This document shows, piece after piece, positions 1 to 64,000 of a stretch of DNA of 64,000 nt. The stretch covers positions 4,878,927-4,942,926 of the forward strand of contig OY763426.1 in NCBI GenBank assembly GCA_963667495.1. Direction: 5' to 3'. The stretch is from Candidatus Binatia bacterium. Lineage in GTDB: Bacteria; Desulfobacterota; Binatia; Bin18. The translations under genes were made by a program, and so were the position numbers. How positions within the stretch are numbered: the first letter of the stretch is position 1; every line of letters starts with the position of its first letter. The notes beneath the pieces are model-generated. The model was not told where the DNA came from. It made no database searches and worked only from the letters and a program-made list of their open reading frames with translations.

Positions 1-229
1 ACCGCAGTCCCAGTCGCAAGACCTCAAGCGCGAGTTGCTGGAGCGCAACAAGCCCGCGCTTTCCGGCCGGGTCGTGGCTGGCCTTATATGTAGCAACCGC
101 CCCGAGCAAATCGCCCTGCTTGGCCTGGTCCACTGCGGACTCGTCCTCAGTCGCCCTGGCGAAGGGGGGGGCGCTGACGAGCAGCAGCAAGAAAATCAGT
201 AGACTGTAGGCATGACAGCGTTTCTTCAT
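1..229 (-). CDS. Hypothetical secreted protein, N-terminal fragment. Gene starts at 229 and continues past the window edge.
   Basis: Minus-strand ATG at 229-227 is preceded by AAGGAG (reverse complement of 235-240). The translation MKKRCHAYSLLIFLLLLVSAPP... has a signal-peptide-like hydrophobic core. Confidence 0.35.
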   Translation of the reverse strand, partial: MKKRCHAYSLLIFLLLLVSAPPFARATEDESAVDQAKQGDLLGAVATYKASHDPAGKRGLVALQQLALEVLRLGLR

Positions 230-296
230 GCTTACTCCTTTCGTCTGGCACCCAAGGCGCGCCCTTCCGTCTCTCTCTAAAAGAGCAGCGGTTCAG

Positions 297-731
297 CTAT
301 GCGAGATGGCCGACCTGTCGCAGTACCGCAGCGTGGTCCCAGTAAATGCGTTCCGCGGACATCTTCCCATCCCGAAACTCAATGATAATGACGAGTTCTG
401 CGGTGATAGTCTTGCCGGTCGGAGGAATCCCGGGCAGGAACCAGTCCATCTGTTTTGAATGGACCATACGGATTGTGGCTTCCTCGACAATACAGTCGTC
501 AGTCACCACCCGGTTTGTCATGGAGTGTTCCCATTCAGCGGGAATCGAAGGGATGAACATATCCCGATAATAGGCACGGAGTTCGGCCTTGCCCTTCCCT
601 CCGGAGCGCGTCGGCATATGCATGACCGACGCGTCTTCCACCATGGTCGAAAGAGACAGCTCTTCGTCTTTTTCGACAAACTCGCCTATCACGTGCTCTT
701 CCCAGAGTTTGACCATACCTTCCGCAGCCAT
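297..731 (-). CDS. NTF2-like / SnoaL-like domain protein
   Basis: About 144 aa with an alpha+beta-barrel-type sequence (MAAEGMVKLWEEHVIGEFVEKDEELS...RIYWDHAAVLRQ). Start moved to the internal ATG at 731, which has AAGGGAGA 8 nt upstream. Function unknown. Confidence 0.5.
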   Translation of the reverse strand: MAAEGMVKLWEEHVIGEFVEKDEELSLSTMVEDASVMHMPTRSGGKGKAELRAYYRDMFIPSIPAEWEHSMTNRVVTDDCIVEEATIRMVHSKQMDWFLPGIPPTGKTITAELVIIIEFRDGKMSAERIYWDHAAVLRQVGHLA

Positions 732-764
732 CTCGGCGTCTCCCTTTTTCCGGCTCTCCACAGG

Positions 765-1788
765 TCATCTCACTGACGGGATGACTTCTTTGGCAAATCG
801 TTCAATCGTCGTACGCGCCACCGCTTCATTCTGGGTTGTCACAAAGATAGCAATATCGGTCAGGCCGGCGGCTTTGAGTTCATACGCTTTGTCAATACAG
901 TCTTGCGGCGTTCCGGCAATGGTACATTTCCGGGCAACGACATCAGGAATAAGTTCCCGATGTTTGGCGGTCAAGTCAAGATGCTCAGAGAAACGGTAGC
1001 TTTCGGTCACCGCTTTCACCACATCGGCATGCTCAAGGCCAAGCGTATCCGGCAGCCAGAGTTTGTTGGCGATATTCCGCGCTGCGGTGGGACGCACCTG
1101 ATCGAGTGCCACGCTCCGATCATCGTCAATGGCCGCGTCAATTGCGGCGATAAAGCGGAGTTGGGCGGGGTCCTTACCCGCTTTTCGTGCACCTTCACCC
1201 GCCGCCTCAACCGCAACCCGCGCACCCTCCCCGTTTCCGCCCATATGGCCATCAACAATAACGCCGTCGCCTATTTCACCGATCAGCGCGGCGGCTCGCG
1301 GACTCATGATCGCAACCTCGATGGGCACCTTCCCCCACGCTTCAGCCCCGGCCACTCTCAGCCGTAATTCCTGGCCCCAGGTTTTCTTTTGCCCAGGGTT
1401 GGACACAGCCGGAGCTTCCACCTCTTGTCCGGACAGCAAATTGCGAATAAAGACTACATCCCGACGCAGTTGGTCTCGCTTAGCCGGGGATAGGCCCGCG
1501 GTTCTCACGGCCGAGTCGCCTGCACCGATACCGAGCACGGCGCGGCCTTGGCTGAGCATATTGAGCGAGACCATTGCATTGGCCGTCACGGTTGGATGGC
1601 GGGTGACCAGATTCGTCACACCGGGCCCGAGTTTCACCCGTCGTGTGGCTTGGGCGCAGCAGGCCAGACACATATAGACATCGTTCCACAGCATCTGCGA
1701 GTCACCGACATACACCGTCTCAAAGCCACCGGCTTCGGCGCACTGGGCGAGGCGAAGTAGTAGGGCCAGATCATGACACTAAATCGCA
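765..1788 (-). CDS. Luciferase-like monooxygenase (LLM, flavin/F420-dependent family). The 5' end is apparently frameshifted.
   Basis: The ORF 765..1715 translates to LLM hallmarks (AEAGGFETVYVGDSQ ... LGPGVTNLVTRHP ... LGIGAGD). A strong SD plus ATG sits at 1788 and encodes MRFSVMIWP (the LLM beta-1 signature), but in a different frame from the downstream LLM body. The frame switch is near 1745-1752. This is either a single-base indel or a sequencing error. Confidence 0.6.
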
Positions 1789-1898
1789 TCGCTCCTCTCT
1801 CCGATATGTCTCATTCAGCAGTTCACTGACTTATCCCTTCCACTTTTCTTCAAACATCATTCTGAGAGGAGACTGCCTTTAGGTGCTGCAGCTCCACG

Positions 1899-2153
1899 TT
1901 ACGCCGACTCAAGACCCGCACTAAGCTGTCTAGCCTGCTGGTCGAGCCCCTGAATGGCGGCCTGTATTGCGTTGATTTCGCGCTCCTCGAAATATGCCTC
2001 ACCACACTGCTCACATACCCAGGCGGGGACCGTGTCAAACACCAGGTGATAGCCTTTGCGATCAATATGGAAAGGCGCGTTCGAGTGCTCCATCTGTCCC
2101 TGACAGTGGATGCAGTTCATTGTGACCTCCTTGTACGTAAGTTTTGCTCCCAT
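1899..2153 (-). CDS. YgiT-type zinc-finger protein (MqsA-family antitoxin-like)
   Basis: 84 aa with CIHCQG...CEQCGE zinc ribbon followed by a short helical tail. Overlaps the upstream DUF4258 gene. Confidence 0.6.
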   Translation of the reverse strand: MGAKLTYKEVTMNCIHCQGQMEHSNAPFHIDRKGYHLVFDTVPAWVCEQCGEAYFEEREINAIQAAIQGLDQQARQLSAGLESA

Positions 2154-2443
2154 TCTTCCGCTGTAGGGAGATACGCCGTGATTATCGCAAGCAAATCCTC
2201 TTTAGGCGCGCAAACAACGTGGATATCCCGCTGGTCAACGCCCTGGCCATATAGCAGGCAGCTATGGCCGCGTACATCCTCGGGGTAGTCCTCGATTAAC
2301 TCACCTTGCATAATAATCGCTCGAACCTCACTTGGCGTAATCATCCTATCCGGCCGTGCCATTTGGCGAACTGCATGGGGAAGAAAAAGTATGCGTTGAG
2401 TAGCAGCGCGTCGTATGCGTTCAAGAATGTCTTGTGAAACCAT
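2117..2443 (-). CDS. DUF4258 domain protein (toxin-like)
   Basis: The internal start MVSQDILERIRR... was chosen. The core ILFLPHAVRQMARPDRMITPSEVRAIIMQGELIEDYPEDVRGHSCLLYGQG...IHVVCAPKEDLLAIITAY is typical of DUF4258. It lies between the HicB-like and YgiT genes. Confidence 0.6.
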   Translation of the reverse strand: MVSQDILERIRRAATQRILFLPHAVRQMARPDRMITPSEVRAIIMQGELIEDYPEDVRGHSCLLYGQGVDQRDIHVVCAPKEDLLAIITAYLPTAEEWEQNLRTRRSQ

Positions 2444-2486
2444 TCCTTCAATCTTGTCGCTATAATCGGCAAGAGGCTCGATGGAG

Positions 2487-2657
2487 TTAGGGTATCCCCT
2501 TTTCCGCCCGCATCTCAAGGCAAAGGACAATGGCTTCCTTGATATTATCGAGAGCCTCACCCCTCGTTTTGCCTTGACTCACACACCCCGGAATTGCGGA
2601 GCATTCAACAACCCATATCCCGTCTTCGTCTCGATCAACCGTCACATTAAATTTCAT
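2487..2657 (-). CDS. HicB-like / UPF0150 family antitoxin
   Basis: MKFNVTVDRDEDGIWVVECSAIPGCVSQGKTRGEALDNIKEAIVLCLE matches the HicB N-terminal fold pattern. The start was set at MKFNV. Confidence 0.55.
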   Translation of the reverse strand: MKFNVTVDRDEDGIWVVECSAIPGCVSQGKTRGEALDNIKEAIVLCLEMRAEKGIP

Positions 2658-2697
2658 TTTTTCCCCTGAGGTCCAAGGTTTGCAGTATAGAATACCT

Positions 2698-4452
2698 CTA
2701 ATCCTCTCCACTGCCCTGTCGCAATTGCGCGGTTTTTATAGCATCAACCTCGAATGTTATTGGATCCACCACTACCCCATAGTCTCGCTGTGCGCTTTCA
2801 ATAGAAACCAATCCATCCTTTACGTCTTGTACGACCTTTTCGATAGCACGCTTTTTGGGGTCGCCAAATCCGCCTCCGCCACTTGAGAGCAGTTCCACTT
2901 CATCTCTTTTGGACAGGGTACTCATGGAGTTGACGGCGACCTCTTCCGTCCGGCCGTCGGCATAGTGAAAAATCTGCCGGTTGGGCGGTGCGCCCTGTCC
3001 TCCCCGCAGGCCGAACGGTGCCGTGGCGGGTTGGGTACCGCTCCCGAAGTTCGCACACGCAATATTGTCAGCCTCGACCCGCCAGCGATAAGTCACACCC
3101 ATGCCACCCCGCCATTGCCCGGCTCCGGCGCTATCCTGACAATACTCAAACTGCTCAATGAAATACGGGTTGACCAGTTCGTGCAGTTCAGGGTCCGGCG
3201 AACGCAGTCCCCCCAGACATATGGCAGTCCCGATGTGGTCCCAGCCGTCAAAGCCGGCAGTGGCTCCGCCGCCACCTTTACTTAAAAAGTGAATCTCCCC
3301 GAACGGCCGCCCGGTACGTGGATTCATACCCGTGGTGGCTGGCGCACACCAGCGTCCCCAGGCGGCCTGAACACGCTCAGGGATAACCTCCGCCAGGGCC
3401 AACCAGATTGCTTCGGTTATGGTTTCGCCGGTTAAGACCGTACAGGCCGTGCTTGGTGCTGGCTCGACCGGATTCACCACACTCCCGCTCGGCGCCACGA
3501 TGGAAACCGGCCGCATGGCCCCTTCGTTATGTGGCACCTCGGAGTTGACCAGAGTAAACAACGCCAGGTAGCTCGCGGAAGCGGTATTGGCAAACGGACT
3601 GTTGACATAGCCGGGGACCTGACCGTCTGAGCCTGAGTAATCCAACGCTACAGACTCGTCCTGCACTTCGACTTTGACCCGGATGGTCACCGGCCGGTCG
3701 TGGACAACACCGTCGTTGTCGATCTGTCGCTCGGCCAGATACCTGCCATTCGGGATCGTTCGAATTTCCTCGCGCATGTGTTTTTCCGAGGCATCCAGGA
3801 GTTGCTCAATAACCTGCTCGACAACGGCGATTCCATGTTTCTTCACCAGCGCGGAGATATTGCGTTCGCCCAGGCCGGCGGCGCCAACCAGACACTGCAA
3901 ATCCCCCTCGACCAAAAACCGCAGGCGCACATTGGACACAATCATTTCCCACAGGCCGCGATTGATCTTTCCCTGCTCATAGAGTTTTGCGGGTGGAATC
4001 CGTAGCCCCTCGTCCCACACATCGCGTGCTTCCGGGTGATAACCCGCCGCACCGCCACCGCCTGTGTCTGCCTGATGTCCTTTCGTGACCGCCCAGAAGC
4101 GCAGTTCGCCATCAATATAAACCGGCTTGGCAATCGTAAAATCAGGCGGATGATTATTGCCCCGATACGGATCGTTGAGAATGAAGACGTCGCCCTCGTG
4201 CGTATCGTCGGCATAGGTCTCGGCAATCGAACGGACCGCCCAGGGCGTTGCAGCAAGGAGGATTGGAATATAAGCCGTCTGAGCGACCAGACGGAGCTTG
4301 CGGTCATAAATAGCGGTCACAAAATCGCGCGCCTCACTAAAAATGGGCGAGCGCGAGGTCCGCAGCATGGTCTGGCCCATTTCTTTGGTAATCGAGTCCA
4401 AGCGGTTCGCAATGACCGATACAAGGATCGGATCAATCCTGTCCGTTTGCAT
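2698..4452 (-). CDS. hyuB: Hydantoinase B / oxoprolinase family protein (HyuB-type)
   Basis: 585 aa starting MQTDRIDPILVSVIANRL. Conserved N-methylhydantoinase B / acetone-carboxylase-type blocks (ILNDPYRGNNHPPDFT, GLRIPPAKLYEQG). The start overlaps the end of hyuA. Confidence 0.85.
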   Translation of the reverse strand: MQTDRIDPILVSVIANRLDSITKEMGQTMLRTSRSPIFSEARDFVTAIYDRKLRLVAQTAYIPILLAATPWAVRSIAETYADDTHEGDVFILNDPYRGNNHPPDFTIAKPVYIDGELRFWAVTKGHQADTGGGGAAGYHPEARDVWDEGLRIPPAKLYEQGKINRGLWEMIVSNVRLRFLVEGDLQCLVGAAGLGERNISALVKKHGIAVVEQVIEQLLDASEKHMREEIRTIPNGRYLAERQIDNDGVVHDRPVTIRVKVEVQDESVALDYSGSDGQVPGYVNSPFANTASASYLALFTLVNSEVPHNEGAMRPVSIVAPSGSVVNPVEPAPSTACTVLTGETITEAIWLALAEVIPERVQAAWGRWCAPATTGMNPRTGRPFGEIHFLSKGGGGATAGFDGWDHIGTAICLGGLRSPDPELHELVNPYFIEQFEYCQDSAGAGQWRGGMGVTYRWRVEADNIACANFGSGTQPATAPFGLRGGQGAPPNRQIFHYADGRTEEVAVNSMSTLSKRDEVELLSSGGGGFGDPKKRAIEKVVQDVKDGLVSIESAQRDYGVVVDPITFEVDAIKTAQLRQGSGED

Positions 4453-6571
4453 TCCACGCCCCTTCCGCACCGGCCGGGCGACCGCCCAACGCTGTCAAGA
4501 GTTCGCCAAGTGGTCGCTCGGCCAGATGCATGGCATAATTACGGTAGGCATCACAGACCAGACGATAGCCAGGCGGGACCAGGACGGTGGTGTTGGACTG
4601 TTCGATCAAGGCCGGTCCGGTGAGAGCCATGCCGCAATCGAACTGCTCCCCAGCATACACAGAAACCTGATGCGGCGTACCGGAGAAATACGCTTGACGC
4701 TTGCCTTTGAGCGCGACAGTCGGGTCCGCGTCTCCAAGAAGACGTGGCGTAAGTCTCGGTTTCTCTGTAAGTCCCAGCGCCTTGACCCGCAGATTGATCA
4801 TTTCCAAAGCAGCTCCCGGCATGGCATATCCATAGAGCGCCTCATGGAGACGATGAAAACGTGCGGCGACTACCGCCAGTTCGGGTTCCGAGAGAGGGGG
4901 CTGGACCGGGACTTCGACCTCATGAAATTGGCCAACGTAGCGCACATCGAAGGTTGTGCGAATCTGTATTTTCTCCGTTGGGATGCCTTCCGACGCTAAG
5001 GTTGCTCGTGCCTGCTCTTCAATCTCCCTCAGGGTACGGTTGATCTCGTCGGGAACGATGGCGTCCCACTCTCGGGTGAAGGTCTGAACGTAGTCGTGCT
5101 GTAAATCAGAGATCAGCATGCCGGCCGCACAGAATACCGATGACTCCTGGGGAATCACAACCAGCGGAATATCCAATTCTCGGGCTATCATCCCGGCGTG
5201 CAACGGTCCGGCTCCACCGGCAACCACAAGAGCAAACTCACGCGGATCATAGCCCCGTTCGACCGAAACACCCTGAAGCGCCGTCGCCATGTTAGCGTTC
5301 ACAATGCGATAGATACCCTCGGCGGCCTCAATAGGAGAGAGGCCCAAGGGCTCGGCGATCGTGTTTGTCACCGCACGCTGAGCCCCATTATAATCGAGGG
5401 GCATCTCCCCGCCTAACAATCCATCTGAGGAAAGATAGCCAAGAACCAAGTTGGCATCTGTCACTGTGGGTTCGACTCCGCCGCGGCCATAACATACTGG
5501 ACCTGGCTCAGCTCCGGCACTCTTGGGTCCGACCTGGAGAATCCCCCCGGCATCGATCCAGGCAATACTACCCCCACCGGCGCCAACCGTGTGGATATCC
5601 AGCACGGGCAGAGCCAATCGATGGCCGCCAATCTCCCCCTCCGTTGTTGTCACCGGCTGACGGTCGTGAATGAGACAAGCATCAAAACTGGTCCCGCCCA
5701 TGTCAACCGTGATCACGTCACGCAGGGCGTAGGTGTCAGCATAGAACACGCCGGCCATGGGTCCGCCAGCCGGACCGGATAGGAGGGTATTCGCGGCAAA
5801 GCGGCGTGTCAGGTGGGGCGACATCACACCGCCATTCGACTGCATAATGAGCAAGACGCCGGGAAATCCCGATTCGTCCAACTGACTTTCAAGCTGAGTC
5901 AGATAACGCGACAGCGGGGGGCCAACGCTGGCGTTGAGGACGGTGGTGGAATGTCGCTCATAGGCCCGAATTTGCGGCAACACTTCAGAAGATAAGGACA
6001 CATACACCTTGGGTAAGGCCTCCTGGATAAGCTGACCGGTTCGTCGCTCATGGGCCGGATTTAAGAAAGACCACAGATAACTGACCGCCACCGCTTGGAT
6101 AGCATGCGTCCGGATGTGTGCAATCGCGTCCATCACATCCGCTTCGTGCAGGGGGGTTACCACCGCACCCTCAACATTGACCCGTTCGGTAATGGGATAA
6201 ATATGCGTCCGAGGAACCAAAGGTGGTGGCGGGCCGTATTTGCTATCGTACTGACGTTTGCGCAGCCCCCGCCGCATATTGAGCACATCGCGAAAGCCGC
6301 GCGTCGTCAGCAAGGCGGTCTTGGCCCCTTCCCCAGTCAAGACGGCGTTGGTCGTAATGGTCGTCCCATGAACGATGACGCTGACGCGGCCAAGGAAATC
6401 CGACAGCTCACGCTCGAAAGAAGCGGCAATCTTGCGGAGTCCCTGCAAGACGCCGACCGCGGGCTGGTGGGGCGTAGTCGGCGTCTTATAGATTTGAGCC
6501 GCGCCCTGCGAATCCGTGACAAGAAAGTCGGTGAACGTGCCGCCGACGTCAATGCCGATTTTGTATTTCAT
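4433..6571 (-). CDS. hyuA: Hydantoinase A / oxoprolinase family protein (HyuA-type)
   Basis: The start MKYKIGIDVGGTFTDFLV (actin-like ATPase fold motif) overlaps the DUF35 stop as ATGA. The family is recognisable along the whole length. Confidence 0.85.
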   Translation of the reverse strand: MKYKIGIDVGGTFTDFLVTDSQGAAQIYKTPTTPHQPAVGVLQGLRKIAASFERELSDFLGRVSVIVHGTTITTNAVLTGEGAKTALLTTRGFRDVLNMRRGLRKRQYDSKYGPPPPLVPRTHIYPITERVNVEGAVVTPLHEADVMDAIAHIRTHAIQAVAVSYLWSFLNPAHERRTGQLIQEALPKVYVSLSSEVLPQIRAYERHSTTVLNASVGPPLSRYLTQLESQLDESGFPGVLLIMQSNGGVMSPHLTRRFAANTLLSGPAGGPMAGVFYADTYALRDVITVDMGGTSFDACLIHDRQPVTTTEGEIGGHRLALPVLDIHTVGAGGGSIAWIDAGGILQVGPKSAGAEPGPVCYGRGGVEPTVTDANLVLGYLSSDGLLGGEMPLDYNGAQRAVTNTIAEPLGLSPIEAAEGIYRIVNANMATALQGVSVERGYDPREFALVVAGGAGPLHAGMIARELDIPLVVIPQESSVFCAAGMLISDLQHDYVQTFTREWDAIVPDEINRTLREIEEQARATLASEGIPTEKIQIRTTFDVRYVGQFHEVEVPVQPPLSEPELAVVAARFHRLHEALYGYAMPGAALEMINLRVKALGLTEKPRLTPRLLGDADPTVALKGKRQAYFSGTPHQVSVYAGEQFDCGMALTGPALIEQSNTTVLVPPGYRLVCDAYRNYAMHLAERPLGELLTALGGRPAGAEGAWNANGQD

Positions 6572-7044
6572 GCTGTGACAATTTTCACGGGGGAAGTTTC
6601 CCCCACGCCCCCTCGGACCAGGGTAAAAGTCGGCACATAGCGTTCGTCCCCCTCGGGGTCCCGCCCGACCGCAGACGGGCAGAGGCGGACAGTGCATCCC
6701 CGCTCAACCTGGGTAGGCTCCGTTTCAACTAGTCGCGTGAAGATGCGCAGCCCTTCGACCAAGACTACGGCAAAAATCAACGGACGCGGAAAGCCCGGCG
6801 GGACGCCGGCATCTTGGATGGTATAGGCGTGGATCGCCCCCCGGCTCGGCAGTTCAACCCAGTCGAGCCGATCCGAGAGACATTCCGGACAGACTACACG
6901 CGGTGGCCAGTGGCGCAGGGCACACGGCGGACAAAATGTTGTGAGCAGCTTTTGCGATCGCAGGGCTTCGTAAAACGGAGCCAGTCGGGTGTTCTGACTG
7001 CCCTGGAGTGGAAAGGGATCGACGGCGCGGAAATACTCGCTCAT
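6568..7044 (-). CDS. DUF35 OB-fold / C4 zinc-ribbon protein (thiolase partner, BbsA/ChsH2-C-like)
   Basis: CPPC...CPEC zinc ribbon followed by an OB-fold region. It sits directly downstream of the thiolase with a GGGAG SD. Confidence 0.7.
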   Translation of the reverse strand: MSEYFRAVDPFPLQGSQNTRLAPFYEALRSQKLLTTFCPPCALRHWPPRVVCPECLSDRLDWVELPSRGAIHAYTIQDAGVPPGFPRPLIFAVVLVEGLRIFTRLVETEPTQVERGCTVRLCPSAVGRDPEGDERYVPTFTLVRGGVGETSPVKIVTA

Positions 7045-7050
7045 GGGCTA

Positions 7051-8214
7051 CTACTCCCGCCCGTAAATCATAACCACATGCTCGCCCATGCCACTATTAT
7101 TATGCGTCAGTCCGATATGTGCCTCCGGGACTTGGCGCTCGCCGGCCTCCCCGCGTAGTTGCCAAAAGGCTTCGACCCCCTGAGCCACCCCCGTGGCCCC
7201 AAGCGGATGTCCGCAGCCCATCAGTCCACCGCGCGGATTAACAACCACGTCACCGCCATAATCGGACCGTCCTTCCGCAGCGAACGGACCGCCTTCGCCC
7301 TTAGAACAGAATCCAAGCTCTTCATAGGCAATAATCTCGGCGATGGCAAAACAATCGTGAACCTCGGCAAAATCGACCCCGCTCGCCGGTATCCCGGCCA
7401 TGGCATAGGCGTCCCCGGCGGCCTGTTTCATAGCCGGCCAACTGGCATAATCCGGGTCTAGGCTAGAGACAGAAAACCCGTGGACTGCCTGTCCGGTTCC
7501 GCGGATAAAGACGGGCTTATCCGTTATATCCCTGGCTCGCTCTTCGCTCGCCAGAATAACGGCCGCAGCACCATCGGTGATAGGCGAACACATAAACAGC
7601 CGGAGCGGAGATGCGATCATGCGCGAGCACACAACGGCGTCCAAGGTGACCCCGTTCTGAAAATGGGCGTACGGATTATTGCTTGAATGTGTATGGTTTT
7701 TCACCGCCACCTGAGCCAGTTGCTCTTCTGTTGTGCCGTATTCAGCCATATGCAGTTGGGCAGCCAGGGCAAAGGAAGGCGGGGCGGTGAGTCCAAAACA
7801 GGCTTCCCAGTCTCGGTCCACCCCAGCCCCCATATTCAGCACGGCCTCACCCATATTGGGGAGATTGAGCTTCTCGACCCCCAGCACCATGACGACATCG
7901 GCCAGACCGGCGGCAATAAACGCGTAGGCATAGCGTATCCCTGCCGTGCCACTGGCACACATATGTTCGGTCCGGGCCGAGAGCTTGCTTGGTTGAATGC
8001 CCAGCGTTTCCGCGGCAAGCGGAGCAATATGACTTTGAAAGGCCGCCCGCTCAGGCAGGACAGCACCGACGACCAGCCCTTCGATATCCTTGGGTGTCAG
8101 GGGCGGAACAGAAGCAAAGCAGGCCCGGCCAGCCTCGGCCAGCAATTCCCGAAAGCCGGCTGCGCGCACCCCAAAGCGCGACAGTCCCGCCCCAACCAGG
8201 GCAACCCGACGCAT
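7051..8214 (-). CDS. Thiolase-like protein (SCP-x / non-decarboxylating thiolase family)
   Basis: MRRVALVGAGLSRFG...CASGTAG (active-site Cys region) ...GCGHPLGATG (C-terminal thiolase motif). Start at the ATG at 8214, which has AAGGAG upstream. Confidence 0.8.
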   Translation of the reverse strand: MRRVALVGAGLSRFGVRAAGFRELLAEAGRACFASVPPLTPKDIEGLVVGAVLPERAAFQSHIAPLAAETLGIQPSKLSARTEHMCASGTAGIRYAYAFIAAGLADVVMVLGVEKLNLPNMGEAVLNMGAGVDRDWEACFGLTAPPSFALAAQLHMAEYGTTEEQLAQVAVKNHTHSSNNPYAHFQNGVTLDAVVCSRMIASPLRLFMCSPITDGAAAVILASEERARDITDKPVFIRGTGQAVHGFSVSSLDPDYASWPAMKQAAGDAYAMAGIPASGVDFAEVHDCFAIAEIIAYEELGFCSKGEGGPFAAEGRSDYGGDVVVNPRGGLMGCGHPLGATGVAQGVEAFWQLRGEAGERQVPEAHIGLTHNNSGMGEHVVMIYGRE

Positions 8215-8299
8215 ATACAACTCCTTTTTGTCTGAGACAGCCCTACCTAATCAAGAATTCTGTTTGCTGAAAAGGCGCTGCTGCTTCCTGGAAACAGTC

Positions 8300-10192
8300 T
8301 TACTCTTGAGGAGAAGCCACTGGCATCGCGCTCAGACGGTCACGAGTCTGTTTGGCCATGTCCGTCTTACCAGTCTTTTCATACAGCCGAGCGAGGTGTT
8401 CAAGCGTCTCGCGGGTCATCGAGCTGTTCGCGGGCAGGGCCTTCTCTTGGATCTGGACCGCTCGCTCTGTGAGCGACACGGCCGCTTCATTTTTTCCTTG
8501 CTCGGCATAGAACGTCGCCTGGGTGCGGAGATTCAGTGCGACGTTCGGATGATCCGCACCAAGCGACGCTTCCATAACGGAAGCAGCCTGCTCGTATATG
8601 GGTAAGAACGTCGCATAATCCTTGGTGTCCTGGAGGAGGTCGGCGATGCCGCTCAGTGTCGTGGCCAGATTATTCAGACTGACCGCAATATCACGCTGCC
8701 CAGGCTCCAACGCCTTGGTCTCAACCGCCAGAGCTTCTTCGTAATACAGCTGAGATGCAGTGAGGTCCCCGGCATCTTTCAGGAACAGCGCAAACTGATT
8801 CAGGCTCGTAGCAATATTCGGATGATCCTCACCCAGCGCGGTCTTCATGACCTGTACGGACCGTTCAAACAGCGGCCGGGCGGTCTCAAAGTTGCCGTTC
8901 TGATGGTGCAGAGAAGCCAGGTTATTCAGACTGACCGCAACATTGGGATGAACGCTGCCGTAGACCGTCTCGGTAATCTGAAGCGCCCGCTCGTACAAAG
9001 GCAACGGGCGGACGCTATCCCCTCCCTCGCGCAGGGCCAAGGCCATATTGTTCAGATTCATGGCCACAACCGGGTGGTCTTTGCCCAGCGCTTGTTCGTT
9101 GATCGCAATCACGCGCTCATAGACCGCTGCGGCCTCAGCGTAGTTCCGGACCTGGTACAAGAGAGAGGCCAGGTTGTTCAGGCTAGTCCCGACGTCAGGA
9201 TGCGTCAGACCATAGGCAGTGGTATAGATCTCGGCAGCCCGCTCAAACATGGGCCGTGCTGTGGCAAATTCTCCTATTTGATATAACGCCGATCCGAGAT
9301 TGTTGAGACTCGCAGCCACATCGGGATGTGACGGGCCAAGCGCAGCCTCTCGGATGTCGAGCGCACGTTGCTGCAATGCCCGTGCCTCGGCATAGTCCCC
9401 CATTTCCTTCAAGAGTAGACCCAACCGAGTCAGGTCGTCAGCTACAACAGGGTGCCGAGCACCGTGCGTGCTCTCATGGATAGAGAGCGCACTCTGGAGC
9501 AAGGTTCGCGCACCGTTATAATTCTTCGTCGCCATAAAAAGCTCGCCCAGATTAATCATGCTGAGGGCGACAGCTGGATGGTCACCACCCAGTTGCTGTT
9601 GGTGGATCGCCAACGCCCGTTCAAAAAGCGGACGGGCTTTCTCGTATTGCCTTTGCTCTTTGTACAGGATTGCCAGGTTGCCGACGCTCACGGCAACCGC
9701 GGCATGCGACTGCCCATAGGCGGCCTCTGTAATGCTCAGGGCCCGCTCGAACAGCGGACGGGCAGCCTCAAACTGCTGCTGGTCCTGGAGCACCAGGGCG
9801 AGATTGCTCAGACTGCGGACAATGCCGGGATGATCGCTCCCCAGTTCCTTCTCATCAATGCCCAGCGCCCGTTCGAAGAGCTGACGAGCTTCCGTGTATT
9901 GACGAGTCTGCTGAAGGAGGAGGGCGAGGTTATTGAGGCTTTGAGAGACGAGCGGATGATCGGGGCCGGCAACCTTTTCCGTCTGCTCAAGGAGCTCGCG
10001 CGCAACGGGGACGGCGGCCTGAAATTTTCCAGCCGCGTGTAAACGTCCGGCCTCTTCGGCTAATTGCTTGAGGCGGGTACCCGGCGCTTCGTCCGTACCA
10101 AAAGCAAACGGCGCAAAACAGAGTACGGCAACGGAAACGGCGACGCTGAGGATTCGGCTGGGACTATTCACTACAGGTGAGAGCCGAGACAT
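8300..10192 (-). CDS. Secreted tetratricopeptide-repeat protein (about 14 TPR units)
   Basis: Signal peptide MSRLSP...CFAPFAFG. Repeats of the form SLNNLAxLYxxxGxYxxAxPLxERALxIxExxLGxDHPxVA (TPR_10/12-like). Confidence 0.8.
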   Translation of the reverse strand: MSRLSPVVNSPSRILSVAVSVAVLCFAPFAFGTDEAPGTRLKQLAEEAGRLHAAGKFQAAVPVARELLEQTEKVAGPDHPLVSQSLNNLALLLQQTRQYTEARQLFERALGIDEKELGSDHPGIVRSLSNLALVLQDQQQFEAARPLFERALSITEAAYGQSHAAVAVSVGNLAILYKEQRQYEKARPLFERALAIHQQQLGGDHPAVALSMINLGELFMATKNYNGARTLLQSALSIHESTHGARHPVVADDLTRLGLLLKEMGDYAEARALQQRALDIREAALGPSHPDVAASLNNLGSALYQIGEFATARPMFERAAEIYTTAYGLTHPDVGTSLNNLASLLYQVRNYAEAAAVYERVIAINEQALGKDHPVVAMNLNNMALALREGGDSVRPLPLYERALQITETVYGSVHPNVAVSLNNLASLHHQNGNFETARPLFERSVQVMKTALGEDHPNIATSLNQFALFLKDAGDLTASQLYYEEALAVETKALEPGQRDIAVSLNNLATTLSGIADLLQDTKDYATFLPIYEQAASVMEASLGADHPNVALNLRTQATFYAEQGKNEAAVSLTERAVQIQEKALPANSSMTRETLEHLARLYEKTGKTDMAKQTRDRLSAMPVASPQE

Positions 10193-10225
10193 GAAGGCGG
10201 GTTCACAGCCCTACGAGACAGCAGA

Positions 10226-10717
10226 CTATTCCGTCTGCGTCATCTGATCAGGAGGGACAGAAACGACGTCTTCAGAGGGCTTATGAAAAGTTTCCGCTAC
10301 GTCAAAGGAACCGCGCAGTGAATACACGTCATCTTTGAACATGGGTAAGTGAGAATAGTAGGCACGATGGTAATAGCAGCCCAGGCCCTCACCCGGCGCT
10401 GCGGTTTCCTCCTCGACAATAGTGTCGGAAATTGTAGCGCTTCCGCTCTCTATCGAGGGGGGTGTCTTGACTGACGCGATATCAGGCTGTGCAGCCTGTT
10501 CAGCGTGACTTTTTTCAGTCAGCGTATCAGCATCATCCTTCCGGGTCGGTGTCGGCGGTCGGTGAGACGGATTTTCAAATTTGTCGAGCCAGCCGTAATA
10601 CGCGGAAGCCTTGGGTGCCGTTGGTTGCGGCTCTCCTTCTGCCCGGAGATCGCTGGCGATCAACACAATGCCAAGACTCAGAACGATAGTCAGGATGTGT
10701 TTCATACTGAAGCCCAT
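10226..10717 (-). CDS. Small secreted hypothetical protein sharing a motif with the adjacent DUF1329
   Basis: Signal peptide MKHILTIVLSLGIVLIASDLRA. The C-terminal GCYYHRAYYSHLPMFKDDVY parallels GTFYHKAYHSQMAMFPDNNY in the DUF1329 protein. Confidence 0.45.
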   Translation of the reverse strand: MGFSMKHILTIVLSLGIVLIASDLRAEGEPQPTAPKASAYYGWLDKFENPSHRPPTPTRKDDADTLTEKSHAEQAAQPDIASVKTPPSIESGSATISDTIVEEETAAPGEGLGCYYHRAYYSHLPMFKDDVYSLRGSFDVAETFHKPSEDVVSVPPDQMTQTE

Positions 10718-10806
10718 GTTCTCACCGTTCAGCGTTCTTATTGTAAGCCGCAACGTACAAGGGGAGCAGCTAGGCTGCTCCCCTCGGAGATGTCTTCTGA
10801 GGCTGC

Positions 10807-12249
10807 TTAGCGGTGCAGCTCGGTCAGACGGTTGAGGTCGTACAGGCCGTTAATGAAATCCATCGAAAAGTCAGGCAGACCACCGCCGTATTCACGCCAC
10901 AGGTTGCCGCGACCGTTCTGGATGTCGACCGTGTCCACGTTCCGCCAGTGAATCGCGCCACGATTGGCGTTCATGAACGTATACTTCTTGGAGTCGTCAG
11001 CCCACTGGTAGCCCCACTGCCACAGCTTCCACAGCTTTCCTTTCCGGTCGAAAGCGACGTGGTTCCAGGTTTCCCAGGTTTCCGGGTCGATCGCCATGAT
11101 GGCGCTCTTATACGGATGACGCGGGTCTTTCGGGATACGTTCCACCACGAACAGCTCGCGGATCTGCCACACATCCATATTGAGCCAGCCATCCGGTCCA
11201 CCATACCGCACACCATCATCATCCCACTTGGTTTTGGCGTGAACGGTCAGGAATTTCTTCTTGCCCCAGAACTTCCAGTCCCACTCAAGCGGACGACCCG
11301 AGAAGCCGTAGAAGTCTTCCAGCGTATGCTCAGTCCCCATCAGCGAGTCGGACTTCACCTCAGCCGAAATCCGGCGAACACGGCGCAGACTGGGAACATA
11401 GGCCCAACCATCATCGGTCCGACGGGGGTCGATATAACGCTGGATGATGAACGCGGTGCCCCGCACGTCGTACGGCTCGAAGAAACCGGTGAACTCTTTC
11501 CAGTGCACGGTTCCGGCGTCATCGTTTTCGGGCAAGTTATAATTGTTGTCCGGAAACATGGCCATCTGGGAGTGATACGCCTTATGATAGAAGGTTCCCA
11601 AGCTGCGCTCGTAGGTCCCGCCACCGCCATAGATCTCTTCCGTGTTATATTCCCAGTCGGTGTCGAGATCGATCTCGTCACCAATCCAGGCATCGGGCGG
11701 CTTGGTCGGCTCGGGGGCGGTATGCGTTCCGCCAAAGCGCAGCCACGTGGTCAACGCATTGGCCACGAAATATCCGCGCCAGTAAAAGCGTTTGTCATAG
11801 TTCCAGGCGACCTTGAGGCCCGCGATGCTGTCGTCGCCTTCACTCATAATGTCGTCGTTGGCAAACGGGTAGCCACAGACGTAGTTCTCAAGCGCGCCGT
11901 CAGCGGACAGCGCAACCTGCTTCTGGAACTTCTCGTCGCACTCCAAAACCGTCTGGTGCGCCTTCACGTGATAGGTTTCTACCACTTCCATACTGAGTGA
12001 GCCGTCGTTCCACTTCTCATACTGCTCGAAGTAACCGGGGAACATAAACGGCTTCACCTTGGGCAAGTCCGCATGGGTGAGGACATCGCCGGCTTTGAAC
12101 TCCGGCTCAACATCCTTGGATTGACTGAACCATTGGACAAAGGTGTCATGCGTATACTGCGTGGGGTCACCACTCTGGGCCCACACGCTGGTCTGTGCCC
12201 ACAACAGGCTACAGGCCGCGAGAAACGAAATCGCTGTGAGTCGTTTCAT
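10807..12249 (-). CDS. DUF1329 family protein (LolA-like, periplasmic/outer membrane associated)
   Basis: Signal peptide MKRLTAISFLAACSLLWAQ with GAGGAGGA SD. Length and blocks (ADGALENYVCGYPFA, VPSLRRVRR, LEDFYGFSGRPLEWDWKF) match DUF1329. Partner of DUF1302. Confidence 0.75.
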   Translation of the reverse strand: MKRLTAISFLAACSLLWAQTSVWAQSGDPTQYTHDTFVQWFSQSKDVEPEFKAGDVLTHADLPKVKPFMFPGYFEQYEKWNDGSLSMEVVETYHVKAHQTVLECDEKFQKQVALSADGALENYVCGYPFANDDIMSEGDDSIAGLKVAWNYDKRFYWRGYFVANALTTWLRFGGTHTAPEPTKPPDAWIGDEIDLDTDWEYNTEEIYGGGGTYERSLGTFYHKAYHSQMAMFPDNNYNLPENDDAGTVHWKEFTGFFEPYDVRGTAFIIQRYIDPRRTDDGWAYVPSLRRVRRISAEVKSDSLMGTEHTLEDFYGFSGRPLEWDWKFWGKKKFLTVHAKTKWDDDGVRYGGPDGWLNMDVWQIRELFVVERIPKDPRHPYKSAIMAIDPETWETWNHVAFDRKGKLWKLWQWGYQWADDSKKYTFMNANRGAIHWRNVDTVDIQNGRGNLWREYGGGLPDFSMDFINGLYDLNRLTELHR

Positions 12250-12278
12250 AAATCCTCCTCTAAGAAAATTCACCGCTC

Positions 12279-12308
12279 TATTTTTGGTTGCCGTTTTTGG
12301 GAAGTCAA
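12279..12308 (-). promoter_or_regulatory. Candidate internal promoter upstream of the DUF1329 gene
   Basis: The minus-strand TTGACT-N17-AAAAAT sits about 20 nt upstream of the GAGGAGGA SD, just downstream of the CCCTCCCCC-GCAA-GGGGGGAGG hairpin at about 12372-12393. Confidence 0.25.
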
Positions 12309-12401
12309 TAATACCTCAGCAGGTATTTTTCTAATTTTAGCCAGAACGAAGGGAGCAGCCCTCCATCCTGACCCTCCCCCGCAAGGGGGGAGGAAGGGTT
12401 A

Positions 12402-14546
12402 CTAGAAACGATAGCGCAGTCGGCTCCAGAATTCGTTCATCTTATTCCGCTCCGAGCCACCGGCCTGCATGTGGAACAGGCCGAAACCGGCTTCCGTATA
12501 CGGGTTGTTCGGGTCGCCCGTAAAAGCGCCGAACGCGCCGAGATCGTGTTTATGCCGTCCACCCAGAAACGCGGTGAAACCGAGCGTAACCGACCAGTTA
12601 TTGGTGATCAGATACTCGATATTACCGCCGGTCGTGCCGTCCTGGGCCGCGGTGCCGAACGCGCCAAAGACCAGGTAGACCAGTTGGTCGCGCATGAAGT
12701 GATTCTGCGCGAACACGGTGAAGATGAAGTTGTTGTTCTCGGCGGTGATGCCGCGGCGGCCGGCCCTCACATCGGGAAAGTGGGTTCCGTACGCCTGGGC
12801 GCTCAGGAAGAAGCTCCGCGTCGGGTTGAGCCAACGGATCAGGGTCGGCCGGTCAATCCCCAACACCCACTTGAAGGAGTTGCCGTCCCCGATCAGATCG
12901 ACCTTGGTCGTGTCGTTCAGCATCACGTTAGCGCTCCAGGACGATTCCCAGCGGAACACAAGGCCGGTGTACGGCTCGAACCAGTCGAGCGACAGGCCCA
13001 GCGTGTTGGTCTTGCGGTATCTGGCGGACAGCGAGCCGCCGAAGGTGCAGTGGTTGTGATATTCGGCGTGGCGGAATTTCTTCTTGGTGCCGTATGACGA
13101 CCCACCTTCTTTGAAGAGGGCTGCTTGCCTGACCTGGATCTGCTTCGGCTTGACGCCGACTATGACTGGACCAAGGCCGCCTGTGTTATTAACAACGGTG
13201 CCACCGTCCTTGGCGGTAATACCGACACCCGGCGCTTCATTCCGGTCCGCGGGCAGAATGCTGTTCCCGTTTCCGTCTGTCGTACACTCTGGCCGATTAG
13301 AGACGTTAAGGCGGTCCCAGCCGGTCGCGGGCAAGTCGGCAAACGCGAAATAGTCGGTGACCTGGATACGCAGGTTGCCGGCTGTGGCTTCCCAGCGCAT
13401 CCCTATGCCGCCGTTCTTCAGATTCCAGTGAGGAGCCCGGTTTTTGTACAGTGCCATGTTCTTGAACGGGAGATAGGGCCTATCTTCCGTTGCCATAGTC
13501 GGGTCGTCGGCCGTGCCGGGGAAAAGGGCGGTTGCAAACAGATCGTTCCCGAACACGAAGCCGTCTATCGTCCGTCCGAAGCCCGTGGCCCAGGGTTGGG
13601 CCGGGTGACCGAGACCGGTCGGCGTGTGGCGGTCGAAGACATACACGACACCACCGGCCACATCGCGCAGTGGGCCGATGTTGCCGAAGCGATGCTCGAA
13701 CAGGGCCGACCACAACGGCACGCGCGTATCGTCGAACAGATCAATGAAGAAGTGGTCGCCGAAGTCGACCGGGTTCACGATGTCTTGCAGGCGGAAGAAG
13801 TCGGCCTTCCCCCACACGTGCTGCTGCTTCCCGATACGCAGCCAGTTGCGACCGCCGAGGCCCTTCCAGAAGAAGTCGAAATACGCCTCGCGGACGGGAT
13901 AGTACAGGTCCATATTGGTCTCGCGGGTCATACCGAAGCGCAGGTCGTTCTGGCTGGCGTCCAGGCCGTAGTAGCCTCTGCTACGCGAATCGATATCGCG
14001 ACCGGCTACTCCGTACTTCGAGCCGGGGACCAGAGCGTGCATGAACTCGACGTTGCCCCCTGCCCCACCTTCCTTTGGCCAGAATCCGGCGTAGTTACCA
14101 GGATTAAGCCCAAAGGCCTGGAGGAATCCGGCATTGGCCGGTTTGGGATAACCGGAACGCCCAGAGACGAAGCGCTTGCCCTCGCCTTTCCGACCGTTTC
14201 CGAACTTGTCGTCTATGTCGTAGATCGACTCGTACTGAGGCCGCAGTTCGATGAAATACTCGAAGCGGTCAAAGTAGTCCTGCATTGCGTACAGGGGACC
14301 GGCCAACTGCACGCTGGCCCGGTAGCGGGACGACGCGACGTGATAGTCGGTCTTGAAGGTATTGTTCCGTAGAATGGAGAAGTTGTCCACGTAGCCGTGG
14401 ATGGCCATTCTATCGAAACTATCCAGGAGTCCTTTGTCTCCGCGCCCTGCCGCATCCACAGATGGAATAGCGAGCGCCATACTCAGACCAATGGCTGTTA
14501 TAGTCAGCCAGAGTCCGGCCAGCTTCCCTCTCCCTGCTCGTTTCAT
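12402..14546 (-). CDS. DUF1302 family outer-membrane protein
   Basis: Signal peptide MKRAGRGKLAGLWLTITAIGLSMALA. About 700 aa, alternating beta-strand-like composition, and a C-terminal ...RLRYRF (terminal Phe typical of OM barrels). Confidence 0.75.
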   Translation of the reverse strand: MKRAGRGKLAGLWLTITAIGLSMALAIPSVDAAGRGDKGLLDSFDRMAIHGYVDNFSILRNNTFKTDYHVASSRYRASVQLAGPLYAMQDYFDRFEYFIELRPQYESIYDIDDKFGNGRKGEGKRFVSGRSGYPKPANAGFLQAFGLNPGNYAGFWPKEGGAGGNVEFMHALVPGSKYGVAGRDIDSRSRGYYGLDASQNDLRFGMTRETNMDLYYPVREAYFDFFWKGLGGRNWLRIGKQQHVWGKADFFRLQDIVNPVDFGDHFFIDLFDDTRVPLWSALFEHRFGNIGPLRDVAGGVVYVFDRHTPTGLGHPAQPWATGFGRTIDGFVFGNDLFATALFPGTADDPTMATEDRPYLPFKNMALYKNRAPHWNLKNGGIGMRWEATAGNLRIQVTDYFAFADLPATGWDRLNVSNRPECTTDGNGNSILPADRNEAPGVGITAKDGGTVVNNTGGLGPVIVGVKPKQIQVRQAALFKEGGSSYGTKKKFRHAEYHNHCTFGGSLSARYRKTNTLGLSLDWFEPYTGLVFRWESSWSANVMLNDTTKVDLIGDGNSFKWVLGIDRPTLIRWLNPTRSFFLSAQAYGTHFPDVRAGRRGITAENNNFIFTVFAQNHFMRDQLVYLVFGAFGTAAQDGTTGGNIEYLITNNWSVTLGFTAFLGGRHKHDLGAFGAFTGDPNNPYTEAGFGLFHMQAGGSERNKMNEFWSRLRYRF

Positions 14547-14641
14547 AACGAGGTCTCCTTCCTTGCCCCTCGCCCTCACGAAGGGAAAATCTTTACTACC
14601 CCCAGAGGGGCCATTTGTCACAACAATCCCTCAAACTTTTA

Positions 14642-17065
14642 TCAGCTCGTTGGTTGCGGGCTCGGCTCCGCCATCATTGGCTGTTCTTCCTCAACCTGCA
14701 CAGGCTGCCCAACCACAAACTTCGGCTTCACAATCGCAATCATGGCCGGAATCATAGTCAGTGCCGACAACCAGTGTGTCACCAGCAGAATGGCCAATAA
14801 CAGGGCCATCTCCGCAGAGAAGCGCAAACTCGACAGAAAATACCACGGAATCACCCCGGCAATCATCGTCGTAGCGGTAAAGGTCACAGCCATACCCGTT
14901 GTTGATACCGTTTTTTTGATTCCTGCAATCAGGTCGCCCCCGGCCCGTGGGACTTCGAGTCGAATCCGGTCAACGACATATAAGATGTAGTCCACCCCAA
15001 TACCCATCCCCACCGCGGTCACCGGCAACGAATTGATATTAATGCCGATGCCCATAAAGGAGACGTACATATAACTGGCCACCCCCGCGGCAACGAGCGC
15101 GAGCATCACCAAGGTTGCCGCAATCAGAGAACCGTAGCTCAAAAGGACAAGGGTGTAAACGGTCATAATGACGAGCATGGCGGCCTGCTTCTCGGATCGA
15201 TCAATTTCCTCATTCAGTGCAGCCGTCGTACCGATAAATCCGCCGGCCAGGCGCAGACTTACCCCTTCAATAGGATGTTCGGCCATGAATTTCTTCGCCC
15301 TGGCGATTGCCTCGCGAACGGTATCGCCTTTCACGTCTTTGTAAAACACGACAAACTGGCCATTCTTGTAGACCATATCGGTGTACTCAAGAATAACACC
15401 CGATATAGGAGCTGAGGCTTCATACACGAAAATCAAATTTCCAGTGATAGATCTATCAGGCGGAATGACCTGCCAGCGTGGGTCGCCATAATGATAGCGG
15501 CGGTTCAAATTACGCGCCAAAGTGTACAGCTCGCGCGTGTCCCCCGCCTCAACCTGCTCCAACAGATAGCGGCGCATTTCCTCAAGGGTATCGAGCACAT
15601 GCGGCTCTTTGAGGATATGTTCCCGCTCGCCTTCCAGATAGATCACCAGTTGATTGGCCCCGGCAAATCGCTCGTTAATCGTCCGTGCGGACACATTGTA
15701 ATGGGCATCCTGCCACAGCAGCGGAGAGCCAGCTTCCTGTTCCCCAATCGGCACCGTAATCGCGGTCCGTACGCCAAAAAAGATGGTCACCGCGGCAACA
15801 ACCATAATCACCCAGCGGCTGGTTGCCCCGGTGGCGATATTGCCGACCGTGGTCAGTGTGACCTCCATCCAACGCGGAATAAAATGTTCCGTTGTCTTTG
15901 GGGTCGGGAAATACGATAACAGGATGGGCATGGTATGCGTAATGCAGAAAATATTGGCGAAGGCCCAGAAACTCCCGTAATAGGCCAGCTTTTCGATCAG
16001 AGGAATGGTGGCAACGGACAGGACCAGAATCCCACCGGCATCGCTGATGACACCCGTCACACCCGGCAGAAACAAGTCACTCAGACACGTAAAGGCCGCT
16101 TTCTCCTGGTCTTTTGAGACTTCGAGTTCTTCGAAATAGCGCTCAATCATCTGCACCGCGTGGCTGACCGAGCGAGCCGTGATCAGCAGCGGGATCACCA
16201 GGATGAGCGGGTCCAGATTAAAGCCCCACCAGCCGACCCAGCCCAAGCCCCATACCGTCTGGATGGCTGCGCCAATCAATGGGACGAGCACCCCGTAGGC
16301 CCGCCGAAAATAGATAATCAGCGCAAGAAAGACCATTATTCCGGTGAAGGAGAAGATCATGAACAGCTCACCGGTGAAAAACCACACCCAGCCTTTGAGG
16401 GCCGGCTCGCCAGCGACGTACACTTTTGTATTGTCGTCTTCTATTTCACTCCGGATGCGCGTGATTTCCCGTTGAATCTCCCGGTAATCCAACCGATCTT
16501 CGTTAAATCCGGCCAGAACGAGTGCGGCTTTGCCGTCCTCTGAGACGTATTTGTTCATAACGATATCGTTATTGAACATCTCGAACTTCAGCGCGCTGAG
16601 CTCATTGGGATCGTCCGGTATGTCAACGGGAAGCACCGGATACGAACGCACCATGCCGCCAGGCAAGGTCTTGATGTTGCGGATTTTCACGTGGGAAAGC
16701 GAAGCCACCTGGTTATGGTCCACACCGTTGATCTGGTCGAGCTGGTCCGTAAGGTAACGAACATTTTCCAGGTTTCCTTGGGTGAAAATATCACCTTCCT
16801 CTACCTGGAGGACCGCCGTCACAATATTGGCCCCACCAAAGGTCGTCCGATGCTGGTTGTAAGCTTGGATATAGGAATGGCCTTGGGGCAGGAGGTCGGC
16901 AAACTGGCTATACATTTCGACCTTCCGCGCCTGATAGCCCCACATGGCCGTCGCTATTGCCAATAGCACGAGGTACGCAATACGGTGTCGCCAGAGAACT
17001 GCCAGATAGGCTTGAATAATACGGTCGGCGGTGCCTTTTGGTTGACCTGGGGGAGTATGGGCCAT
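14642..17065 (-). CDS. RND-superfamily exporter (MMPL / HpnN-like sterol-sensing-domain transporter)
   Basis: 807 aa with two blocks of about 6 TM helices separated by soluble loop domains. Starts 21 nt upstream of the DUF1302 gene. Confidence 0.8.
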   Translation of the reverse strand: MAHTPPGQPKGTADRIIQAYLAVLWRHRIAYLVLLAIATAMWGYQARKVEMYSQFADLLPQGHSYIQAYNQHRTTFGGANIVTAVLQVEEGDIFTQGNLENVRYLTDQLDQINGVDHNQVASLSHVKIRNIKTLPGGMVRSYPVLPVDIPDDPNELSALKFEMFNNDIVMNKYVSEDGKAALVLAGFNEDRLDYREIQREITRIRSEIEDDNTKVYVAGEPALKGWVWFFTGELFMIFSFTGIMVFLALIIYFRRAYGVLVPLIGAAIQTVWGLGWVGWWGFNLDPLILVIPLLITARSVSHAVQMIERYFEELEVSKDQEKAAFTCLSDLFLPGVTGVISDAGGILVLSVATIPLIEKLAYYGSFWAFANIFCITHTMPILLSYFPTPKTTEHFIPRWMEVTLTTVGNIATGATSRWVIMVVAAVTIFFGVRTAITVPIGEQEAGSPLLWQDAHYNVSARTINERFAGANQLVIYLEGEREHILKEPHVLDTLEEMRRYLLEQVEAGDTRELYTLARNLNRRYHYGDPRWQVIPPDRSITGNLIFVYEASAPISGVILEYTDMVYKNGQFVVFYKDVKGDTVREAIARAKKFMAEHPIEGVSLRLAGGFIGTTAALNEEIDRSEKQAAMLVIMTVYTLVLLSYGSLIAATLVMLALVAAGVASYMYVSFMGIGININSLPVTAVGMGIGVDYILYVVDRIRLEVPRAGGDLIAGIKKTVSTTGMAVTFTATTMIAGVIPWYFLSSLRFSAEMALLLAILLVTHWLSALTMIPAMIAIVKPKFVVGQPVQVEEEQPMMAEPSPQPTS

Positions 17066-17171
17066 GTTATTCCTCCTTACGCGAGCAGGGGCGTAATAGC
17101 GTGTGAGTAATGTGTCCTGTTTATAGGCATGTCAGTCATGACAGCGCCGTTGGGCTGATGGATATACACCC

Positions 17172-18407
17172 TTAGAGGGACGGGTTCGCGGCATAGAGCT
17201 TTGCCTTATCCGTGGTGGTCCAGCTCTTGCCACCGTCAGACGTGACCAGAACCGTGCCCTTTCCTCCACACGCAACGCCAAACTGTCCGTCAGATGCAAA
17301 AGACGCCGTGCGAATCCATGTCAGCACATGCTGACGGACATCGTCGTCAAGCTGCCAGGCATCGCTTGTGGCCGAGGCCATCGTGCCAAGGACGCCGGTC
17401 GCAAAGTCATTACGGTTCTCATTTGGAGCAGCAGTCACGGACAGGAGTGTGTTAAAACTTCCGCTTGGAATATTTGTCCACGTCTCCCCCGCATCTGTCG
17501 TTTGTAATAACGTGCCACTCTCCCCCGTGACATACCCCTCCTGGGCGTTCCGAAAATCTACATCAATCAGGAAGAGGTCTTCAATATAGAGAGGGGGGAT
17601 ACGCTGCCGGATCGCTTCCTCTTCGGAGAGTTCCGGGCGGGTGTATTTCGGCAGGTTGTGCACATTGCGTTGCCGCTGCCAGGTGACGCCACCATCCTGG
17701 GTGCGCAAGATAATTCCAAATTCGCCCGTGACCCACCCGTCCGTATTCGTGGGGAAGGACACACCGTTCAGCGTCACATCGCACGGATTCAGCCGCAGGG
17801 TTGACTCGGGATCATCCGCGGGGTCCGACGTTGCGAAATTATCGAAGCTCAAATCGCACCACAGCGAGAGATTTTCCCAGGTTTCTCCACCGTCTTGTGA
17901 ACGGATAACCGCGCCCACCGGACCGACCGCCCAAATATGTTGTGCGTCCGCACCACGGCTGACCGCAAAATAGTGCGGCTGGGCTACCTGCCAGTCTTGA
18001 AGGGGCAATTCGATAGGAATTTTATTCCAGGCTTTTCCGCCGTCGCTGGTCTTGAGGACGATCCCATCCTGTCCAACGGCAACCCCGTCCTGAGCAGTCG
18101 CAAAATCAATCTCGTAGATTGCCTTTTGGACTCCGGTCTCCAGCATGGCAAAATCTTGTCCGTTATTGGTCACATGCAGAATGAGCCCCCGTCCGCCGGC
18201 GACCCAGGCATTATTGGCGTCAAGGACAAAAGCGTCATAGAAATCTTCACGGTCGGGAAACACATTCCCCCTGGACGCTCCCATTTCGTTGAGTTCACGC
18301 AGCACCTCTTCGTCGGCTGCTTCAACACAAGCAGACAGCGTAAAGAGGGCGGCGGCCAGAATGCTCCAAGCCGCACGCCGCCACACCAAATGCATTTGTC
18401 TTTTCAA
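17172..18407 (-). CDS. Ycf48-like / BNR-repeat beta-propeller lipoprotein
   Basis: Lipobox LSAC after the signal peptide. Repeated DGGxTW / SxDGGxxW motifs (TSDGGKAWN, SQDGGETWE, TQDGGVTWQ, TTDAGETWT, TSDGGKSWT). Confidence 0.7.
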   Translation of the reverse strand: MKRQMHLVWRRAAWSILAAALFTLSACVEAADEEVLRELNEMGASRGNVFPDREDFYDAFVLDANNAWVAGGRGLILHVTNNGQDFAMLETGVQKAIYEIDFATAQDGVAVGQDGIVLKTSDGGKAWNKIPIELPLQDWQVAQPHYFAVSRGADAQHIWAVGPVGAVIRSQDGGETWENLSLWCDLSFDNFATSDPADDPESTLRLNPCDVTLNGVSFPTNTDGWVTGEFGIILRTQDGGVTWQRQRNVHNLPKYTRPELSEEEAIRQRIPPLYIEDLFLIDVDFRNAQEGYVTGESGTLLQTTDAGETWTNIPSGSFNTLLSVTAAPNENRNDFATGVLGTMASATSDAWQLDDDVRQHVLTWIRTASFASDGQFGVACGGKGTVLVTSDGGKSWTTTDKAKLYAANPSL

Positions 18408-18474
18408 GATTTTCTCTCCTTACTAAGGCCGGGGAAGTGTTGTCGTCAGTCAGACCCGGAGGTTAAGCACCCTT

Positions 18475-18502
18475 ACTTATGAAGTACGGACGGAACTGTC
18501 AA
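18475..18502 (-). promoter_or_regulatory. Candidate sigma70-type promoter for the Ycf48-like / RND / DUF1302 / DUF1329 operon
   Basis: Perfect TTGACA on the minus strand (reverse complement of tgtcaa at about 18497-18502), with an A/T-rich -10-like hexamer about 17 nt downstream. Lies in the 150 nt gap upstream of the 18407 start. Confidence 0.25.
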
Positions 18503-18559
18503 GGGACCCCTTAGGGCCGCTTCACCAGGATGATTGAAGCTGTTTCTGGTTCAATTTTT

Positions 18560-18967
18560 TTATTTATAGCGAATGGCCAAACCAACCAGTTGGAATTCGT
18601 AGTCTGCCCGGCTTCGATAGTCTCGGGCAGTACTCGCCCCGACATGGGCCACTGTTATTTCGTCCTGGAACTCTCCGGCTTTCATCCGCTGCAGGACAAT
18701 GGCCTCTGCCCCTATCGCACACGCCTCACGGTGCAGTGCAGTCTGCATGGCTTCCATGCCCGTACCCGGATTGCCATACGTTTTCACGCGGGCGATCACC
18801 TCGTGGGCTGACGCGGGAGGAGAATCAAGAATAGGAATCGTGCAATTCGTCGTCGTGAATTCGACCGGAATCGCCCCTATCTGTTCAGTCAAAACCAGCG
18901 GTTTTGTCGGGCGACTCGCGCATCCGGTCAGGGCACAACCGACCAGAATCGTCAAAAGAATTTTCAA
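18560..18967 (-). CDS. Small lipoprotein, hypothetical
   Basis: MKILLTILVGCALTGCAS lipobox. 135 aa. A weak RcsF-like impression only. Confidence 0.45.
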   Translation of the reverse strand: MKILLTILVGCALTGCASRPTKPLVLTEQIGAIPVEFTTTNCTIPILDSPPASAHEVIARVKTYGNPGTGMEAMQTALHREACAIGAEAIVLQRMKAGEFQDEITVAHVGASTARDYRSRADYEFQLVGLAIRYK

Positions 18968-19166
18968 GGCTTTTCCGAACAGGACCCCTCGGGTCCTTGC
19001 ATCCTCTACAAAACTAACGGTCTCCTATAGCATACTCGGAAGCATTACTCTACATTTTTTGGCCACGTGCTGTCAAACTATGTTATATTATTACCCCTTC
19101 CTCTCGCGTATAGGGCAGGTGCCGCGGGCGGAAGCATAGAACCGGAAGGGCGAGGAGATTCTTCGT

Positions 19167-20189
19167 ATGGCACAAGTCAGGCCGTTAAAATGGGGTGTTC
19201 TCTTTAATGGAGATAAGCTGACCCTCGATCATATTGTCCGCTTTGCCACGCAAGCGGAAGACGCTGGGGCGGAGAGCATTTGGGCTGCGGAGCTGTGGCG
19301 GGATGCCTTTGTGCCCCTGACTGCCATAGCCAGTGCGGTCCGGACCGTCCGCCTCGGGACGGCAGTCGCCCATTTTGCTCGTCCTCCCATGTTGACCGAG
19401 TTAAGCACAATGTCCCTCGCCGAGTATACCCAAGGGCGTTTCATTTTGGGGCTTGGGACTGCACCGAAAGACTGGAACGAGCAGTGGCACGGCCTGGAAT
19501 ACCGCAAACCCGTTGCTCGGATGCGTGAATATGTCGAGTGTATTCGTACCATGTGGCAGGGCTCACCAACGCGGGCAGTCCAGTACAGCGGAGAATTTTA
19601 TCAAGTTCGCAATTATCAACGCCTTACGGAGCCGGCCCATCCCAGCGTCCCTATTTATCTGGCCGCGGTTCTGCCCAATATGATCCAGCTCTCCGGTGCC
19701 CTGGCCGACGGCATTATCCTCAACGTGCTCAATACGCCTCAATATTTTACGGATATCGTCCATCCAAATCTGAAAAAGGGCTTCAGCCGCAGCGGGCGAG
19801 ACAGAAACGGCTTCGAGATTTGCGCCGTGAAATGCTGCGCGGTGCATACCAACCGTCAGCAGGCACGCGATTTGGCCAGACATGCCGTCGCCTTTTATGC
19901 CACCCTGCCCTATTTCGATGTGATTCTTGACCCCCCAGGCTTTACGCAGGCCAAGCTCGCCATCCGAGACGCGATGAGACGGAATGACGTTGCGGCCATG
20001 CTTGCGGCCGTGAGCGACGATATGATTGATGCCCTGGTCTTAGCCGGGACACCCGATGATGTCCGGCAACAGCTCGCTGCGTTTGACGGTTTGTTTGATA
20101 CGCTGCTCTTGCTCAGCCCTTCTTTTGCCGCCGACCCGGAAGAGGTGCGTCGCAATAACGCCGCAATGATTGCCGCCTTTGCCGAATGA
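19167..20189 (+). CDS. Luciferase-like monooxygenase (LLM class, F420/flavin-dependent oxidoreductase)
   Basis: MAQVRPLKWGVLFNG...AEDAGAESIWAAELW...LGLGTAP. TIM-barrel LLM blocks throughout. Confidence 0.8.
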   Translation: MAQVRPLKWGVLFNGDKLTLDHIVRFATQAEDAGAESIWAAELWRDAFVPLTAIASAVRTVRLGTAVAHFARPPMLTELSTMSLAEYTQGRFILGLGTAPKDWNEQWHGLEYRKPVARMREYVECIRTMWQGSPTRAVQYSGEFYQVRNYQRLTEPAHPSVPIYLAAVLPNMIQLSGALADGIILNVLNTPQYFTDIVHPNLKKGFSRSGRDRNGFEICAVKCCAVHTNRQQARDLARHAVAFYATLPYFDVILDPPGFTQAKLAIRDAMRRNDVAAMLAAVSDDMIDALVLAGTPDDVRQQLAAFDGLFDTLLLLSPSFAADPEEVRRNNAAMIAAFAE

Positions 20190-20227
20190 CGCTATGGAGA
20201 GAGGACACATTGCATGGAGGAGTCACT

Positions 20228-21382
20228 ATGAATACGCAGTTACAACACGACCTGCTCCCGACAGCCACCCACGATGAGTTGGCGCGGCAAAATTTTGTCC
20301 AAAGCCTCAAGGTCCATCTGGCAACCAAAGTCTCGCCCGGTAATAAGGCTATTTACGAGCACAAGGCGGCTCCCCGCTTTGCGCGTGAGCATCAGCGTCC
20401 TCCCCAAGATCGGCACGAAGTCCGCAGCGTCATGCAGGACGAACCCTATTACCAGATGTGGAGCACGCTGCTGCGGACCAGCCAGGAAATGATGTGGGAT
20501 GCGGTCAATGTGAGCGTGGAACGCCAGCTCCCACAGCTACGGGAGCGCGCTGCCACAAACGGAAAGACGCTCGGCTCTCTCACTCTGAATCCGGACTTAG
20601 CCATTCCAGCCTACCACACAGCCGTAGACATTCACTGTCAGCCGGGTGGCTATCATACCGAGTTGGAGCAGGACGACGTAGCCGCCGGAGCGACCTATGA
20701 CCGGGCCGTCTATATTTACGCCATGAGCCGCTTAGGCAGCCTGAACGATGAAATGGGTCAGTCGGTGATGCTGCACCTCAAAGAGCAGCATGCGGACTTC
20801 CGGCCCGCTCGCATCCTGGATATGGGTTGCACCGTCGGGCATAGCACCCTGCCCTATGTTGACGCCTATCCCGAAGCCGAAGTCTTTGCCATTGACGTGG
20901 GCGCACCCGTCCTGCGCTATGCCCATGCACGCGCCGAGGCACTGGGCAAGCGCGTCCATTTTTCTCAGCAGAATGCGGAGCGGACCAATTTCGAGGCGGG
21001 CTCGTTTGACCTTATCGTCTCTCATATTTTGCTGCACGAGACTTCGAGTCAGGCCATTCGCAATATCATGAAAGAGTGCCACCGCTTGTTGCGGCCGGGG
21101 GGCATGATGCTCCACCAAGAGGTGCCGCAATATGAAGGCATGCCACCCTACGAGGCATTTATTCTTGACTGGGACACCTATAACAACAACGAACCCTTCT
21201 GGGGAACGGTGCATTCCATGGACCTCCAAAAGCTGGCCGAAGAGTCCGGTTTTGCCGCACGGGGTGTCATCCAGACGATGATCCCGAGTGCCCTGGAACG
21301 TGCCCAGGCCCGTACCGAGAAATTCCAGGGGGGCGATTTCGGCGGCGGCGGGGCGTGGTTCGTCTTTGGCGCGACCAAATAG
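20228..21382 (+). CDS. Class I SAM-dependent methyltransferase
   Basis: Motif I ILDMGCTVGHST, motif post-I EVFAIDV, FDLIVSHILLHE. Start set at MNTQLQHD. Confidence 0.7.
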   Translation: MNTQLQHDLLPTATHDELARQNFVQSLKVHLATKVSPGNKAIYEHKAAPRFAREHQRPPQDRHEVRSVMQDEPYYQMWSTLLRTSQEMMWDAVNVSVERQLPQLRERAATNGKTLGSLTLNPDLAIPAYHTAVDIHCQPGGYHTELEQDDVAAGATYDRAVYIYAMSRLGSLNDEMGQSVMLHLKEQHADFRPARILDMGCTVGHSTLPYVDAYPEAEVFAIDVGAPVLRYAHARAEALGKRVHFSQQNAERTNFEAGSFDLIVSHILLHETSSQAIRNIMKECHRLLRPGGMMLHQEVPQYEGMPPYEAFILDWDTYNNNEPFWGTVHSMDLQKLAEESGFAARGVIQTMIPSALERAQARTEKFQGGDFGGGGAWFVFGATK

Positions 21383-21394
21383 CAGGAGACCTTC

Positions 21395-21727
21395 ATGCCG
21401 CGCAAAGCAAAAGGCAAGCGCCCGACTTTTTTCAACGACCCCCAGATCGATACGGTTATGGGGATTGTCATGGCCCTGGCCGGCGAGGTCTCTGTGCTGC
21501 GGGAACGCCTCGACAGCGTTGAGCGTCTCGCTGCTGCCAAGGGCCTGTTCACCCAGCACGACATCGAAGCCTATCGTCCGGATGACGCCATTATGGCCGA
21601 ACGGGAACGCTGGCGGGCGGAGTACCTCGAACGGGTCCTACGGGTTGTCCATCAGGAGTTGGAAGAAACCGACAAGGGCGAGACCACGGAATCATACCAA
21701 GCTGCGGTTCGCGCGGTTTCGTCCTGA
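21395..21727 (+). CDS. Hypothetical small protein
   Basis: 110 aa, helical. No family recognised. Confidence 0.35.
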   Translation: MPRKAKGKRPTFFNDPQIDTVMGIVMALAGEVSVLRERLDSVERLAAAKGLFTQHDIEAYRPDDAIMAERERWRAEYLERVLRVVHQELEETDKGETTESYQAAVRAVSS

Positions 21728-21804
21728 CGGCACAGAGAGCACGGGAAAAGGCGACCAACCCGTACCCGTGAATCAGCCCCTGAATCAGAAAGTGCAGGCT
21801 CTTC

Positions 21805-23859
21805 ATGTCCTTCAAACTTGGCGTTGATGTCGGTGGCACGTTTACCGACCTTATCCTTTTTGACGAGGAGAATGGTCGGCAGGTCCGCGCCAAAACTCCG
21901 TCTACCCCCAGCGATCCATCGGTGGGCGTGCTGGCCGGGATTGAGAAAATCTGCCGCTCGGCCAACATCTCGCCCGGCGACATCGCCCAGATTATGCACG
22001 GGACGACCGTGGCAACCAACGCTGTCCTTGAGGGCAAGGGCGCCAAGGTTGGCCTGATTACAACCCAAGGCTTTAAGCAAATCCTCCACCTGGCGCGCTC
22101 CTGGACGCCTGGTCCACTCGCCGGCTGGATGATTATGGAGAAGCCGGACCCGCCCGCGGCCATCGAATACACCCGCGAGGCCATTGAGCGTATCGACACC
22201 CGCGGGCAGGTGGTCACCCCGCTGGACGAGGACGCGTTGCGTGCCGACCTGCAAGATTTGGGTGCCCAAGGAATCGAAGCGCTGACGATTTCCCTCATTA
22301 ATTCGTACGCCAATCAAAGCCATGAAAAGCGCGTCAAAGAGATTGCCCAGGAGGTGCTACCCAACACGCCGATTACCGCTTCGTCGGAAGTCTTGCCGGA
22401 GTTTCGGGAATACGAACGCGCCCTCACCGCGGTGATGAATTCCTACGTGCGGCCGAAAGTCGCCCAGTATATGCGCAGCTTTGCAGATCAGCTCACAGCG
22501 CACGGCCTGAAGGCGGCCGTCAATATTCTCCGTTCTGACGCCGGCCTGATGACCTTGCGTATGGCACAGGAACGACCGGTGTACGCCGTGATGTCAGGCC
22601 CGGCCGGTGGCGTTGCGGGGGCGCTGTATATTGCCAAAAAGGCCGGCTTCCCGCATCTGTTGACCCTCGATATGGGCGGCACGTCCACCGACGTGGCCCT
22701 GTGTCAGGATGGCAGCCAGACGATTTCGCGGGAAACGACCCTGGGCTATTTCCCGATTAAGGTTCCTTCGGTTGATGTCCGCAGTATCGGGGCCGGCGGC
22801 GGCTCCATTGCGCATGTGCCCGAGATTACCAGCGCGCTCCGGGTCGGTCCGCAGAGTGCCGGCGCCGCTCCCGGTCCGGCCAGCTATGGCCAGGGTGGGA
22901 CGGAGCCCACGGTGACAGACGCCAACGTGGTCCTGGGCCATCTGCCCCCCAATCTGCTGGGCGGCGAGATGACGCTGGATACGGAGGCCGCCCACACCGC
23001 GGTCGAGCGTATTGGAAAAAAACTCGGCCTCGATGTATATCAGACCGCCCAGGGCATCCTGGACATCGTGAATGAGAATATGCATGGGGCCTTACGTTTG
23101 GTCTCCGTCCAGCGCGGCTACGATCCACGCAATTTCGCCCTGGCCGCATTTGGCGGCGCCGGGCCGTTGCACGCCAACGCGGTGGCTAAGCTTATTGGCG
23201 CGTTTCCGGTTATCGTCCCCCCCGCACCGGGCATTTTATGCGCAATGGGCGATGTGTGTTGCGACTACCGGGAAGAATTCTCTCGGACCGTCTTCCGCAC
23301 CCTGGATCAGATTACCGCGCCGGAGGTCATTGAGATCCTCGAAGGGCTGAGCGCGGAGGCGACCGGCTGGCTGGAGCAGGAAGGCATCTCTCGACAGCAG
23401 CAGCGGATTTTCTATAACGCCGACATGCGCTACTTCCGCCAGGGCTATGAACTGCCGATGACGACAACACTCGACGAGTTACAAACCAACGGAACGGCGG
23501 CGCTGGCGGAACAATTTCACGCCCTACACGAACAGCTCTACCGTTTTCGTCTGGACGCCGAGTGTGAGATCGTCAACCTTCGTGCGGTCGCCCTCGGCAC
23601 GGGAACGACGTTGCACTGGCCCGAGGGCGAAACGGACGGACCGTCCGCGGCCCACGCCCAAGTTGACGAACACCGGATTTATTTTGACGGCAACTTCTTG
23701 ACCACCCCGATTTATGATCGGGCCAAGCTCACACCGGGCAATCGCCTGCCCGGCCCGGCGATTGTGACCGAGATGGACTCAACGACGGTCGTGTTACCGG
23801 ATTATGCGGCAGAGGTAGATCGCTATGCGAATATTCTGATCCGACCAAGAGAACAGTAA
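21805..23859 (+). CDS. hyuA: Hydantoinase A / oxoprolinase family protein (second copy)
   Basis: MSFKLGVDVGGTFTDLILFD..., full-length family match. Confidence 0.85.
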   Translation: MSFKLGVDVGGTFTDLILFDEENGRQVRAKTPSTPSDPSVGVLAGIEKICRSANISPGDIAQIMHGTTVATNAVLEGKGAKVGLITTQGFKQILHLARSWTPGPLAGWMIMEKPDPPAAIEYTREAIERIDTRGQVVTPLDEDALRADLQDLGAQGIEALTISLINSYANQSHEKRVKEIAQEVLPNTPITASSEVLPEFREYERALTAVMNSYVRPKVAQYMRSFADQLTAHGLKAAVNILRSDAGLMTLRMAQERPVYAVMSGPAGGVAGALYIAKKAGFPHLLTLDMGGTSTDVALCQDGSQTISRETTLGYFPIKVPSVDVRSIGAGGGSIAHVPEITSALRVGPQSAGAAPGPASYGQGGTEPTVTDANVVLGHLPPNLLGGEMTLDTEAAHTAVERIGKKLGLDVYQTAQGILDIVNENMHGALRLVSVQRGYDPRNFALAAFGGAGPLHANAVAKLIGAFPVIVPPAPGILCAMGDVCCDYREEFSRTVFRTLDQITAPEVIEILEGLSAEATGWLEQEGISRQQQRIFYNADMRYFRQGYELPMTTTLDELQTNGTAALAEQFHALHEQLYRFRLDAECEIVNLRAVALGTGTTLHWPEGETDGPSAAHAQVDEHRIYFDGNFLTTPIYDRAKLTPGNRLPGPAIVTEMDSTTVVLPDYAAEVDRYANILIRPREQ

Positions 23860-23861
23860 AG

Positions 23862-24761
23862 ATGAATAATATCTTGAAACGTTTGCAGACGGTTCTTGGA
23901 TCAACGGAATCCTGTCAAGTTCCAGGCTGCGGGAATCCCGTGAACCAGAGAGGACACAAACTGTGCTACAGCCACTATAAGCAGAGAAGGTCCAACACGC
24001 CCGTCGAAAAAAATGGAAGGAGCACCAGGAAGGCCCCACACTCATCCCCTGTGCGGGCATCTAGCCGCAGGAGCGATACGGAGATGCTCACCGCCTCAAA
24101 GCTCGGCAAGGCCCTAGACATACCCAGCGCTCAGGTCAACTTACTCCTGGCCGAGTTGGGCTGGGTCGAGAAGTCCACCGAGGGTTGGAAAGTCACCAGC
24201 CAGGGCGAAAGGCAGGGCGGACGAACCCGAACATTCAAACAGAACGGCACCCCCTATGCTATTTGGCCAGACAGACTGCTCCAGAGCAAAGTTTTTCTCG
24301 CCGCGGTGAACGAGTTCGGCAAAGAGACTTACAAAAAGACTTACAAAGAGACTGCGGAATCTATCGCGGGTCCGCCCGTCGTCGCCGAAAAGCCACACGT
24401 CGCGGACCTCCGCACTCGCTTTCCTGCCAAATATCGAGCCGCCGACGGACATTACGTCCGCTCGCGTGCGGAGCTATCTATTGATAATTGGCTCTACATG
24501 CATGCCATCGTCCACGCCTACGAGCGGAAATTGCCCGTCGAGGAGGATGCCTACTATGACTTCTATCTGCCTCAGGGCAAAGTATATATTGAGTACTGGG
24601 GAATGGAAAAGGACCCGGCTTACGCACAGCGAAAGAAAGAGAAGCAAGTAATCTACGCTCGGTATGGCCTGAACTTGGTCGAGTTGGCGGACGCCGAACT
24701 CGAGAACCTTGACGACAACCTGGCACGGCTCCTGCTCCCCTTCGGCGTTGACTGTACCTGA
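23862..24761 (+). CDS. Zinc-finger plus wHTH-like plus PD-(D/E)XK nuclease-like protein, inserted between hyuA and hyuB
   Basis: Starts 3 nt after the hyuA stop. N-terminal C-x-VPGCG-x9-LCYSHY (HNH-associated zinc-ribbon pattern). C-terminal SRAEL...DFYLPQGKVYIEYWG...KQVIYARYGLNLVEL resembles Vsr/DUF559/DUF2726-type restriction-endonuclease-fold motifs. Confidence 0.5.
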   Translation: MNNILKRLQTVLGSTESCQVPGCGNPVNQRGHKLCYSHYKQRRSNTPVEKNGRSTRKAPHSSPVRASSRRSDTEMLTASKLGKALDIPSAQVNLLLAELGWVEKSTEGWKVTSQGERQGGRTRTFKQNGTPYAIWPDRLLQSKVFLAAVNEFGKETYKKTYKETAESIAGPPVVAEKPHVADLRTRFPAKYRAADGHYVRSRAELSIDNWLYMHAIVHAYERKLPVEEDAYYDFYLPQGKVYIEYWGMEKDPAYAQRKKEKQVIYARYGLNLVELADAELENLDDNLARLLLPFGVDCT

Positions 24762-24836
24762 CGAAACTCCAATGCGCCGGTTAAGAGCTGAATTAGCCTG
24801 ACTGATTCGACCACAAGTATAATCGAGGGAGAATCA

Positions 24837-25040
24837 ATGAACACACAGTTGACCATGGTGTATTGGAAGTCGGATACATTCTGGCTGGGCAAACTCCTCG
24901 AACATCCCGAAATCATGACTCAGGGCGAGACGCTGGAAGAATTGGAAGAAAATCTTAAAGATGCTTACTTGCTGATGGCCATGGATGACGTTCCAGAGGA
25001 CTACCGGATGAAAACAATTCGCTGTGAAGTCCGGACATGA
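24837..25040 (+). CDS. hicB: HicB-family antitoxin
   Basis: WLGKLLEHPEIMTQGETLEELEENLKDAYLLM fits the HicB_lk_antitox pattern. Overlaps hicA by ATGA. Confidence 0.6.
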   Translation: MNTQLTMVYWKSDTFWLGKLLEHPEIMTQGETLEELEENLKDAYLLMAMDDVPEDYRMKTIRCEVRT

Positions 25041-25228
25041 AGCGGAATGAGTTTGTCCGCCGTCTTCTGGCCGAGGGATGCGTTCTACACAGACACGGTG
25101 CCAGGCATGACCTCTATCTCAACCCTTCCACAGGAGAGAAACAGCCGGTGCCGAGACATACAGAGATTGACAACCGTTTGGTCAGGCATATTCGGAAAAA
25201 CCTGGGACTGAAGGACAGCATAAACTAA
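25037..25228 (+). CDS. hicA: HicA-family toxin (YcfA-like mRNA interferase)
   Basis: RRLLAEGCVLHRHGARHDLYLNPSTGEKQPVPRH...RHIRKNLGL matches the HicA consensus (G-[SA]-H ... VP.H ... GL). Confidence 0.65.
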   Translation: MKRNEFVRRLLAEGCVLHRHGARHDLYLNPSTGEKQPVPRHTEIDNRLVRHIRKNLGLKDSIN

Positions 25229-25290
25229 CGTGCTGTAGGCGTAGGTCTCGTTGCCCTTCGCTCATCCGACCTATGTAGAGGAGCAGTGTT

Positions 25291-27180
25291 ATGCGCGATG
25301 TGAAAATTGCTGAGATTCCAGATATCGAGGTCGATCCCGTTACTCTCGACATTATCGAGAGTGCACTCAAGAATTACCGCTATGAAATGGATGCGGTGCT
25401 GTTCCGCACGGCCATGTCACCGGTGATCCGTGAGCAGCACGACGAATTCCCCATGATCTGCGACCCCAACGGCCGGATGGTCGTTGGACAGTTTGGCTCC
25501 TATATCCGGGAGATGATGGAGCGTTTTGACCAGCCGCTCTATCCCGGTGATGTCATTCTGCTCAACGACCCCTATCTGTGCGGGGGGGCTATTTCCCACA
25601 TCAACGACTTTCTCGTGCTGGTGCCCGTCTTTGACGGCGACGAACTCATCGGCTGGACCTCGATGTTCGGCCATCAAATGGACGTGGGCGGCCCGCTGCC
25701 CGGCTCGTTTCCGACCAACGCGACCTCAATCTTTGGTGAGGGACTCCGCATTCCGCCCGTCAAACTGTTTGAAAAAGGAGAACTCAACCAGGCCGTCCTG
25801 GATCTGATTCTGAACAATGTCCGCATCCCGATGATGAACCGCTCGGACCTCATGGGGATTGTGGCTGGCTGTAAAACCGCTGAGCAGCGTGTACGGGAAC
25901 TGTGTGAGCGTTTTGGGCGGGATATCTATCTGGCCGCCTGCCAGGCATTACTGGACCGGACCTATCGGGCCGTCCAGACCCTCATCCAGCGCAATATCCC
26001 GACTGAGCCCCAGTCCTTCGAGGACTATATTGATGATGACGGGCTCGGCAACGGCCCGTTCAAAATGAAACTCACCATCTGGCGTGAGGGCGACAAGGCG
26101 ATTTTCGATTGGACCGGCACCGACCCGCAGGCGGTTGGGCCGATCAATTTCTATCTCAATCCGGGCATGTTCAAGATGTTCATCGGCGTCTACCTCATCA
26201 TGGTCTACGACCCCCAGATTCTGTTTAACGACGGCTTTTACGATCTGATAGACGCCCGCATGCCGGACGGCTCCCTCCTCCATCCGAAATTCCCCGCTCC
26301 GCTGGGCTGCCGCACCCATGCCCTGGCCCGCCTGTTTGATGTCATGGGCGGCTGTCTCGGCCAGCAGAGCCCGGAACTGACAACTGCGGCCGGCTACGGC
26401 ACCAGCCCTCACTTGCTGTACAGCGGCAACGATAAGGATGACAACTTCTTCTTTATTATGGAGATTGGCTATGGCGGCATTCCGGGCCGACCGATTGGGG
26501 ACGGTATGGATGGTCACTCCTGGTGGCCGCTCTTCACCAATATTCCAACCGAATACCTCGAAAGCTATTGCCCCCTGCGCGTGGATCGCTATTCGTCCGT
26601 CATCGACTCCGGCGGAGCCGGTTTGCATCGGGGCGGGAACGGCATCGACAAATGGTACACCTTTCTCGAACCGGGCGAGATCGCCATTCACGACGACCGC
26701 TGGCTGACTCCCCCCTGGGGGATTCTCGGGGGCAAACCGGGGATGCGCTCGACGAAAATTCTGGTCCACACCGATGGAACCCGAACCGTCCTGCCCTCAA
26801 AATGCGACCAGATCAAAGTCGAACCGGGCGACCAGCTCATCTTCCAAACCGCAGGCGGCGGTGGCTGGGGCGACCCGCTGGAACGCGACATCGAAAAAGT
26901 CCGGGTTGATGTCGTGCGCGAGTTGGTGTCCGTGAAAAAAGCTGCCTCCGATTACGGTGTGGTGTGCGACCCAGAAACATCTGAAGTGGACGAGGAGGCC
27001 ACCCAAGCGTTGCGGCAGCGCATGAAGGAGAGCCGGGGCGAGCTACAGACGTTCGATTTTGGTCCGCCACTCCAAGAACTCCTGGCACGCTGTAAAGAGG
27101 AGACTGGGCTGGAGCCGCCCACGGCTCCCAGCTTACCACCCGGCTGGGAAACAAACGGGGTGAAGAAAGTCGCGGCCTGA
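25291..27180 (+). CDS. hyuB: Hydantoinase B / oxoprolinase family protein (second copy)
   Basis: ILLNDPYLCGGAISHINDF, GLRIPPVKLFEKG. Full-length family match. GAGGAG SD upstream. Confidence 0.85.
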   Translation: MRDVKIAEIPDIEVDPVTLDIIESALKNYRYEMDAVLFRTAMSPVIREQHDEFPMICDPNGRMVVGQFGSYIREMMERFDQPLYPGDVILLNDPYLCGGAISHINDFLVLVPVFDGDELIGWTSMFGHQMDVGGPLPGSFPTNATSIFGEGLRIPPVKLFEKGELNQAVLDLILNNVRIPMMNRSDLMGIVAGCKTAEQRVRELCERFGRDIYLAACQALLDRTYRAVQTLIQRNIPTEPQSFEDYIDDDGLGNGPFKMKLTIWREGDKAIFDWTGTDPQAVGPINFYLNPGMFKMFIGVYLIMVYDPQILFNDGFYDLIDARMPDGSLLHPKFPAPLGCRTHALARLFDVMGGCLGQQSPELTTAAGYGTSPHLLYSGNDKDDNFFFIMEIGYGGIPGRPIGDGMDGHSWWPLFTNIPTEYLESYCPLRVDRYSSVIDSGGAGLHRGGNGIDKWYTFLEPGEIAIHDDRWLTPPWGILGGKPGMRSTKILVHTDGTRTVLPSKCDQIKVEPGDQLIFQTAGGGGWGDPLERDIEKVRVDVVRELVSVKKAASDYGVVCDPETSEVDEEATQALRQRMKESRGELQTFDFGPPLQELLARCKEETGLEPPTAPSLPPGWETNGVKKVAA

Positions 27181-27257
27181 CCCTTTGTCTTTACCCTGTT
27201 CCTAAGGAAGAGAATGAAGGTCAGGGACATCGAGCACTCGCCTGTCATTCGAGACCA

Positions 27258-27764
27258 ATGATAGCCCTCAACGCTTCTCCTGTTGGTTTGCATCGAAAGG
27301 CCTGGCGTGTGTTCGTCCTCGCCTTCTTCCTTCTCTTTTCCTGTGACCAACTCCGTACCCAGCCGTTGACCGGACACCGCGACATTGCAGCCGCTCTCCG
27401 ACCGTTGCTGGACCTGGGATATGCCGGACTGGATTATCCGACCTACCATGCCGAGTTCCAGGCGTTTCAAACCGTCGTGCAGCAAAAGATAGAGGAAACG
27501 CCCCACGAAATGCGGCCGTACGTCGAGACCATCATGACCTATCTGCACGTCGCAGACAAAGTGCTGGAGTGGCACGCGCAACAGCACACAGAACAGCCCC
27601 CGCAGCTCACCACCTGGATAACACACCATCCATTTCTGAAGGCCGCCCTAGGTGCCCGGCTCGAAGCGCCGCATGTCTTTGATGTGGAAACCGCACTCCA
27701 GCTCCTGTTTGAAAAAACGGACCAGACCCTGGTGGCCATGCAGGTGAAAAACAAACCCATATAA
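27258..27764 (+). CDS. Hypothetical protein with N-terminal hydrophobic segment
   Basis: 168 aa, VFVLAFFLLFSC signal-like region. No family recognised. Confidence 0.35.
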   Translation: MIALNASPVGLHRKAWRVFVLAFFLLFSCDQLRTQPLTGHRDIAAALRPLLDLGYAGLDYPTYHAEFQAFQTVVQQKIEETPHEMRPYVETIMTYLHVADKVLEWHAQQHTEQPPQLTTWITHHPFLKAALGARLEAPHVFDVETALQLLFEKTDQTLVAMQVKNKPI

Positions 27765-27795
27765 TCGCAGCATCACAAAAAGCGAGGAGAGACCT

Positions 27796-28551
27796 ATGGG
27801 AAAGCTCGACAATAAAATCGCCCTCATCACCGGCTCAAGCAGTGGGATTGGAAAAGCGGTCGCCATGGCCTTTGCCACAGAGGGGGCCGACTTGGCCCTC
27901 AATTACCCGAATGACTCCCAGGCCGATAACGCTGCGGCGGTACAACGCGAGATTGAAGCCCTTGGCCGTCGAGCTATCGCCATCCGGGCGGACGTTTCCC
28001 AGGAAGACGAGGTGCAGCACCTCGTTGATACCACGGTACAGACCTACGGCCGCATCGACATTCTGGTCAACAACGCCGGGATTGCCTCTGCCGCAACCGT
28101 TGGGGACATGCCGGTTTCCATGTGGGACCAGATGTTAGCGGTCAACCTGAGAAGTGTCTTTCTGTGTACGCGCCTGGTCTTACCGCTGATGTATAAACAG
28201 GACTACGGAAAAATTATCAGCACCGCCTCGCAACTCGCCTATCTCGGCTCGCCCGGCCTGAGTCATTATTGTGCGGCCAAAGCCGCCATCATTGCGTTTA
28301 CCCGCTCGCTGTCACGTGAGATCGGAACCCGTAATATCAATGCGAATTGCGTCGGCCCCGGCGCAACACAAACTCCAATCCTCCAGGGCATCAGCAGCGA
28401 GGCTCTGGAGGCCATTCGGGCCAGTATTCCCAAAGGCCATCTGGCAACGGTTGACGATATTGCACCGACCTATGTCTTTCTGGCCTCTGACGAATCGAGC
28501 CACTATGTCGGGCAATGCCTCAGCCCCAATGGTGGAGATATCATGCTCTAA
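27796..28551 (+). CDS. SDR-family oxidoreductase (FabG-like)
   Basis: TGSSSGIG Rossmann motif, NNAG, catalytic S...YCAAK. Confidence 0.85.
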   Translation: MGKLDNKIALITGSSSGIGKAVAMAFATEGADLALNYPNDSQADNAAAVQREIEALGRRAIAIRADVSQEDEVQHLVDTTVQTYGRIDILVNNAGIASAATVGDMPVSMWDQMLAVNLRSVFLCTRLVLPLMYKQDYGKIISTASQLAYLGSPGLSHYCAAKAAIIAFTRSLSREIGTRNINANCVGPGATQTPILQGISSEALEAIRASIPKGHLATVDDIAPTYVFLASDESSHYVGQCLSPNGGDIML

Positions 28552-28599
28552 ATTCGCGTCCCTTGCTCCTCCCCACTGCCGCCTATAGACTCAGCCGCC

Positions 28600-29787
28600 G
28601 TGCCTGAGTCTCCCTCCCCCTCGCAACGCCCGGAAGCCTTGTTCACACGAGATTTTATCCTGCTGTGTCTGGGGACCTTTTTGTTTGCCGGCAGCATGTT
28701 CCTGCTCTTTGCCGTCCTGCCGGTCTTTGTGGTTGAGGAACTCCACGGCGCGGACTCCCAGGTCGGCCTGATCATGGGTGCGTTCGCCGTCTCCGCCCTG
28801 CTCGTGCGTCCCATGACCGGCCGTTTGGTTGACCAGTGGAGCCGCAAAACCATTCTCAGTATTGGCGCCCTCATCTACTGTCTGGCTCCCGCGCTCTATA
28901 CCCAGGCCGAGTCTGTCCCGATCATGCTGGGTCTGCGCTTTTTTCACGGCTTCGGGATAGCCGCCTATACGACCGCCGCCGGGGTCATTGTTGCCGACCT
29001 GGCCCCGCCGAGTCGGCGCGGAGAGGGGATGGGGTATTACGGCATGTCCCTCAACCTGGCCATGACCATCGGGCCGGCCCTGGGGGTCATGCTCATCGGC
29101 CACATCGGTTATGATTCCCTGTTCTGGCTGTGTGCGGCACTCGGCCTCGGTAGTCTTGTCCTGTCACAGCTCATACGGGAGCCGGCGCGCGCTCCGTCCC
29201 CGCACCAGCCAGGCACCCAGCCGCATAAATGGGTGAGCCGGACCGCGCTCTTTCCCGGTTTTATCGCCGTCTGCATGACGGTCACCTTCGGTGCGGTGGT
29301 CTCCTTTCTTCCGCTCTTTGTGAAGGCCGCCGACCTTGGCAATCCGGGCCTCTACTTTAGCGTGTATTCCATTGTGGTCGTAGTCTCACGCCCCTTTGCC
29401 GGACGGCTGTCCGACCGCTTTGGCCGCGCGGCAGTGATTGTTCCCGGCATGGTCTGTCTTACGGTCGCAATGACCACGCTCGCGTTTTCGTCGTCCCTTT
29501 TCGGCCTTCTGGTTGCAGCCGCCTTGCAAGGCTTGGGATTCGGAGGGGTGCAACCCTCCATCATGGCCCTGGTGGTTGATCGCGCGCCCCTGCATGAGCG
29601 CGGGGCGGCGCTGGCCACGCTGATGGGAGCGTTTGATGTAGGGGTGGGGTTGAGCAGTATCGTCTTGGGGGCCGTCCTCGAATACACGGATTTTACGGTG
29701 ATGTTTTTGTGCGCGGGCGGGGTCGCTCTCATCGGCGCGCTTGGAGCAGCAGGGGGGACGCGAGAAAGCGCCCAGCCGGAGGGCTGA
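28600..29787 (+). CDS. MFS transporter
   Basis: About 12 TM segments. MFS signature-like GRLVDQWSRK between TM2 and TM3. Confidence 0.8.
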   Translation: MPESPSPSQRPEALFTRDFILLCLGTFLFAGSMFLLFAVLPVFVVEELHGADSQVGLIMGAFAVSALLVRPMTGRLVDQWSRKTILSIGALIYCLAPALYTQAESVPIMLGLRFFHGFGIAAYTTAAGVIVADLAPPSRRGEGMGYYGMSLNLAMTIGPALGVMLIGHIGYDSLFWLCAALGLGSLVLSQLIREPARAPSPHQPGTQPHKWVSRTALFPGFIAVCMTVTFGAVVSFLPLFVKAADLGNPGLYFSVYSIVVVVSRPFAGRLSDRFGRAAVIVPGMVCLTVAMTTLAFSSSLFGLLVAAALQGLGFGGVQPSIMALVVDRAPLHERGAALATLMGAFDVGVGLSSIVLGAVLEYTDFTVMFLCAGGVALIGALGAAGGTRESAQPEG

Positions 29788-29943
29788 CGCATTCTGTATC
29801 TACGCCTGCTTCCTGCCCCTCTCCATCCACAACCGTTTTCGCCGGACTTTCTCAAGGCGCTTGGGCCGACCGTATCCTTGCGGCAGTACGAGGGCTCGGT
29901 TAGGCTAGCAATCAGAGAATCGGACCTGAAGGAAACGGACGAC

Positions 29944-31302
29944 ATGCACAAAACGGCTTTTTCCATCCTTATTTGCGGCGTCCTGGTTGCCCTTGCACTC
30001 GGCGGGGTATTCACGAATGCTGCGCACTCGCAGGGCCAGGGTCTGCCCACTCGGGAAGATATCCAAGGGTGGATCAGCACGAATCTGACCACGCTGCCCC
30101 AATTCAAAGAAGGCGATGTACTGAGACAGGCCGACCTGGAGAAGCTGCGTCCCTTCTTGCCACCGCGCTATATTGACGAGTTTGATTTTCCTGAAGTCGA
30201 GTTTCATGTTGCACCCACGGGCCATTACCCGCCCCACCCCGATTATCTGGCTGCTACCGAGCAGTACGCTAATCAAACCCGCCTCGCCGCCGACGGGGCA
30301 CTTGAGAATTATATTGCCGGGCGGCCATTTGCCCAAGCGCTGATCAATCCCGACGACCCGACCTCAGGAGTCAAAGCCGCCTGGAACTTCAATTACCGCT
30401 GGCAGTACTACGGCATGAATGTCGAGCGCTATCTGGGTGCCCTCATTGCCAAGGGCGGCAGCGGGCCACGACTCTCCGGGTTCCCGGAGGACCTGATTCA
30501 GGGCGGAGGGAGAGCCATCCGCCATCTCGTTGCCCTCTACCAACGCGTCTACCACAATCATCTGGCGCAACTGTCACAGCAGGGTCATCTCCTGCCCCTC
30601 AATGACGCAGGGCGATTTGAGTACAAGGATTATGTCGAAGTGCTGGAGCCGTACGATGTCCGCGGACAACGGTTTATGATCTATCGCTATGATAACCCGC
30701 GGCAGCAGGACGACGCCTGGGGATTCCTGCCCCAATTGCGTAAGGTCCGCCGCCTGTCCACGCATGAGCGGGATGATTCCGTGGCCGGAACAGAAATGAC
30801 GCTGGACGATTTTACCGGATTCTCCGGTCGTATCCTTGACCATGAGTGGAAATTTCTGGGATGGAAAGTGTTGTTGCACGTCATGAACTCCCAGCACCCA
30901 TATGCCCGCTTCTACGGCCCCAACGGCTGGCTACCCAACGACCGCTGGGAGCTGCGTTTATGTGCCGTTGTCGAACAAACGCCGACCAGCACCCGCAACT
31001 ACAGCAGCAAAATTTACTTTTGGGATGCGGAGACCTATGAGACGGCAATGGTCCTGGTCTTTGACTCCGAAGGCAAGCTCTGGAAGGTCAACGACTTGCT
31101 GCACGGCTGGTCCGAAGACTCGAGTCAGGCCGAGTCGGACCGGGGCAAACAGGTGCCGCGTAACATCGGTTTTACGATTGTTGATGTCAAACAAGAGCAG
31201 GCTACGATTTTCTCCGCCTACACCATTGAATACCCCGAGGTTGATATGGAACACGTCGAAGAGCGTTACGACGTCAACATTTTAAGCCAGGGACGGCGGT
31301 AG
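29944..31302 (+). CDS. DUF1329 family protein (second paralog)
   Basis: Signal peptide MHKTAFSILICGVLVALALGG. ADGALENYIAGRPFA, LPQLRKVRRL and MTLDDFTGFSGRILDHEWKF parallel the 10807..12249 protein. Confidence 0.7.
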   Translation: MHKTAFSILICGVLVALALGGVFTNAAHSQGQGLPTREDIQGWISTNLTTLPQFKEGDVLRQADLEKLRPFLPPRYIDEFDFPEVEFHVAPTGHYPPHPDYLAATEQYANQTRLAADGALENYIAGRPFAQALINPDDPTSGVKAAWNFNYRWQYYGMNVERYLGALIAKGGSGPRLSGFPEDLIQGGGRAIRHLVALYQRVYHNHLAQLSQQGHLLPLNDAGRFEYKDYVEVLEPYDVRGQRFMIYRYDNPRQQDDAWGFLPQLRKVRRLSTHERDDSVAGTEMTLDDFTGFSGRILDHEWKFLGWKVLLHVMNSQHPYARFYGPNGWLPNDRWELRLCAVVEQTPTSTRNYSSKIYFWDAETYETAMVLVFDSEGKLWKVNDLLHGWSEDSSQAESDRGKQVPRNIGFTIVDVKQEQATIFSAYTIEYPEVDMEHVEERYDVNILSQGRR

Positions 31303-31309
31303 AGCGGAG

Positions 31310-32506
31310 TTAGACCACTCCATCCTCGCGCAACCGCCCAATCTCCTGCGTCGAATAGCCAAGCAACCCCGTCAAAACCTCGTCCGTATGCTCTCCTAAT
31401 AGAGGCGGCGGGAGGCGGAACTCGACGGGGGTCGCAGAGAGTTTGAGCGGCGAGCCGGCAAGCAGGACTTCTCCTGCGGTCGGATGCGGCATGGCCACGC
31501 GCATGTCGCGGGCAAGTACCTGTTGATCCGCAAAGACTTCATCAATGGACTGAATGGGCCCGCAGGCAATACCCGCAGCACGGATTTTTCGTAGCCAGCC
31601 ATGTACCGTGTCCGTGCTAAACACACTTTGAAGGAGAGGGATGAGGGTCTCCCGGTTTTGCACGCGGGCGGGGTTGGTTGAAAAACGTTCGTCAGCCGCC
31701 AGCTCAGGGCGGGCAATGAGCTGACAGAGTTTCTGCCATTGGCCATCGTTGCCGACGGCCAGACAAAAATAGCCGTCTTGGGCCTGAAAGGACTGATAGG
31801 GCACAATGGATGGATGAGCGTTGCCATATCGCCCGGGCTTTGTACCGGACACCAAATAATTACTGCCAGCATTAGCCAGCCACGCGACCTGGACGTCCAG
31901 CAGAGAGATGTCGATCGCCTGCCCCTGACCCGTTTTCGTGCGAGCCAGCAAGGCGGCCTGAATGGCATTGGCAGCGAACAAACCCGCGGTAATGTCGGTA
32001 ATGGCGACCCCGACTTTCATCGGCTCGCCCTCGGCCTCGCCGGTGATGCTCATCACCCCACCCCGGCCCTGAATAATGAAGTCATATCCGGGCAGGTCTT
32101 TGTCCGGTCCGGTCTGTCCGTAGCCGGTAATGGCACAATAGACCAGCCCAGCATTCTCCTGCTTGAGTTGTTCATACCCCAGTTGCAGCGACGCCATTTC
32201 CCCGGATTTGAAGTTTTCAATAAGCACATCGCTGACTCGGACGAGACGACGGATCAATTCCTTTCCAGCATCCGATTTGAGGTTGACGGTGATACTTTTC
32301 TTATTGCGGTTGGCGCATAGATAATACGCGCTTTCCCCGCCCGCAAACGGCGGACCCCAGGCGCGGGTATCATCACCGCTTCCCGGCCGTTCGACCTTGA
32401 TGACCTCGGCTCCAAGGTCTCCCAGGGTCATGGCGCAGAACGGCCCGGCTAATATGCGCGAGAGATCAAGGACACGAAAGCCAGCCAACGGTTGCGTCAT
32501 GCTCAT
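31310..32506 (-). CDS. CoA-transferase family III (CaiB/BaiF) protein
   Basis: LAGFRVLDLSRILAGPFCAMTLGDLGAEVIKVERPG..GDDTR N-terminal signature. Start set at MSMTQPLAG. Confidence 0.8.
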   Translation of the reverse strand: MSMTQPLAGFRVLDLSRILAGPFCAMTLGDLGAEVIKVERPGSGDDTRAWGPPFAGGESAYYLCANRNKKSITVNLKSDAGKELIRRLVRVSDVLIENFKSGEMASLQLGYEQLKQENAGLVYCAITGYGQTGPDKDLPGYDFIIQGRGGVMSITGEAEGEPMKVGVAITDITAGLFAANAIQAALLARTKTGQGQAIDISLLDVQVAWLANAGSNYLVSGTKPGRYGNAHPSIVPYQSFQAQDGYFCLAVGNDGQWQKLCQLIARPELAADERFSTNPARVQNRETLIPLLQSVFSTDTVHGWLRKIRAAGIACGPIQSIDEVFADQQVLARDMRVAMPHPTAGEVLLAGSPLKLSATPVEFRLPPPLLGEHTDEVLTGLLGYSTQEIGRLREDGVV

Positions 32507-32692
32507 TCCCCCACGCAGGTGGAGTATGCGCAAACAGCAGCCCCGCGCAATCCCCCACACCTCTTAACCGCGTACGCTGCAGAGTTCGTACCGTTGAGAA
32601 GAAACTGGTATAGTCAGCGAGTGGCTGTCTATTCGGGCAATGGAGGGAGTAGACAGTGGGCGGTTCCTGTGGATGAGGTGAGGAGGTTGTGG

Positions 32693-32902
32693 ATGAAGGG
32701 AACGTTTACCTACCAGTGTCAACAATGTGAAGGATTATTCACCAACGCTCCCATGGGGAGCTGTTCTTTCTGTGGGTCACAAGCCATAGTCTCTGTAGGC
32801 TGGTATCAATTGCCTGAGGATAAACGAAAGGGCTGGCTTGATCGTATTCATGGTCAGCCAAGCCTAGAGCTTGGCGAAGAGGCTACGCAGACTGCGAAAT
32901 AG
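32693..32902 (+). CDS. Small C4 zinc-ribbon protein, hypothetical
   Basis: CQQCEG...CSFCGS. GAGGAGG SD before the internal ATG. Convergent with res. Confidence 0.35.
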   Translation: MKGTFTYQCQQCEGLFTNAPMGSCSFCGSQAIVSVGWYQLPEDKRKGWLDRIHGQPSLELGEEATQTAK

Positions 32903-32909
32903 CGGTTGC

Positions 32910-35552
32910 TCAGGCAGTACCGGTTTTCTCTATCAACTGCTGGTATACGTCCCGGTCGTTGAGTAGTTTTTCAACAACGAGGAAAAGGCCCCTGCCGTTG
33001 CTTTTTTGTTGCCATAATTCGCCGATGGTCCGTTTCTCTGCGGTATCCGCTCCATCAGCGATATGCGCCCCCTTATATTCGACAACGAGCAGCCGCCCAT
33101 CGTTCAACATCGCCACAAAGTCGGGGTAAAACTTATCCGTGGCGGTCGGTAGCCAGAATGATTCCGTGTGGCGGGCCACATTGCGAACCCAGTATTTCAC
33201 GCCAGGCAGACTGTCGAGAGCCTGAGCGCAACGCACTTCCTCGCCATCGTCTGCGCCGTCAAAGGCCGGAACGTGGTCCGCGCCTAAAAAGTGCTTCCCC
33301 GGCTTCCAACGCCCCCGGTATCGCCGCTGATCCTGATACATCCCAGCCTTGAATGAGAAGGCAGCGTCGAAGGATATTGCGACTTTTGCTTCGGGCGTAA
33401 AAAGACGCTGCTGATAGGCGCTCTTCCGTTCTTGCCGACGAATAGTGTTGATCTTGTCGCGTATCTTTCGCGCCAGGATAAACTTGCACCGCATGAGCGC
33501 GGCAATATGAATACCCCGTCCGATCATCAGGTGGTTGACGAGGTCGGAAAGCCACCTGAGCCGTTCGCTCTGCCTTATATCGTCCTGACGCACCTGCCGG
33601 TCGAGCCACAGGACCAGGGCTTCAGGCGTCCAGCCTTTCACGTCTATATTCAGCGTGCGTTGTTCTTTCTCGCTGGCGAACCGATAGGTGACGTGCCTGC
33701 CGTCAATGTCGATCTCAAAGCTGCGCGCGGTCTCACGGATCGTAAATTCCCCTTCGTCCATTTGCGGCGCATGGGTGAGCAGCGACCATTCGTGGGACTC
33801 CATGAACACGTCAGTATCGGCAAACTCAAGCTCCCCCTGGAGTTCTGACATAAGACGCGGCACATCGAATTGCTCGCCACATTCGGCAGGCGAGAGACGG
33901 TTGTGCATCAGCTTCCGATATTCCCCGAAGGACTCGTCAATCCGCCCGTGTTCCACCTCTGGAACCGCCTCACGGATGACCTTTTCCAAGGCGTCGTCCA
34001 CAGGGCCAACAATCTCGATCTCAACCGTCCCACTGCCGGTAGCGCGTACCGTCAAACCGTCTCGTTGAGTCTGCTTCAAAGCCGATAGCATCTCCGGTGT
34101 CGCTGTGAACGTATGCCGGAAGACGGGCTGGGAATTATCGCGCGGACCGAAAAGATCATCCTTGCCGCCCAACTCTCTCTGCATCGGCTCGATGTTGTCG
34201 TGTGCCTCGTCCTCCTCGAACCCCATCGCCACGAGCTTATCGGTCAATGCCCGCGCGGATGCCCCCGAGGACGGCTCGGACAGATAGGCATATGCCTGGT
34301 TCAAATCAGCAGCTCTGCGCCGCTTAGCGTAGGGCATGCGCAGCACCCGGCCCAATAGCTGTTCCACATCCGTCGCGCTGTGAATACGCGAGACCGAGCA
34401 AAATACATAGGCGAAGGAACAGTCCCAGCCCTCTTTCAGGGCTTCGACTGTGATGACGTATTCAATCGGACAACGCGGGTCGAACAGATCGATACCGTCC
34501 AATTCGCGCTGGTCGCCGGTGGCGATGGCAATCGCGTGGTCGGGAATGTGCTCGACATCCATCAGATGTTTTTTCAGCGCTTCGACAGTGATTTCCTGGT
34601 TCTTCTTCTGAGCCTGGAACAGGACGATAGGCCGGAGGTAGGCGGCGTCCCGTTTGGCAGCTTCAGCCAGAGACGCACGCTTAGCAATCGCACCGTTGAC
34701 TGCATTTTGCCAGGTATCGTGCTCGGACAGCATGATCGGCAGCTTGATCATATCCTCGCGTTTGAGTTCCAGGGCGGAGACGCTGTACAGGATATTCGAC
34801 TTGGGCCGGGGAGTGGCAGTGAACTCGATAATCGCGCACGGATTGACCCGCGTTTGCATCTCACGAGTCAGACCGGTCACCGCGTTGTGCGCCTCGTCCA
34901 CAATCATCAGCGGGAGGTGGATATGCAGCAGGTTAGCAAAGGAGAACTTGACGCCGCCACCCTCCATTTTCTCCAGACCCGGCGTAGCGTCTGGGACAGC
35001 GGAGAAATGCGGCTCCATTTCCTCGTGATGGGCATACACCTTGCGGCCTTCGGTGTTCGTCACCCGCAGCGTCTGAATGGTGCCGACCACAATACAGCAG
35101 TGGTCGCGCAGGTCGTGCGACCGAATGTGGGTGAAGTCGGCAATATCGAACACGCGTACCCGGCCATCAAAGCCTTCATCCAGCGCTTGCCGATACGGGT
35201 GGCCGGCGTTCTTCAAAGCCTCGACGGTTTGCGAGCGAATGGTCTTTGTCGGCACCAGCCACAGGACCAGCGGATAGTCTTTCTCTACCCAGGCGTCGCG
35301 CGCCACAGCAACGGCGTGAGCGCCCAATATCGTTTTGCCGCCACCGGTCGGCAGGCGCAGGCAGACGTACGGTACGTTCGGCAGGTCCGCGAGCGGAGCG
35401 CGATACGTTTCACCGTAGCGTCCGAGCCGGTCCGCATAGTCAGGTTCCTTGGTAATGGTTTCGTAGGCATTCTTCGGCCCGGCCATGCGGGCTTCTTCAA
35501 AGAAGCGGCGCAGAACGGCCAGCGCATCGGCCTGATATTGCTTCAGTTGCAC
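32910..35552 (-). CDS. res: Type III restriction-modification system restriction subunit (Res; SF2 helicase plus C-terminal PD-(D/E)XK)
   Basis: Walker A LPTGGGKT, DEAH-like MIVDEAHN, helicase C-terminal blocks, terminal FYPDFVAMLNDGRLLVVEYKG nuclease motif. GTG start. Confidence 0.8.
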   Translation of the reverse strand: MQLKQYQADALAVLRRFFEEARMAGPKNAYETITKEPDYADRLGRYGETYRAPLADLPNVPYVCLRLPTGGGKTILGAHAVAVARDAWVEKDYPLVLWLVPTKTIRSQTVEALKNAGHPYRQALDEGFDGRVRVFDIADFTHIRSHDLRDHCCIVVGTIQTLRVTNTEGRKVYAHHEEMEPHFSAVPDATPGLEKMEGGGVKFSFANLLHIHLPLMIVDEAHNAVTGLTREMQTRVNPCAIIEFTATPRPKSNILYSVSALELKREDMIKLPIMLSEHDTWQNAVNGAIAKRASLAEAAKRDAAYLRPIVLFQAQKKNQEITVEALKKHLMDVEHIPDHAIAIATGDQRELDGIDLFDPRCPIEYVITVEALKEGWDCSFAYVFCSVSRIHSATDVEQLLGRVLRMPYAKRRRAADLNQAYAYLSEPSSGASARALTDKLVAMGFEEDEAHDNIEPMQRELGGKDDLFGPRDNSQPVFRHTFTATPEMLSALKQTQRDGLTVRATGSGTVEIEIVGPVDDALEKVIREAVPEVEHGRIDESFGEYRKLMHNRLSPAECGEQFDVPRLMSELQGELEFADTDVFMESHEWSLLTHAPQMDEGEFTIRETARSFEIDIDGRHVTYRFASEKEQRTLNIDVKGWTPEALVLWLDRQVRQDDIRQSERLRWLSDLVNHLMIGRGIHIAALMRCKFILARKIRDKINTIRRQERKSAYQQRLFTPEAKVAISFDAAFSFKAGMYQDQRRYRGRWKPGKHFLGADHVPAFDGADDGEEVRCAQALDSLPGVKYWVRNVARHTESFWLPTATDKFYPDFVAMLNDGRLLVVEYKGAHIADGADTAEKRTIGELWQQKSNGRGLFLVVEKLLNDRDVYQQLIEKTGTA

Positions 35553-35578
35553 GACTCAGGCCCTCGCCTTAGGGGACT

Positions 35579-35776
35579 TCATATTTTCTTCGTACTTCCC
35601 GCCTCTCTCAGAATAGCGTTTGCCGTATGGCGGCTTTTCAAGTTGCGCGGAACCAGCAAAATCTTACCAGTTGTCAGGCTTTTCCACTTTTCGTGTGAAC
35701 CTTTTGCACTTTTCCAATACTCAAAATTAAGTTTTGAGATTTCTTTGGTGACCCTCTTGTAGAGACTGACCGCCAA
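35579..35776 (-). CDS. hicA: HicA-family toxin-like protein
   Basis: RVTKEISKLNFEYWKSAKGSHEKWKS...KILLVPRN...ANAILREAG matches the HicA consensus. The probable TTG start overlaps the stop of the upstream DUF1902 gene. Confidence 0.5.
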   Translation of the reverse strand: MAVSLYKRVTKEISKLNFEYWKSAKGSHEKWKSLTTGKILLVPRNLKSRHTANAILREAGSTKKI

Positions 35777-35777
35777 A

Positions 35778-36053
35778 TTATGCCACCGCCTTCTCAGTCT
35801 CCGGGCGCTGCCATACAATGGCCGGTATCAGTTCCTTGAGCGAATGCTCGGCAAGCTCGGAGGCGCTGCGATGATTCACCATGATGAGTTCAGGCGCTAC
35901 GTCCAGCATGATTGTTTCAAATTCATCCAGGGTAGCCGCCTCAATGTGCAAGCCCTCGATATCGCTTTCAGAGTAGAACACTTCTGCCTCAGCGTCCCAC
36001 ACAGCTTTCACTCGAAAGGTCTGCTGCATTCCGATATCCTCCCGTAGCGTCAT
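35778..36053 (-). CDS. DUF1902 / HicB-like antitoxin-type protein
   Basis: QQTFRVKAVWDAEAEVFYSESDIEGLHIEAATLDEFETIMLDVAPELI has the HicB-N/DUF1902 fold pattern. Sits between mod and res. Confidence 0.5.
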   Translation of the reverse strand: MTLREDIGMQQTFRVKAVWDAEAEVFYSESDIEGLHIEAATLDEFETIMLDVAPELIMVNHRSASELAEHSLKELIPAIVWQRPETEKAVA

Positions 36054-36067
36054 GATCCTTGGTCTTA

Positions 36068-36106
36068 TTCCCTCTCCCCTGGAGGGAGAGGGCTAGGGTG
36101 AGGGGG
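36068..36106. repeat. REP-like GC-rich palindromic element (CCCTCTCCCCTGGAGGGAGAGGG plus GGAGAGGGCTAGGGTGAGGGGG)
   Basis: Intergenic hairpin between mod and the DUF1902 gene. The 20-mer GGAGAGGGCTAGGGTGAGGG recurs (reverse-complemented) at about 41324-41343 and closely at about 59315-59333. Confidence 0.5.
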
Positions 36107-36130
36107 ATAAACACACTCAACCTCATCTCC

Positions 36131-37684
36131 TCACGTCCGGGCTTTCACCTCATACGGCATCTGCTTGAAGGTGACGCCAATCCTTTCCAAAGTCGCAGAG
36201 GCCAAGCGTGACTGTTCGCCATAGACCGTCAGCGGACCGTTGAAGCGCGCATGCTTGCGCTCAATCTCCTCCCGAATCATAGCAAGTGTGGCCCGCGTCA
36301 GCACATTACCACCATTCGGTCGCCTGTCGCCCAGGATGCCATTGTACAGCAGCGCATAGGCGTGGCTACCGTGCAGACCCAGGAAAGGTGAATCCCCACC
36401 TCCGTTCCACGGATGCCCGGTCTCGCTGAACCAGACATGGGCAGCCAGCACCGGAAAGCGGATGTCCGCTCGAATCTGCCCCGCCTCATCAAACACTGGT
36501 GGCCCGAGCCGGTAGAAACGAAACCCGCCCCCGCCCTGCCAACCCACACTTTTTGAGATGCCGCCCTGTTCGCCGTCAATAACCTTGCGCAAGCGGGGCA
36601 CGCAATGCGTCACTGCGTGCTCGCCCATCTCAATACCGATATAGCGCCGGCCCATCTTGTGGGCTACTGCCGCCGTGGTGCCGGAGCCGAGGAAGGAGTC
36701 GAGCACCAAGTCGCCGGGGTTGGTCGCTGCCTCAAAGATATATTCAATAAGACCTTCAGGCTTAGGAAAGGCGAATTTGTTCTGCAAGCCGAATAGCTCC
36801 ATACTTTGATACGTTCCGTGCTGCGTATAATGTCTCTCGATTATGGTTTGCGGCTTGCGTTTCCTTTCTTCGCCTCCCTCATCTTTGAGGTATTGCTTGT
36901 AAGAAACGACCGTTTTCCCTTTTCTTTTGGAAATCACCAACTCCCCGTCTACAAGCGCCCGATGGGAACGTTCTTTTGACCATTGCCACTGCTTTTCCGG
37001 CCAAATCTCTTCGCCGTTCTCAAGTGTAATCGGGTATCTAAGATTCGGACGATCATCCATGCTCGTAGTTGCCAACGGCTGCAAACGATACGGCCCTCTC
37101 TCCGCGAATTTTTCATCCTGATATTTGTAATACTTTCTCACGACATCGGGATCAGGAGGCAAGAACATCTCGGGGAATTTGCTCATGTCTTTTGTGTAAC
37201 AGAGGACTTCTTCGTGTAGGCCCACAAACCACTTCGCTTTGGCACCGCCACCGTAGCTTTTCTTCCAAATGAATGTGGTCAAGAAGTTTGACCTTCCGAA
37301 CACCTCGTCCATGATGACCTTGAGGTAGTGGGCTTCATTGTCGTCAATCGACACCCAGATTGACCCGTCTTCGGCCAGCAAGTCACGCAGGAGTTCGAGG
37401 CGCGGCCACATCATCGCCAGCCATTGTGTATGTTCGAGATTGTCGTCGTAATGCTCGAAGGCTGAGTGCGTGTTATACGGCGGGTCAATATAGATGCACT
37501 TCACCCGTCCGGCGTAGAACGGCAGCAACGCCTTGAGCGCTTCCAGGTTGTCACCCTGAATCAGCATGTTGCCCGTGTCCGGCTCCCCTGCCGACAGGTC
37601 AGGCGCTTCTTCCAACAGCCGATACGGCACGCGAGAGGCGGTGCGGAGGTCTTCGTCTCGGGTGAGCCAGTGGAGGATGGGCAT
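36131..37684 (-). CDS. mod: Type III R-M system DNA methyltransferase (Mod, N6-adenine)
   Basis: DPPY motif (CIYIDPPYNT). SAM-binding motif I region (the FxGSGTT-type motif) is present (VLDSFLGSGTTAAVAHKMG). The ATG overlaps the stop of the upstream pentapeptide-repeat gene. Confidence 0.85.
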   Translation of the reverse strand: MPILHWLTRDEDLRTASRVPYRLLEEAPDLSAGEPDTGNMLIQGDNLEALKALLPFYAGRVKCIYIDPPYNTHSAFEHYDDNLEHTQWLAMMWPRLELLRDLLAEDGSIWVSIDDNEAHYLKVIMDEVFGRSNFLTTFIWKKSYGGGAKAKWFVGLHEEVLCYTKDMSKFPEMFLPPDPDVVRKYYKYQDEKFAERGPYRLQPLATTSMDDRPNLRYPITLENGEEIWPEKQWQWSKERSHRALVDGELVISKRKGKTVVSYKQYLKDEGGEERKRKPQTIIERHYTQHGTYQSMELFGLQNKFAFPKPEGLIEYIFEAATNPGDLVLDSFLGSGTTAAVAHKMGRRYIGIEMGEHAVTHCVPRLRKVIDGEQGGISKSVGWQGGGGFRFYRLGPPVFDEAGQIRADIRFPVLAAHVWFSETGHPWNGGGDSPFLGLHGSHAYALLYNGILGDRRPNGGNVLTRATLAMIREEIERKHARFNGPLTVYGEQSRLASATLERIGVTFKQMPYEVKART

Positions 37685-39048
37685 CAGTTATCGCTCTCCT
37701 CGGGAACCTCTGACATGGCTTCGTTGTACTCGGCAATCCACTGTTCGGCTTCTTCGGCGGTGTAGGTTCCGGTAATGGCCCTACTATTTCCTGGCAGTTC
37801 ATTACTGGCTGGCTGGTCAATGTTCGGTGTCAGCCTTTCTCGAAACTGTTTTACTGCTCCATGGGGCAAACCTTCGACAAGGGAATCCAAGTGTCCTTGA
37901 CTCAGTCCGCCGGCGAAAATCGCTCCACTCAGATCGCTCTCTTTACCAATCTTCTCATTTATACGGTTTTCAAATGAATAGAAAATTTCCCTTTGGCTGG
38001 TGACCCCTTGTAGCTGGACTTCCCCAAGCGTAGCCGCTTGCAACTCTACTCCGGTAAGATCAGCCCCTTGAAATTGTGCCCCGCTAAGATGAGAGCCTTG
38101 CATCCGTGCATCACCAAGCATAGCTCCTTGGAACTGTGCAAAATGGAGAAGGGACCCTTGAAAATTTGCACCGGCAAGAAAGGCTCCCTGGAAACGTGCT
38201 TCGTTGAGAATAGCTCCTTGCAAATGCACCTCGTGGAGACTCGCCCCTTGGAAGTATGATCCACGGAGGTAAGCCACTTGTAATTGTGTCTCGTAGAGGC
38301 GAGATCTCTGCAACTGAGCCCCATCAAGGTCGGCTCCTGCCATCAGAGCCCATCTAAGATTAGCACTCTGTAGATATGCCTTGATTAGGTTGGCCTTTTC
38401 TAAACGCGCTCTCGGAAGATTAGCTCCATTCAGCCAGCTCTCCTGCAAATTGACATGAAGTCTGTTGAAGACTTCGTGCTCCTGTACGAACAGCAGGGTC
38501 AGCAGGCTTTGAATTTCCTCCGAAGGTTTCGACTTATACTTTTCTCTGTATTTGCTTTCACCCGTTGTCTGGCGGATATGGGCACAGAGAATATCCAGTA
38601 CGGTCTGACGTAGCTCTTTCGTATCTTCCGCCAGGTGGAACAGTTCGTAAGCCCCACCCAAACGTACAGAATCCGACTCATGCCCCAAGTGCTCAATGGC
38701 GTTTTTCAGGCGTTCCTGCCTCTGCCCCTGTTCGGTGTTCTGGTTAGCTTTCGCCTGTTCCTCCGCCGCGTTTTCCATGGCTTTGGCGCGTTTATTAGCA
38801 ATGACAGCCTGAATGGCGAGAATGACGCCACCCATGCTAATCCCCAGAAATTTTAGAGCCTCGTTTTTTTCGGATGCCCCTAAAATCTGAACAACATATT
38901 TCTCAGCACTTTCGCAGGACATGACCAACACAAAAGCGCTCAGCAATACGACAAGCACAATGCCGGAAAGGCCGATCAGAACGGTTGAAACCGGGTTCGT
39001 CTTGAACGCTGGGCCAAGACGACTCAGTAGACTTGAGAGAAGACTCAT
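37684..39048 (-). CDS. Membrane-anchored pentapeptide-repeat protein (paralog 1)
   Basis: Two N-terminal TM helices, a HEAT-like helical region, about 20 consecutive pentapeptide repeats (ANLxxAxLxxAxLxGAxL...), and an acidic C-tail ITGTYTAEEAEQWIAEYNEAMSEVPEESDN. Start at MSLLSSLL chosen by alignment with paralog 2 and the ATGA overlap with the upstream gene. Confidence 0.7.
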   Translation of the reverse strand: MSLLSSLLSRLGPAFKTNPVSTVLIGLSGIVLVVLLSAFVLVMSCESAEKYVVQILGASEKNEALKFLGISMGGVILAIQAVIANKRAKAMENAAEEQAKANQNTEQGQRQERLKNAIEHLGHESDSVRLGGAYELFHLAEDTKELRQTVLDILCAHIRQTTGESKYREKYKSKPSEEIQSLLTLLFVQEHEVFNRLHVNLQESWLNGANLPRARLEKANLIKAYLQSANLRWALMAGADLDGAQLQRSRLYETQLQVAYLRGSYFQGASLHEVHLQGAILNEARFQGAFLAGANFQGSLLHFAQFQGAMLGDARMQGSHLSGAQFQGADLTGVELQAATLGEVQLQGVTSQREIFYSFENRINEKIGKESDLSGAIFAGGLSQGHLDSLVEGLPHGAVKQFRERLTPNIDQPASNELPGNSRAITGTYTAEEAEQWIAEYNEAMSEVPEESDN

Positions 39049-39851
39049 CGTTTCACAACCTGCCTCAATAATTCCAGAGCGGATTCCGACTCCAACCAGT
39101 ACTTGCCGAACAATTTCCAATACGCATAGGCTTGGTCGGCTCCTCCGTGAGAAATATAGCCTTCGATCTGGGATTTCGGCCTGGGATGTCTCTTTTTCAA
39201 CAGCTCCCTGCCGACCAAGGGCAGCTCAGCAACACAATGCTCCAGCGCCGTCCGCGCCTCCTCGTCGCGTCCAAGACGCGCAAGCGCTAACGCCTCCGAA
39301 TAGAGGGTTTCGGGAGCAATGTCGTCCCGATACTTCCGGCAATGCGTAACAATTCTCGCTGGTGCGTTTTTTTCAAACCAACATTTCGGCAGCAGATACC
39401 TCACTCCCTGATTGTCGTTTGGGTTCACAGACAAAAGCCGTCTAAAAATCTCGATGGCCTCATCGTACCTGGCGTTGTGGAGATTCCACACACCGAGGCT
39501 GTGGTAGGCTCTCAGGAAGGGACGATTCTCCAACCACAGCCACTCCAGCCTCGCGGTTTTCCAGCTAAATTTCTGGGGAAGCGCGTGCAGTCCGATACCG
39601 ACGGCGGCTTGACAACAAATGTACGCTTCCGTCTCCCTTCCCTGCTCGCGGTAGATCAGCGAGAGATGATGAATTGCGTCTATGTGACGAGGACATTCCG
39701 CTACGATGGACTGGAGCATTTTTTCCGCGACTTCATCGTGACCCTTCTCCCAAATATCCAAGGCTTGATCGAACCTTTCAAAAATCTCAGGAGTGAAGGT
39801 CGAATCCTCCTCGAAACCCCAGTTGTTTTTTTCCATCTCCACCAGTTTCAT
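39045..39851 (-). CDS. TPR-like helical-repeat protein
   Basis: 268 aa of alpha-helical repeat composition (AYHSLGVWNLHNARYDEAIEIFRRLLSVNPND). GGAGGA SD. Its stop overlaps the start of paralog 1. Confidence 0.55.
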   Translation of the reverse strand: MKLVEMEKNNWGFEEDSTFTPEIFERFDQALDIWEKGHDEVAEKMLQSIVAECPRHIDAIHHLSLIYREQGRETEAYICCQAAVGIGLHALPQKFSWKTARLEWLWLENRPFLRAYHSLGVWNLHNARYDEAIEIFRRLLSVNPNDNQGVRYLLPKCWFEKNAPARIVTHCRKYRDDIAPETLYSEALALARLGRDEEARTALEHCVAELPLVGRELLKKRHPRPKSQIEGYISHGGADQAYAYWKLFGKYWLESESALELLRQVVKR

Positions 39852-39926
39852 AATGTTTTTCCTCCAGGATACACGGGCGACAGTGGACGAGGGATTCGTT
39901 TGGGGTAAATCAGTGTCGGGGGAGCA

Positions 39927-41288
39927 TCAGTTATCAAGCTCTGTCGGAACCTCTGACATGGCTTTTTTGTATTCGGCAATCCACTGTTCGGCTTCTTCTG
40001 CGGTGTAGGCTCCCGTAATGGCGAGGCTGTTTTCTGGTAGTTCACGAATTGCCGGCTTACCAATGTGAGGCTTCAGCTTCTCTCGCAATTCTTTCGCCTT
40101 CTCATCGGGCAAACATCCGGTAAAGGAATCCAGGTCTTCCTGGCTCAACTCTCCCTCAAAAATAATCCCGTTGAGGTCACTTCCTACGCCAACTCTGTTT
40201 TTCATTAGCTCTTCAAACGGAGGTAAAAGCCCTCCGCTTACGCTGCTGATGACCCCTTGCATCTTTGTCCCGTGTAGAACGGCCCCTTGCATCTTTGCCG
40301 CGCCCAAACTAGCCCCTTGCATCTCTGCCGCGCGCAGATAAGACCCCTGTAGTCGTGCAAGGCGCAGATCGGCCCCTTGCATCTTTACTCCCGAAAGATT
40401 CGCCTCTTGTAGGCGTGCTAGGCTCAGATCAGCCCCTTGCAGGCCCGCCATGACAAGATCAGTCTCCTGTAGCTGTGCTCCACCAAGCCTAGCCCCTTGT
40501 AGACGCGTCCAGGAAAGCTCGGCTCCTTGAAGGTTCGCCTCACGAAGATTAGCCATTTGCAGATGCGTATCGCTAAGGTCAGCCTTTTGTAGAGACGACT
40601 CGCTGAGATCAACCCCTTCTAACCACGCACCGGCCATAAAGGCGTTCTCTAAACGTGCCCCCCTGAGATTGGCCATGTCCAGCCAACTCCCCTGCAAGTT
40701 AATATGCAGCCCTTTGAAGACGTTATGCTCCTGTACGAACAACAAGGTAAGTAGGCTTTGAATTTCTTCCGAAGGTTTTGACTGATACTTTTCTCTGTAT
40801 TTGCTTTCACCCGTCGTCCGTCGGATATGAGAGCATAGGATGTCCAAGACCGTCTTGCGCAACTCTTTGGTATCTTGTGCCAGATGGAACAGTTCGTAAG
40901 CTCCACCAAGGCGCACGGAGGCATTGTCATGTCCCAGGTGCTCGACGGCGTTTTTCAGGCGTTCCTGCCGCTGGCCTTGCTCGGTATTCTGGTTGGCTTT
41001 TACCTGTTCTTCCGTGGCCTTGGCTTGGGCCTTTGCGGCCTCAGCCTGCGCGTTCGCGGTGTCCTCCAGCGCTTTGGCACGTTTGTAGGACATCAAGGCT
41101 TGCAAGGCGAGCAGGACGCCGCCCATGCCGATGCCGAGAAATTTCAGGATTGAGTTTTTTGTGTGTAAGCCTAAGCGTTCCCCTACCCACCCCTCACAGG
41201 TCTCACAGAACACGACGGACGAGAAGAGCGTCACCAACATGACGAGTAGGCCGACAAGGCTGTACTGGAAAATGAGAAAAAGACTCAT
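39927..41288 (-). CDS. Membrane-anchored pentapeptide-repeat protein (paralog 2)
   Basis: Same architecture as 37684..39048. The coiled-coil (NQNTEQGQRQERLKNA.EHLGH), HEAT-like and C-tail regions are near-identical to paralog 1. Confidence 0.7.
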   Translation of the reverse strand: MSLFLIFQYSLVGLLVMLVTLFSSVVFCETCEGWVGERLGLHTKNSILKFLGIGMGGVLLALQALMSYKRAKALEDTANAQAEAAKAQAKATEEQVKANQNTEQGQRQERLKNAVEHLGHDNASVRLGGAYELFHLAQDTKELRKTVLDILCSHIRRTTGESKYREKYQSKPSEEIQSLLTLLFVQEHNVFKGLHINLQGSWLDMANLRGARLENAFMAGAWLEGVDLSESSLQKADLSDTHLQMANLREANLQGAELSWTRLQGARLGGAQLQETDLVMAGLQGADLSLARLQEANLSGVKMQGADLRLARLQGSYLRAAEMQGASLGAAKMQGAVLHGTKMQGVISSVSGGLLPPFEELMKNRVGVGSDLNGIIFEGELSQEDLDSFTGCLPDEKAKELREKLKPHIGKPAIRELPENSLAITGAYTAEEAEQWIAEYKKAMSEVPTELDN

Positions 41289-41337
41289 CGCAGAGCACTG
41301 ACTATGAACTTATCTCACAATGACCCCTCACCCTAGC

Positions 41338-42567
41338 CCTCTCCCCCCAGGGGCTCAGGTCCCGACAGTTTTGGGTAAGATGGGGAGATGGGGGATGAAG
41401 GCGAAGTCGGCGGCTAAGGGGCGGTCAAGGGCGAGCCAGCGCGTGAAGAGGCGCAAGCCGAGTTGGAGGACGCTATGGCGCCAGCGTTTGCCGTACGTCA
41501 CTTCCCGGCGCAGGCGGGGGTGGCGAATGACCTGCGTGCCCACACTACTCATCCAGGCGGAGGCCAAGGCCAAGACGAGCCACAAGCGATTGGCGTGGGC
41601 GGGCGAGCGAATCTGGGAGCGGTGCCACTGCCAGCCGCCCGATTTCAAGTCCCGAAACGCGGCCTCTTCCCACATCCGCAGCCCATACCAGTTCGCCTGC
41701 GCCTGGGACCAATTGGTCAACAACAGCCAGGGCTGGGCATAGCGGCCTTGCCAGCGGCCCACGGCCCAACACGGGCGCCAGCCCCGTTTCTTGAACGCCC
41801 GCACCGCTCCCGCCCAGCGGGCGCCAGGTTTAGGGACCAGCGTCCCAAAGGCCACCTCTCGGCCTGCCACCTGAAGGCGGACCGTCCGCTGCACCCGGAC
41901 CAAGAAGAACCAGCCCAGCGCCTCAATGGCCGCCAGCAAGTCCGGGCTACAGCCAATCCCCCGGTCGGCTTGGACCAAGACCGGGCAGCCCGCCGGGACA
42001 TGCGGCGCGACTTGGTGCAGCAAGGTGCGAATCAAGGCCACTTGGCCCATCGGCCACGCCGTCTGGCGATAACACCACCACGCCAGCGGCAGGGCGCGCC
42101 CACGATAAGCCAGACTGACGACCATGACCTTGAGATGCGCTTGGAGACTGGTCTCATCGACCAGCAGCACGAGCGGGCCGGGGGAGTGGAGCCGGCGCAG
42201 AATCCAGGCCGTCAAGCCCTGCGCCCCGACGCGCCAATCGAGCCGCGGATTGGCCACAAACCGTTGGAGGCGGCGCTCCACCGTGTCCGGCTTGCCCAAG
42301 GTGGGCAGCGCTTCGGCTACCCCGCGTTGCGAACACCGCCGGGCGACCGCTACTCCCCAGCTAAAGGCTGCCCAGACTTTGGCCTGCGACTTGCGCACCT
42401 GGGGAATCTGGCGTGCAACCGTGTCCATCCACTGATATACTGCGCGCTGTTGACTCATGGGGACCTCCCGGGACCGTGGACTTGTGAGATGGCCCACCAT
42501 GCCCCGGCCAACCCGCATGAGTCAACGCTCACAAACTGTCGGGTCTTCAGCCCCCAAGGGGGAGGGA
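41338..42567 (-). mobile_element. IS element (DDE transposase, IS4/IS5-superfamily-like), about 1.2 kb, with imperfect terminal inverted repeats
   Basis: Terminal IRs GGGGCTCAGGTCCCGACAGTTT (about 41350-41371) and CAAACTGTCGGGTCTTCAGCCCCC (about 42532-42555). The transposase ORF ends inside the IR. The flanks look like two halves of a CCCTCTCCCC...GGGGGAGGG hairpin. Confidence 0.6.
41355..42458 (-). CDS. IS-element DDE transposase
   Basis: LVLLVDETSL (D1 region), LVQADRGIG (D2), WEEAAFRDLK (the Y-x2-R-x3-E-x6-K-like block of DDE_Tnp_1). Start at MSQQRAVYQW, or possibly the upstream M at 42518. Confidence 0.7.
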   Translation of the reverse strand: MSQQRAVYQWMDTVARQIPQVRKSQAKVWAAFSWGVAVARRCSQRGVAEALPTLGKPDTVERRLQRFVANPRLDWRVGAQGLTAWILRRLHSPGPLVLLVDETSLQAHLKVMVVSLAYRGRALPLAWWCYRQTAWPMGQVALIRTLLHQVAPHVPAGCPVLVQADRGIGCSPDLLAAIEALGWFFLVRVQRTVRLQVAGREVAFGTLVPKPGARWAGAVRAFKKRGWRPCWAVGRWQGRYAQPWLLLTNWSQAQANWYGLRMWEEAAFRDLKSGGWQWHRSQIRSPAHANRLWLVLALASAWMSSVGTQVIRHPRLRREVTYGKRWRHSVLQLGLRLFTRWLALDRPLAADFAFIPHLPILPKTVGT

Positions 42568-42590
42568 ATAGGACTCGTGCAACGGGACGC

Positions 42591-42800
42591 TCAATGCAAT
42601 GTTCTCCCGGTCTGACGGTCCTTCTCTGCCTTCTTGACCTCGGCACGTGCCTCGGCTGCAAGCTCCTTGCAAGGGTCGGAACAGTATTTACGACGGGACG
42701 CGAACAGCGTCATGAACCGGTGGACCTACCTGTCACAGGCGGCGCAGACCCAATAGTCCCACCGACGCCCCTTACTGTGTTTGTGAATACGGCTGCTCAT
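42591..42800 (-). pseudogene. Zinc-ribbon ORF interrupted by an in-frame TAG at 42726..42728. Possible disrupted partner of the upstream AbrB-like gene.
   Basis: MSSRIHKHSKGRRWDYWVCAACDR then TAG, then VHRFMTLFASRRKYCSDPCKELAAEARAEVKKAEKDRQTGRTLH. Forms a CxxC-x17-CxxC ribbon. Starts 19 nt after the AbrB-like stop and ends about 14 nt before the IS end. Confidence 0.25.
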
Positions 42801-42818
42801 AAGAGGTTGAGACTGGGT

Positions 42819-43043
42819 TCATCCGGTACGACGAGACCACGCTACTGCCTCATCAATGTCAGTCTCAGATAGCCCGAGTTCGGCCAGCTTGGCCCGCACG
42901 GCACCCTCCCGTTCGAGACGCACAGGTGTCAGCACGATGCAGCCGCTCTCTTCAGTCACCTCGAAATACTCAGTGTCTTTGAAATTGGACAACACCGCTT
43001 TCGGAAGGGTCAGTTGGTTTTTGGACGTGAGCCTGGCGAGCAT
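42819..43043 (-). CDS. AbrB/MazE/SpoVT-family antitoxin-like DNA-binding protein
   Basis: The MLARLTSKNQLTLPKAVL swapped-hairpin N-terminus is typical of AbrB/MazE. Confidence 0.6.
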   Translation of the reverse strand: MLARLTSKNQLTLPKAVLSNFKDTEYFEVTEESGCIVLTPVRLEREGAVRAKLAELGLSETDIDEAVAWSRRTG

Positions 43044-43045
43044 AA

Positions 43046-43300
43046 TTACTTCCCTAGTAAGGCAATGTCGTATTGACTCTGGAGTTCGAGCCAGAAACCG
43101 GGCCGGTTGCCGAAATAACAGCTAAGCCGCACCGCTGTCTCGGCAGTGATTGACCGGCGGCCATTCAAAATATCGGTGATGCGGTCGGAGGGCACCCCAA
43201 GGGCGAGAGCCAATCTATTGGCGCTCAGGTTACGCGCCTCAAGTTCGCGTTTCAGCAGTCTGCCGGGATGTGAAATTACGCACGCCATAGGTACCGCCAT
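43046..43300 (-). CDS. HigA-family (XRE HTH) antitoxin-like protein
   Basis: HPGRLLKRELEARNLSANRLALALGVPSDRITDILNGRRSITAETAVRLSCYFGNRPGFWLELQSQYDI matches the HigA consensus. No HigB-like ORF is evident upstream. Confidence 0.6.
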   Translation of the reverse strand: MAVPMACVISHPGRLLKRELEARNLSANRLALALGVPSDRITDILNGRRSITAETAVRLSCYFGNRPGFWLELQSQYDIALLGK

Positions 43301-43360
43301 ACTGAATAATTTGATCGGTATGGATGGCGAGGACATCCGCCAGGGTGAGATAGTCACGCT

Positions 43361-43588
43361 TCAATTTGCGAGTTTCTTATATAACGAGCCGAAACGGGCA
43401 TGACTCTTCTGGTAAGCGTCCAGCACATGTGTTCGTGCCTTTCCCTGCCGACGTTCTTCGAGAAGCGTCCTTACGGCTTCTTCAACAAGGGTCTGAATCT
43501 GGCACCCCTCGGCTTCCGCCAAAATACGCAGGTCTGCCAGCAGGGTGCTCTCGATTTGCGTTGCGAATTTCTCGCGGATTTGCGGCAT
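43361..43588 (-). CDS. Ribbon-helix-helix (ParD/CopG-like) small protein
   Basis: The about 75 aa MPQIREKFATQIESTLLADLRILAEAEG...LVEEAVRTLLEERRQGK has an RHH-like pattern. Start set at MPQIREKF. Confidence 0.4.
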   Translation of the reverse strand: MPQIREKFATQIESTLLADLRILAEAEGCQIQTLVEEAVRTLLEERRQGKARTHVLDAYQKSHARFGSLYKKLAN

Positions 43589-43641
43589 ATTCCTTTCCAC
43601 CTTTTCGACACAGTTACGATATCTTCTCGTTTCCTGAAACG

Positions 43642-44214
43642 TCAAGGCATCCGGCGAAACCAGTCCCGGACCGTGGCCAGCAGAGAAGACGGCGCGGATG
43701 GCGTGGTGGCAGGAGGGGCAGCCAGGCTGCGGCTCTCCTCCCACCACTCGACGTGAGTCAGGTGGAGTTGGGCGATGCGGGCGATGGCAGGAATGAGTTG
43801 AGTCGTGATGAACGCCTTGTTCACCGCGCTTTCAAGCAGCAGGTCTGTCTGAGCGATATAGTTCTCGGTGCTGGAACTCAGGCTTGAGATGATGGCACCG
43901 TCGGTCATACCGGGCACTGCTGTCTTCAGGGCGCTCCCCTCAAGCCGGGCTAGGGCTTTCTGGACGACGAGTCGGGTTGCGGAGTCAGGAGTGTCAACGA
44001 GAAAAATGAGGGAGAGATAGCGCAACGTCGAGCTGTGGGGCTTTGGCTGGGCAATGCGACACAGCCCGGAGAGCGCCTCGTTTCCGGAACGCTCCAGCGT
44101 GAACTCAAAGAACGCCAGCATTTGCTCGCCGGCATACAGGTCAATCAACTCCTGTCTGAGGTCGATGACGCCCTGCGGTCCCTGTCTATTCCCCGTGTCC
44201 TTTATTTTCTCCAT
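43642..44214 (-). CDS. Hypothetical protein
   Basis: 190 aa. No family recognised. Lies downstream of the amidohydrolase operon terminator. Confidence 0.35.
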   Translation of the reverse strand: MEKIKDTGNRQGPQGVIDLRQELIDLYAGEQMLAFFEFTLERSGNEALSGLCRIAQPKPHSSTLRYLSLIFLVDTPDSATRLVVQKALARLEGSALKTAVPGMTDGAIISSLSSSTENYIAQTDLLLESAVNKAFITTQLIPAIARIAQLHLTHVEWWEESRSLAAPPATTPSAPSSLLATVRDWFRRMP

Positions 44215-44239
44215 ACCTACGCCTCCGACGCTCGAAAGC

Positions 44240-44270
44240 GAAAAAAAAGGGCGCCCTTTTTGGACGCCCC
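44240..44270 (-). terminator. Rho-independent terminator candidate (minus strand)
   Basis: The minus-strand sequence GGCGTCC-AAAAA-GGGCGCC forms a 7 bp stem with one G-U pair and is followed by T8. Located 23 nt after the amidohydrolase stop at 44293. Confidence 0.5.
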
Positions 44271-44292
44271 GGTTTGTACGCTTGCCAGTCTC

Positions 44293-45396
44293 TTAGTCCA
44301 GGTTATACAGCTCGGCCACGTTGTCGTGAAGAATCCAGTTCTTCTCTTCTTCGGTGAGGTGGGCGGTGTGCTTTTCGAGTATTTCCTGCGACCACGGCCA
44401 GGTCGAGTCGCTGTGCGGGAAGTCGTTGGCCCACATCAGACGGCGCGGGTTGCACATATCTTTCATGCGGAACGCCACCCAGTCGTCCTGAAAGGTGGTG
44501 TAGATATGTTCGCTGAAATACTCGCTCGGCATCTTTGACAGTTCCTGGCCGGGTTTCAGCCAGTAGCGGTGCCGGTCGTAGGCATGATCCATGCGGTACA
44601 TATAGTGTGGCACCCAGCCGGCATCTGCTTCGACACACACGATTTTCAGTTTGGGGTTACGTTCAAACACGCCGCCCAGGATAAACGTGCCCATCAGGTC
44701 CTGGTTGCCCCGAATAATGGACAGGAAGCCGTTCAGCTTCGGTCCGCGCGGAGAGGAGCCGACCACATCGCTCCGGCTGGTGAGGATGTGAAAACTCAGC
44801 GGCATCTGCATGTCGATGGCCGCCTGCCAGAATACGTCGTAGAGCGGGTCGTCATAATCGGACACCTGAGGATTGCCCGGCATCATCACTCCGCGCAGAC
44901 CCAGCTCTTTGATCTTGCGCAGGTCGGCTATGCCCTCATCAACCGAACGCATGGCGGTCTGGCCCAGGCCGATCAGGCGGTCCGGATGGGCGGAGCAGTA
45001 TTCCGCGATCCATTCGTTATAAGCGTCAAAGCAGGCTTTTTTATAGTCGAAGTCGGAGTGATTACACAGCAGCATGCCAACAGTGGGATAGATAACCTCG
45101 GCGGCAACGCCGTCCCGGTCCTGGTCGGCCAGACGCGCTTCCGGGTCCCAGCCGCCACGGTGCAGGTCCTCAAACTTGGCACCGAACATAGCGAGGTCTT
45201 CGGCCTTCTGCCCGGCAGCGGCAACCAGACCCATGGGGACCGGCTGCTTCATGCCACTGATAACGAATAGATCACCCTTCTTCTCGTCGTGGATCATGTG
45301 CGGCGCGGTATCTTTATACTTCTTGTCAATACGATCCACATAGGTGCCCGGTGGTTCGGTGATATGCGAATCAGAAGAGATAATGGGTTTGAGCAT
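44293..45396 (-). CDS. Amidohydrolase-2 family protein (PF04909-like, ACMSD/metal-dependent hydrolase)
   Basis: N-terminal IISSDSHITEP (metal-binding His pair region), HIL...H...D pattern, about 367 aa TIM-barrel hydrolase. Confidence 0.8.
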   Translation of the reverse strand: MLKPIISSDSHITEPPGTYVDRIDKKYKDTAPHMIHDEKKGDLFVISGMKQPVPMGLVAAAGQKAEDLAMFGAKFEDLHRGGWDPEARLADQDRDGVAAEVIYPTVGMLLCNHSDFDYKKACFDAYNEWIAEYCSAHPDRLIGLGQTAMRSVDEGIADLRKIKELGLRGVMMPGNPQVSDYDDPLYDVFWQAAIDMQMPLSFHILTSRSDVVGSSPRGPKLNGFLSIIRGNQDLMGTFILGGVFERNPKLKIVCVEADAGWVPHYMYRMDHAYDRHRYWLKPGQELSKMPSEYFSEHIYTTFQDDWVAFRMKDMCNPRRLMWANDFPHSDSTWPWSQEILEKHTAHLTEEEKNWILHDNVAELYNLD

Positions 45397-45422
45397 GTAG
45401 TGCTTCTCCTTGTGTAGCGGCC

Positions 45423-46541
45423 TTATTTTGCCGAGAACAACGTCTCCTCGGTCGGCGTTGCTTTGTGCGGATTGAAATACGGAATCACGTACTGTCCGAT
45501 CCGATCAATCGAGCGCATGATGTTCTTGTGCGGAATCCGACCGGCCTGCTTGAAGAAAATCACCTGGTCCAGCCCGGCCTGATCAAAGGTTTCGAGCTTG
45601 CGGTTGACCTCATCCGGGTTGCCGACCGTGACCATGGGGTGCTCTTTGATCTGCGCGTCGCTCAAATCGTTGGCATCCGCGTCCAGGTCGAACAGGCTGC
45701 GCAGATATTCATACGAGTACAGATTATTCTTGACCATCAGGGGCTCGAATAACTTGGCCACGTTGTGCAGAAACCAGCGCGCCCCGGCGATCCCGATCGT
45801 CTCTTCCTCTTTGCTCTCGGCCACATGACAGATGGCCACCCCGGCAAACCGCTCGTTAATCACCTGCGACACCACGTCGCTACGGTCTTTGCACTTCTCA
45901 CGATAGGTGTCCATGGTCTTCTGGACCTGTTCCCAGTTCAGATTGAAGCTGAGCACGCCCAGGCCGCGGTCGGCCGCCATCTCATAGCTGTCCGGTGCCA
46001 CGCAGGCCATCCACATCGGCGGGTGCGGCTCTTGAATAGGTTTGGGTACGACCCGCCTGGGCGGGACCTGAATCGTTTTGCCGTTGTATTCCAGGATTTC
46101 TTCAGTCCAGGCCTTCACGATCACGTCAAGGGCCTCACGCACCTCCTCACGCGTCCGATCATAATCAACCCCAAAGCCGTCCAGCTCCTGGGCCGTGGTT
46201 GACCGGCCCGTGCCCAGGTCCATCCGCCCATTGCTCAGAATGTCGAGCACCGCGGCCTGTTCCGCCACCTTGATGGGATGATTGAAGCGGTGCGGCAGGA
46301 GGCGTACACCGTGGGCGATGCGGATGTTCTTGGTGCGCTGCGAGACCGCACCGTAGAACACTTCGGGGGCCGGGCTGTGGGAGTATTCCTCCAGAAAATG
46401 GTGCTCAACCTCCCACACATAGTCAAAGCCAATCTGGTCGGCCCGTTCTATCTGGGCCAGGGCTTCGTGGTAGACATTGTACTCACTCAGCTTGTTCCAC
46501 GGGCGGGGCGTTTCCATTTCGTATAAAAGACCGAATTGCAT
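45423..46541 (-). CDS. Luciferase-like monooxygenase (LLM class flavin-dependent oxidoreductase)
   Basis: MQFGLLYE...ADQIGFDYVWEVEHHF...LDILSNGRMDLGTGRS LLM blocks. Confidence 0.8.
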   Translation of the reverse strand: MQFGLLYEMETPRPWNKLSEYNVYHEALAQIERADQIGFDYVWEVEHHFLEEYSHSPAPEVFYGAVSQRTKNIRIAHGVRLLPHRFNHPIKVAEQAAVLDILSNGRMDLGTGRSTTAQELDGFGVDYDRTREEVREALDVIVKAWTEEILEYNGKTIQVPPRRVVPKPIQEPHPPMWMACVAPDSYEMAADRGLGVLSFNLNWEQVQKTMDTYREKCKDRSDVVSQVINERFAGVAICHVAESKEEETIGIAGARWFLHNVAKLFEPLMVKNNLYSYEYLRSLFDLDADANDLSDAQIKEHPMVTVGNPDEVNRKLETFDQAGLDQVIFFKQAGRIPHKNIMRSIDRIGQYVIPYFNPHKATPTEETLFSAK

Positions 46542-46600
46542 AGCGTACTCCTTTTTTGCTGGTCGTTCGTTTCTCTCCCCATACAGACACGCGCGTCGGA

Positions 46601-47755
46601 TCAGGACAATCCATACACGCCGGCCACATTCTCACCTAAGACTTTACGCCTGCTCTCTTCAGACAGCGGCGCCACCATATTCGTCAGGTCTTTAATATAG
46701 TCGCAGGTATGATCGTCGTGAGGAAAATCGCTCGCCCAGAAAAATTTGTCCGCGCCGATATACTCGATCAGGTAGGGCAGAGCGCGTTCATCCGGGTCGG
46801 CCGATATCCAACACTGACGCTGGAAGTAGTAGCTCGGGACTTCTTTGAGCGGGACACTTCGGCCGAGCGCGGTCTTATACGCCGCGTCCATGCGATCAAG
46901 CATATGTCCGATCCAGCCCGCCCCGGATTCGAGCACGACAACTTTTACGCTGGGGAAACGGTCGAACAGGCCGTATTGGAACAGCCCCAAAAAGGCCTGT
47001 TGGGGACCCTGGCCGCCCAGCATATCCACCCACCATTCGCCCCATTTATACATCTCCCGAAACCGCTGGTAGACGCGCCGTTTGGGCGGTTCGGCCACGG
47101 GATGAATCCCGATCGGGACCCCCAGGTCCTGTGCCGTGGCCCAGAACGGATCGTGGTCCGTATGCGCGTGGGCCTTGTCGGTCAGCGTATAGGGTGAGAT
47201 AAAAGCGCCCTTGGCCCCGGCTTTGACGGCGCGCTCCAGTTCCTGGGCCGCGGCTTCACCAGAAGTGAGACAGATGTGGGCAATCGGAATCAGCCGGCCA
47301 CCGGAGTCGGAACAAAAATCGACGATCCAGCGATTATAGGCGCGGGTATACGCCTGGGCCAGATCGTGCTCGGTGACTTCGGCTTCCCACTCCAGACAGA
47401 TCGTCGGATAGATCAGCGCCTTGGTCAGGTTTTCCTGATCGAGCAGGATCAGACGTTCCTGGGGATCGTTTCCCCCAAAGGGGACACCTTTGGTGTAACC
47501 CTGTTGCTTGATGCCACTACGCTCTTCAAACGTACTGCCCATGCTGGTGCCACGGGCCAGGATTTCCGCGTCAAAATAGCGCGAGCGTTGGCCGTTCAAT
47601 TCCAGATGGTCGAGTCCGTCCGGGCCGGGCCGAATCCGAATGGCCCGATCACGATATACCGGATCGATATACCGTTCCCACAGATCGGCGGGTTCGTTGA
47701 TATGGCCATCGGCATCAATGGCCCCTGCATACGGTAGCCGTGAGGTTTGAAACAC
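46601..47755 (-). CDS. Amidohydrolase-2 family protein
   Basis: IDADGHINEP N-terminal motif. Paralogous in layout to 44293..45396. Confidence 0.8.
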   Translation of the reverse strand: MFQTSRLPYAGAIDADGHINEPADLWERYIDPVYRDRAIRIRPGPDGLDHLELNGQRSRYFDAEILARGTSMGSTFEERSGIKQQGYTKGVPFGGNDPQERLILLDQENLTKALIYPTICLEWEAEVTEHDLAQAYTRAYNRWIVDFCSDSGGRLIPIAHICLTSGEAAAQELERAVKAGAKGAFISPYTLTDKAHAHTDHDPFWATAQDLGVPIGIHPVAEPPKRRVYQRFREMYKWGEWWVDMLGGQGPQQAFLGLFQYGLFDRFPSVKVVVLESGAGWIGHMLDRMDAAYKTALGRSVPLKEVPSYYFQRQCWISADPDERALPYLIEYIGADKFFWASDFPHDDHTCDYIKDLTNMVAPLSEESRRKVLGENVAGVYGLS

Positions 47756-47840
47756 CTTCCCTCCTCCGTCAATGCGCCTGTGCGTATTGGAAACTCCCGT
47801 TCGTATGAGGCGTTATTGTTACCGTGCCCCTCCGGGGGTG

Positions 47841-48383
47841 TCAATCCGAAGCAGGGCCGGTGTTTTGAAAAAAGTCCAGCACCTGTGCTACCAGTTCGTC
47901 CGCCCGCGTGTCCAACTCGTCTTCCGTCAGATTGGCGATGGGGTGGGCAGTCACCAGAAACCGATAGTCCTGGACCCCCCAACTGGTTGCCATGGCGCGA
48001 CCAGTTGCAATAAAGGGTGTGGTCACGATAGACGCAGTGGGAATACCGGCGCGCTCCAATTTCAGGCCGTCGAGCACACTGCTCGAACTGCACGACCCTC
48101 AATCACCCACGCCGGCCAGAACAATATCGACCTGTTGCTGAAACAGCGCAATCGCCTCCTGGCTGACGGCGTGGCCGGATGACAGCTTGCGATTCACGGA
48201 CACCAAGCGCATGTCGTGTTGCTGCTCCAGGCGCTCGGCCACCTTGCACAGCAATTCCTTGGAATTGAACTTGGTATTTTCGACCAGTCCGACTCGGAGC
48301 CCCCGGAACGCGCCGGGCCGCGGCGCATACGCAAATTCCTGCGTTTCCAAGAGGAGAGTCGGATCAAAAACCGTACGACGCAT
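47841..48383 (-). CDS. UGSC-family selenoprotein (in-frame TGA at 48099..48101 read as selenocysteine)
   Basis: ORFs 48099..48383 and 47841..48077 are in the same frame and are separated only by TGA plus 7 sense codons. The joined product reads ...DIVLAGVGD-U-GSCSSSSVLDGLKLE... The hairpin UCGAGCA-GUG-UGCUCGA begins about 12 nt 3' of the UGA, which is SECIS-like. Confidence 0.6.
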
Positions 48384-48408
48384 TCGTCTTCCTCCTTTAT
48401 CGTCTCAG

Positions 48409-49443
48409 TTACACCCGTACCAATTCAGTCACGCTGCGCGTCCACTTATTCCCCCAGCCGGGTAAACACGCCGACCAGCTCCCGCCTTGGGCCCCCGCGC
48501 AGACAATCAGCACATCATCTGGGTCACGCATCACATAGCGCCAGGTTGTTTCATCTTCGGGACTAATCTCGCCCGGCAGCCGCCCAGCCCGTTTGAAATC
48601 GGCCACGCTCCGCCGCGCCTGTTGAATCACACCCTCCTGGACCTGCCGCCGGCTCCAACCGCTGTGTTTTATGATTGCGGCGTGCTCGCCGGCGAGCACC
48701 AGCAGGCTTTGATTAAACCCATACACGTTCGGTGAGGCGAGATTACACACGGCATCCGCAAATTCCAGCAACAGGGGTTCGGGCGTACTGGCAAGCTGGT
48801 TATACACCCCCATGAGGGTATTGGAGGCATACAACGTCACCGTACTGTCCTCGGGGCGAAAGCCGCGTTCAACGTGGAGCGGTTGCCAGGGATGGTTATC
48901 CTCGTTCTCGGCAAAACAGAAGGCATATTTCCCCGGTGAACCCAAGGTGGCCTTGTCCAGCAGCCCTGGCCGGGTATTGAGCACGTTGAGCATGACCAGG
49001 CGCAGCGCCCGGCCGATGGTCGCATTGGGGCGAAATCCCGGCCCAAAGGCGTTATGGGTCGCGTTGATCCCGAGCGCGGGACCAATCGGACCGTTCACGA
49101 TCAGGGTGATCGCCGACCCGCCGGTGCTGGTTGCCGGATTGTGATAGTGAAACTCGGGTCGGCACAGCCCCCGTACCGCAGCCAGCACAACGGGGAAATA
49201 CTCGGGCAAACAGCCGGCCATCACCGCGTTGATGGCCACCTTCTCAGCCGGGATGGTCACGTTGCGTTCCGCAATAGTTCCCAGACCCTCATCCGCCTCG
49301 ACCTGTCCGACCTTCAGCATCGCCCGGACCGACTCTTCGGTTGGCGGGACGAACGGCAGCCCGTCACTCCAGCCCTGCTGGTAATAGAACTCAACCCAGG
49401 CCGCGGCTTCAGCCGGGTCGGTTGGAGGTATGTGTTCGTCCAT
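48409..49443 (-). CDS. Conserved hypothetical protein (upstream neighbour of the UGSC gene)
   Basis: 344 aa. No family recognised by eye. Confidence 0.45.
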   Translation of the reverse strand: MDEHIPPTDPAEAAAWVEFYYQQGWSDGLPFVPPTEESVRAMLKVGQVEADEGLGTIAERNVTIPAEKVAINAVMAGCLPEYFPVVLAAVRGLCRPEFHYHNPATSTGGSAITLIVNGPIGPALGINATHNAFGPGFRPNATIGRALRLVMLNVLNTRPGLLDKATLGSPGKYAFCFAENEDNHPWQPLHVERGFRPEDSTVTLYASNTLMGVYNQLASTPEPLLLEFADAVCNLASPNVYGFNQSLLVLAGEHAAIIKHSGWSRRQVQEGVIQQARRSVADFKRAGRLPGEISPEDETTWRYVMRDPDDVLIVCAGAQGGSWSACLPGWGNKWTRSVTELVRV

Positions 49444-49555
49444 ATAACCTCAGACGCTTCAGAGTCTCATAGCATAAGCATTGCACGAGAGTCAGGAGCC
49501 AGTACAATGACAACAATATACGGAGAGCCTTGGAGCATGTTTTGGGGAGACCGGC

Positions 49556-49807
49556 ATGAATGAGGCAAAGCTGCTCGAACGTATTACTATCAATCCGAAA
49601 ATCTTCGGCGGTAAGCCTACTGTCCGAGGACGAAGACTCGCAGTCGAGCATGTTCTTGGTATGCTGGCAGCGGGAGATACAGCCGAGACCATACTTTCAG
49701 GCTATGCTTGGCTTGAGCCGGAAGACATCCAGGCTTGCCTGCTCTATGCGCGGCAGCTTGTTGGTCATGAACGCGTCGGGCCATTCTTTGTTAAGCCCCC
49801 CGCCTGA
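49556..49807 (+). CDS. DUF433 domain protein (antitoxin-like)
   Basis: ITINPKIFGGKPTVRGRRLAVEHVLGMLAAGDTAETILSGYAWLEPEDIQACLLYA matches the DUF433 consensus. Confidence 0.65.
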   Translation: MNEAKLLERITINPKIFGGKPTVRGRRLAVEHVLGMLAAGDTAETILSGYAWLEPEDIQACLLYARQLVGHERVGPFFVKPPA

Positions 49808-50166
49808 GGCTTCTGCTTGATAGCTATGTCTGGGGCGGAGTCCGCCAGGATATAAGAACCGCTGGCCATGATGTCCCGTGGGCGGGCGAGTGGGATGAAG
49901 ACCCCGGCGATGAAGAAATTCTCAGGCGAGCTTTCCGTGACAGTCGTATCCCCGTGACCTTAGATAAGGACTTTGGCGAACTTGTTATCGTCCGCGGCCA
50001 ACGCCATGCAGGCATTCTTCGCCTCGTCAATCTCTCAGCACGTCAACAAGCAGATGTCTGCATTCAAGTCCTCACCACGCATGGTACGGATTTGGAAGCT
50101 GGAGCGATCATTACCGCCGAGCCCGGCAGATTACGCATTCGCCCGGCGTCGGCCACTTCTTCATAG
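49804..50166 (+). CDS. DUF5615 family PIN-like protein (toxin-like partner of DUF433). The start codon is non-canonical or degraded.
   Basis: Frame-continuous LLLDSYVWGGVRQDIRTAGHDVPWAGEWDEDPGDEEILRRAFRDSRIPVTLDKDFGELV... matches DUF5615. There is no in-frame ATG. A CTG overlapping the DUF433 TGA is the only candidate start. Confidence 0.45.
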   Translation: MRLLLDSYVWGGVRQDIRTAGHDVPWAGEWDEDPGDEEILRRAFRDSRIPVTLDKDFGELVIVRGQRHAGILRLVNLSARQQADVCIQVLTTHGTDLEAGAIITAEPGRLRIRPASATSS

Positions 50167-50363
50167 GTTGTCCCGATACTCCAGGGCTGAGCGTACGCGC
50201 TTTACCGCCCGGATGCGTCCTCTTTATGCAGAGCTCGACCCGACATCTCGCGTGTTCCCCTATCTTGTGGAATGGCCCAAGTGGGGAAAGCCACAGAGAC
50301 CGAGCAGCCTCCGAAAGAGTATGGTATGGAAAGAAAAAAGGGCCAGCCTGAAAGGATTCTGCC

Positions 50364-51401
50364 ATGCCACACCGCTTTATGACCTTGCGCGAAATTCGCC
50401 GCGCCGCAAAAACCATGCTGCCGCCCGGACCGTGGGCGTTTGGCGCTGGGGGCGCGGAAACGGAAACCACGCGCCGTCGCAACCGCCGGGCGCTCAAGCG
50501 TCTGGCTATCCGCCAGCGGGTGCTGCGCGATGTCCGCCATATCGATATCAGCACGACCTTTCTGGGCCTCGAACTCCCTACTCCCTTTGCCATCGCGCCG
50601 ATGGGCGGTCTGGTCCTCTTTCATCCGGAAGGCGACCTCGAAATGGTGCGCGGAGCAAGCCCCAGCCACAACCTCGCCTTTGTGAGCGGGGTCACCGGTT
50701 GGCCGGTCGAAGACCTGGCTCAGGCCGCCCGCGGCCCCTTGATATATCAGCTCTACTGGAGCGGCCCCCGTTCCTGGTGCCAGGATTTGCTCGCCCGGGT
50801 GGAAGCCTCGGGCTATCACGCTGTCTGCCTGACGGTTGACGTACAGACCTATAGCCGCCGTGAACGGGACGTTGAACTGCGTTTTGATCCGCAGCGGGCA
50901 CGGGCAATCGCCCCCAACGAACAGCCGCCTGAGTTCGACTATCAGACCCGTCTGACCTGGGACGATGTGGCTTGGCTCAAGAGTATTCTGTCGGTTCCGC
51001 TGGGCTTAAAGGGCATTCTCACTCCGGAAGACGCCAAGCTGGCCGTTGAGGTCGGAGCCGAGATCATTTGGGTCTCGAACCACGGCGGCCGCCAGCTCGA
51101 TTCCACCCTGGCAACGATTGATGCCTTGCCGGACATCGTCGAGGCGGTTGAGGGTAAAGCCCAGATCGTGATTGATGGCGGCTTCCGGCGGGGCACGGAC
51201 ATCATTAAAGCCCTGGCCTTAGGCGCAAACCTGGTTGCCATGGGTCGGCCTATGCTGTGGGGTTTGGCCGCGGACGGCGCGGCCGGAGTGCACCGGACAA
51301 TTGAACTATTCCGTGACGAGTTGGAAACCAACCTGGCCTTATGCGGACAAACCAGCGTACGCAGGCTGGAGCCGAATCTGGTTCGCCCGGTGGAGTATTA
51401 A
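50364..51401 (+). CDS. FMN-dependent alpha-hydroxy-acid dehydrogenase (LldD/glycolate oxidase family)
   Basis: AIAPMGG..., SNHGGRQLD (FMN/active-site region), GGFRRGTD, C-terminal glycine-rich loop. Full family layout. Confidence 0.8.
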   Translation: MPHRFMTLREIRRAAKTMLPPGPWAFGAGGAETETTRRRNRRALKRLAIRQRVLRDVRHIDISTTFLGLELPTPFAIAPMGGLVLFHPEGDLEMVRGASPSHNLAFVSGVTGWPVEDLAQAARGPLIYQLYWSGPRSWCQDLLARVEASGYHAVCLTVDVQTYSRRERDVELRFDPQRARAIAPNEQPPEFDYQTRLTWDDVAWLKSILSVPLGLKGILTPEDAKLAVEVGAEIIWVSNHGGRQLDSTLATIDALPDIVEAVEGKAQIVIDGGFRRGTDIIKALALGANLVAMGRPMLWGLAADGAAGVHRTIELFRDELETNLALCGQTSVRRLEPNLVRPVEY

Positions 51402-51461
51402 GCCAGCGGCTTCCATCGAAAAGAGGCGCATAGCCAGGATGAATCACCAACAGGAGGACGC

Positions 51462-52544
51462 ATGCAGTTTGGCATTATCTTTCCTACCCGCATCGATGAC
51501 TGGCAACTGGTGAAAGACGCCGAGGACCTGGGCTATGACCGCGCCTGGATACCGGACTCCCAGATGATCTGGTCGGACTGTTATGCCACCCTGGCTCTGG
51601 CCGCGCATAACACCTCGCGGATTCATATTGGCAGCGGAGTCTCGATTCCCGGCAGCCGCATTGCTCCGGTCACGGCCCATTCCATTGCCTCAATCAATCA
51701 GATTGCACCGGGTCGCGTCTTCCTCGGCCTCGGCACCGGGCATACTGCTATGCGCGTCATGGGTATGAGGCCCATGCGCATCAAACCCTTCCGCGAGTAC
51801 CTGCGCGTTGTGCGTGCGCTCCTGCACGGGGAAGAGGTTGACTACACCTTTGATGACACCACGCGCACGATTCGCTTTCTCCACCGGGACCTGCGCTTTA
51901 TCAACCTGGAAGACCCCATTCCGATTTATATTGCCGCCAACGGACCGCGGGCACTTGGCCTCACGGGTGAATTCGGGGACGGTCTCACGACCCTACTCTA
52001 CGAAGATACCAGCGTCCTGCGCGATCATTTGGAGTTGATCCGGGCAGGAGCGGCCAAAGCCGGGCGCAACCTGCCGGACCCCTTTCATGTTTCTGCCGTC
52101 ACCGCCGCCGTCATTCTGCGTCCGGGCGAGACATTGGAATCGGACCGGATCATCGACGCCTGCGGTGCCTGGGTCACCACGGCGCTCCATTTTGTGTATG
52201 AGGTCTATCAGTTGACCAAGAATGAGGAAGTCATTCCGCCGGCGTTTGCGGATACCTGGGAGGAGTATTGTGCCCATGTCGATCAGATGGAGACGCCGGC
52301 CGACAAACGCTATCTCCAACTTCACGACGGCCACAGCACCTACCTGGTGCCGGCCGAGCGGCGTTTTGTAACCCCCAAGGCGATTCAGGGTACGAGTCTG
52401 GTGGGTACGCCGGAGGAGATTATTGAACGCATCCGCGCGGCAGAGCAAGCGGGCATGCGCGAGCTAACCATCCTGCCTCCGACCCAGACAAACCGGGAGA
52501 TGCTGACGGAGTTTGCCGAGTTGGTGATGCGCAAGGTAAAATAA
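51462..52544 (+). CDS. Luciferase-like monooxygenase (LLM class F420-dependent-type oxidoreductase)
   Basis: MQFGIIFPT...AEDLGYDRAWIPDSQ...LGLGTGH LLM blocks. Confidence 0.8.
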   Translation: MQFGIIFPTRIDDWQLVKDAEDLGYDRAWIPDSQMIWSDCYATLALAAHNTSRIHIGSGVSIPGSRIAPVTAHSIASINQIAPGRVFLGLGTGHTAMRVMGMRPMRIKPFREYLRVVRALLHGEEVDYTFDDTTRTIRFLHRDLRFINLEDPIPIYIAANGPRALGLTGEFGDGLTTLLYEDTSVLRDHLELIRAGAAKAGRNLPDPFHVSAVTAAVILRPGETLESDRIIDACGAWVTTALHFVYEVYQLTKNEEVIPPAFADTWEEYCAHVDQMETPADKRYLQLHDGHSTYLVPAERRFVTPKAIQGTSLVGTPEEIIERIRAAEQAGMRELTILPPTQTNREMLTEFAELVMRKVK

Positions 52545-52616
52545 TAAACTGGGCAGCGTGGGCTGTACGATTGTGCCGTTCGGGAGGGAAACATCTACAT
52601 CTGCCGAAAAATTTAA

Positions 52617-53219
52617 TTGGATTTCAGAGTCATGAAAATGAAAGAAAGAGAATGGGCAAGGAAAATTGCGGAACGCCTCGATAAGGAGATACAGGACTGT
52701 CGCGCTGAGCCTGAAAAAGATCTGATTTATGCAAGTGAAATTCTAAATCATGACGGAGATGAGCCTTTATACAACGAGCCTGCAACCTATACGACTGACA
52801 TTCTCATATATAAAAAATTAGAAGGCAAAAAATGGAAACCTAGGGTGGTCATCGAGACTAAACTAGGAAATGAAAAAGGTAGTGGAATTACGACACATGA
52901 TGCAATCACATATAGCCAGAAGTCATCTTCTCATAAAAACGTTTATCCATATTTGAGGTATGGGATATTCATCGGCAATAGAAAGCACCATCCGCTTCCG
53001 GGCCGCTTATTTAGACATGGGGCCAATTTTGACTTTATGCTTTCGTGGGAGGGATATCATCCAAAAGGGAAGGAATGGCAAATCTTGGTAGACATTCTTC
53101 ACAAAGAAATCAAGGCTTCTGAAAAACTAGAAGAGATGATATTCGAAAGCAGGAAGCGGCAAAGAAAAAAATACTTTGCTTTACACAGACCACTCATTAC
53201 CAAGTTGATCGCAGAATAG
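52617..53219 (+). CDS. Hypothetical protein in an AT-rich islet, with a PD-(D/E)XK-like motif
   Basis: Codon usage is visibly AT-rich compared with the surroundings (runs of aaa/gaa/att). The TDILIYKK...PRVVIETKLG pattern (D...E-x-K) suggests a restriction-endonuclease-like fold. Confidence 0.45.
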   Translation: MDFRVMKMKEREWARKIAERLDKEIQDCRAEPEKDLIYASEILNHDGDEPLYNEPATYTTDILIYKKLEGKKWKPRVVIETKLGNEKGSGITTHDAITYSQKSSSHKNVYPYLRYGIFIGNRKHHPLPGRLFRHGANFDFMLSWEGYHPKGKEWQILVDILHKEIKASEKLEEMIFESRKRQRKKYFALHRPLITKLIAE

Positions 53220-53227
53220 AGAAAATC

Positions 53228-54370
53228 CTAACCCTCAAGCTGCTCATTCAGTCTGGCGATAGCTTCGACATAGCCCTCCACCATTTCCCGCACGACATCG
53301 CGGGTGGCCCGCACGCTGTTTTGCGTGCCGATGCCCTGCCCGACGGGATAGGAGTACAGCTGATAGGCGCCGGACTCCGGGGTCACGCCGGGGGCCTTCA
53401 TGGCGTGGTCGATGCGGCGCAGTGAAGAATAATTCAAAACGCTCTGGAGTGGGGTTTTGAGGGGCTCCGGGGTATCGGGCCGATCCCAGGCCTCGGTCCA
53501 TGCCGAGCGTAAAAACCGGGCGTGTTTGCCCGTCATGGATCGGGTTCGTACCGTGTCATCCGTCCCCGCGACCAGCATCTTTTGCTTGGCTATCCGGTCC
53601 AACTCGGACTCGGCCGTCGTCAGCCAGACAGAACCGCACCACACACCCTGGGCACCAAGCGCCATGGCAGCGGCCATCTGCCGCCCGCTGCCTATGCCGC
53701 CGGCGCCGAGCACCGGGGTCGGAGCAACGGCATCGACAATTTCCGGGATCAGCACCATGCCGCCAATCTCTCCGGTATGGCCTCCGGCTTCGTAGGACTG
53801 GGCAATAATCACGTCCACACCCGCGGCTTTGTGGCGCTCGGCGTGCTTTTTCTTGCCAGCCAAGGCCCCAACGTAGAGACCGCGCGCATGGGCCGCCTCA
53901 GTGACCCAATCCGGCGGCGTACCGAGCGCACTCACCAGAAACCTGGCCTTGTGGGCAAAGGCAATATCCACGATACCTTTGGCCTGTTTCTGGGAATAGC
54001 GTAAACCACGTTCCTTTTTGGAGGCGGTCAGATGATCCGGCAAATCGGGCACCCCTGCATCTTCTAGGAGTTTCTCCACGAACTGCCGATGCTCGTCCGG
54101 GATGTACTCCCGGAGCGCCTTTTGATCCATTCCGCCGGTTGCAGCACCAACGTAGTTTGACGGCATCATCAGGTCCACGCCATACGGGATATCGCCGAGT
54201 TGATCGTCTATCCATTGCAGGTCGATTTCCAGACGTTCGTCCGTGTGAATCGCGGCCCCCAGCACGCCGAGTCCGCCGGCCTTACTGACTGCAACGACCA
54301 CGTCGCGGCAGTGTGTGAAGGCAAAAATAGGATATTCGATACCAAACATGCCTGTGAGCGCCTGTGTCAT
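53228..54370 (-). CDS. Nitronate monooxygenase (NMO, 2-nitropropane dioxygenase / FabK-like FMN TIM-barrel) family protein
   Basis: GIEYPIFAFTHCRD..., GAGGIGSGRQ, AQSYEAGGHTG motifs. Confidence 0.8.
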   Translation of the reverse strand: MTQALTGMFGIEYPIFAFTHCRDVVVAVSKAGGLGVLGAAIHTDERLEIDLQWIDDQLGDIPYGVDLMMPSNYVGAATGGMDQKALREYIPDEHRQFVEKLLEDAGVPDLPDHLTASKKERGLRYSQKQAKGIVDIAFAHKARFLVSALGTPPDWVTEAAHARGLYVGALAGKKKHAERHKAAGVDVIIAQSYEAGGHTGEIGGMVLIPEIVDAVAPTPVLGAGGIGSGRQMAAAMALGAQGVWCGSVWLTTAESELDRIAKQKMLVAGTDDTVRTRSMTGKHARFLRSAWTEAWDRPDTPEPLKTPLQSVLNYSSLRRIDHAMKAPGVTPESGAYQLYSYPVGQGIGTQNSVRATRDVVREMVEGYVEAIARLNEQLEG

Positions 54371-54475
54371 ACTGGCTCCTCAATCTTCTTTCGACCGTAT
54401 ACAACCACGCTTGAGACAAAGAGGCTACAACCTCGGTACTAGGAGTAGAGAGAAGAGTGCGCTAATCACTCACTC

Positions 54476-55462
54476 ATGAGCAATCACATGAGCGGTCAGG
54501 CGATCAAACGCATTAGCGTCGTTGGCGCAGGCTTAATGGGCCATGGCATTGCACAGGAGTTTGCCTTGGCCGGCTACCACGTGACCATGCATGCGCGCAC
54601 CCAAGCCAGTCTGACCCGAGCGGAGGAAAATATCCAGGCCAATCTTGCCCGCTTGATCGCACTCGGCGCGCTGACTGAGGACCGAGCCAGGCCGGTCCTG
54701 TCCCATATTCGGGCCGAGCTTGACCTGAAAGGAGCGGTCGAGGATGCCGATCTTGTGATTGAGTCGGTGTTTGAAGAGAGAGAACTGAAGCGAGGCATCT
54801 TTGAGCAGCTTGACCGCCTTTGTCCTTCGCATACCATCCTGGCGAGCAATACCTCGACGCTCATGCCCAGCCAGTTCATGCATACCGTGCAGCGCGTCGA
54901 CAAGGTCTTAGTCGCGCACTATGCCAACCCCCCTTATCTCATTCCCATTGTTGAACTTGTACGTGGCCCGGCCACGTCAGATGAGACACTCGACACCCTG
55001 TCCGGATTACTCACGCGCGTGGGCAAACGACCCGTTGTCGTGCAAAAAGAAGTGCCTGGCTTTATTCTCAATCGTTTGCAGGGTGCGCTGCTGCGTGAAG
55101 CCCTTTCCATGGTGCAAAACGGTATTGCCAGCCCGCAGGATATTGATACGGCCATGAAGAACAGTATTGGCCGACGCTGGGCAGTTGCCGGGATTTTTGA
55201 AGTTTTTGAGCTGGCCGGCTGGGACTTGATCTCCGCCGCCATGCAAGGGCTGTATCCACATCTCACAACGTCGCAGAAGATTCCGCCGGTCCTATCCGCA
55301 AAAGTTGTCCAGGACGAGCTTGGGGTAAAAACAGGCAAAGGGTTCTATGACTGGACACCAGAGTCCGCTGACGTTCTACGCCAACGGATCGCTCACGCCT
55401 TGGTTGAAACGGAGAAGTGGACACAGCAAGCAGGGCAACAAGATCGGGCTAAACCGCATTGA
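54476..55462 (+). CDS. 3-hydroxyacyl-CoA dehydrogenase (Hbd/FadB C-terminal type)
   Basis: ISVVGAGLMGHGIAQ Rossmann motif. PGFILNRL, and the C-terminal dimerisation domain, match the 3-hydroxyacyl-CoA dehydrogenase family (the family motif is PGFxxNR). Confidence 0.85.
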   Translation: MSNHMSGQAIKRISVVGAGLMGHGIAQEFALAGYHVTMHARTQASLTRAEENIQANLARLIALGALTEDRARPVLSHIRAELDLKGAVEDADLVIESVFEERELKRGIFEQLDRLCPSHTILASNTSTLMPSQFMHTVQRVDKVLVAHYANPPYLIPIVELVRGPATSDETLDTLSGLLTRVGKRPVVVQKEVPGFILNRLQGALLREALSMVQNGIASPQDIDTAMKNSIGRRWAVAGIFEVFELAGWDLISAAMQGLYPHLTTSQKIPPVLSAKVVQDELGVKTGKGFYDWTPESADVLRQRIAHALVETEKWTQQAGQQDRAKPH

Positions 55463-55522
55463 CACTGAAAACCTCATGGCGCTAGGCTCCAGCACTATAC
55501 AGATGAAAAGGGATTCTTCAGC

Positions 55523-57916
55523 ATGGCATATATCGGCAGTGCGGTCAGCGGCATCCTGGATACCAAACTCGTGGCCGGCAAGGGACAATACACCGCAGAC
55601 GTGAGTCTGCCGGACATGGGCTATATGGCCGTTGTCCGCAGCCCCTATGCCCACGCCCGGATTCTCAACATCGACACCGGAGCGGCGCAGCGGCACCCAG
55701 GCGTGCGTATCGTTGTCACCGGAGCGGATATCCAGCAGTGGAGCAAGCCTATTCCGCACACGTTGAACCCCAGCGCCTTTGGGGGAAAAACGACCGACAT
55801 CTACTGCCTGGCGATTGACCGGGTGCATTATGTCGGCACGCCGGTGGCCGCGGTGGTAGCCGATACCAGACACGCCGCGACCGAGGCGGCCAATCTTATC
55901 GAAGTCGAGTACGCAGACCTGCCGGTGGTGATCGATGCCGAACGGGCTCTGGAGCCGGATTCCCCCCTGCTCTACCCTGAGTGGGAAACCAATGAACTGA
56001 TGCATGTTCGCTTTCAGGGCGGCGATGTTGAGCAAGCCTTTGCCGACGCCGACCATATCCTGGACGACACCCTCCGCCTGCATCGCCATACGGCCACGCC
56101 GCTGGAACCGCGCGCGGCCCTGGCGCATTATGACGACCGCGCCGAACGTCTGACCCTGTGGGTCTCCACCCAGGCGCCCCATCCCCTGCGCACAACCTTG
56201 GCCAACACCTTGCAGATGGATGAGAACGATATCCAGGTGATTCAGCCCCAGGTGGGTGGCGCGTTTGGGGTCAAGATTCCAACCTATCAGGAAGACCCGC
56301 TGGCCTGCCTGCTATCGAAACGGACTGGCAAGCCAGTCAAATGGGTCGAGGAGCGCACCGAACATTTGATGGCCGGCGGTCACGCTCGCGAGCAAACCCT
56401 CAAGTTCTCGGTCGCCTGCAAGGCGGACGGAACCGTGACCGGCCTTAAAGTTCGCATCATCGGCGACGTCGGGGCCCTGGCCGCGGTGGGCGGTTGGGGT
56501 ATGTCCTATGTGGCCTCCTTTGTTGTGCCCGGCCCGTACAAAATCCCAAACTGTGAGGTGGATCTATCCATTGTGGTGACCAATAAGGGCCCCTGGAACG
56601 CCTATCGTGGGTTTGGCAAGGAGGCAGCTTCTTTTCTCATGGATCGCGTCATGGACCGGGTTGCCGATACGGTCCAAATGGACCGCGCCGCGGTGCGGCT
56701 CAAGAATTTTGTACCCAAAGACGAGTTTCCTTACGTGCAAATCTCGGGCGCCACCCTGGACAGCGGAGATTATGTCAAGGCGCTGCAAGACGTCATGGAC
56801 AAAGCCGGCTACCAGACCTTCGCCGAGGAACAACAGCGCCTCCGAGACCAAGGCCGGCATATCGGTATGGGCGTGGGCTTTGAACTCACGCCCGAAGGCG
56901 GCTGCATCCCCGACTCTTTTATCGGCGGCTACGAAGGCGCCACCGTCCGCGTCAGCCCGAGTGGCCAGGTCACCGTCCTGACCGGTGTCACCTCGCCCGG
57001 CTCGGGCAATGAAACCGGCATTGCCCAGATTGTGGCGGATACCCTCGGCGTCCCGCTCGGCACTGTCAGGGTCATACAGGGCGATACCCAGGCCTGCCCG
57101 TATGGCCTGGGCAACTGGAGTTCGCGCAGCCTGTTCATGGGCGGCTCGGCCTCGCTGTACGCGGCACGGGAAGTGCAGCATAAGGTTCTACGGGTTGCGG
57201 CGAGCATGTTAGAAACGGCGCCTGAAGATCTGGACTGCGAACAGGGCCGCATCCGCGTCAAGGGGCAGGCTGACCGTGAGGTCGCGTTCAACGATATTGC
57301 CGAGTACGTCCACAAACGCGCCTTCGACCATCACGCCTTTGATATGGAACCGGGCTTGGAGTCCACACGCTATTTCCGCATGGGCAATATCCACCACGTG
57401 CCGGATGACAAGGGCCGGATCAACACTTATCCGTCCTACCCCTATGCGGCCTGTGTGGCCGTGGTTGAGGTCGATGTTGAAACCGGCGTCATCACCCTCT
57501 TACGCTATGTGACCGTCCACGACTGCGGCACAGTCATTAATCCCTTACTGGTCGAAGGACAATTTCAGGGTGCCGTCGCGCAGGGACTCGGCGGGCTGAT
57601 CTATGAACAGCTCAGCTATGATGACAACGGCCAACTCCAGACCGGGACGTTCATGGACTATACCCTGCCTACCGCCGTGGAAGTGCCGAGTGTTGAGATT
57701 CACCACCAGGAAGTCCCAAGTCCGTTCACGCCACTCGGCACCAAAGGTGCGGGCGAGTCCGGCGTGTCCAGCCCATTTGGGACCATCGTCAGCGCGGTAG
57801 AAAACGCCCTTGCGCCCTTTGGGGTGAGAATTCACGATACCCCGCTGACACCGCAACGCGTCTGGCGCATGATTCAAGCGGCCAAGAATGGCACTAACGG
57901 AGGGGCGGACGCATGA
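55523..57916 (+). CDS. Molybdopterin-binding large subunit of a xanthine dehydrogenase / CO dehydrogenase-family molybdenum hydroxylase
   Basis: 797 aa. GGAFG and the Ald_Xan_dh_C2 blocks. GTPxxP-like regions. Confidence 0.85.
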   Translation: MAYIGSAVSGILDTKLVAGKGQYTADVSLPDMGYMAVVRSPYAHARILNIDTGAAQRHPGVRIVVTGADIQQWSKPIPHTLNPSAFGGKTTDIYCLAIDRVHYVGTPVAAVVADTRHAATEAANLIEVEYADLPVVIDAERALEPDSPLLYPEWETNELMHVRFQGGDVEQAFADADHILDDTLRLHRHTATPLEPRAALAHYDDRAERLTLWVSTQAPHPLRTTLANTLQMDENDIQVIQPQVGGAFGVKIPTYQEDPLACLLSKRTGKPVKWVEERTEHLMAGGHAREQTLKFSVACKADGTVTGLKVRIIGDVGALAAVGGWGMSYVASFVVPGPYKIPNCEVDLSIVVTNKGPWNAYRGFGKEAASFLMDRVMDRVADTVQMDRAAVRLKNFVPKDEFPYVQISGATLDSGDYVKALQDVMDKAGYQTFAEEQQRLRDQGRHIGMGVGFELTPEGGCIPDSFIGGYEGATVRVSPSGQVTVLTGVTSPGSGNETGIAQIVADTLGVPLGTVRVIQGDTQACPYGLGNWSSRSLFMGGSASLYAAREVQHKVLRVAASMLETAPEDLDCEQGRIRVKGQADREVAFNDIAEYVHKRAFDHHAFDMEPGLESTRYFRMGNIHHVPDDKGRINTYPSYPYAACVAVVEVDVETGVITLLRYVTVHDCGTVINPLLVEGQFQGAVAQGLGGLIYEQLSYDDNGQLQTGTFMDYTLPTAVEVPSVEIHHQEVPSPFTPLGTKGAGESGVSSPFGTIVSAVENALAPFGVRIHDTPLTPQRVWRMIQAAKNGTNGGADA

Positions 57917-58791
57917 TACGCGTACCCTTTCAGTTCCATAGGCCACACTCGATCGACGAAGTCGTCCGTCTCTTATCCCAGTGCGTACAAAACGGTGAAG
58001 ACGTAAAGCTGCTGGCCGGGGGGCAGTCGCTGATGCCAAGCATGAACCTCGGCCTGGTCGCGCCGGCCCATATCGTCAGCCTCAACCATGTTGCCGGTCT
58101 CGACTCCATTCGCCAGGACGGGGATATGCTCGCCATCGGAGCGGGGACTACCCATCATGCCCTGGCCAAATCCGAGGTCGTGCAAGCCCACTGTCCGATT
58201 CTCAGCGAGACCGCAGCCTGTATTGGTGATGTCCAGGTTCGCAACCGGGGGACGTTGGGCGGCTCGATTGGCCATTTTGATCCCGCGGCTGACTATCCGC
58301 CCGTACTCGTCCTGCTTGATGCAGCCTGTCAGATTGTTAGCCCAAGTGGAGAGCGAACTGTTGCCGCCAAAGACGTCTTTGTTGATTATATGACGACGAG
58401 TCTGAGCGCGGATGAGGTCCTGACCGAAATTCGCGTCCCGGCCCTACCCTCGGACACTGGTACGGCCTACGTGAAGTTCACCAGGGTAGAGGGCGGCTTT
58501 GCCATTGTCGGCGCAGGCGCATGTCTGAGGCTCAACCCGGATAACACCTGTCGGTCCATCCGGGTCGGCATCTGTGGCGCAGCCCCCGTCCCGGTCCGTT
58601 TGACCGCTATCGAGGACACGCTGACAGGCAAGGCCGTGGACGACGCCTTTGTTGAGGTGGTTGCGGCTGCCGCGTATGAGTCGGCTCACGACCCAGTCGC
58701 AGAGTTGCACGCCGATGCGGACTACAAACGAGAGATGGTCCGGGTGTTTACCCGTCGGGCGGTGAAGACGGCCTGGGAACGGGCGGATTAA
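57913..58791 (+). CDS. FAD-binding subunit (CoxM/XdhB-like) of the molybdenum hydroxylase
   Basis: LLAGGQSL and GTLGGSIGH FAD-binding motifs. The start overlaps the large-subunit stop. Confidence 0.8.
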   Translation: MIRVPFQFHRPHSIDEVVRLLSQCVQNGEDVKLLAGGQSLMPSMNLGLVAPAHIVSLNHVAGLDSIRQDGDMLAIGAGTTHHALAKSEVVQAHCPILSETAACIGDVQVRNRGTLGGSIGHFDPAADYPPVLVLLDAACQIVSPSGERTVAAKDVFVDYMTTSLSADEVLTEIRVPALPSDTGTAYVKFTRVEGGFAIVGAGACLRLNPDNTCRSIRVGICGAAPVPVRLTAIEDTLTGKAVDDAFVEVVAAAAYESAHDPVAELHADADYKREMVRVFTRRAVKTAWERAD

Positions 58792-58810
58792 GGAACGGTA
58801 TGGGAAGGCT

Positions 58811-59293
58811 ATGCAGACCACCATTCAGCTCATAGTGAACAATACTCCGTGTGAAGCCACGGTCGATACGCGCACGCTTCTGGTCGATTTTTTGCGCGAT
58901 CAACTCGACCTAACCGGGACCCACCTCGGCTGTGCCACCGGCAATTGCGGCGCGTGTACCGTTATGCTCGACGGTCTGACGGTCAAGGCGTGTACCATTC
59001 TGGCGGCCGACGTTGCGGGTTCCACAGTCACCACCATTGAAGGTTGGACACAAGCCGCCCGGCAATCGGGCGACCTGCACCCGATTCAGGATGCCTTTGT
59101 CAAACACCACGCCTTACAGTGCGGCTTTTGCACCCCTGGCATGGTGTTGTCGGTGCAGCAACTTTTACAGGAAAAATCGCAGCCGACCGAGGCGGATATC
59201 CGGCACGGCATAGCCGGCAATCTGTGTCGATGCACCGGCTATGCCAGCATTGTCAAGGCGGTTCAGGAAGTCGCGCAGACAAGCAGCGAATAG
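58811..59293 (+). CDS. [2Fe-2S] ferredoxin-type small subunit (CoxS-like) of the molybdenum hydroxylase
   Basis: CATGNCGACTV and QCGFCTPG...CRCTGY cysteine clusters. Confidence 0.85.
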   Translation: MQTTIQLIVNNTPCEATVDTRTLLVDFLRDQLDLTGTHLGCATGNCGACTVMLDGLTVKACTILAADVAGSTVTTIEGWTQAARQSGDLHPIQDAFVKHHALQCGFCTPGMVLSVQQLLQEKSQPTEADIRHGIAGNLCRCTGYASIVKAVQEVAQTSSE

Positions 59294-59312
59294 AACAACC
59301 GCCATTCTCCTC

Positions 59313-59343
59313 AAGGAGAGGGCCAGGGTGAGGATCCCTCACT
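59313..59343. repeat. REP-like GC-rich palindrome between convergent genes
   Basis: GGAGAGGGCCAGGGTGAGG-AT-CCCTCAC. Related to the 36085 and 41324 copies. Acts as a bidirectional hairpin after the coxS-like and methyltransferase stops. Confidence 0.45.
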
Positions 59344-60193
59344 CCGCCGGCTTCTTGAACTTGAGCGTCATGCGGTCGCTCTCTCCAATCGCCAGATATT
59401 TTTCCCTATCCTCGTCTCCGAGCGACAGGGAGGGTGGCAGGGTCCACACGCCTTTGGGATGGTCGCGCGTATCTTTCGGATTGGCGTTTATTTCAGTCTG
59501 GTCCACGAGCTTGAAGCCCGCTTTTTCTGCCATTCGAACGGTCGCCGCTTCGGTGACATAACCCGAAGACGCCTTAGGGTCCTGCTCCGTGTTGGGATCG
59601 GCCCGGTGCTCCACCAGACCGAGAATCCCGCCGGGCTTGAGCGCCGCATACATGGCAGCAAAAACTCCGTCAGCCGTCCCGGCGCTCATCCAGTTGTGGA
59701 CGTTACGAAAGGTCAGCACCATGTCCGCCGAGCCTGCGGGGGCGATATCGACCTTGTTGGGCGGAGCGAGTTCGGTCGCCGTGGGCGTGCCGTACACTTC
59801 GGGCTTGGCGGCCAGCTTCTCGTCGAGGAGGGCGTTCAATTTCTTCATGTACGCAACCTCGGACTCTCTATCGAATCCGGCCAGGTATAAGCTTCCCTGG
59901 TCTTTCAGATAGGGAGCCAGAATCTCGGTATACCAGCCTCTTGACGGCGAGATTTCGACTACCGTCATATCCGGCTTGAGTCCCAGCCAGGTCAGCGTTT
60001 GCGCGGGATGGCGGTATTGGTCGCGCGCCTTGTACTCGGCCGAGCGATGCTCCCCGTCAATGGCGGCTTGCAGGGCAGGATCGACGCCTTCTGCCGCGGC
60101 GTGATGGTCGGCGCGAACCTGGCCGGCGAAGAGCAGGCCAAGACTCAGGGCGAGGCAGCAGTGAGAAAACCGAGATGCGAATGTTGTCTGCAT
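59339..60193 (-). CDS. Secreted class I SAM-dependent methyltransferase-like protein
   Basis: Signal peptide (LALSLGLLFAGQVRA). GILGLVEH / methyltransferase-domain blocks. Confidence 0.6.
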   Translation of the reverse strand: MQTTFASRFSHCCLALSLGLLFAGQVRADHHAAAEGVDPALQAAIDGEHRSAEYKARDQYRHPAQTLTWLGLKPDMTVVEISPSRGWYTEILAPYLKDQGSLYLAGFDRESEVAYMKKLNALLDEKLAAKPEVYGTPTATELAPPNKVDIAPAGSADMVLTFRNVHNWMSAGTADGVFAAMYAALKPGGILGLVEHRADPNTEQDPKASSGYVTEAATVRMAEKAGFKLVDQTEINANPKDTRDHPKGVWTLPPSLSLGDEDREKYLAIGESDRMTLKFKKPAE

Positions 60194-60268
60194 GAATCCT
60201 TCTCCTTCTTCTATCGTAAATTCACCGTCTGCCCGTAAGCCTGACCCGTTCCGAACGTTTCTGCAATA

Positions 60269-60297
60269 CCCCTCCCCTCTCCCAGAGGGAGAGGGGA
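60269..60297. repeat. REP-like palindrome CCCCTCTCCCAGAGGGAGAGGGG
   Basis: Perfect 9 bp arms. Lies between the degP stop and the methyltransferase start. Same CCCTCTCCC/GGGAGAGGG arms as the 36070 element. Confidence 0.45.
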
Positions 60298-60311
60298 ATG
60301 AGGCCGATATC

Positions 60312-61796
60312 CTATGGTGCCGACAGCGAGGCGTATTGGTTCACCCCGTTGTTCCGCCGGAGCAGGAGCAGCAGCGATTTGTCTTCCGCCACCGTGGCGA
60401 TTGCCTTCTTGAGTTCGTCCACCGTTTTGACCGGCGTCCGGTTGACCTCAAGGATCACGTCTCCCTCACGGACTCCCGCGTCCGCAGCCGGGCTGTCGGG
60501 CCGCACGCCAGCCACGATGACTCCTTCACTGGCTTTGAGGCGCATCCGGTCTCGTTCCTCCGGAGTGAGGTCACGCAGCGCCATCCCCCACTTGCCTCTT
60601 TTGGCAGCCGCAGGTCCGCTGGCGACTTCAGGCTCGTCAAGTTTGGCAATTTCGACGGTGAGTGTCCTGGTCTTTCCGTCGCGCACCACGTCAATAGGAA
60701 CTTTTATCCCGACTTTCGTGTTGGCGACCAGCAGCGGCAGGTCGGCATTTTCTTTCACCGTGTGGCCGTCGTAGCTGACAATAACATCGCCGCGTTCCAG
60801 GCCTCCCCTATCGGCCGGGCTGTCTGGGGTGACATCGGCAACCAGGGCACCATTTGGACCATCGAGATCGAGGGATTCCGCCAGCTCTGTGGTCATCTTC
60901 TGTATAGTCACTCCCAGCCAGCCGCGCGTCACATGGCCTTTGGTCTCCAGGTCGGGCACGAGTTGCTTGGCCAGATTGATCGGGATGGCAAAACCAATAC
61001 CGATATTCCCGCCGCCATTGCCGAAGATTGCGGTGTTAATGCCAACCACTTCGCCCTTTTCGTTAAATAGTGGTCCTCCCGAGTTGCCGGGGTTAATGGA
61101 GGCGTCGGTCTGAATAAAGTCATCGTACGGTCCGGCCCCGATGGTTCGGCCTTTGGCACTGACGATGCCCGCGGTCACGGTATTGCTCAGCCCAAACGGG
61201 TTGCCAATGGCCATGACCCAGTCACCGACGCGGACATCTTCGGAATCGCCCAGGTTTGCGACCGGCAAATCCCGCTCGGGTTCAACCTTGAGTACAGCCA
61301 GGTCGGTTTTGGGGTCACGGCCGAGAATCTTTGCCTGATATTCGCGCTCATCCGGAAGAGTCACCATAATCTCGCTGGCACTCTCAACCACATGGTTATT
61401 GGTGATGATCAGCCCGTCGTTGCGGATGATAAATCCGGAGCCGGAGCTGCGGCGCGGTATACCCTGGTGGGGACGTGGGCCGCCAAACCCAGGCGGGAAC
61501 GGGAATTGGGGACCGAACGGATTCCGTGGGCCGCCCCTTCTTCTCTCAAAAGAGGGGTGGCCACGCTCAGACGCTCTTTCTACGCCAACAACGCGGACGT
61601 GGACCACAGCCGGCGAGACATGGTCGGCCAAGTCGGCAAATGAGGGTAATCCGGACGGCGTTACGGTGATTCCGGGGGCTGCCGTTTCCGGCGCCGCCTG
61701 GACCACATCCATTGGGGTCAGCCGACCCAGGGTAAAGCCACCTAGCGCCAGAGAAACTACCAGTGCTCCAGCCAGTATTTTTTTCTTCGTCTGCAT
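60312..61796 (-). CDS. degP: Do/DegP-family periplasmic serine endoprotease with two PDZ domains
   Basis: Signal peptide. Catalytic-triad regions (H in ITNNHVV, D in DLAVLKV, GNSGGPL). Two PDZ-like C-terminal domains. Confidence 0.85.
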   Translation of the reverse strand: MQTKKKILAGALVVSLALGGFTLGRLTPMDVVQAAPETAAPGITVTPSGLPSFADLADHVSPAVVHVRVVGVERASERGHPSFERRRGGPRNPFGPQFPFPPGFGGPRPHQGIPRRSSGSGFIIRNDGLIITNNHVVESASEIMVTLPDEREYQAKILGRDPKTDLAVLKVEPERDLPVANLGDSEDVRVGDWVMAIGNPFGLSNTVTAGIVSAKGRTIGAGPYDDFIQTDASINPGNSGGPLFNEKGEVVGINTAIFGNGGGNIGIGFAIPINLAKQLVPDLETKGHVTRGWLGVTIQKMTTELAESLDLDGPNGALVADVTPDSPADRGGLERGDVIVSYDGHTVKENADLPLLVANTKVGIKVPIDVVRDGKTRTLTVEIAKLDEPEVASGPAAAKRGKWGMALRDLTPEERDRMRLKASEGVIVAGVRPDSPAADAGVREGDVILEVNRTPVKTVDELKKAIATVAEDKSLLLLLRRNNGVNQYASLSAP

Positions 61797-62078
61797 CGTA
61801 CTCCTCCTCGTATGAGATTGCTGTGTTCTTTGACGTTCAGTATGGCAACTGCATATGAGAGGAAGATGAGACCAAGATTAGAGGTTTCTCATTTTCGGCG
61901 GCTTGCTGCGAAAGGGTTATCTTATGCTGAGGCATACACCGACCTCAGGACAGCATCCCTAATCCTGAAGCCGGGGGAGAGTCAAGGGGGAAACGCGGGG
62001 CGCTCTGGTCAGGCCATGTCGAGCAGTGTTATACGGGAGACCAAGCAGGCACACCACCCGACCACGAGGAATAGGACT

Positions 62079-62978
62079 ATGCAAAGTGTCAAAACCGGCG
62101 GGGTTGAGATGATCCCGATTGATGGCAAATACACCGTCTGGACCAAGCGCCTTGGCTCCGGATCGATTCCCCTGCTCACCCTGCACGGCGGGCCCGGCTG
62201 CACGCATGAGTATTTTGAGTGTTTTGAAGACTTCCTGCCGCAGCATGATATTCAGATTATTTACTACGACCAGCTCGGCTCGGCCTATTCCGACCAGCCG
62301 GACGATACCAGCCTGTGGACGGTAGAGCGTTTTCGGGAAGAAGTCGAGCAGGTCCGGCTTGCGCTTGGGCTTGAGCACTTCTATCTGCTCGGCCATTCCT
62401 GGGGCGGGCTGCTCGGTATGGAGTACGCCCTAGCCTATCAGCAGCACATCAAGGGACTCATCCTCTCCAATATGACCGCCAGTATTCCGGCCTATGTCGC
62501 GTATATCAACGAGTTACGCGCCCAGCAGCCGCCCGAGGTCCTGCGTGTTCTCGAAAAATATGAGGCGACCGAAGACTATGACGCTCCGGAATACGAGGAG
62601 GCCCTGTTCACCCATGTGTACCGGCAGCATCTGTGCCGGCTCGATCCCTGGCCGGAACCGCTGGTGCGCATGTTTCGCAACCTGGCCAAGCCGGTCTATA
62701 ACACCATGCAGGGCCCGAACGAATTTGTTGTGACCGGCACCTTCAAGGACTGGGACCGATGGGAAGATCTGCACCGGATTCAGTGTCCGACCTTGGTCTC
62801 CGGCGCGCGCTTCGACACCATGCGCGTGTCCGAGATTGAACGCATGGGCGAGTTGATCCCCAACTCACGCGTGTCCATATGTGAAAACGGCAGCCATTGC
62901 GCCATGTATGACGATCAGGAGGCGTATTTTCGGGACGTGGTGCAATTCATTCAGGACGTCGAGGCAGAGTCGTTCTGA
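62079..62978 (+). CDS. Proline iminopeptidase-family alpha/beta hydrolase
   Basis: HGGPGC, the GHSWGG nucleophile elbow, and the C-terminal catalytic His region. The start was moved to the internal MQSVKTGGVE, which leaves the listed ORF as a long N-terminal extension. Confidence 0.65.
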   Translation: MQSVKTGGVEMIPIDGKYTVWTKRLGSGSIPLLTLHGGPGCTHEYFECFEDFLPQHDIQIIYYDQLGSAYSDQPDDTSLWTVERFREEVEQVRLALGLEHFYLLGHSWGGLLGMEYALAYQQHIKGLILSNMTASIPAYVAYINELRAQQPPEVLRVLEKYEATEDYDAPEYEEALFTHVYRQHLCRLDPWPEPLVRMFRNLAKPVYNTMQGPNEFVVTGTFKDWDRWEDLHRIQCPTLVSGARFDTMRVSEIERMGELIPNSRVSICENGSHCAMYDDQEAYFRDVVQFIQDVEAESF

Positions 62979-63088
62979 CCCTTTTCCATGTCCCGCCACT
63001 CTCCCGTAGGCACATCGGCGCAACCGATTCGAGCTTGCTCAGGCTGTGAAAAAATCATACCCTCCCTACCGCGAGGAGGATGGACACA

Positions 63089-63763
63089 ATGGCCCACTTA
63101 CTCATTGCCTTTCAGCGGAAAGATGGTCTCAGTCTGGCGGACTTCTCACGCCACTGGCGCGAGGTGCACGCTCCACTCGCCAAACAGATGCCCGGCCTGC
63201 GCGGCTATGTCCAAAACCACAGTTCATCCGTGGTAAGCCGGCGCCAAGCCTATGACGGTGTGGTGGAAATCTGGATGGACAGCGAGGAAGCCATCACAGC
63301 CGCCTTTCGGAGCAAGGAATATCGTGAAGGCGCGTACGCGGATGAGCCGAATTTTGCGGATGTCAAAAACGTGGTGCAACTCGTCACCACAGACCAGGTG
63401 CTGCGCGAGGGAGAGGAGCATACCAGCCCCGAGCCACGGATCAAACGGCTGTCTTTCATCAAACGGAAGCCCGACTGGGACCGGGATGAGTTCTTTCGCT
63501 ACTGGAAAGATGTGCACGGCCCGATGGCACTCGCCCTGCCCGGTCTACAGCGCTATGTCCAGTGCCACGCCCTGCCTTCGGCGTATGAACGAGGCGAGCC
63601 GCAGTACGATGGAGTGGCCGAGCTGTGGTTTGAGACCTTGGGCGATCTGAATTTTGCTCTGACATCTTCGGCGTACAAAGATCAGGCCCAGCCGGACGGT
63701 GCAAAGTTCGTTGACCCAACATCAACGTTCACTCTGATTACCGAAGAATACCGGATTGTGTAG
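63089..63763 (+). CDS. Tandem EthD-domain protein
   Basis: Two repeats of the EthD pattern (LLIAFQRKDGLSLADFSRHWREVHAPLAKQMPGLRGYVQNH, and LSFIKRKPDWDRDEFFRYWKDVHGPMALALPGLQRYVQCH). Confidence 0.6.
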   Translation: MAHLLIAFQRKDGLSLADFSRHWREVHAPLAKQMPGLRGYVQNHSSSVVSRRQAYDGVVEIWMDSEEAITAAFRSKEYREGAYADEPNFADVKNVVQLVTTDQVLREGEEHTSPEPRIKRLSFIKRKPDWDRDEFFRYWKDVHGPMALALPGLQRYVQCHALPSAYERGEPQYDGVAELWFETLGDLNFALTSSAYKDQAQPDGAKFVDPTSTFTLITEEYRIV

Positions 63764-63828
63764 CGTCCTTCTGCGCTACAACAGGATAGTACCTGCACTC
63801 CCAGATTGAGTCTCCATCCCCACGGGCC

Positions 63829-64000
63829 TCAGATCCGGGACGGCAAGCGCACCACGCCCGTGCTGAGCACGGACAGTTCGCCGTCCTGGTTTTTGGCGTT
63901 TTGCTGTACCTCGACGCAGTGCTGGCCGTCTTGCTCGAAAATCCGAGTCACCTCACCGTTGATAAAAAGTGTATCGCCGACCGGATTGTGACGCCGTATC
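63829..64000 (-). CDS. MaoC-like (hotdog-fold) dehydratase, C-terminal fragment. The gene continues past the window end.
   Basis: The minus-strand translation ...NPVGDTLFINGEVTRIFEQDGQHCVEVQQNAKNQDGELSVLSTGVVRLPSRI then stop resembles a MaoC C-terminus. Confidence 0.35.
   Translation of the reverse strand, partial: IRRHNPVGDTLFINGEVTRIFEQDGQHCVEVQQNAKNQDGELSVLSTGVVRLPSRI

Follow-up and report, generated by a model that had tools for sequence, protein, structure and literature searches.

In a window of 64,000 nucleotides from a Binatia bacterium, two genes for membrane-anchored pentapeptide-repeat proteins (PRP1 and PRP2) lie upstream of the mod and res genes of a Type III restriction-modification (R-M) system. 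The question raised by this locus is whether such proteins belong to the neighboring enzyme, as regulators or partners, act beside it in defense, or have no part in defense at all.

Genes and junctions of the locus

The seven genes that a sequence-only reading had placed here were all recovered in the ORF list, at the same positions and on the minus strand. From 5' to 3' they encode PRP2 (41288-39927, 453 aa), a TPR protein (39851-39045, 268 aa), PRP1 (39048-37684, 454 aa), the Type III N6-adenine methyltransferase Mod (37684-36131, 517 aa), a DUF1902 (HicB-N-like) protein (36053-35778) and its HicA-like partner (35818-35579), both embedded between mod and res, and the Type III restriction subunit Res (35552-32910, 880 aa). 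Profile searches and full-length PADLOC matches agree that mod and res are both intact. Mod matches N6_N4_Mtase (3e-49) and, over its full length, MTase_III (PDLC03644, 6e-167), and contains the motif DPPY followed by FLGSGTT. Res matches ResIII (6e-16) and REase_III (PDLC03650, 7e-178, residues 2-872); its translation carries the helicase motifs LPTGGGKT and MIVDEAHN and a C-terminal, PD-ExK-like YPDF...VVEYKG. As to the two small ORFs, the DUF1902 assignment holds (2e-7, above the Pfam cutoff), but the HicA assignment falls short (HicA_toxin 1e-4; 22.8 bits, where the cutoff is 27). The HicA-like ORF, which probably starts downstream of its TTG, is retained at 82-90% identity in loci L003, L005, and L011, and the DUF1902 ORF at 90-92% in the same three and in L001.

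The TPR stop and PRP1 start codons overlap as ATGA (39045-39048), as was read directly at the junction. An ATGA had also been reported where PRP1 meets mod; the sequence there is TGATG, the two codons having one base in common at 37684. A Shine-Dalgarno-like GAGGAG within the tail of PRP1 precedes the mod ATG by 11 nt. Directly after the PRP2 stop codon lie the degenerate remains of a mod 5' end (39926-39867, minus strand; GATAACTGATGC...), with an alignment score of 14 compared with 5.7 ± 2.0 for shuffled sequences, none of 2000 of which reached 14.

The block had been taken for an acquired island with reduced GC content, bounded by an IS element and a REP-like hairpin. The GC dip is confined to the PRP and TPR genes (0.51-0.53, 37-41 kb); mod and res, at 0.56-0.58, match the rest of the window. 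The IS element is real, an IS4-family insertion sequence on the minus strand (41332-42572; DDE_Tnp_1; transpos_IS4_2, 8e-31) situated 44 nt upstream of PRP2, with its transposase at 41355-42518 and imperfect 40-nt terminal inverted repeats (41332-41371 and 42533-42572, 73% complementary). No REP-like hairpin could be confirmed at the opposite end, where the only structures seen were a terminator-like hairpin and an inverted repeat of 10 nt, such as chance would produce. The locus is best explained as an intact Type III operon (mod-res) that occupies a conserved hotspot on the chromosome of a Binatia-like genome and carries embedded cargo, namely the HicAB-like pair between mod and res and, upstream, two stacked PRPs with an occasional TPR partner.

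Architecture of the PRP family

Both PRPs match the Pentapeptide profile (PRP1 4e-33, PRP2 5e-36), and the expected order of two transmembrane (TM) helices, a HEAT-like domain, pentapeptide repeats, and an acidic C-terminal domain is borne out, except that the repeats number about 30 rather than the 20 or so first counted. The two proteins are 55% identical, the stalk of PRP2 being longer by two heptads; locus L004 has a single PRP, which is orthologous to PRP2 (84%).

Hydropathy, conservation, and an AF2 model of PRP1 (pLDDT 92; helices at 19-44 and 61-121) place TM1, a short loop, and TM2 in residues 17-85 (39000-38794, minus strand, as for all segments of PRP1 given here). TM1 is variable, while TM2 is conserved at L65-G69-G73-G74-Q80, a GxxxG-like motif. 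In the model TM2 runs without a break into a charged, Ala-rich stalk (residues 86-121; 38793-38686), the two forming a single helix of 61 residues. Across the family the stalk is 18, 25, 32, 39, or 53 residues long; all of these lengths are 4 mod 7, and this held in 96 of 96 sequences. A stalk after TM2 that varies by whole-heptad indels only implies an oligomeric coiled coil. The HEAT-like alpha-solenoid domain that follows (residues 122-195; 38685-38464) shows the strongest conservation in the family. Next come about 31 pentapeptides forming a quadrilateral beta-helix (residues 196-350; 38463-37999), with the decapeptide consensus A.LQGA.L.., and finally a conserved acidic alpha/beta domain with a net charge of -11 (residues 351-454; 37998-37687). 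In the family the repeat region is hypervariable, spanning 105-285 aa (21 to 57 pentapeptides) in steps mostly of approximately 10 aa.

The C-terminal domain of PRP1 has no match by sequence in Pfam or the PDB. The N-terminal module has no significant match in the PDB and does not resemble HalA or other channels, and the PRPs contain no recognisable pore-forming or enzymatic domain. The family is large, its N-terminal module being found in 352 clusters at 50% identity (E ≤ 1e-30); no homologues were found among the phages of IMG/VR and INPHARED. The gene is under purifying selection, with dN/dS values, from a single pair, of 0.20 overall, 0.065 in the HEAT-like domain, and 0.31 in the repeats.

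Recurrence next to Type III mod, and modularity

We surveyed the neighborhoods of some 45 PRP homologues. Because these loci were retrieved with PRP1 peptide patterns (≥40% identity), the sample consists of close relatives only. As the sequence-only reading had suggested, the PRPs are linked to Type III R-M and defense loci: in about half of the loci the PRP is directly upstream of mod, in most cases with the 1-nt overlap seen here, and the opposite expectation, that homologues never occur near such loci, fails decisively. The remaining loci have defense genes or mobile elements in their surroundings. The PRP-mod gap is -1 nt in L001, L003-L006, L011, L022, L023, L029, and L033 and +3 nt in L009 and L030; in L053 and L059 the genes overlap by 1 nt, as in the window. 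Once syntenic loci are collapsed, the pairing is found in at least 12 independent contexts, covering Binatia, Nitrospirales/Nitrospira (Nitrospirota), Latescibacterota, and Thermodesulfobacteriota. The linkage is beyond chance, and translational coupling of PRP to mod is a recurrent feature of it. Tandem PRPs recur in L009, L013, L019, L028, L053, and L059. No account of the arrangement, which had been thought undescribed, was found in the literature searched; no PADLOC 2.0.0 model (PDC and HEC included) matches the PRPs or the TPR protein, and Pfam and NCBIfam hold no model describing the arrangement.

The proposal that the PRPs are built-in regulators of the adjacent enzyme is not supported by the comparison. 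The gene slot is empty in four of six sampled relatives of Mod (70-77% identical; P0140, P0158, P0160, and P0136), and in another relative (P0167; L055) it is filled by GmrSD, a Type IV enzyme, with the identical 1-nt overlap with mod. Some intact PRPs have no R-M genes, Type III or otherwise, within 10 kb, and R-M-linked and unlinked PRPs are intermixed in a neighbor-joining tree (without bootstrap support). Since Mod of L011 is 94% and Res 89% identical to those of the window, but the PRP only 58%, PRP alleles have been swapped independently of Mod and Res. The link to R-M is thus not obligatory.

Other defense genes frequent these neighborhoods. Between PRP and mod lie PifA (6e-112) in L002, a member of the same family in L028, and SIR2-APAZ-pAgo (E = 0) in L015; in L036 the PRP overlaps the HmaC stop codon by 4 nt. 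Dsr2 (1.5e-158), Type IIG R-M, integrases, AbiEii, TIR, and DUF262+HEPN adjoin PRPs at other loci. Some unlinked PRPs have ordinary neighbors, such as MR_MLE, MacB/FtsX, and cadherin-like proteins. The TPR protein (TPR_2, 1e-12) had been counted as part of the system; it accompanies PRP and Type III genes in some loci only (the window, L028, L056, and L059), as an occasional partner rather than a core element, and elsewhere it occurs in toxin-antitoxin (TA) or conjugative-element settings.

Possible roles of the PRPs

Several known systems resemble parts of this arrangement. The gene for PrrC, a soluble anticodon nuclease that includes an ABC-ATPase-like domain, is embedded in the Type Ic EcoprrI hsd operon; PrrC is regarded as a second line when restriction is countered, and the R-M enzyme itself can do without it. 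The PRPs are likewise non-R-M genes, probably co-expressed, within an R-M operon, but they sit 5' of a Type III mod rather than in a Type I system, and in place of any recognisable catalytic domain they have a pair of TM helices and a beta-helix of pentapeptides. A gene that is nested in an Hma, BREX, DISARM, or Type I R-M operon, or appended to one, often proves to be a new defense gene (Payne et al., bioRxiv 10.1101/2024.01.29.577857). The PRPs resemble such "guilt-by-embedding" candidates, as in the HmaC overlap of L036; in the text of that paper the word "pentapeptide" is absent and the sole "type III" is a DRT system, not Type III R-M. With Qnr, MfpA, and AlbG the PRPs have in common the right-handed quadrilateral beta-helix (Foldseek E 2e-7 to 1e-5). 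Those topoisomerase protectors, however, are soluble dimers of ~200 aa with acidic surfaces that act on gyrase, whereas the PRPs have ~450 aa, two TM helices, a coiled-coil stalk, HEAT-like and C-terminal domains, and a neutral or variable charge. Hailong HalA and other TM effectors of defense systems (Tan et al.) are membrane-anchored and oligomeric, with a cytoplasmic ligand-binding domain, and one variant is described as bearing pentapeptide repeats. The PRPs differ in having no Ion_trans/IRK Pfam match, no sequence or fold similarity to HalA or PDB channels, and no conserved adjacent HalB-type nucleotidyltransferase. A Polbeta gene adjoins the PRP of L008 and is not a conserved partner. 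The ZorA tail of Zorya and KwaA of Kiwa are membrane-anchored, with a long, length-critical coiled coil or rod reaching into the cytoplasm, and are coupled to DNA-targeting effectors. The likeness of the PRPs to these is one of geometry and operon context only; there is no homology, no MotAB-like motor, and no KwaB-like partner.

Several explanations can be weighed against these observations. A pentapeptide beta-helix might mimic B-DNA and so occupy the DNA cleft of Mod/Res, giving the enzyme a built-in inhibitor or regulator, or it might serve as a decoy for anti-restriction proteins. The fold common to MfpA, Qnr, and AlbG and the position next to a DNA enzyme speak for this, but the repeat domain has a net charge of 0 in PRP1 and -2 in PRP2, and because its charge varies between -17 and +18 (median 0) among 121 homologues, a DNA-like acidic surface is not conserved. 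The pentapeptide count varies greatly, related R-M systems dispense with the PRP, and nothing in this model accounts for the membrane anchor or the coiled-coil stalk. All NCBIfam equivalog scores for Qnr and MfpA fall far short, at 24-45 bits against cutoffs of 240-500. The PRPs are probably not DNA mimics, and a role in the cleft or as a decoy is highly improbable. A dedicated partner of the restriction enzyme, which would tether or position Mod-Res (Hma elsewhere) at the inner membrane or gate its activity, is more probable yet still rather unlikely, as is the arrangement that it would entail, in which, as in Zorya or Kiwa, a membrane sensor is spatially coupled to a helicase-nuclease in the cytoplasm. 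The PRP stop overlaps the mod start by 1 nt in over a dozen (more than 12) loci, and the ribosome-binding site of mod is inside the PRP tail, which favors stoichiometric co-expression; the sole other tight coupling seen, to HmaC, again involves a helicase/methylase system; the acidic C-terminal and HEAT-like domains could be docking surfaces; and the rigid stalk is quantised in length, with a rod geometry. Against this stand the Mod-Res pairs without PRP, the PRPs without Type III genes, the separate exchange of alleles in L011, the complete defense genes of other kinds inserted between PRP and mod, and GmrSD in the same overlapping slot.

It is similarly unlikely that the PRPs have an unrelated membrane role, or are selfish island passengers (exclusion, addiction, or maintenance factors) hitch-hiking in variable hotspots, with the PRP/mod junction retained because the loci descend from one mobile PRP-mod-res cassette. 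Many linked loci are not independent because they have one hotspot in common; IS elements, TA pairs, and integrases also populate islands, housekeeping genes are among the neighbors, and no defense HMM matches the PRPs. However, the independent contexts remain after synteny is collapsed, a single inherited cassette fails to explain the pattern because linked and unlinked PRPs interleave in the tree, full-length and very strong PADLOC matches are frequent among the neighbors, and the gene is under purifying selection.

We tentatively favor, at somewhat less than even odds, a modular, self-contained, defense-associated membrane sensor/effector co-expressed with R-M, rather than an enzyme subunit or DNA-mimic regulator. 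Involvement in defense is suggested through guilt by association, and since the pairing with Type III mod recurs in so many unrelated contexts, the family makes a good candidate for an anti-phage accessory gene of a new kind. The other suggestion of the sequence-only reading, a membrane-linked defense module together with the Type III enzyme, is plausible. The strong preference for a site directly 5' of mod (once 3' of HmaC) could instead reflect a real functional partnership with DNA-modification-based systems. As a sensor/effector, the PRP would form an extra layer of defense alongside R-M. It would oligomerise through the GxxxG motif of TM2 and the coiled-coil stalk, and the variable cytoplasmic beta-helix and its cap may provide a sensing surface for a phage-derived cue, which the rigid stalk would relay to the membrane helices. 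The output might be a perturbed membrane, abortive infection, or an obstruction where DNA enters the cell. Stacking of PRP paralogues upstream of mod may have arisen by recombination at the conserved junction between PRP 3' and mod 5' ends, a route to which the mod remnant after PRP2 points.

A Type III operon with pentapeptide-repeat genes at its 5' end

All seven ORFs that the sequence-only reading had listed were found, with the same boundaries, on the minus strand. The methyltransferase subunit Mod (36131-37684) matches Pfam N6_N4_Mtase (3e-49) and PADLOC MTase_III (PDLC03644, 6e-167, over residues 1-516). Its translation carries the catalytic DPPY in IYIDPPYNT before FLGSGTT, the DPPY-before-FxGxG order of a beta-class N6-adenine methyltransferase, and the profile match is full-length. 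The restriction subunit Res (32910-35552) follows 3' of mod on the same strand and combines an SF2 helicase (Pfam ResIII, 6e-16) with a C-terminal PD-(D/E)xK nuclease; PADLOC REase_III matches at 7e-178 over residues 2-872, and the translation contains LPTGGGKT, MIVDEAHN and, at the C terminus, YPDF...VVEYKG. Because both subunits give full-length profile matches and contain these motifs, the Type III system in the window looks intact.

Mod and res are separated by a 578-nt spacer with two overlapping small ORFs. One encodes a HicB-N-like DUF1902 protein (2e-7, 31.5 bits, above the 22-bit Pfam cutoff), while the other, HicA-like, scores 22.8 bits with HicA_toxin, under the 27-bit Pfam cutoff; the pair has no NCBIfam match. 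The same pair (35579-36053) is kept at 82-92% in three syntenic comparison loci, L003, L005 and L011. In L004, L025 and L028 the spacer is occupied by a gene of about 300 aa belonging to one family, the L004 copy being a DUF3800 protein (Pfam 3e-16). The mod-res spacer is a cargo slot in its own right.

Upstream of mod lie the genes for two membrane-anchored pentapeptide-repeat proteins (PRPs) that are 55% identical, PRP1 (454 aa; 37684-39048) and the most upstream PRP2 (453 aa; 39927-41288), with a TPR protein gene (39045-39851) between them, all on the minus strand. The stop of the TPR gene overlaps the start of PRP1 as ATGA, as had been read from the sequence. The PRP1 stop and mod start had also been read as ATGA; this junction is in fact TGATG, with one common base at 37684. 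A GAGGAG motif lies 11 nt 5' of the mod ATG, within codons of the PRP1 acidic tail. When the last ~30 codons of PRP1 and PRP2 (37684-37780 and 39927-40023) are compared, third-position identity at identical residues is 0.83, versus 0.2-0.8 elsewhere, which is suggestive only, either of gene conversion at the PRP 3' ends or of a constraint at the nucleotide level such as the mod ribosome-binding site.

Directly behind the PRP2 stop, a stretch of 60 nt (39867-39926) repeats the first 60 nt of mod in diverged form. The two align with a score of 14, compared with 5.7 ± 2.0 for shuffled sequences, and none of 2000 shuffles reached 14. PRP2, therefore, also once stood at a PRP-mod junction, and this indicates that new cassettes enter at the PRP/mod junction and displace older copies upstream. 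Promoter and terminator scans between the operon genes gave counts indistinguishable from those of shuffles and so carry no information.

Linkage of the PRP family to Type III mod and its exchange

The PRP family gave more than 2,400 matches among the scored candidates, and its N-terminal module falls into at least 352 clusters of 50% identity at E <= 1e-30 and 1,363 at E <= 1e-10. Scans of genome and metagenome collections yielded 44 loci. Type III mod lies directly 3' of the PRP with a gap of -1 nt in ten of these (L001, L003, L004, L005, L006, L011, L022, L023, L029 and L033) and of +3 nt in L009 and L030, and it follows a short distance downstream in seven more (L002, L010, L013, L015, L019, L025 and L028). 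In L016 and L017 a mod fragment remains or the contig ends. The same arrangement was met again in three loci reached by way of Mod or TPR homologues, L053, L056 and L059. The flanking genes of nine loci, the window among them, are common to all at 85-98% identity, and these loci represent a single chromosomal hotspot in Binatia-like genomes. After syntenic groups are collapsed, ~12-14 independent contexts are linked (PRP beside a Type III mod) and ~13 are unlinked (PRP without one); the independent contexts come from Binatia, Nitrospirales/Nitrospira, Latescibacterota and Thermodesulfobacteriota. Linked and unlinked members are interspersed in a neighbour-joining tree that was calculated from the conserved domains without bootstrap. 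The recurrence of the linkage, for which the sequence-only reading had proposed a survey of gene neighbourhoods, is thus strongly supported, and the PRP-Type III mod coupling is real, conserved and non-obligatory.

A reverse look-up with six Mod relatives (70-82% identity) showed the upstream slot to be empty in four of them (P0140, P0158, P0160 and P0136). P0127 has a PRP upstream of mod with a 1-nt overlap. In P0167, from an Erythrobacter MAG (JAVJPT010000005.1; L055, 4028-6001), a GmrSD Type IV enzyme (PADLOC mREase_IV, 7e-84) ends on the start base of a mod that is 70% identical, the same geometry as that of PRP1 and mod. Since GmrSD takes the position of the PRP, the slot 5' of this mod lineage accepts different defence genes. 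Within the hotspot, L011 is 94% identical in Mod and 89% in Res and only 58% in the PRP, and L004 is 95% identical in Mod and 84% in PRP2. PRP identity is decoupled from that of Mod and Res, which makes the PRP an accessory, exchangeable component. The suggestion that it is a built-in regulator of the adjacent Type III enzyme is accordingly not supported.

In a single pairwise comparison of the window with L004, dN/dS was 0.20 for PRP2 (0.065 in the HEAT-like domain and 0.31 in the repeats), 0.05 for Mod and 0.15 for Res. With this value of 0.20, the PRP gene is under purifying selection. A likeness to PrrC-like second-line defence can be drawn: the PRP gene is coupled to the R-M operon by its 1-nt overlap with mod and is dispensable for related R-M systems, as there are related Mod-Res pairs without a PRP.

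Tandem PRPs precede mod in L009, L013, L019, L028, L053 and L059. Three to four copies or fragments stand in series before mod in L019 (7952-13401), and in L053 (2537-3892) an intact mod-proximal PRP is preceded by a copy that has been fragmented into small ORFs. These two loci suggest PRP turnover, in which the proximal copy would be the active one. The PRP 5' of mod in L056 (6878-8541) is divided between two ORFs, of 233 and 319 aa, and its N-terminal TM module is tandemly duplicated, through either decay of the copy or faulty assembly.

Many family members have defence genes or mobile elements as neighbours. A full-length PifA-type KAP NTPase (6e-112), with a family-mate in L028, stands between PRP and mod in L002, and a fused SIR2-APAZ-pAgo (E = 0) does so in L015. 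An unlinked PRP in L036 (MKWU01014603.1, 70-4271) overlaps the stop of a full-length HmaC ATPase (E = 0) by 4 nt. Other unlinked PRPs neighbour Dsr2 (L016, 1.5e-158), a Type IIG enzyme (L038), integrases (L039 and L040) or a 1,512-aa uncharacterised AAA/HEAT protein (L020 and L021); others adjoin ordinary genes. Distant relatives of ~30% identity, with the same layout of TM helices, HEAT-like domain and repeats, are found on plasmids of Anabaena, Nocardia and Rhodococcus beside AbiEii, integrases, TPR plus trypco2, DUF262 plus HEPN plus C5-methylase, and TIR. The HmaC junction is the only tight PRP coupling that was seen outside Type III R-M; its contig is too short to reveal the remainder of the Hma system.

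Architecture and candidate roles of the PRPs

PRP1 and PRP2 belong to the pentapeptide repeat family (PF00805, with scores of 113 and 122 bits and a cutoff of 20.2), and hydropathy shows two TM segments in each, in agreement with the sequence-only reading. An AF2 model built on 121 homologues (pLDDT 92) places TM1 at residues 19-44, followed by one unbroken helix (residues 61-121) that begins as TM2 and runs on as a cytoplasmic stalk. The HEAT-like segment noticed earlier is borne out by four HEAT-like helices (residues 126-188). The beta-helix spans residues ~200-350 with one strand per 5 residues and a pLDDT of 96-98, which amounts to roughly 31 pentapeptide repeats rather than the ~20 first counted, and the C-terminal domain is alpha/beta. 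A Lys/Arg cluster directly follows TM2, so that, by the positive-inside rule, most of the protein is probably cytoplasmic. Neither the N- nor the C-terminal domain fell into a curated family in searches of Pfam, NCBIfam, PADLOC and PDB sequences, and PRP1, PRP2 and the TPR protein match none of the 5027 models of PADLOC-DB 2.0.0 at E <= 0.01.

Within the family, conservation is highest in the HEAT-like domain (median 84% identity to PRP1) and lowest in the repeats (48%). In TM2, L65, G69, G73, G74 and Q80 are near-invariant. The stalk, measured between the TM2 end and the QERLK motif, has lengths of 18, 25, 32, 39 and 53 residues only, all equal to 4 mod 7, in 96 of the 96 homologues in which both anchors were located; the PRP1 stalk (38686-38793) is exactly two heptads shorter than that of PRP2. 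Indels confined to whole heptads are the signature of a coiled-coil register, and we therefore infer that the stalk is an oligomeric coiled coil whose register is preserved. The repeat span varies from 105 to 285 residues, mostly in steps of ~10. The beta-helix is unconstrained and expandable, and the stalk is register-constrained; the heptad-quantised stalk and decapeptide-stepped rod offer testable structure-function handles.

We tentatively favour a role for the PRP as a modular, defence-associated membrane protein that is co-expressed with the R-M system and is most likely an oligomeric sensor or effector: the variable cytoplasmic rod would sense a phage cue, and the stalk would pass the signal to the membrane helices. 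The sequence-only reading had suggested that these proteins could be DNA mimics, like pentapeptide-repeat proteins such as Qnr, and Foldseek does match the PRP to MfpA and Qnr as well as to HetL and Np275/276. By residue count, not by electrostatic map, the repeat domains of PRP1 and PRP2 carry net charges of 0 and -2, and those of 121 homologues spread from -17 to +18 around a median of 0; consistent acidity is confined to the C-terminal domain (median -10). NCBIfam equivalog models for Qnr and MfpA score 24-45 bits, far below their cutoffs of 240-500. Because the charges vary and these scores are so low, a conserved DNA-like surface is unsupported, DNA-mimic charge is rejected as a conserved property of the PRPs, and a role as DNA-mimic regulator is very improbable. 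Qnr, MfpA and AlbG are soluble proteins of ~200 aa with a conserved electronegative DNA-like surface, whereas the PRPs have 453-454 aa and two TM helices, and residue counts do not give them such a surface. Ocr and ArdA are small, highly acidic R-M inhibitors encoded by phages or plasmids, while the PRP is not small, is acidic in its C-terminal domain only and is encoded in the enzyme's own host operon. No phage-encoded homologue was found in IMG/VR (two family patterns) or INPHARED (N-terminal module), and a prophage anti-defence or superinfection-exclusion role was rejected on that result.

Two readings that tie the PRP more closely to the enzymes are each unlikely. It might serve Mod-Res and Hma as a dedicated partner that localises them to the membrane or gates them; the HmaC overlap in L036 and the 1-nt overlap with mod may be set beside the four related mod genes whose upstream slot is empty. 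It could also be a new kind of coiled-coil-stalked membrane sensor that physically couples inner-membrane events, e.g. phage DNA entry, to Type III R-M or Hma and recruits or licenses the helicase-nuclease at the injection site; an R-M system would thereby gain a spatial 'antenna' comparable to Zorya or Kiwa, with the hypervariable beta-helix as an evolving recognition surface. We likewise doubt that the PRP is a non-defence hitch-hiker, a reading to be weighed with the ordinary genes beside some unlinked PRPs, on the one hand, and the defence genes beside many others, on the other. Even if the PRP is not defensive, the locus still identifies the mod 5' junction as a hotspot of recombination, at which cargo genes pile up ahead of a restriction operon.

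Type III R-M systems are usually treated as two-gene units. Here a large unannotated family is repeatedly joined to the first Type III gene across several poorly studied phyla, and the same family also stands beside Hma, Dsr2, pAgo and PifA. If defensive, it would be a new membrane-associated immune component whose combination of folds (two TM helices, a coiled coil, a HEAT-like domain and a pentapeptide beta-helix) has not been used before, and it would carry 'guilt by embedding' over to Type III systems. Payne et al. (bioRxiv 10.1101/2024.01.29.577857) dealt with Hma, BREX, DISARM and Type I systems in their 'guilt-by-embedding' study; pentapeptide proteins are not mentioned in its text, and its candidates are included in PADLOC 2.0.0, which has no match to the PRPs or the TPR protein. 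Full-text literature searches turned up no paper that connects pentapeptide-repeat proteins to Type III R-M or describes the PRP family. The arrangement, of which the sequence-only reading knew no account, appears to be undescribed and is best classed with the known theme of accessory defence genes embedded in R-M operons; as an observation it stands as a whole, with minor corrections.

A Polbeta nucleotidyltransferase gene immediately 5' of the PRP in L008 was considered as a HalB-like partner and rejected, as it is not conserved beside the PRPs of L007 and other loci; it looks like an ordinary MNT/HEPN-type module. In Hailong a HalA-type ion-channel effector adjoins the HalB nucleotidyltransferase, an arrangement that the PRP locus does not share, and HalA has no detectable similarity to the PRP.

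The TPR companion and the borders of the island

The TPR protein family is compact, with 389 matches. In the window, L028, L056 and L059, which make up two hotspots, a member stands ahead of PRP and Type III genes; elsewhere members occur in a conjugative-element/AbiE region, beside VapC and in a TA island. The TPR protein is thus a companion met on occasion and no core part.

The lower GC noted from the sequence for the block holds for the PRP and TPR genes (0.51-0.53), but mod and res are typical of the window (0.56-0.58). Compared with L001, the flanks (28600-32900 and 43651-48462) are 85-98% identical, while Res is 84%, Mod 69% and the PRP 62% identical. The island is a fast-evolving or often-replaced hotspot amid conserved synteny. 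Of the two borders proposed, an IS element and a REP-like hairpin, the former is an IS4-family element (41332-42572) with imperfect 40-nt terminal repeats (41332-41371 and 42533-42572), and the hairpin was not substantiated. Rfam and tRNA scans of the entire window gave no matches. The IS4-family element is separated from PRP2 by 44 nt; in syntenic loci an intergenic region of 126-145 nt follows a HigA-like HTH gene at this place. The element may have replaced or supplied the operon promoter. Between it and the conserved flank, small ORFs (42819-43747) resemble toxin-antitoxin or regulator modules; they include an HTH_3 protein (43046-43357), which has a 93% identical counterpart just ahead of the PRP in L001, and, beside it, a 74-aa ORF (42819-43043).

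Follow-up and report, generated by a model that had tools for sequence, protein, structure and literature searches.

A compositionally foreign single-gene islet encodes a solitary PD-(D/E)XK protein of an uncatalogued family in a Candidatus Binatia genome

In nearly all known restriction-modification (R-M) systems, the restriction gene and the methyltransferase gene are linked (PMC3488263; PMC4176335). However, pairs whose two genes lie apart have been documented (PMC3488263), and Ershova et al. 2012 and Oliveira et al. 2014 have compiled catalogues of solitary restriction genes (PMC3488263, PMC4176335). Enzymes of the BisI/GlaI type possess neither a methyltransferase partner nor a separate sensor, and a PD-(D/E)XK domain of ~173 aa suffices (PMC11347163). 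The nuclease NucC, a cyclic-tri-AMP-activated effector of CBASS and type III CRISPR systems that is encoded in CD-NTase or CRISPR operons, is characterized by an ID-x30-EAK motif, a homotrimer interface, a cA3 pocket (R53, Y81, and T226), and a gate loop formed from embellishments (10.1101/694703). Furuta et al. reported that restriction genes can integrate in the absence of mobility genes, and that they frequently do so at stop codons (PMC2853133).

Here, we describe a solitary gene encoding a PD-(D/E)XK protein in the window, which is the whole stretch of 64,000 nucleotides that was analysed. The gene lies on the plus strand between a luciferase-like monooxygenase gene (51462..52544, plus strand; PF00296 in orthologues) and a nitronate monooxygenase (NMO) gene (53228..54370, minus strand; PF03060 in orthologues), the latter convergent with the insert, and both neighbours are those named in the initial annotation. 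Its coding sequence occupies 52632..53219 (195 aa) and is preceded on the same strand by a spacer (52545..52631), which was assigned to the insert from alignments. The right-hand junction (53220..53227) is an 8-bp gap from the islet stop codon to the NMO stop codon, as placed by the sequence and by alignment of filled and empty sites. The initial annotation had given a 200-aa ORF at 52617..53219, which exists as the longest ORF of the gene, but its TTG 52617 is probably not the biological start. This start is probably ATG 52632 or ATG 52638: the former is favoured because public gene calls give a 195-aa product (P0001), while the latter (193 aa, plus strand) is possible because the family consensus N-terminus is M-x-E-x-E-W. 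The motif TDILIYKK...KPRVVIETKLG is found in the protein as it had been quoted.

The islet ORF has a GC content of 0.398, compared with 0.573 for the whole 64 kb, and is the minimum among all 603-bp windows of this stretch (z = -4.9), with only one other region falling below 0.48, near 36.7 kb. The flanks of the islet reach 0.59-0.60 (0.59 over 5 kb on each side), so that the visual estimate of about 40% GC within surroundings of about 60% was borne out and the ORF is a clear outlier. The GC3 of the gene is 0.40 against a mean of 0.66 in the 44 long ORFs of the window (z = -3.8), and its codon-adaptation index, trained on the genes of the window itself, is 0.56 against 0.70 (z = -2.6), the last of the 44 ORFs. 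The islet is therefore lowest in both the windowed GC and the codon-adaptation comparison.

The window also contains a lower-GC island on the minus strand (32910-42518, GC 0.47-0.55), which holds the second-lowest GC segment. It carries a Type III Res gene (32910-35552; PF04851), a Type III Mod gene with a DPPY motif (36131-37684; PF01555), two genes for pentapeptide-repeat proteins (37684-39120 and 39927-41288), a TPR protein gene (39045-39851), and a DDE transposase gene (41355-42518), all on the minus strand. The Mod at 36-37.7 kb, the methyltransferase closest to the islet in the window, was considered as a cognate methyltransferase of the islet protein and rejected, as it is a Type III Mod beside its own Res, 15 kb away.

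Searches of Pfam, NCBIfam, and PADLOC with the islet protein gave no matches at E <= 10, the PHROGs search gave only two chance-level matches (E 0.12 and 1.3), and PDB sequence searches with the single sequence and with the family profile gave nothing meaningful. Profile matches to the families that had been suggested for it, i.e., Shedu (DUF4263), Card1/Can2, Hjc, and NucS, were sought and none was found. Neither Pfam nor NCBIfam linked the protein to a housekeeping family, the outcome that the initial annotation had named as contrary to its nuclease reading.

The islet protein nevertheless belongs to a large family, with 1,616 matches in a 5.8-billion-protein collection; an exhaustive HMM search recovered 660 family clusters at 50% identity. 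Nearly all members are single-domain proteins of 180-200 aa, and their hosts include Proteobacteria, Bacteroidota, Planctomycetota, Nitrospirota, Chloroflexota, Firmicutes, others, and one archaeal bin. The identity across phyla is 50-65%, an unusually strong conservation. The residues D56, E75, and K77 do not vary across 41 family sequences, and 91, 90, and 87 members, respectively, of a diverse set of 93 representatives retain them; further near-invariant blocks comprise H89-D-A-I-T-Y94, K97, H101-K102, R109-Y-G, H129-G, and F133-D-F. When the 93 members were scanned one by one against Pfam under permissive conditions, the recurrent weak matches were all to PD-(D/E)XK nuclease families, namely HSDR_N_2 in six members and TnsA_N in two, followed by UPF0102, HSDR_N, and XhoI.

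The islet protein possesses the core alpha-beta-beta-beta-alpha-beta fold of the PD-(D/E)XK superfamily, and, judged from the sequence and strand positions, D56 is the acidic residue opening the second core strand, with E75 and K77 as the (D/E)-x-K element of the third. Foldseek gave only weak matches in the PDB (best E 9e-3), and among viral structures it returned uncharacterised phage proteins and generic PD-(D/E)XK entries. The PD-(D/E)XK nuclease fold is close to certain, and the islet protein is a member of an uncatalogued family within this superfamily. The PD-(D/E)XK reading in the initial annotation is supported by the fold, by the conserved triad, and by the weak Pfam matches of the family.

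Rare members carry an extra domain of ~75 aa, which is an N-terminal DUF7669 in P0129 and P0170 and a C-terminal DUF7662 in P0138. A literature search on DUF7669 and DUF7662 found no paper in the library searched.

An exact look-up of the islet protein returned no genomic-context record. The three closest homologues (79-85% aa identity) occupy the same slot in three other assemblies (L082, L084, and L085), where the gene is equally AT-rich (0.41-0.42 vs 0.59-0.60). Scanning the relatives of the NMO gene for empty sites revealed two, one in L086 and one in the more distant L089 (~73% nt identity), and in L086 the two convergent stop codons are ~23 nt apart. The insert, which measures ~0.7 kb in the window but ~0.8 kb in both L082 and L085, is located in the spacer between the stop codons of the monooxygenase and NMO genes. 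The old left-side spacer is still kept in L082 and L085. The monooxygenase C-terminus reads ...RKVK* in the window and L084 and ...RKY* in L082, L085, and the empty L086, indicating that the left junction was remodelled in the former two. The islet is a true insertion and not a recent one, and its horizontal origin, as the initial annotation had proposed, is close to certain.

The insert in the window came with no integrase, transposase, or tRNA gene, and no convincing repeat flanks it. A 27-nt inverted pair (52562-52588 / 53334-53360) is 70% complementary and lies partly within the NMO gene, and was judged to be due to chance; the other repeats flanking the islet were short, chance-level matches. 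At the left junction of L082 (~9838-9870), a CCTAG is present that includes the complement of the NMO stop codon, while CTAC recurs at the right junction (~10585-10600; compare 6137-6173 in L086), and L085 shows the same pattern at both junctions. From these sequences, the CTAG at the L082 and L085 junctions may represent a 4-5-bp target duplication, which is too short to tell from chance.

In the four filled genomes, the dS of the islet gene (0.25-0.45) equals that of the flanking genes (0.20-0.51), and its dN/dS is 0.16-0.31 against 0.04-0.13 in the flanks, indicating that the gene has co-diverged with its surroundings under purifying selection. This selection is relaxed only about two- to three-fold relative to the flanks. 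An amelioration test of the islet gene yielded small counts (17 vs 14). An inactive remnant of a decayed restriction system, an option raised in the initial annotation, is extremely improbable. Many solitary restriction genes in databases are indeed fragments (PMC3488263), but this one is full length, its catalytic triad is intact, its dN/dS stays low over four co-diverged orthologues, and its family is large and conserved across phyla.

A second contig from the same sample as L082, L083 (26.6 kb), covers the same locus with an identical nuclease gene. Its flanks are fragmented, as the NMO is 192 aa and a xanthine-dehydrogenase-family gene is split, and L083 represents a strain variant that has degraded or else a haplotig of lower quality. 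The flanking-gene clusters contain 166-258 near-identical members from many assemblies, so that public metagenomes cover the host group well.

The empty L086 and the window share 98-100% identity over 47.6-50 kb and 57-59.4 kb, while sliding-window identities drop to 88-91% at the nucleotide level in a core tract at 50900..54500, from which identity climbs back gradually out to ~50.0 kb and ~56.9 kb. The level within the tract is that found between the window and other, more distant relatives. A divergent tract in an otherwise near-identical pair implies that one or the other lineage swapped ~5-6 kb, the filled or empty site with it, by recombination with a diverged relative. Within the tract, the filled L085 is slightly closer to the window (~0.92-0.93 identity) than to L086 (0.90). 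The presence or absence of the islet is an allele exchanged by homologous recombination of the flanking genes.

Other differences among the relatives were observed in this neighbourhood. A 3-hydroxyacyl-CoA dehydrogenase gene beside the NMO gene (54476-55462) is present in the window, L085, and L086 and missing from L082 and L084, and represents a second presence/absence difference less than 2 kb from the islet. As well, a toxin-antitoxin-like pair at 49556-50166 lies in a local GC dip just upstream of an FMN-dependent dehydrogenase gene; the first ORF (49556-49807) is of the DUF433 type and the second, ending at 50166, is of the DUF5615 type, both assignments being transferred from the orthologous genes in L085. 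This spot is variable among relatives, with different small genes in L082 and L084.

The AT-rich single-gene islet is not special to the window. Across the family, the GC of the gene follows that of the host with a slope of 0.62, and in most hosts above ~0.52 GC the gene lies 9-19 GC points under its flanks. In those hosts the low-GC segment measures 0.4-1.6 kb, which corresponds to one gene, and the neighbours are at host composition, so that foreign islets of one gene are habitual for this family. The gene is almost purely chromosomal: the family was detected on a single plasmid record out of 72,556 and on four of 2.9 million IMG/VR contigs, and 50,697 phage records yielded none.

These patterns bear on whether the gene might be a selfish, homing-like endonuclease, which would cut the empty site and be copied by repair together with the adjacent flank. 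The single-gene cassette without integrase or transposase, placed exactly between two stop codons, the divergent flank tract resembling co-conversion, the recurrence of single-gene islets in unrelated lineages, and the known insertion of restriction genes at stop codons without mobility genes (PMC2853133) are all consistent with homing. However, the insertion sites are wholly different between lineages with no conserved target apparent, ordinary homologous recombination of an accessory gene would leave the same flank pattern, and vertical inheritance of the gene has been stable, its dS matching that of its flanks. Moreover, the family is nearly missing from phages and plasmids, where homing genes thrive, and we consider homing very unlikely.

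The upstream spacer of the islet gene exists in two length variants, ~90 nt in the window and L084 and ~160 nt in L082 and L085. Promoter and terminator scans of the islet gave sites no commoner than in shuffled sequence, an Rfam search gave nothing significant, and no ORF was found in the 87-nt upstream spacer or in the 8-nt downstream gap. The gene may be read from a weak promoter of its own or by read-through from the same-strand monooxygenase gene. AT-rich codons that are poorly adapted to the host, together with the absence of a strong promoter, might keep the expression of a potentially harmful enzyme low.

The genomic context of the family was surveyed at 78 loci from species-representative genomes, considering ORFs of at least 70 aa, and no conserved neighbour was found, the largest neighbour cluster being present at six loci. 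The commonest Pfam families among the 145 adjacent genes were housekeeping families of related genomes, followed by DNA methyltransferases, which occur at six of the 78 loci (three of the C5 type and three of the N4/N6 type). Such genes account for 6/143 ORFs at the adjacent position and for 6/762 at distances 2-10. The adjacent methyltransferase of L064 is a Type III Mod accompanied by its own Res, that of L066 has an NgoBV-family nuclease as its partner, and the gene for that of L032 overlaps an unassigned 377-aa ORF; the islet-family nuclease was rejected as the restriction subunit of the adjacent methyltransferase in L064 and L066, which have nucleases of their own, and this role is doubtful in L032.

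The methyltransferase neighbours raise the question of whether the islet protein might be a Type II restriction endonuclease encoded on its own, with the gene for its cognate methyltransferase elsewhere in the genome. Its fold is nearest to the Type II NgoMIV/Cfr10I/BsaWI/AgeI group, methyltransferases are enriched directly beside family members, and one member is named 'Restriction endonuclease' in UniRef. In L042 and L069, the family gene directly neighbours a C5 methyltransferase gene in the same orientation and a search for another recognised nuclease found none, and separated pairs have precedents, as mentioned above. Nevertheless, the islet lacks the linked methyltransferase gene that would be expected of a Type II restriction subunit, no such gene is adjacent at 72 of the 78 loci, and physical linkage is the rule in known systems. 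Three of the six adjacent methyltransferases are already accounted for by another nuclease, in L032 probably so, and the six differ chemically (C5 and N4/N6). A separated Type II pair is therefore unlikely.

The same survey speaks against a latent toxin or abortive-infection effector, which would be either a signal-activated non-specific nuclease, in the manner of NucC with cyclic tri-AMP, or a toxin of a toxin-antitoxin system, possibly acting on RNA. Among the 78 loci, with ORFs of 70 aa and above considered, no small adjacent partner is conserved, and no neighbour recurs that would fit as an antitoxin, cyclase, or sensor. No recurring cyclase or CRISPR family was found among the 145 adjacent genes and 130 further neighbours, the window contains no CD-NTase or type III CRISPR operon around the islet, and the upstream spacer is devoid of an ORF. 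Compared with NucC, the islet protein has a D-to-E spacing of x18 instead of x30 and is ~45 residues shorter (195 aa vs 241 aa), so that it has no room for the NucC embellishments. It has no profile match to NucC, and PADLOC gave no match to other effectors either. Such a role is considered highly improbable.

At the second-neighbour position, scattered components of Type I, II, and III systems were found together with Hhe, mad2, and the PADLOC candidates PDC-S01, S14, S31, and S37. The family is thus truly associated with defence islands, although only to a moderate degree, since the neighbours at most loci are ordinary. It is of relevance to a further alternative, in which the protein would be a domesticated repair or recombination nuclease with a housekeeping-type benefit, acting on particular structures or mismatches as Hjc, RecU, NucS, Vsr, or MutH do. 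This alternative is quite unlikely: the gene differs in presence between near-identical genomes, it is patchy over phyla and foreign in composition in GC-rich hosts, no sequence match to any repair family was obtained, and the family is enriched beside R-M and other defence genes.

A DUF4357 protein is encoded near the nuclease gene at two unrelated loci, a Desulforapulum plasmid (L001; 5849-6736 and 11935-12483, the block being duplicated on the plasmid) and a Caldicoprobacterales contig (L068; 7192-7797). The copy at 5849-6736 in L001 matches the PADLOC candidate defence family PDC-S14 (E 3e-104). An unannotated 279-aa ORF is located between the DUF4357 gene and the nuclease gene on the Desulforapulum plasmid.

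Taken as a whole, the islet is best read as a horizontally acquired cassette encoding a functional stand-alone, restriction-like predicted DNA nuclease without a dedicated methyltransferase, a reading to which we assign a probability of about 0.5. The initial annotation, which had seen a foreign, lone, nuclease-type gene, was essentially right. An ancestor of the host group gained the one-gene cassette of ~0.7 kb by horizontal transfer without mobility genes, and the cassette landed where two convergent metabolic genes end, in the short stretch separating their stop codons. Its product would be a single-domain, metal-dependent nuclease with a predicted active site of D56 and E75-x-K77, and the gene has since been inherited with its flanks under purifying selection, its allele being swapped by homologous recombination.

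The enzyme would presumably act alone as a Mg2+-dependent DNA endonuclease and might cleave only modified or otherwise non-self DNA, as BisI-type enzymes do. The defence mechanism is the weak link of this reading. We think it more probable that the host is spared by some means other than methylation than that the enzyme is half of a separated Type II pair, because 92% of the family members are unlinked to a methyltransferase and because an unlinked Type II enzyme should be toxic without its methyltransferase. The islet gene stands alone without a methyltransferase partner, as do Type IV and other modification-dependent enzymes, and the protein belongs to none of the known modification-dependent families (Mrr_cat, those with an SRA/EVE/wH sensor, or those with a BisI/PvuII-like core).

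A broader and more speculative reading, which we hold to be doubtful, is that the family represents an unrecognised cross-phylum class of minimal stand-alone restriction-fold nucleases, which would be spread as naked single-gene cassettes with methyltransferase-free protection. Self would then be spared by a new principle, or by an NgoMIV/NucC-like scaffold that itself senses modification or non-self DNA, an arrangement so far undescribed, and the additional invariant His, Arg, Tyr, and Asp residues would build the discriminating site.

If active, the protein would be a compact nuclease of ~190 aa from an uncatalogued family of at least 660 clusters that is missed by Pfam and defence finders. 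It would also be a candidate source of a new restriction activity from a single gene, perhaps one that depends on modification, and could be useful as a reagent; if it is an ordinary orphan restriction enzyme, the finding is routine. The locus itself is a clean natural case of a stop-to-stop insertion without mobility genes, which is retained under selection yet compositionally foreign, and it shows transfer between close relatives through flank recombination.

Compared with the Type II enzymes of the NgoMIV/Cfr10I/Bse634I/BsaWI/AgeI/SgrAI group, the islet protein shows 10-15% identity in structural alignments and no sequence similarity. It is ~90 residues shorter than these enzymes, and its family is much more conserved across phyla than is usual for NgoMIV-type Type II enzymes. 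Similar to the solitary genes of Ershova et al. and Oliveira et al., the islet gene is chromosomal, encodes a restriction fold, has no linked methyltransferase gene, and was apparently gained as a solitary gene and not by decay of a full system. Those catalogues rest on REBASE and on profile matches; unlike the genes listed there, the islet gene belongs to a family that matches no such profile, and would therefore go uncounted in them. The insertion has no long target duplication, but otherwise resembles the mode described by Furuta et al. Structurally, the islet protein falls closer to the NgoMIV/NucC branch than to that of PvuII and BisI, and the BisI/GlaI type is the closest precedent for the way in which a lone nuclease of ~190 aa can be safe for its host.
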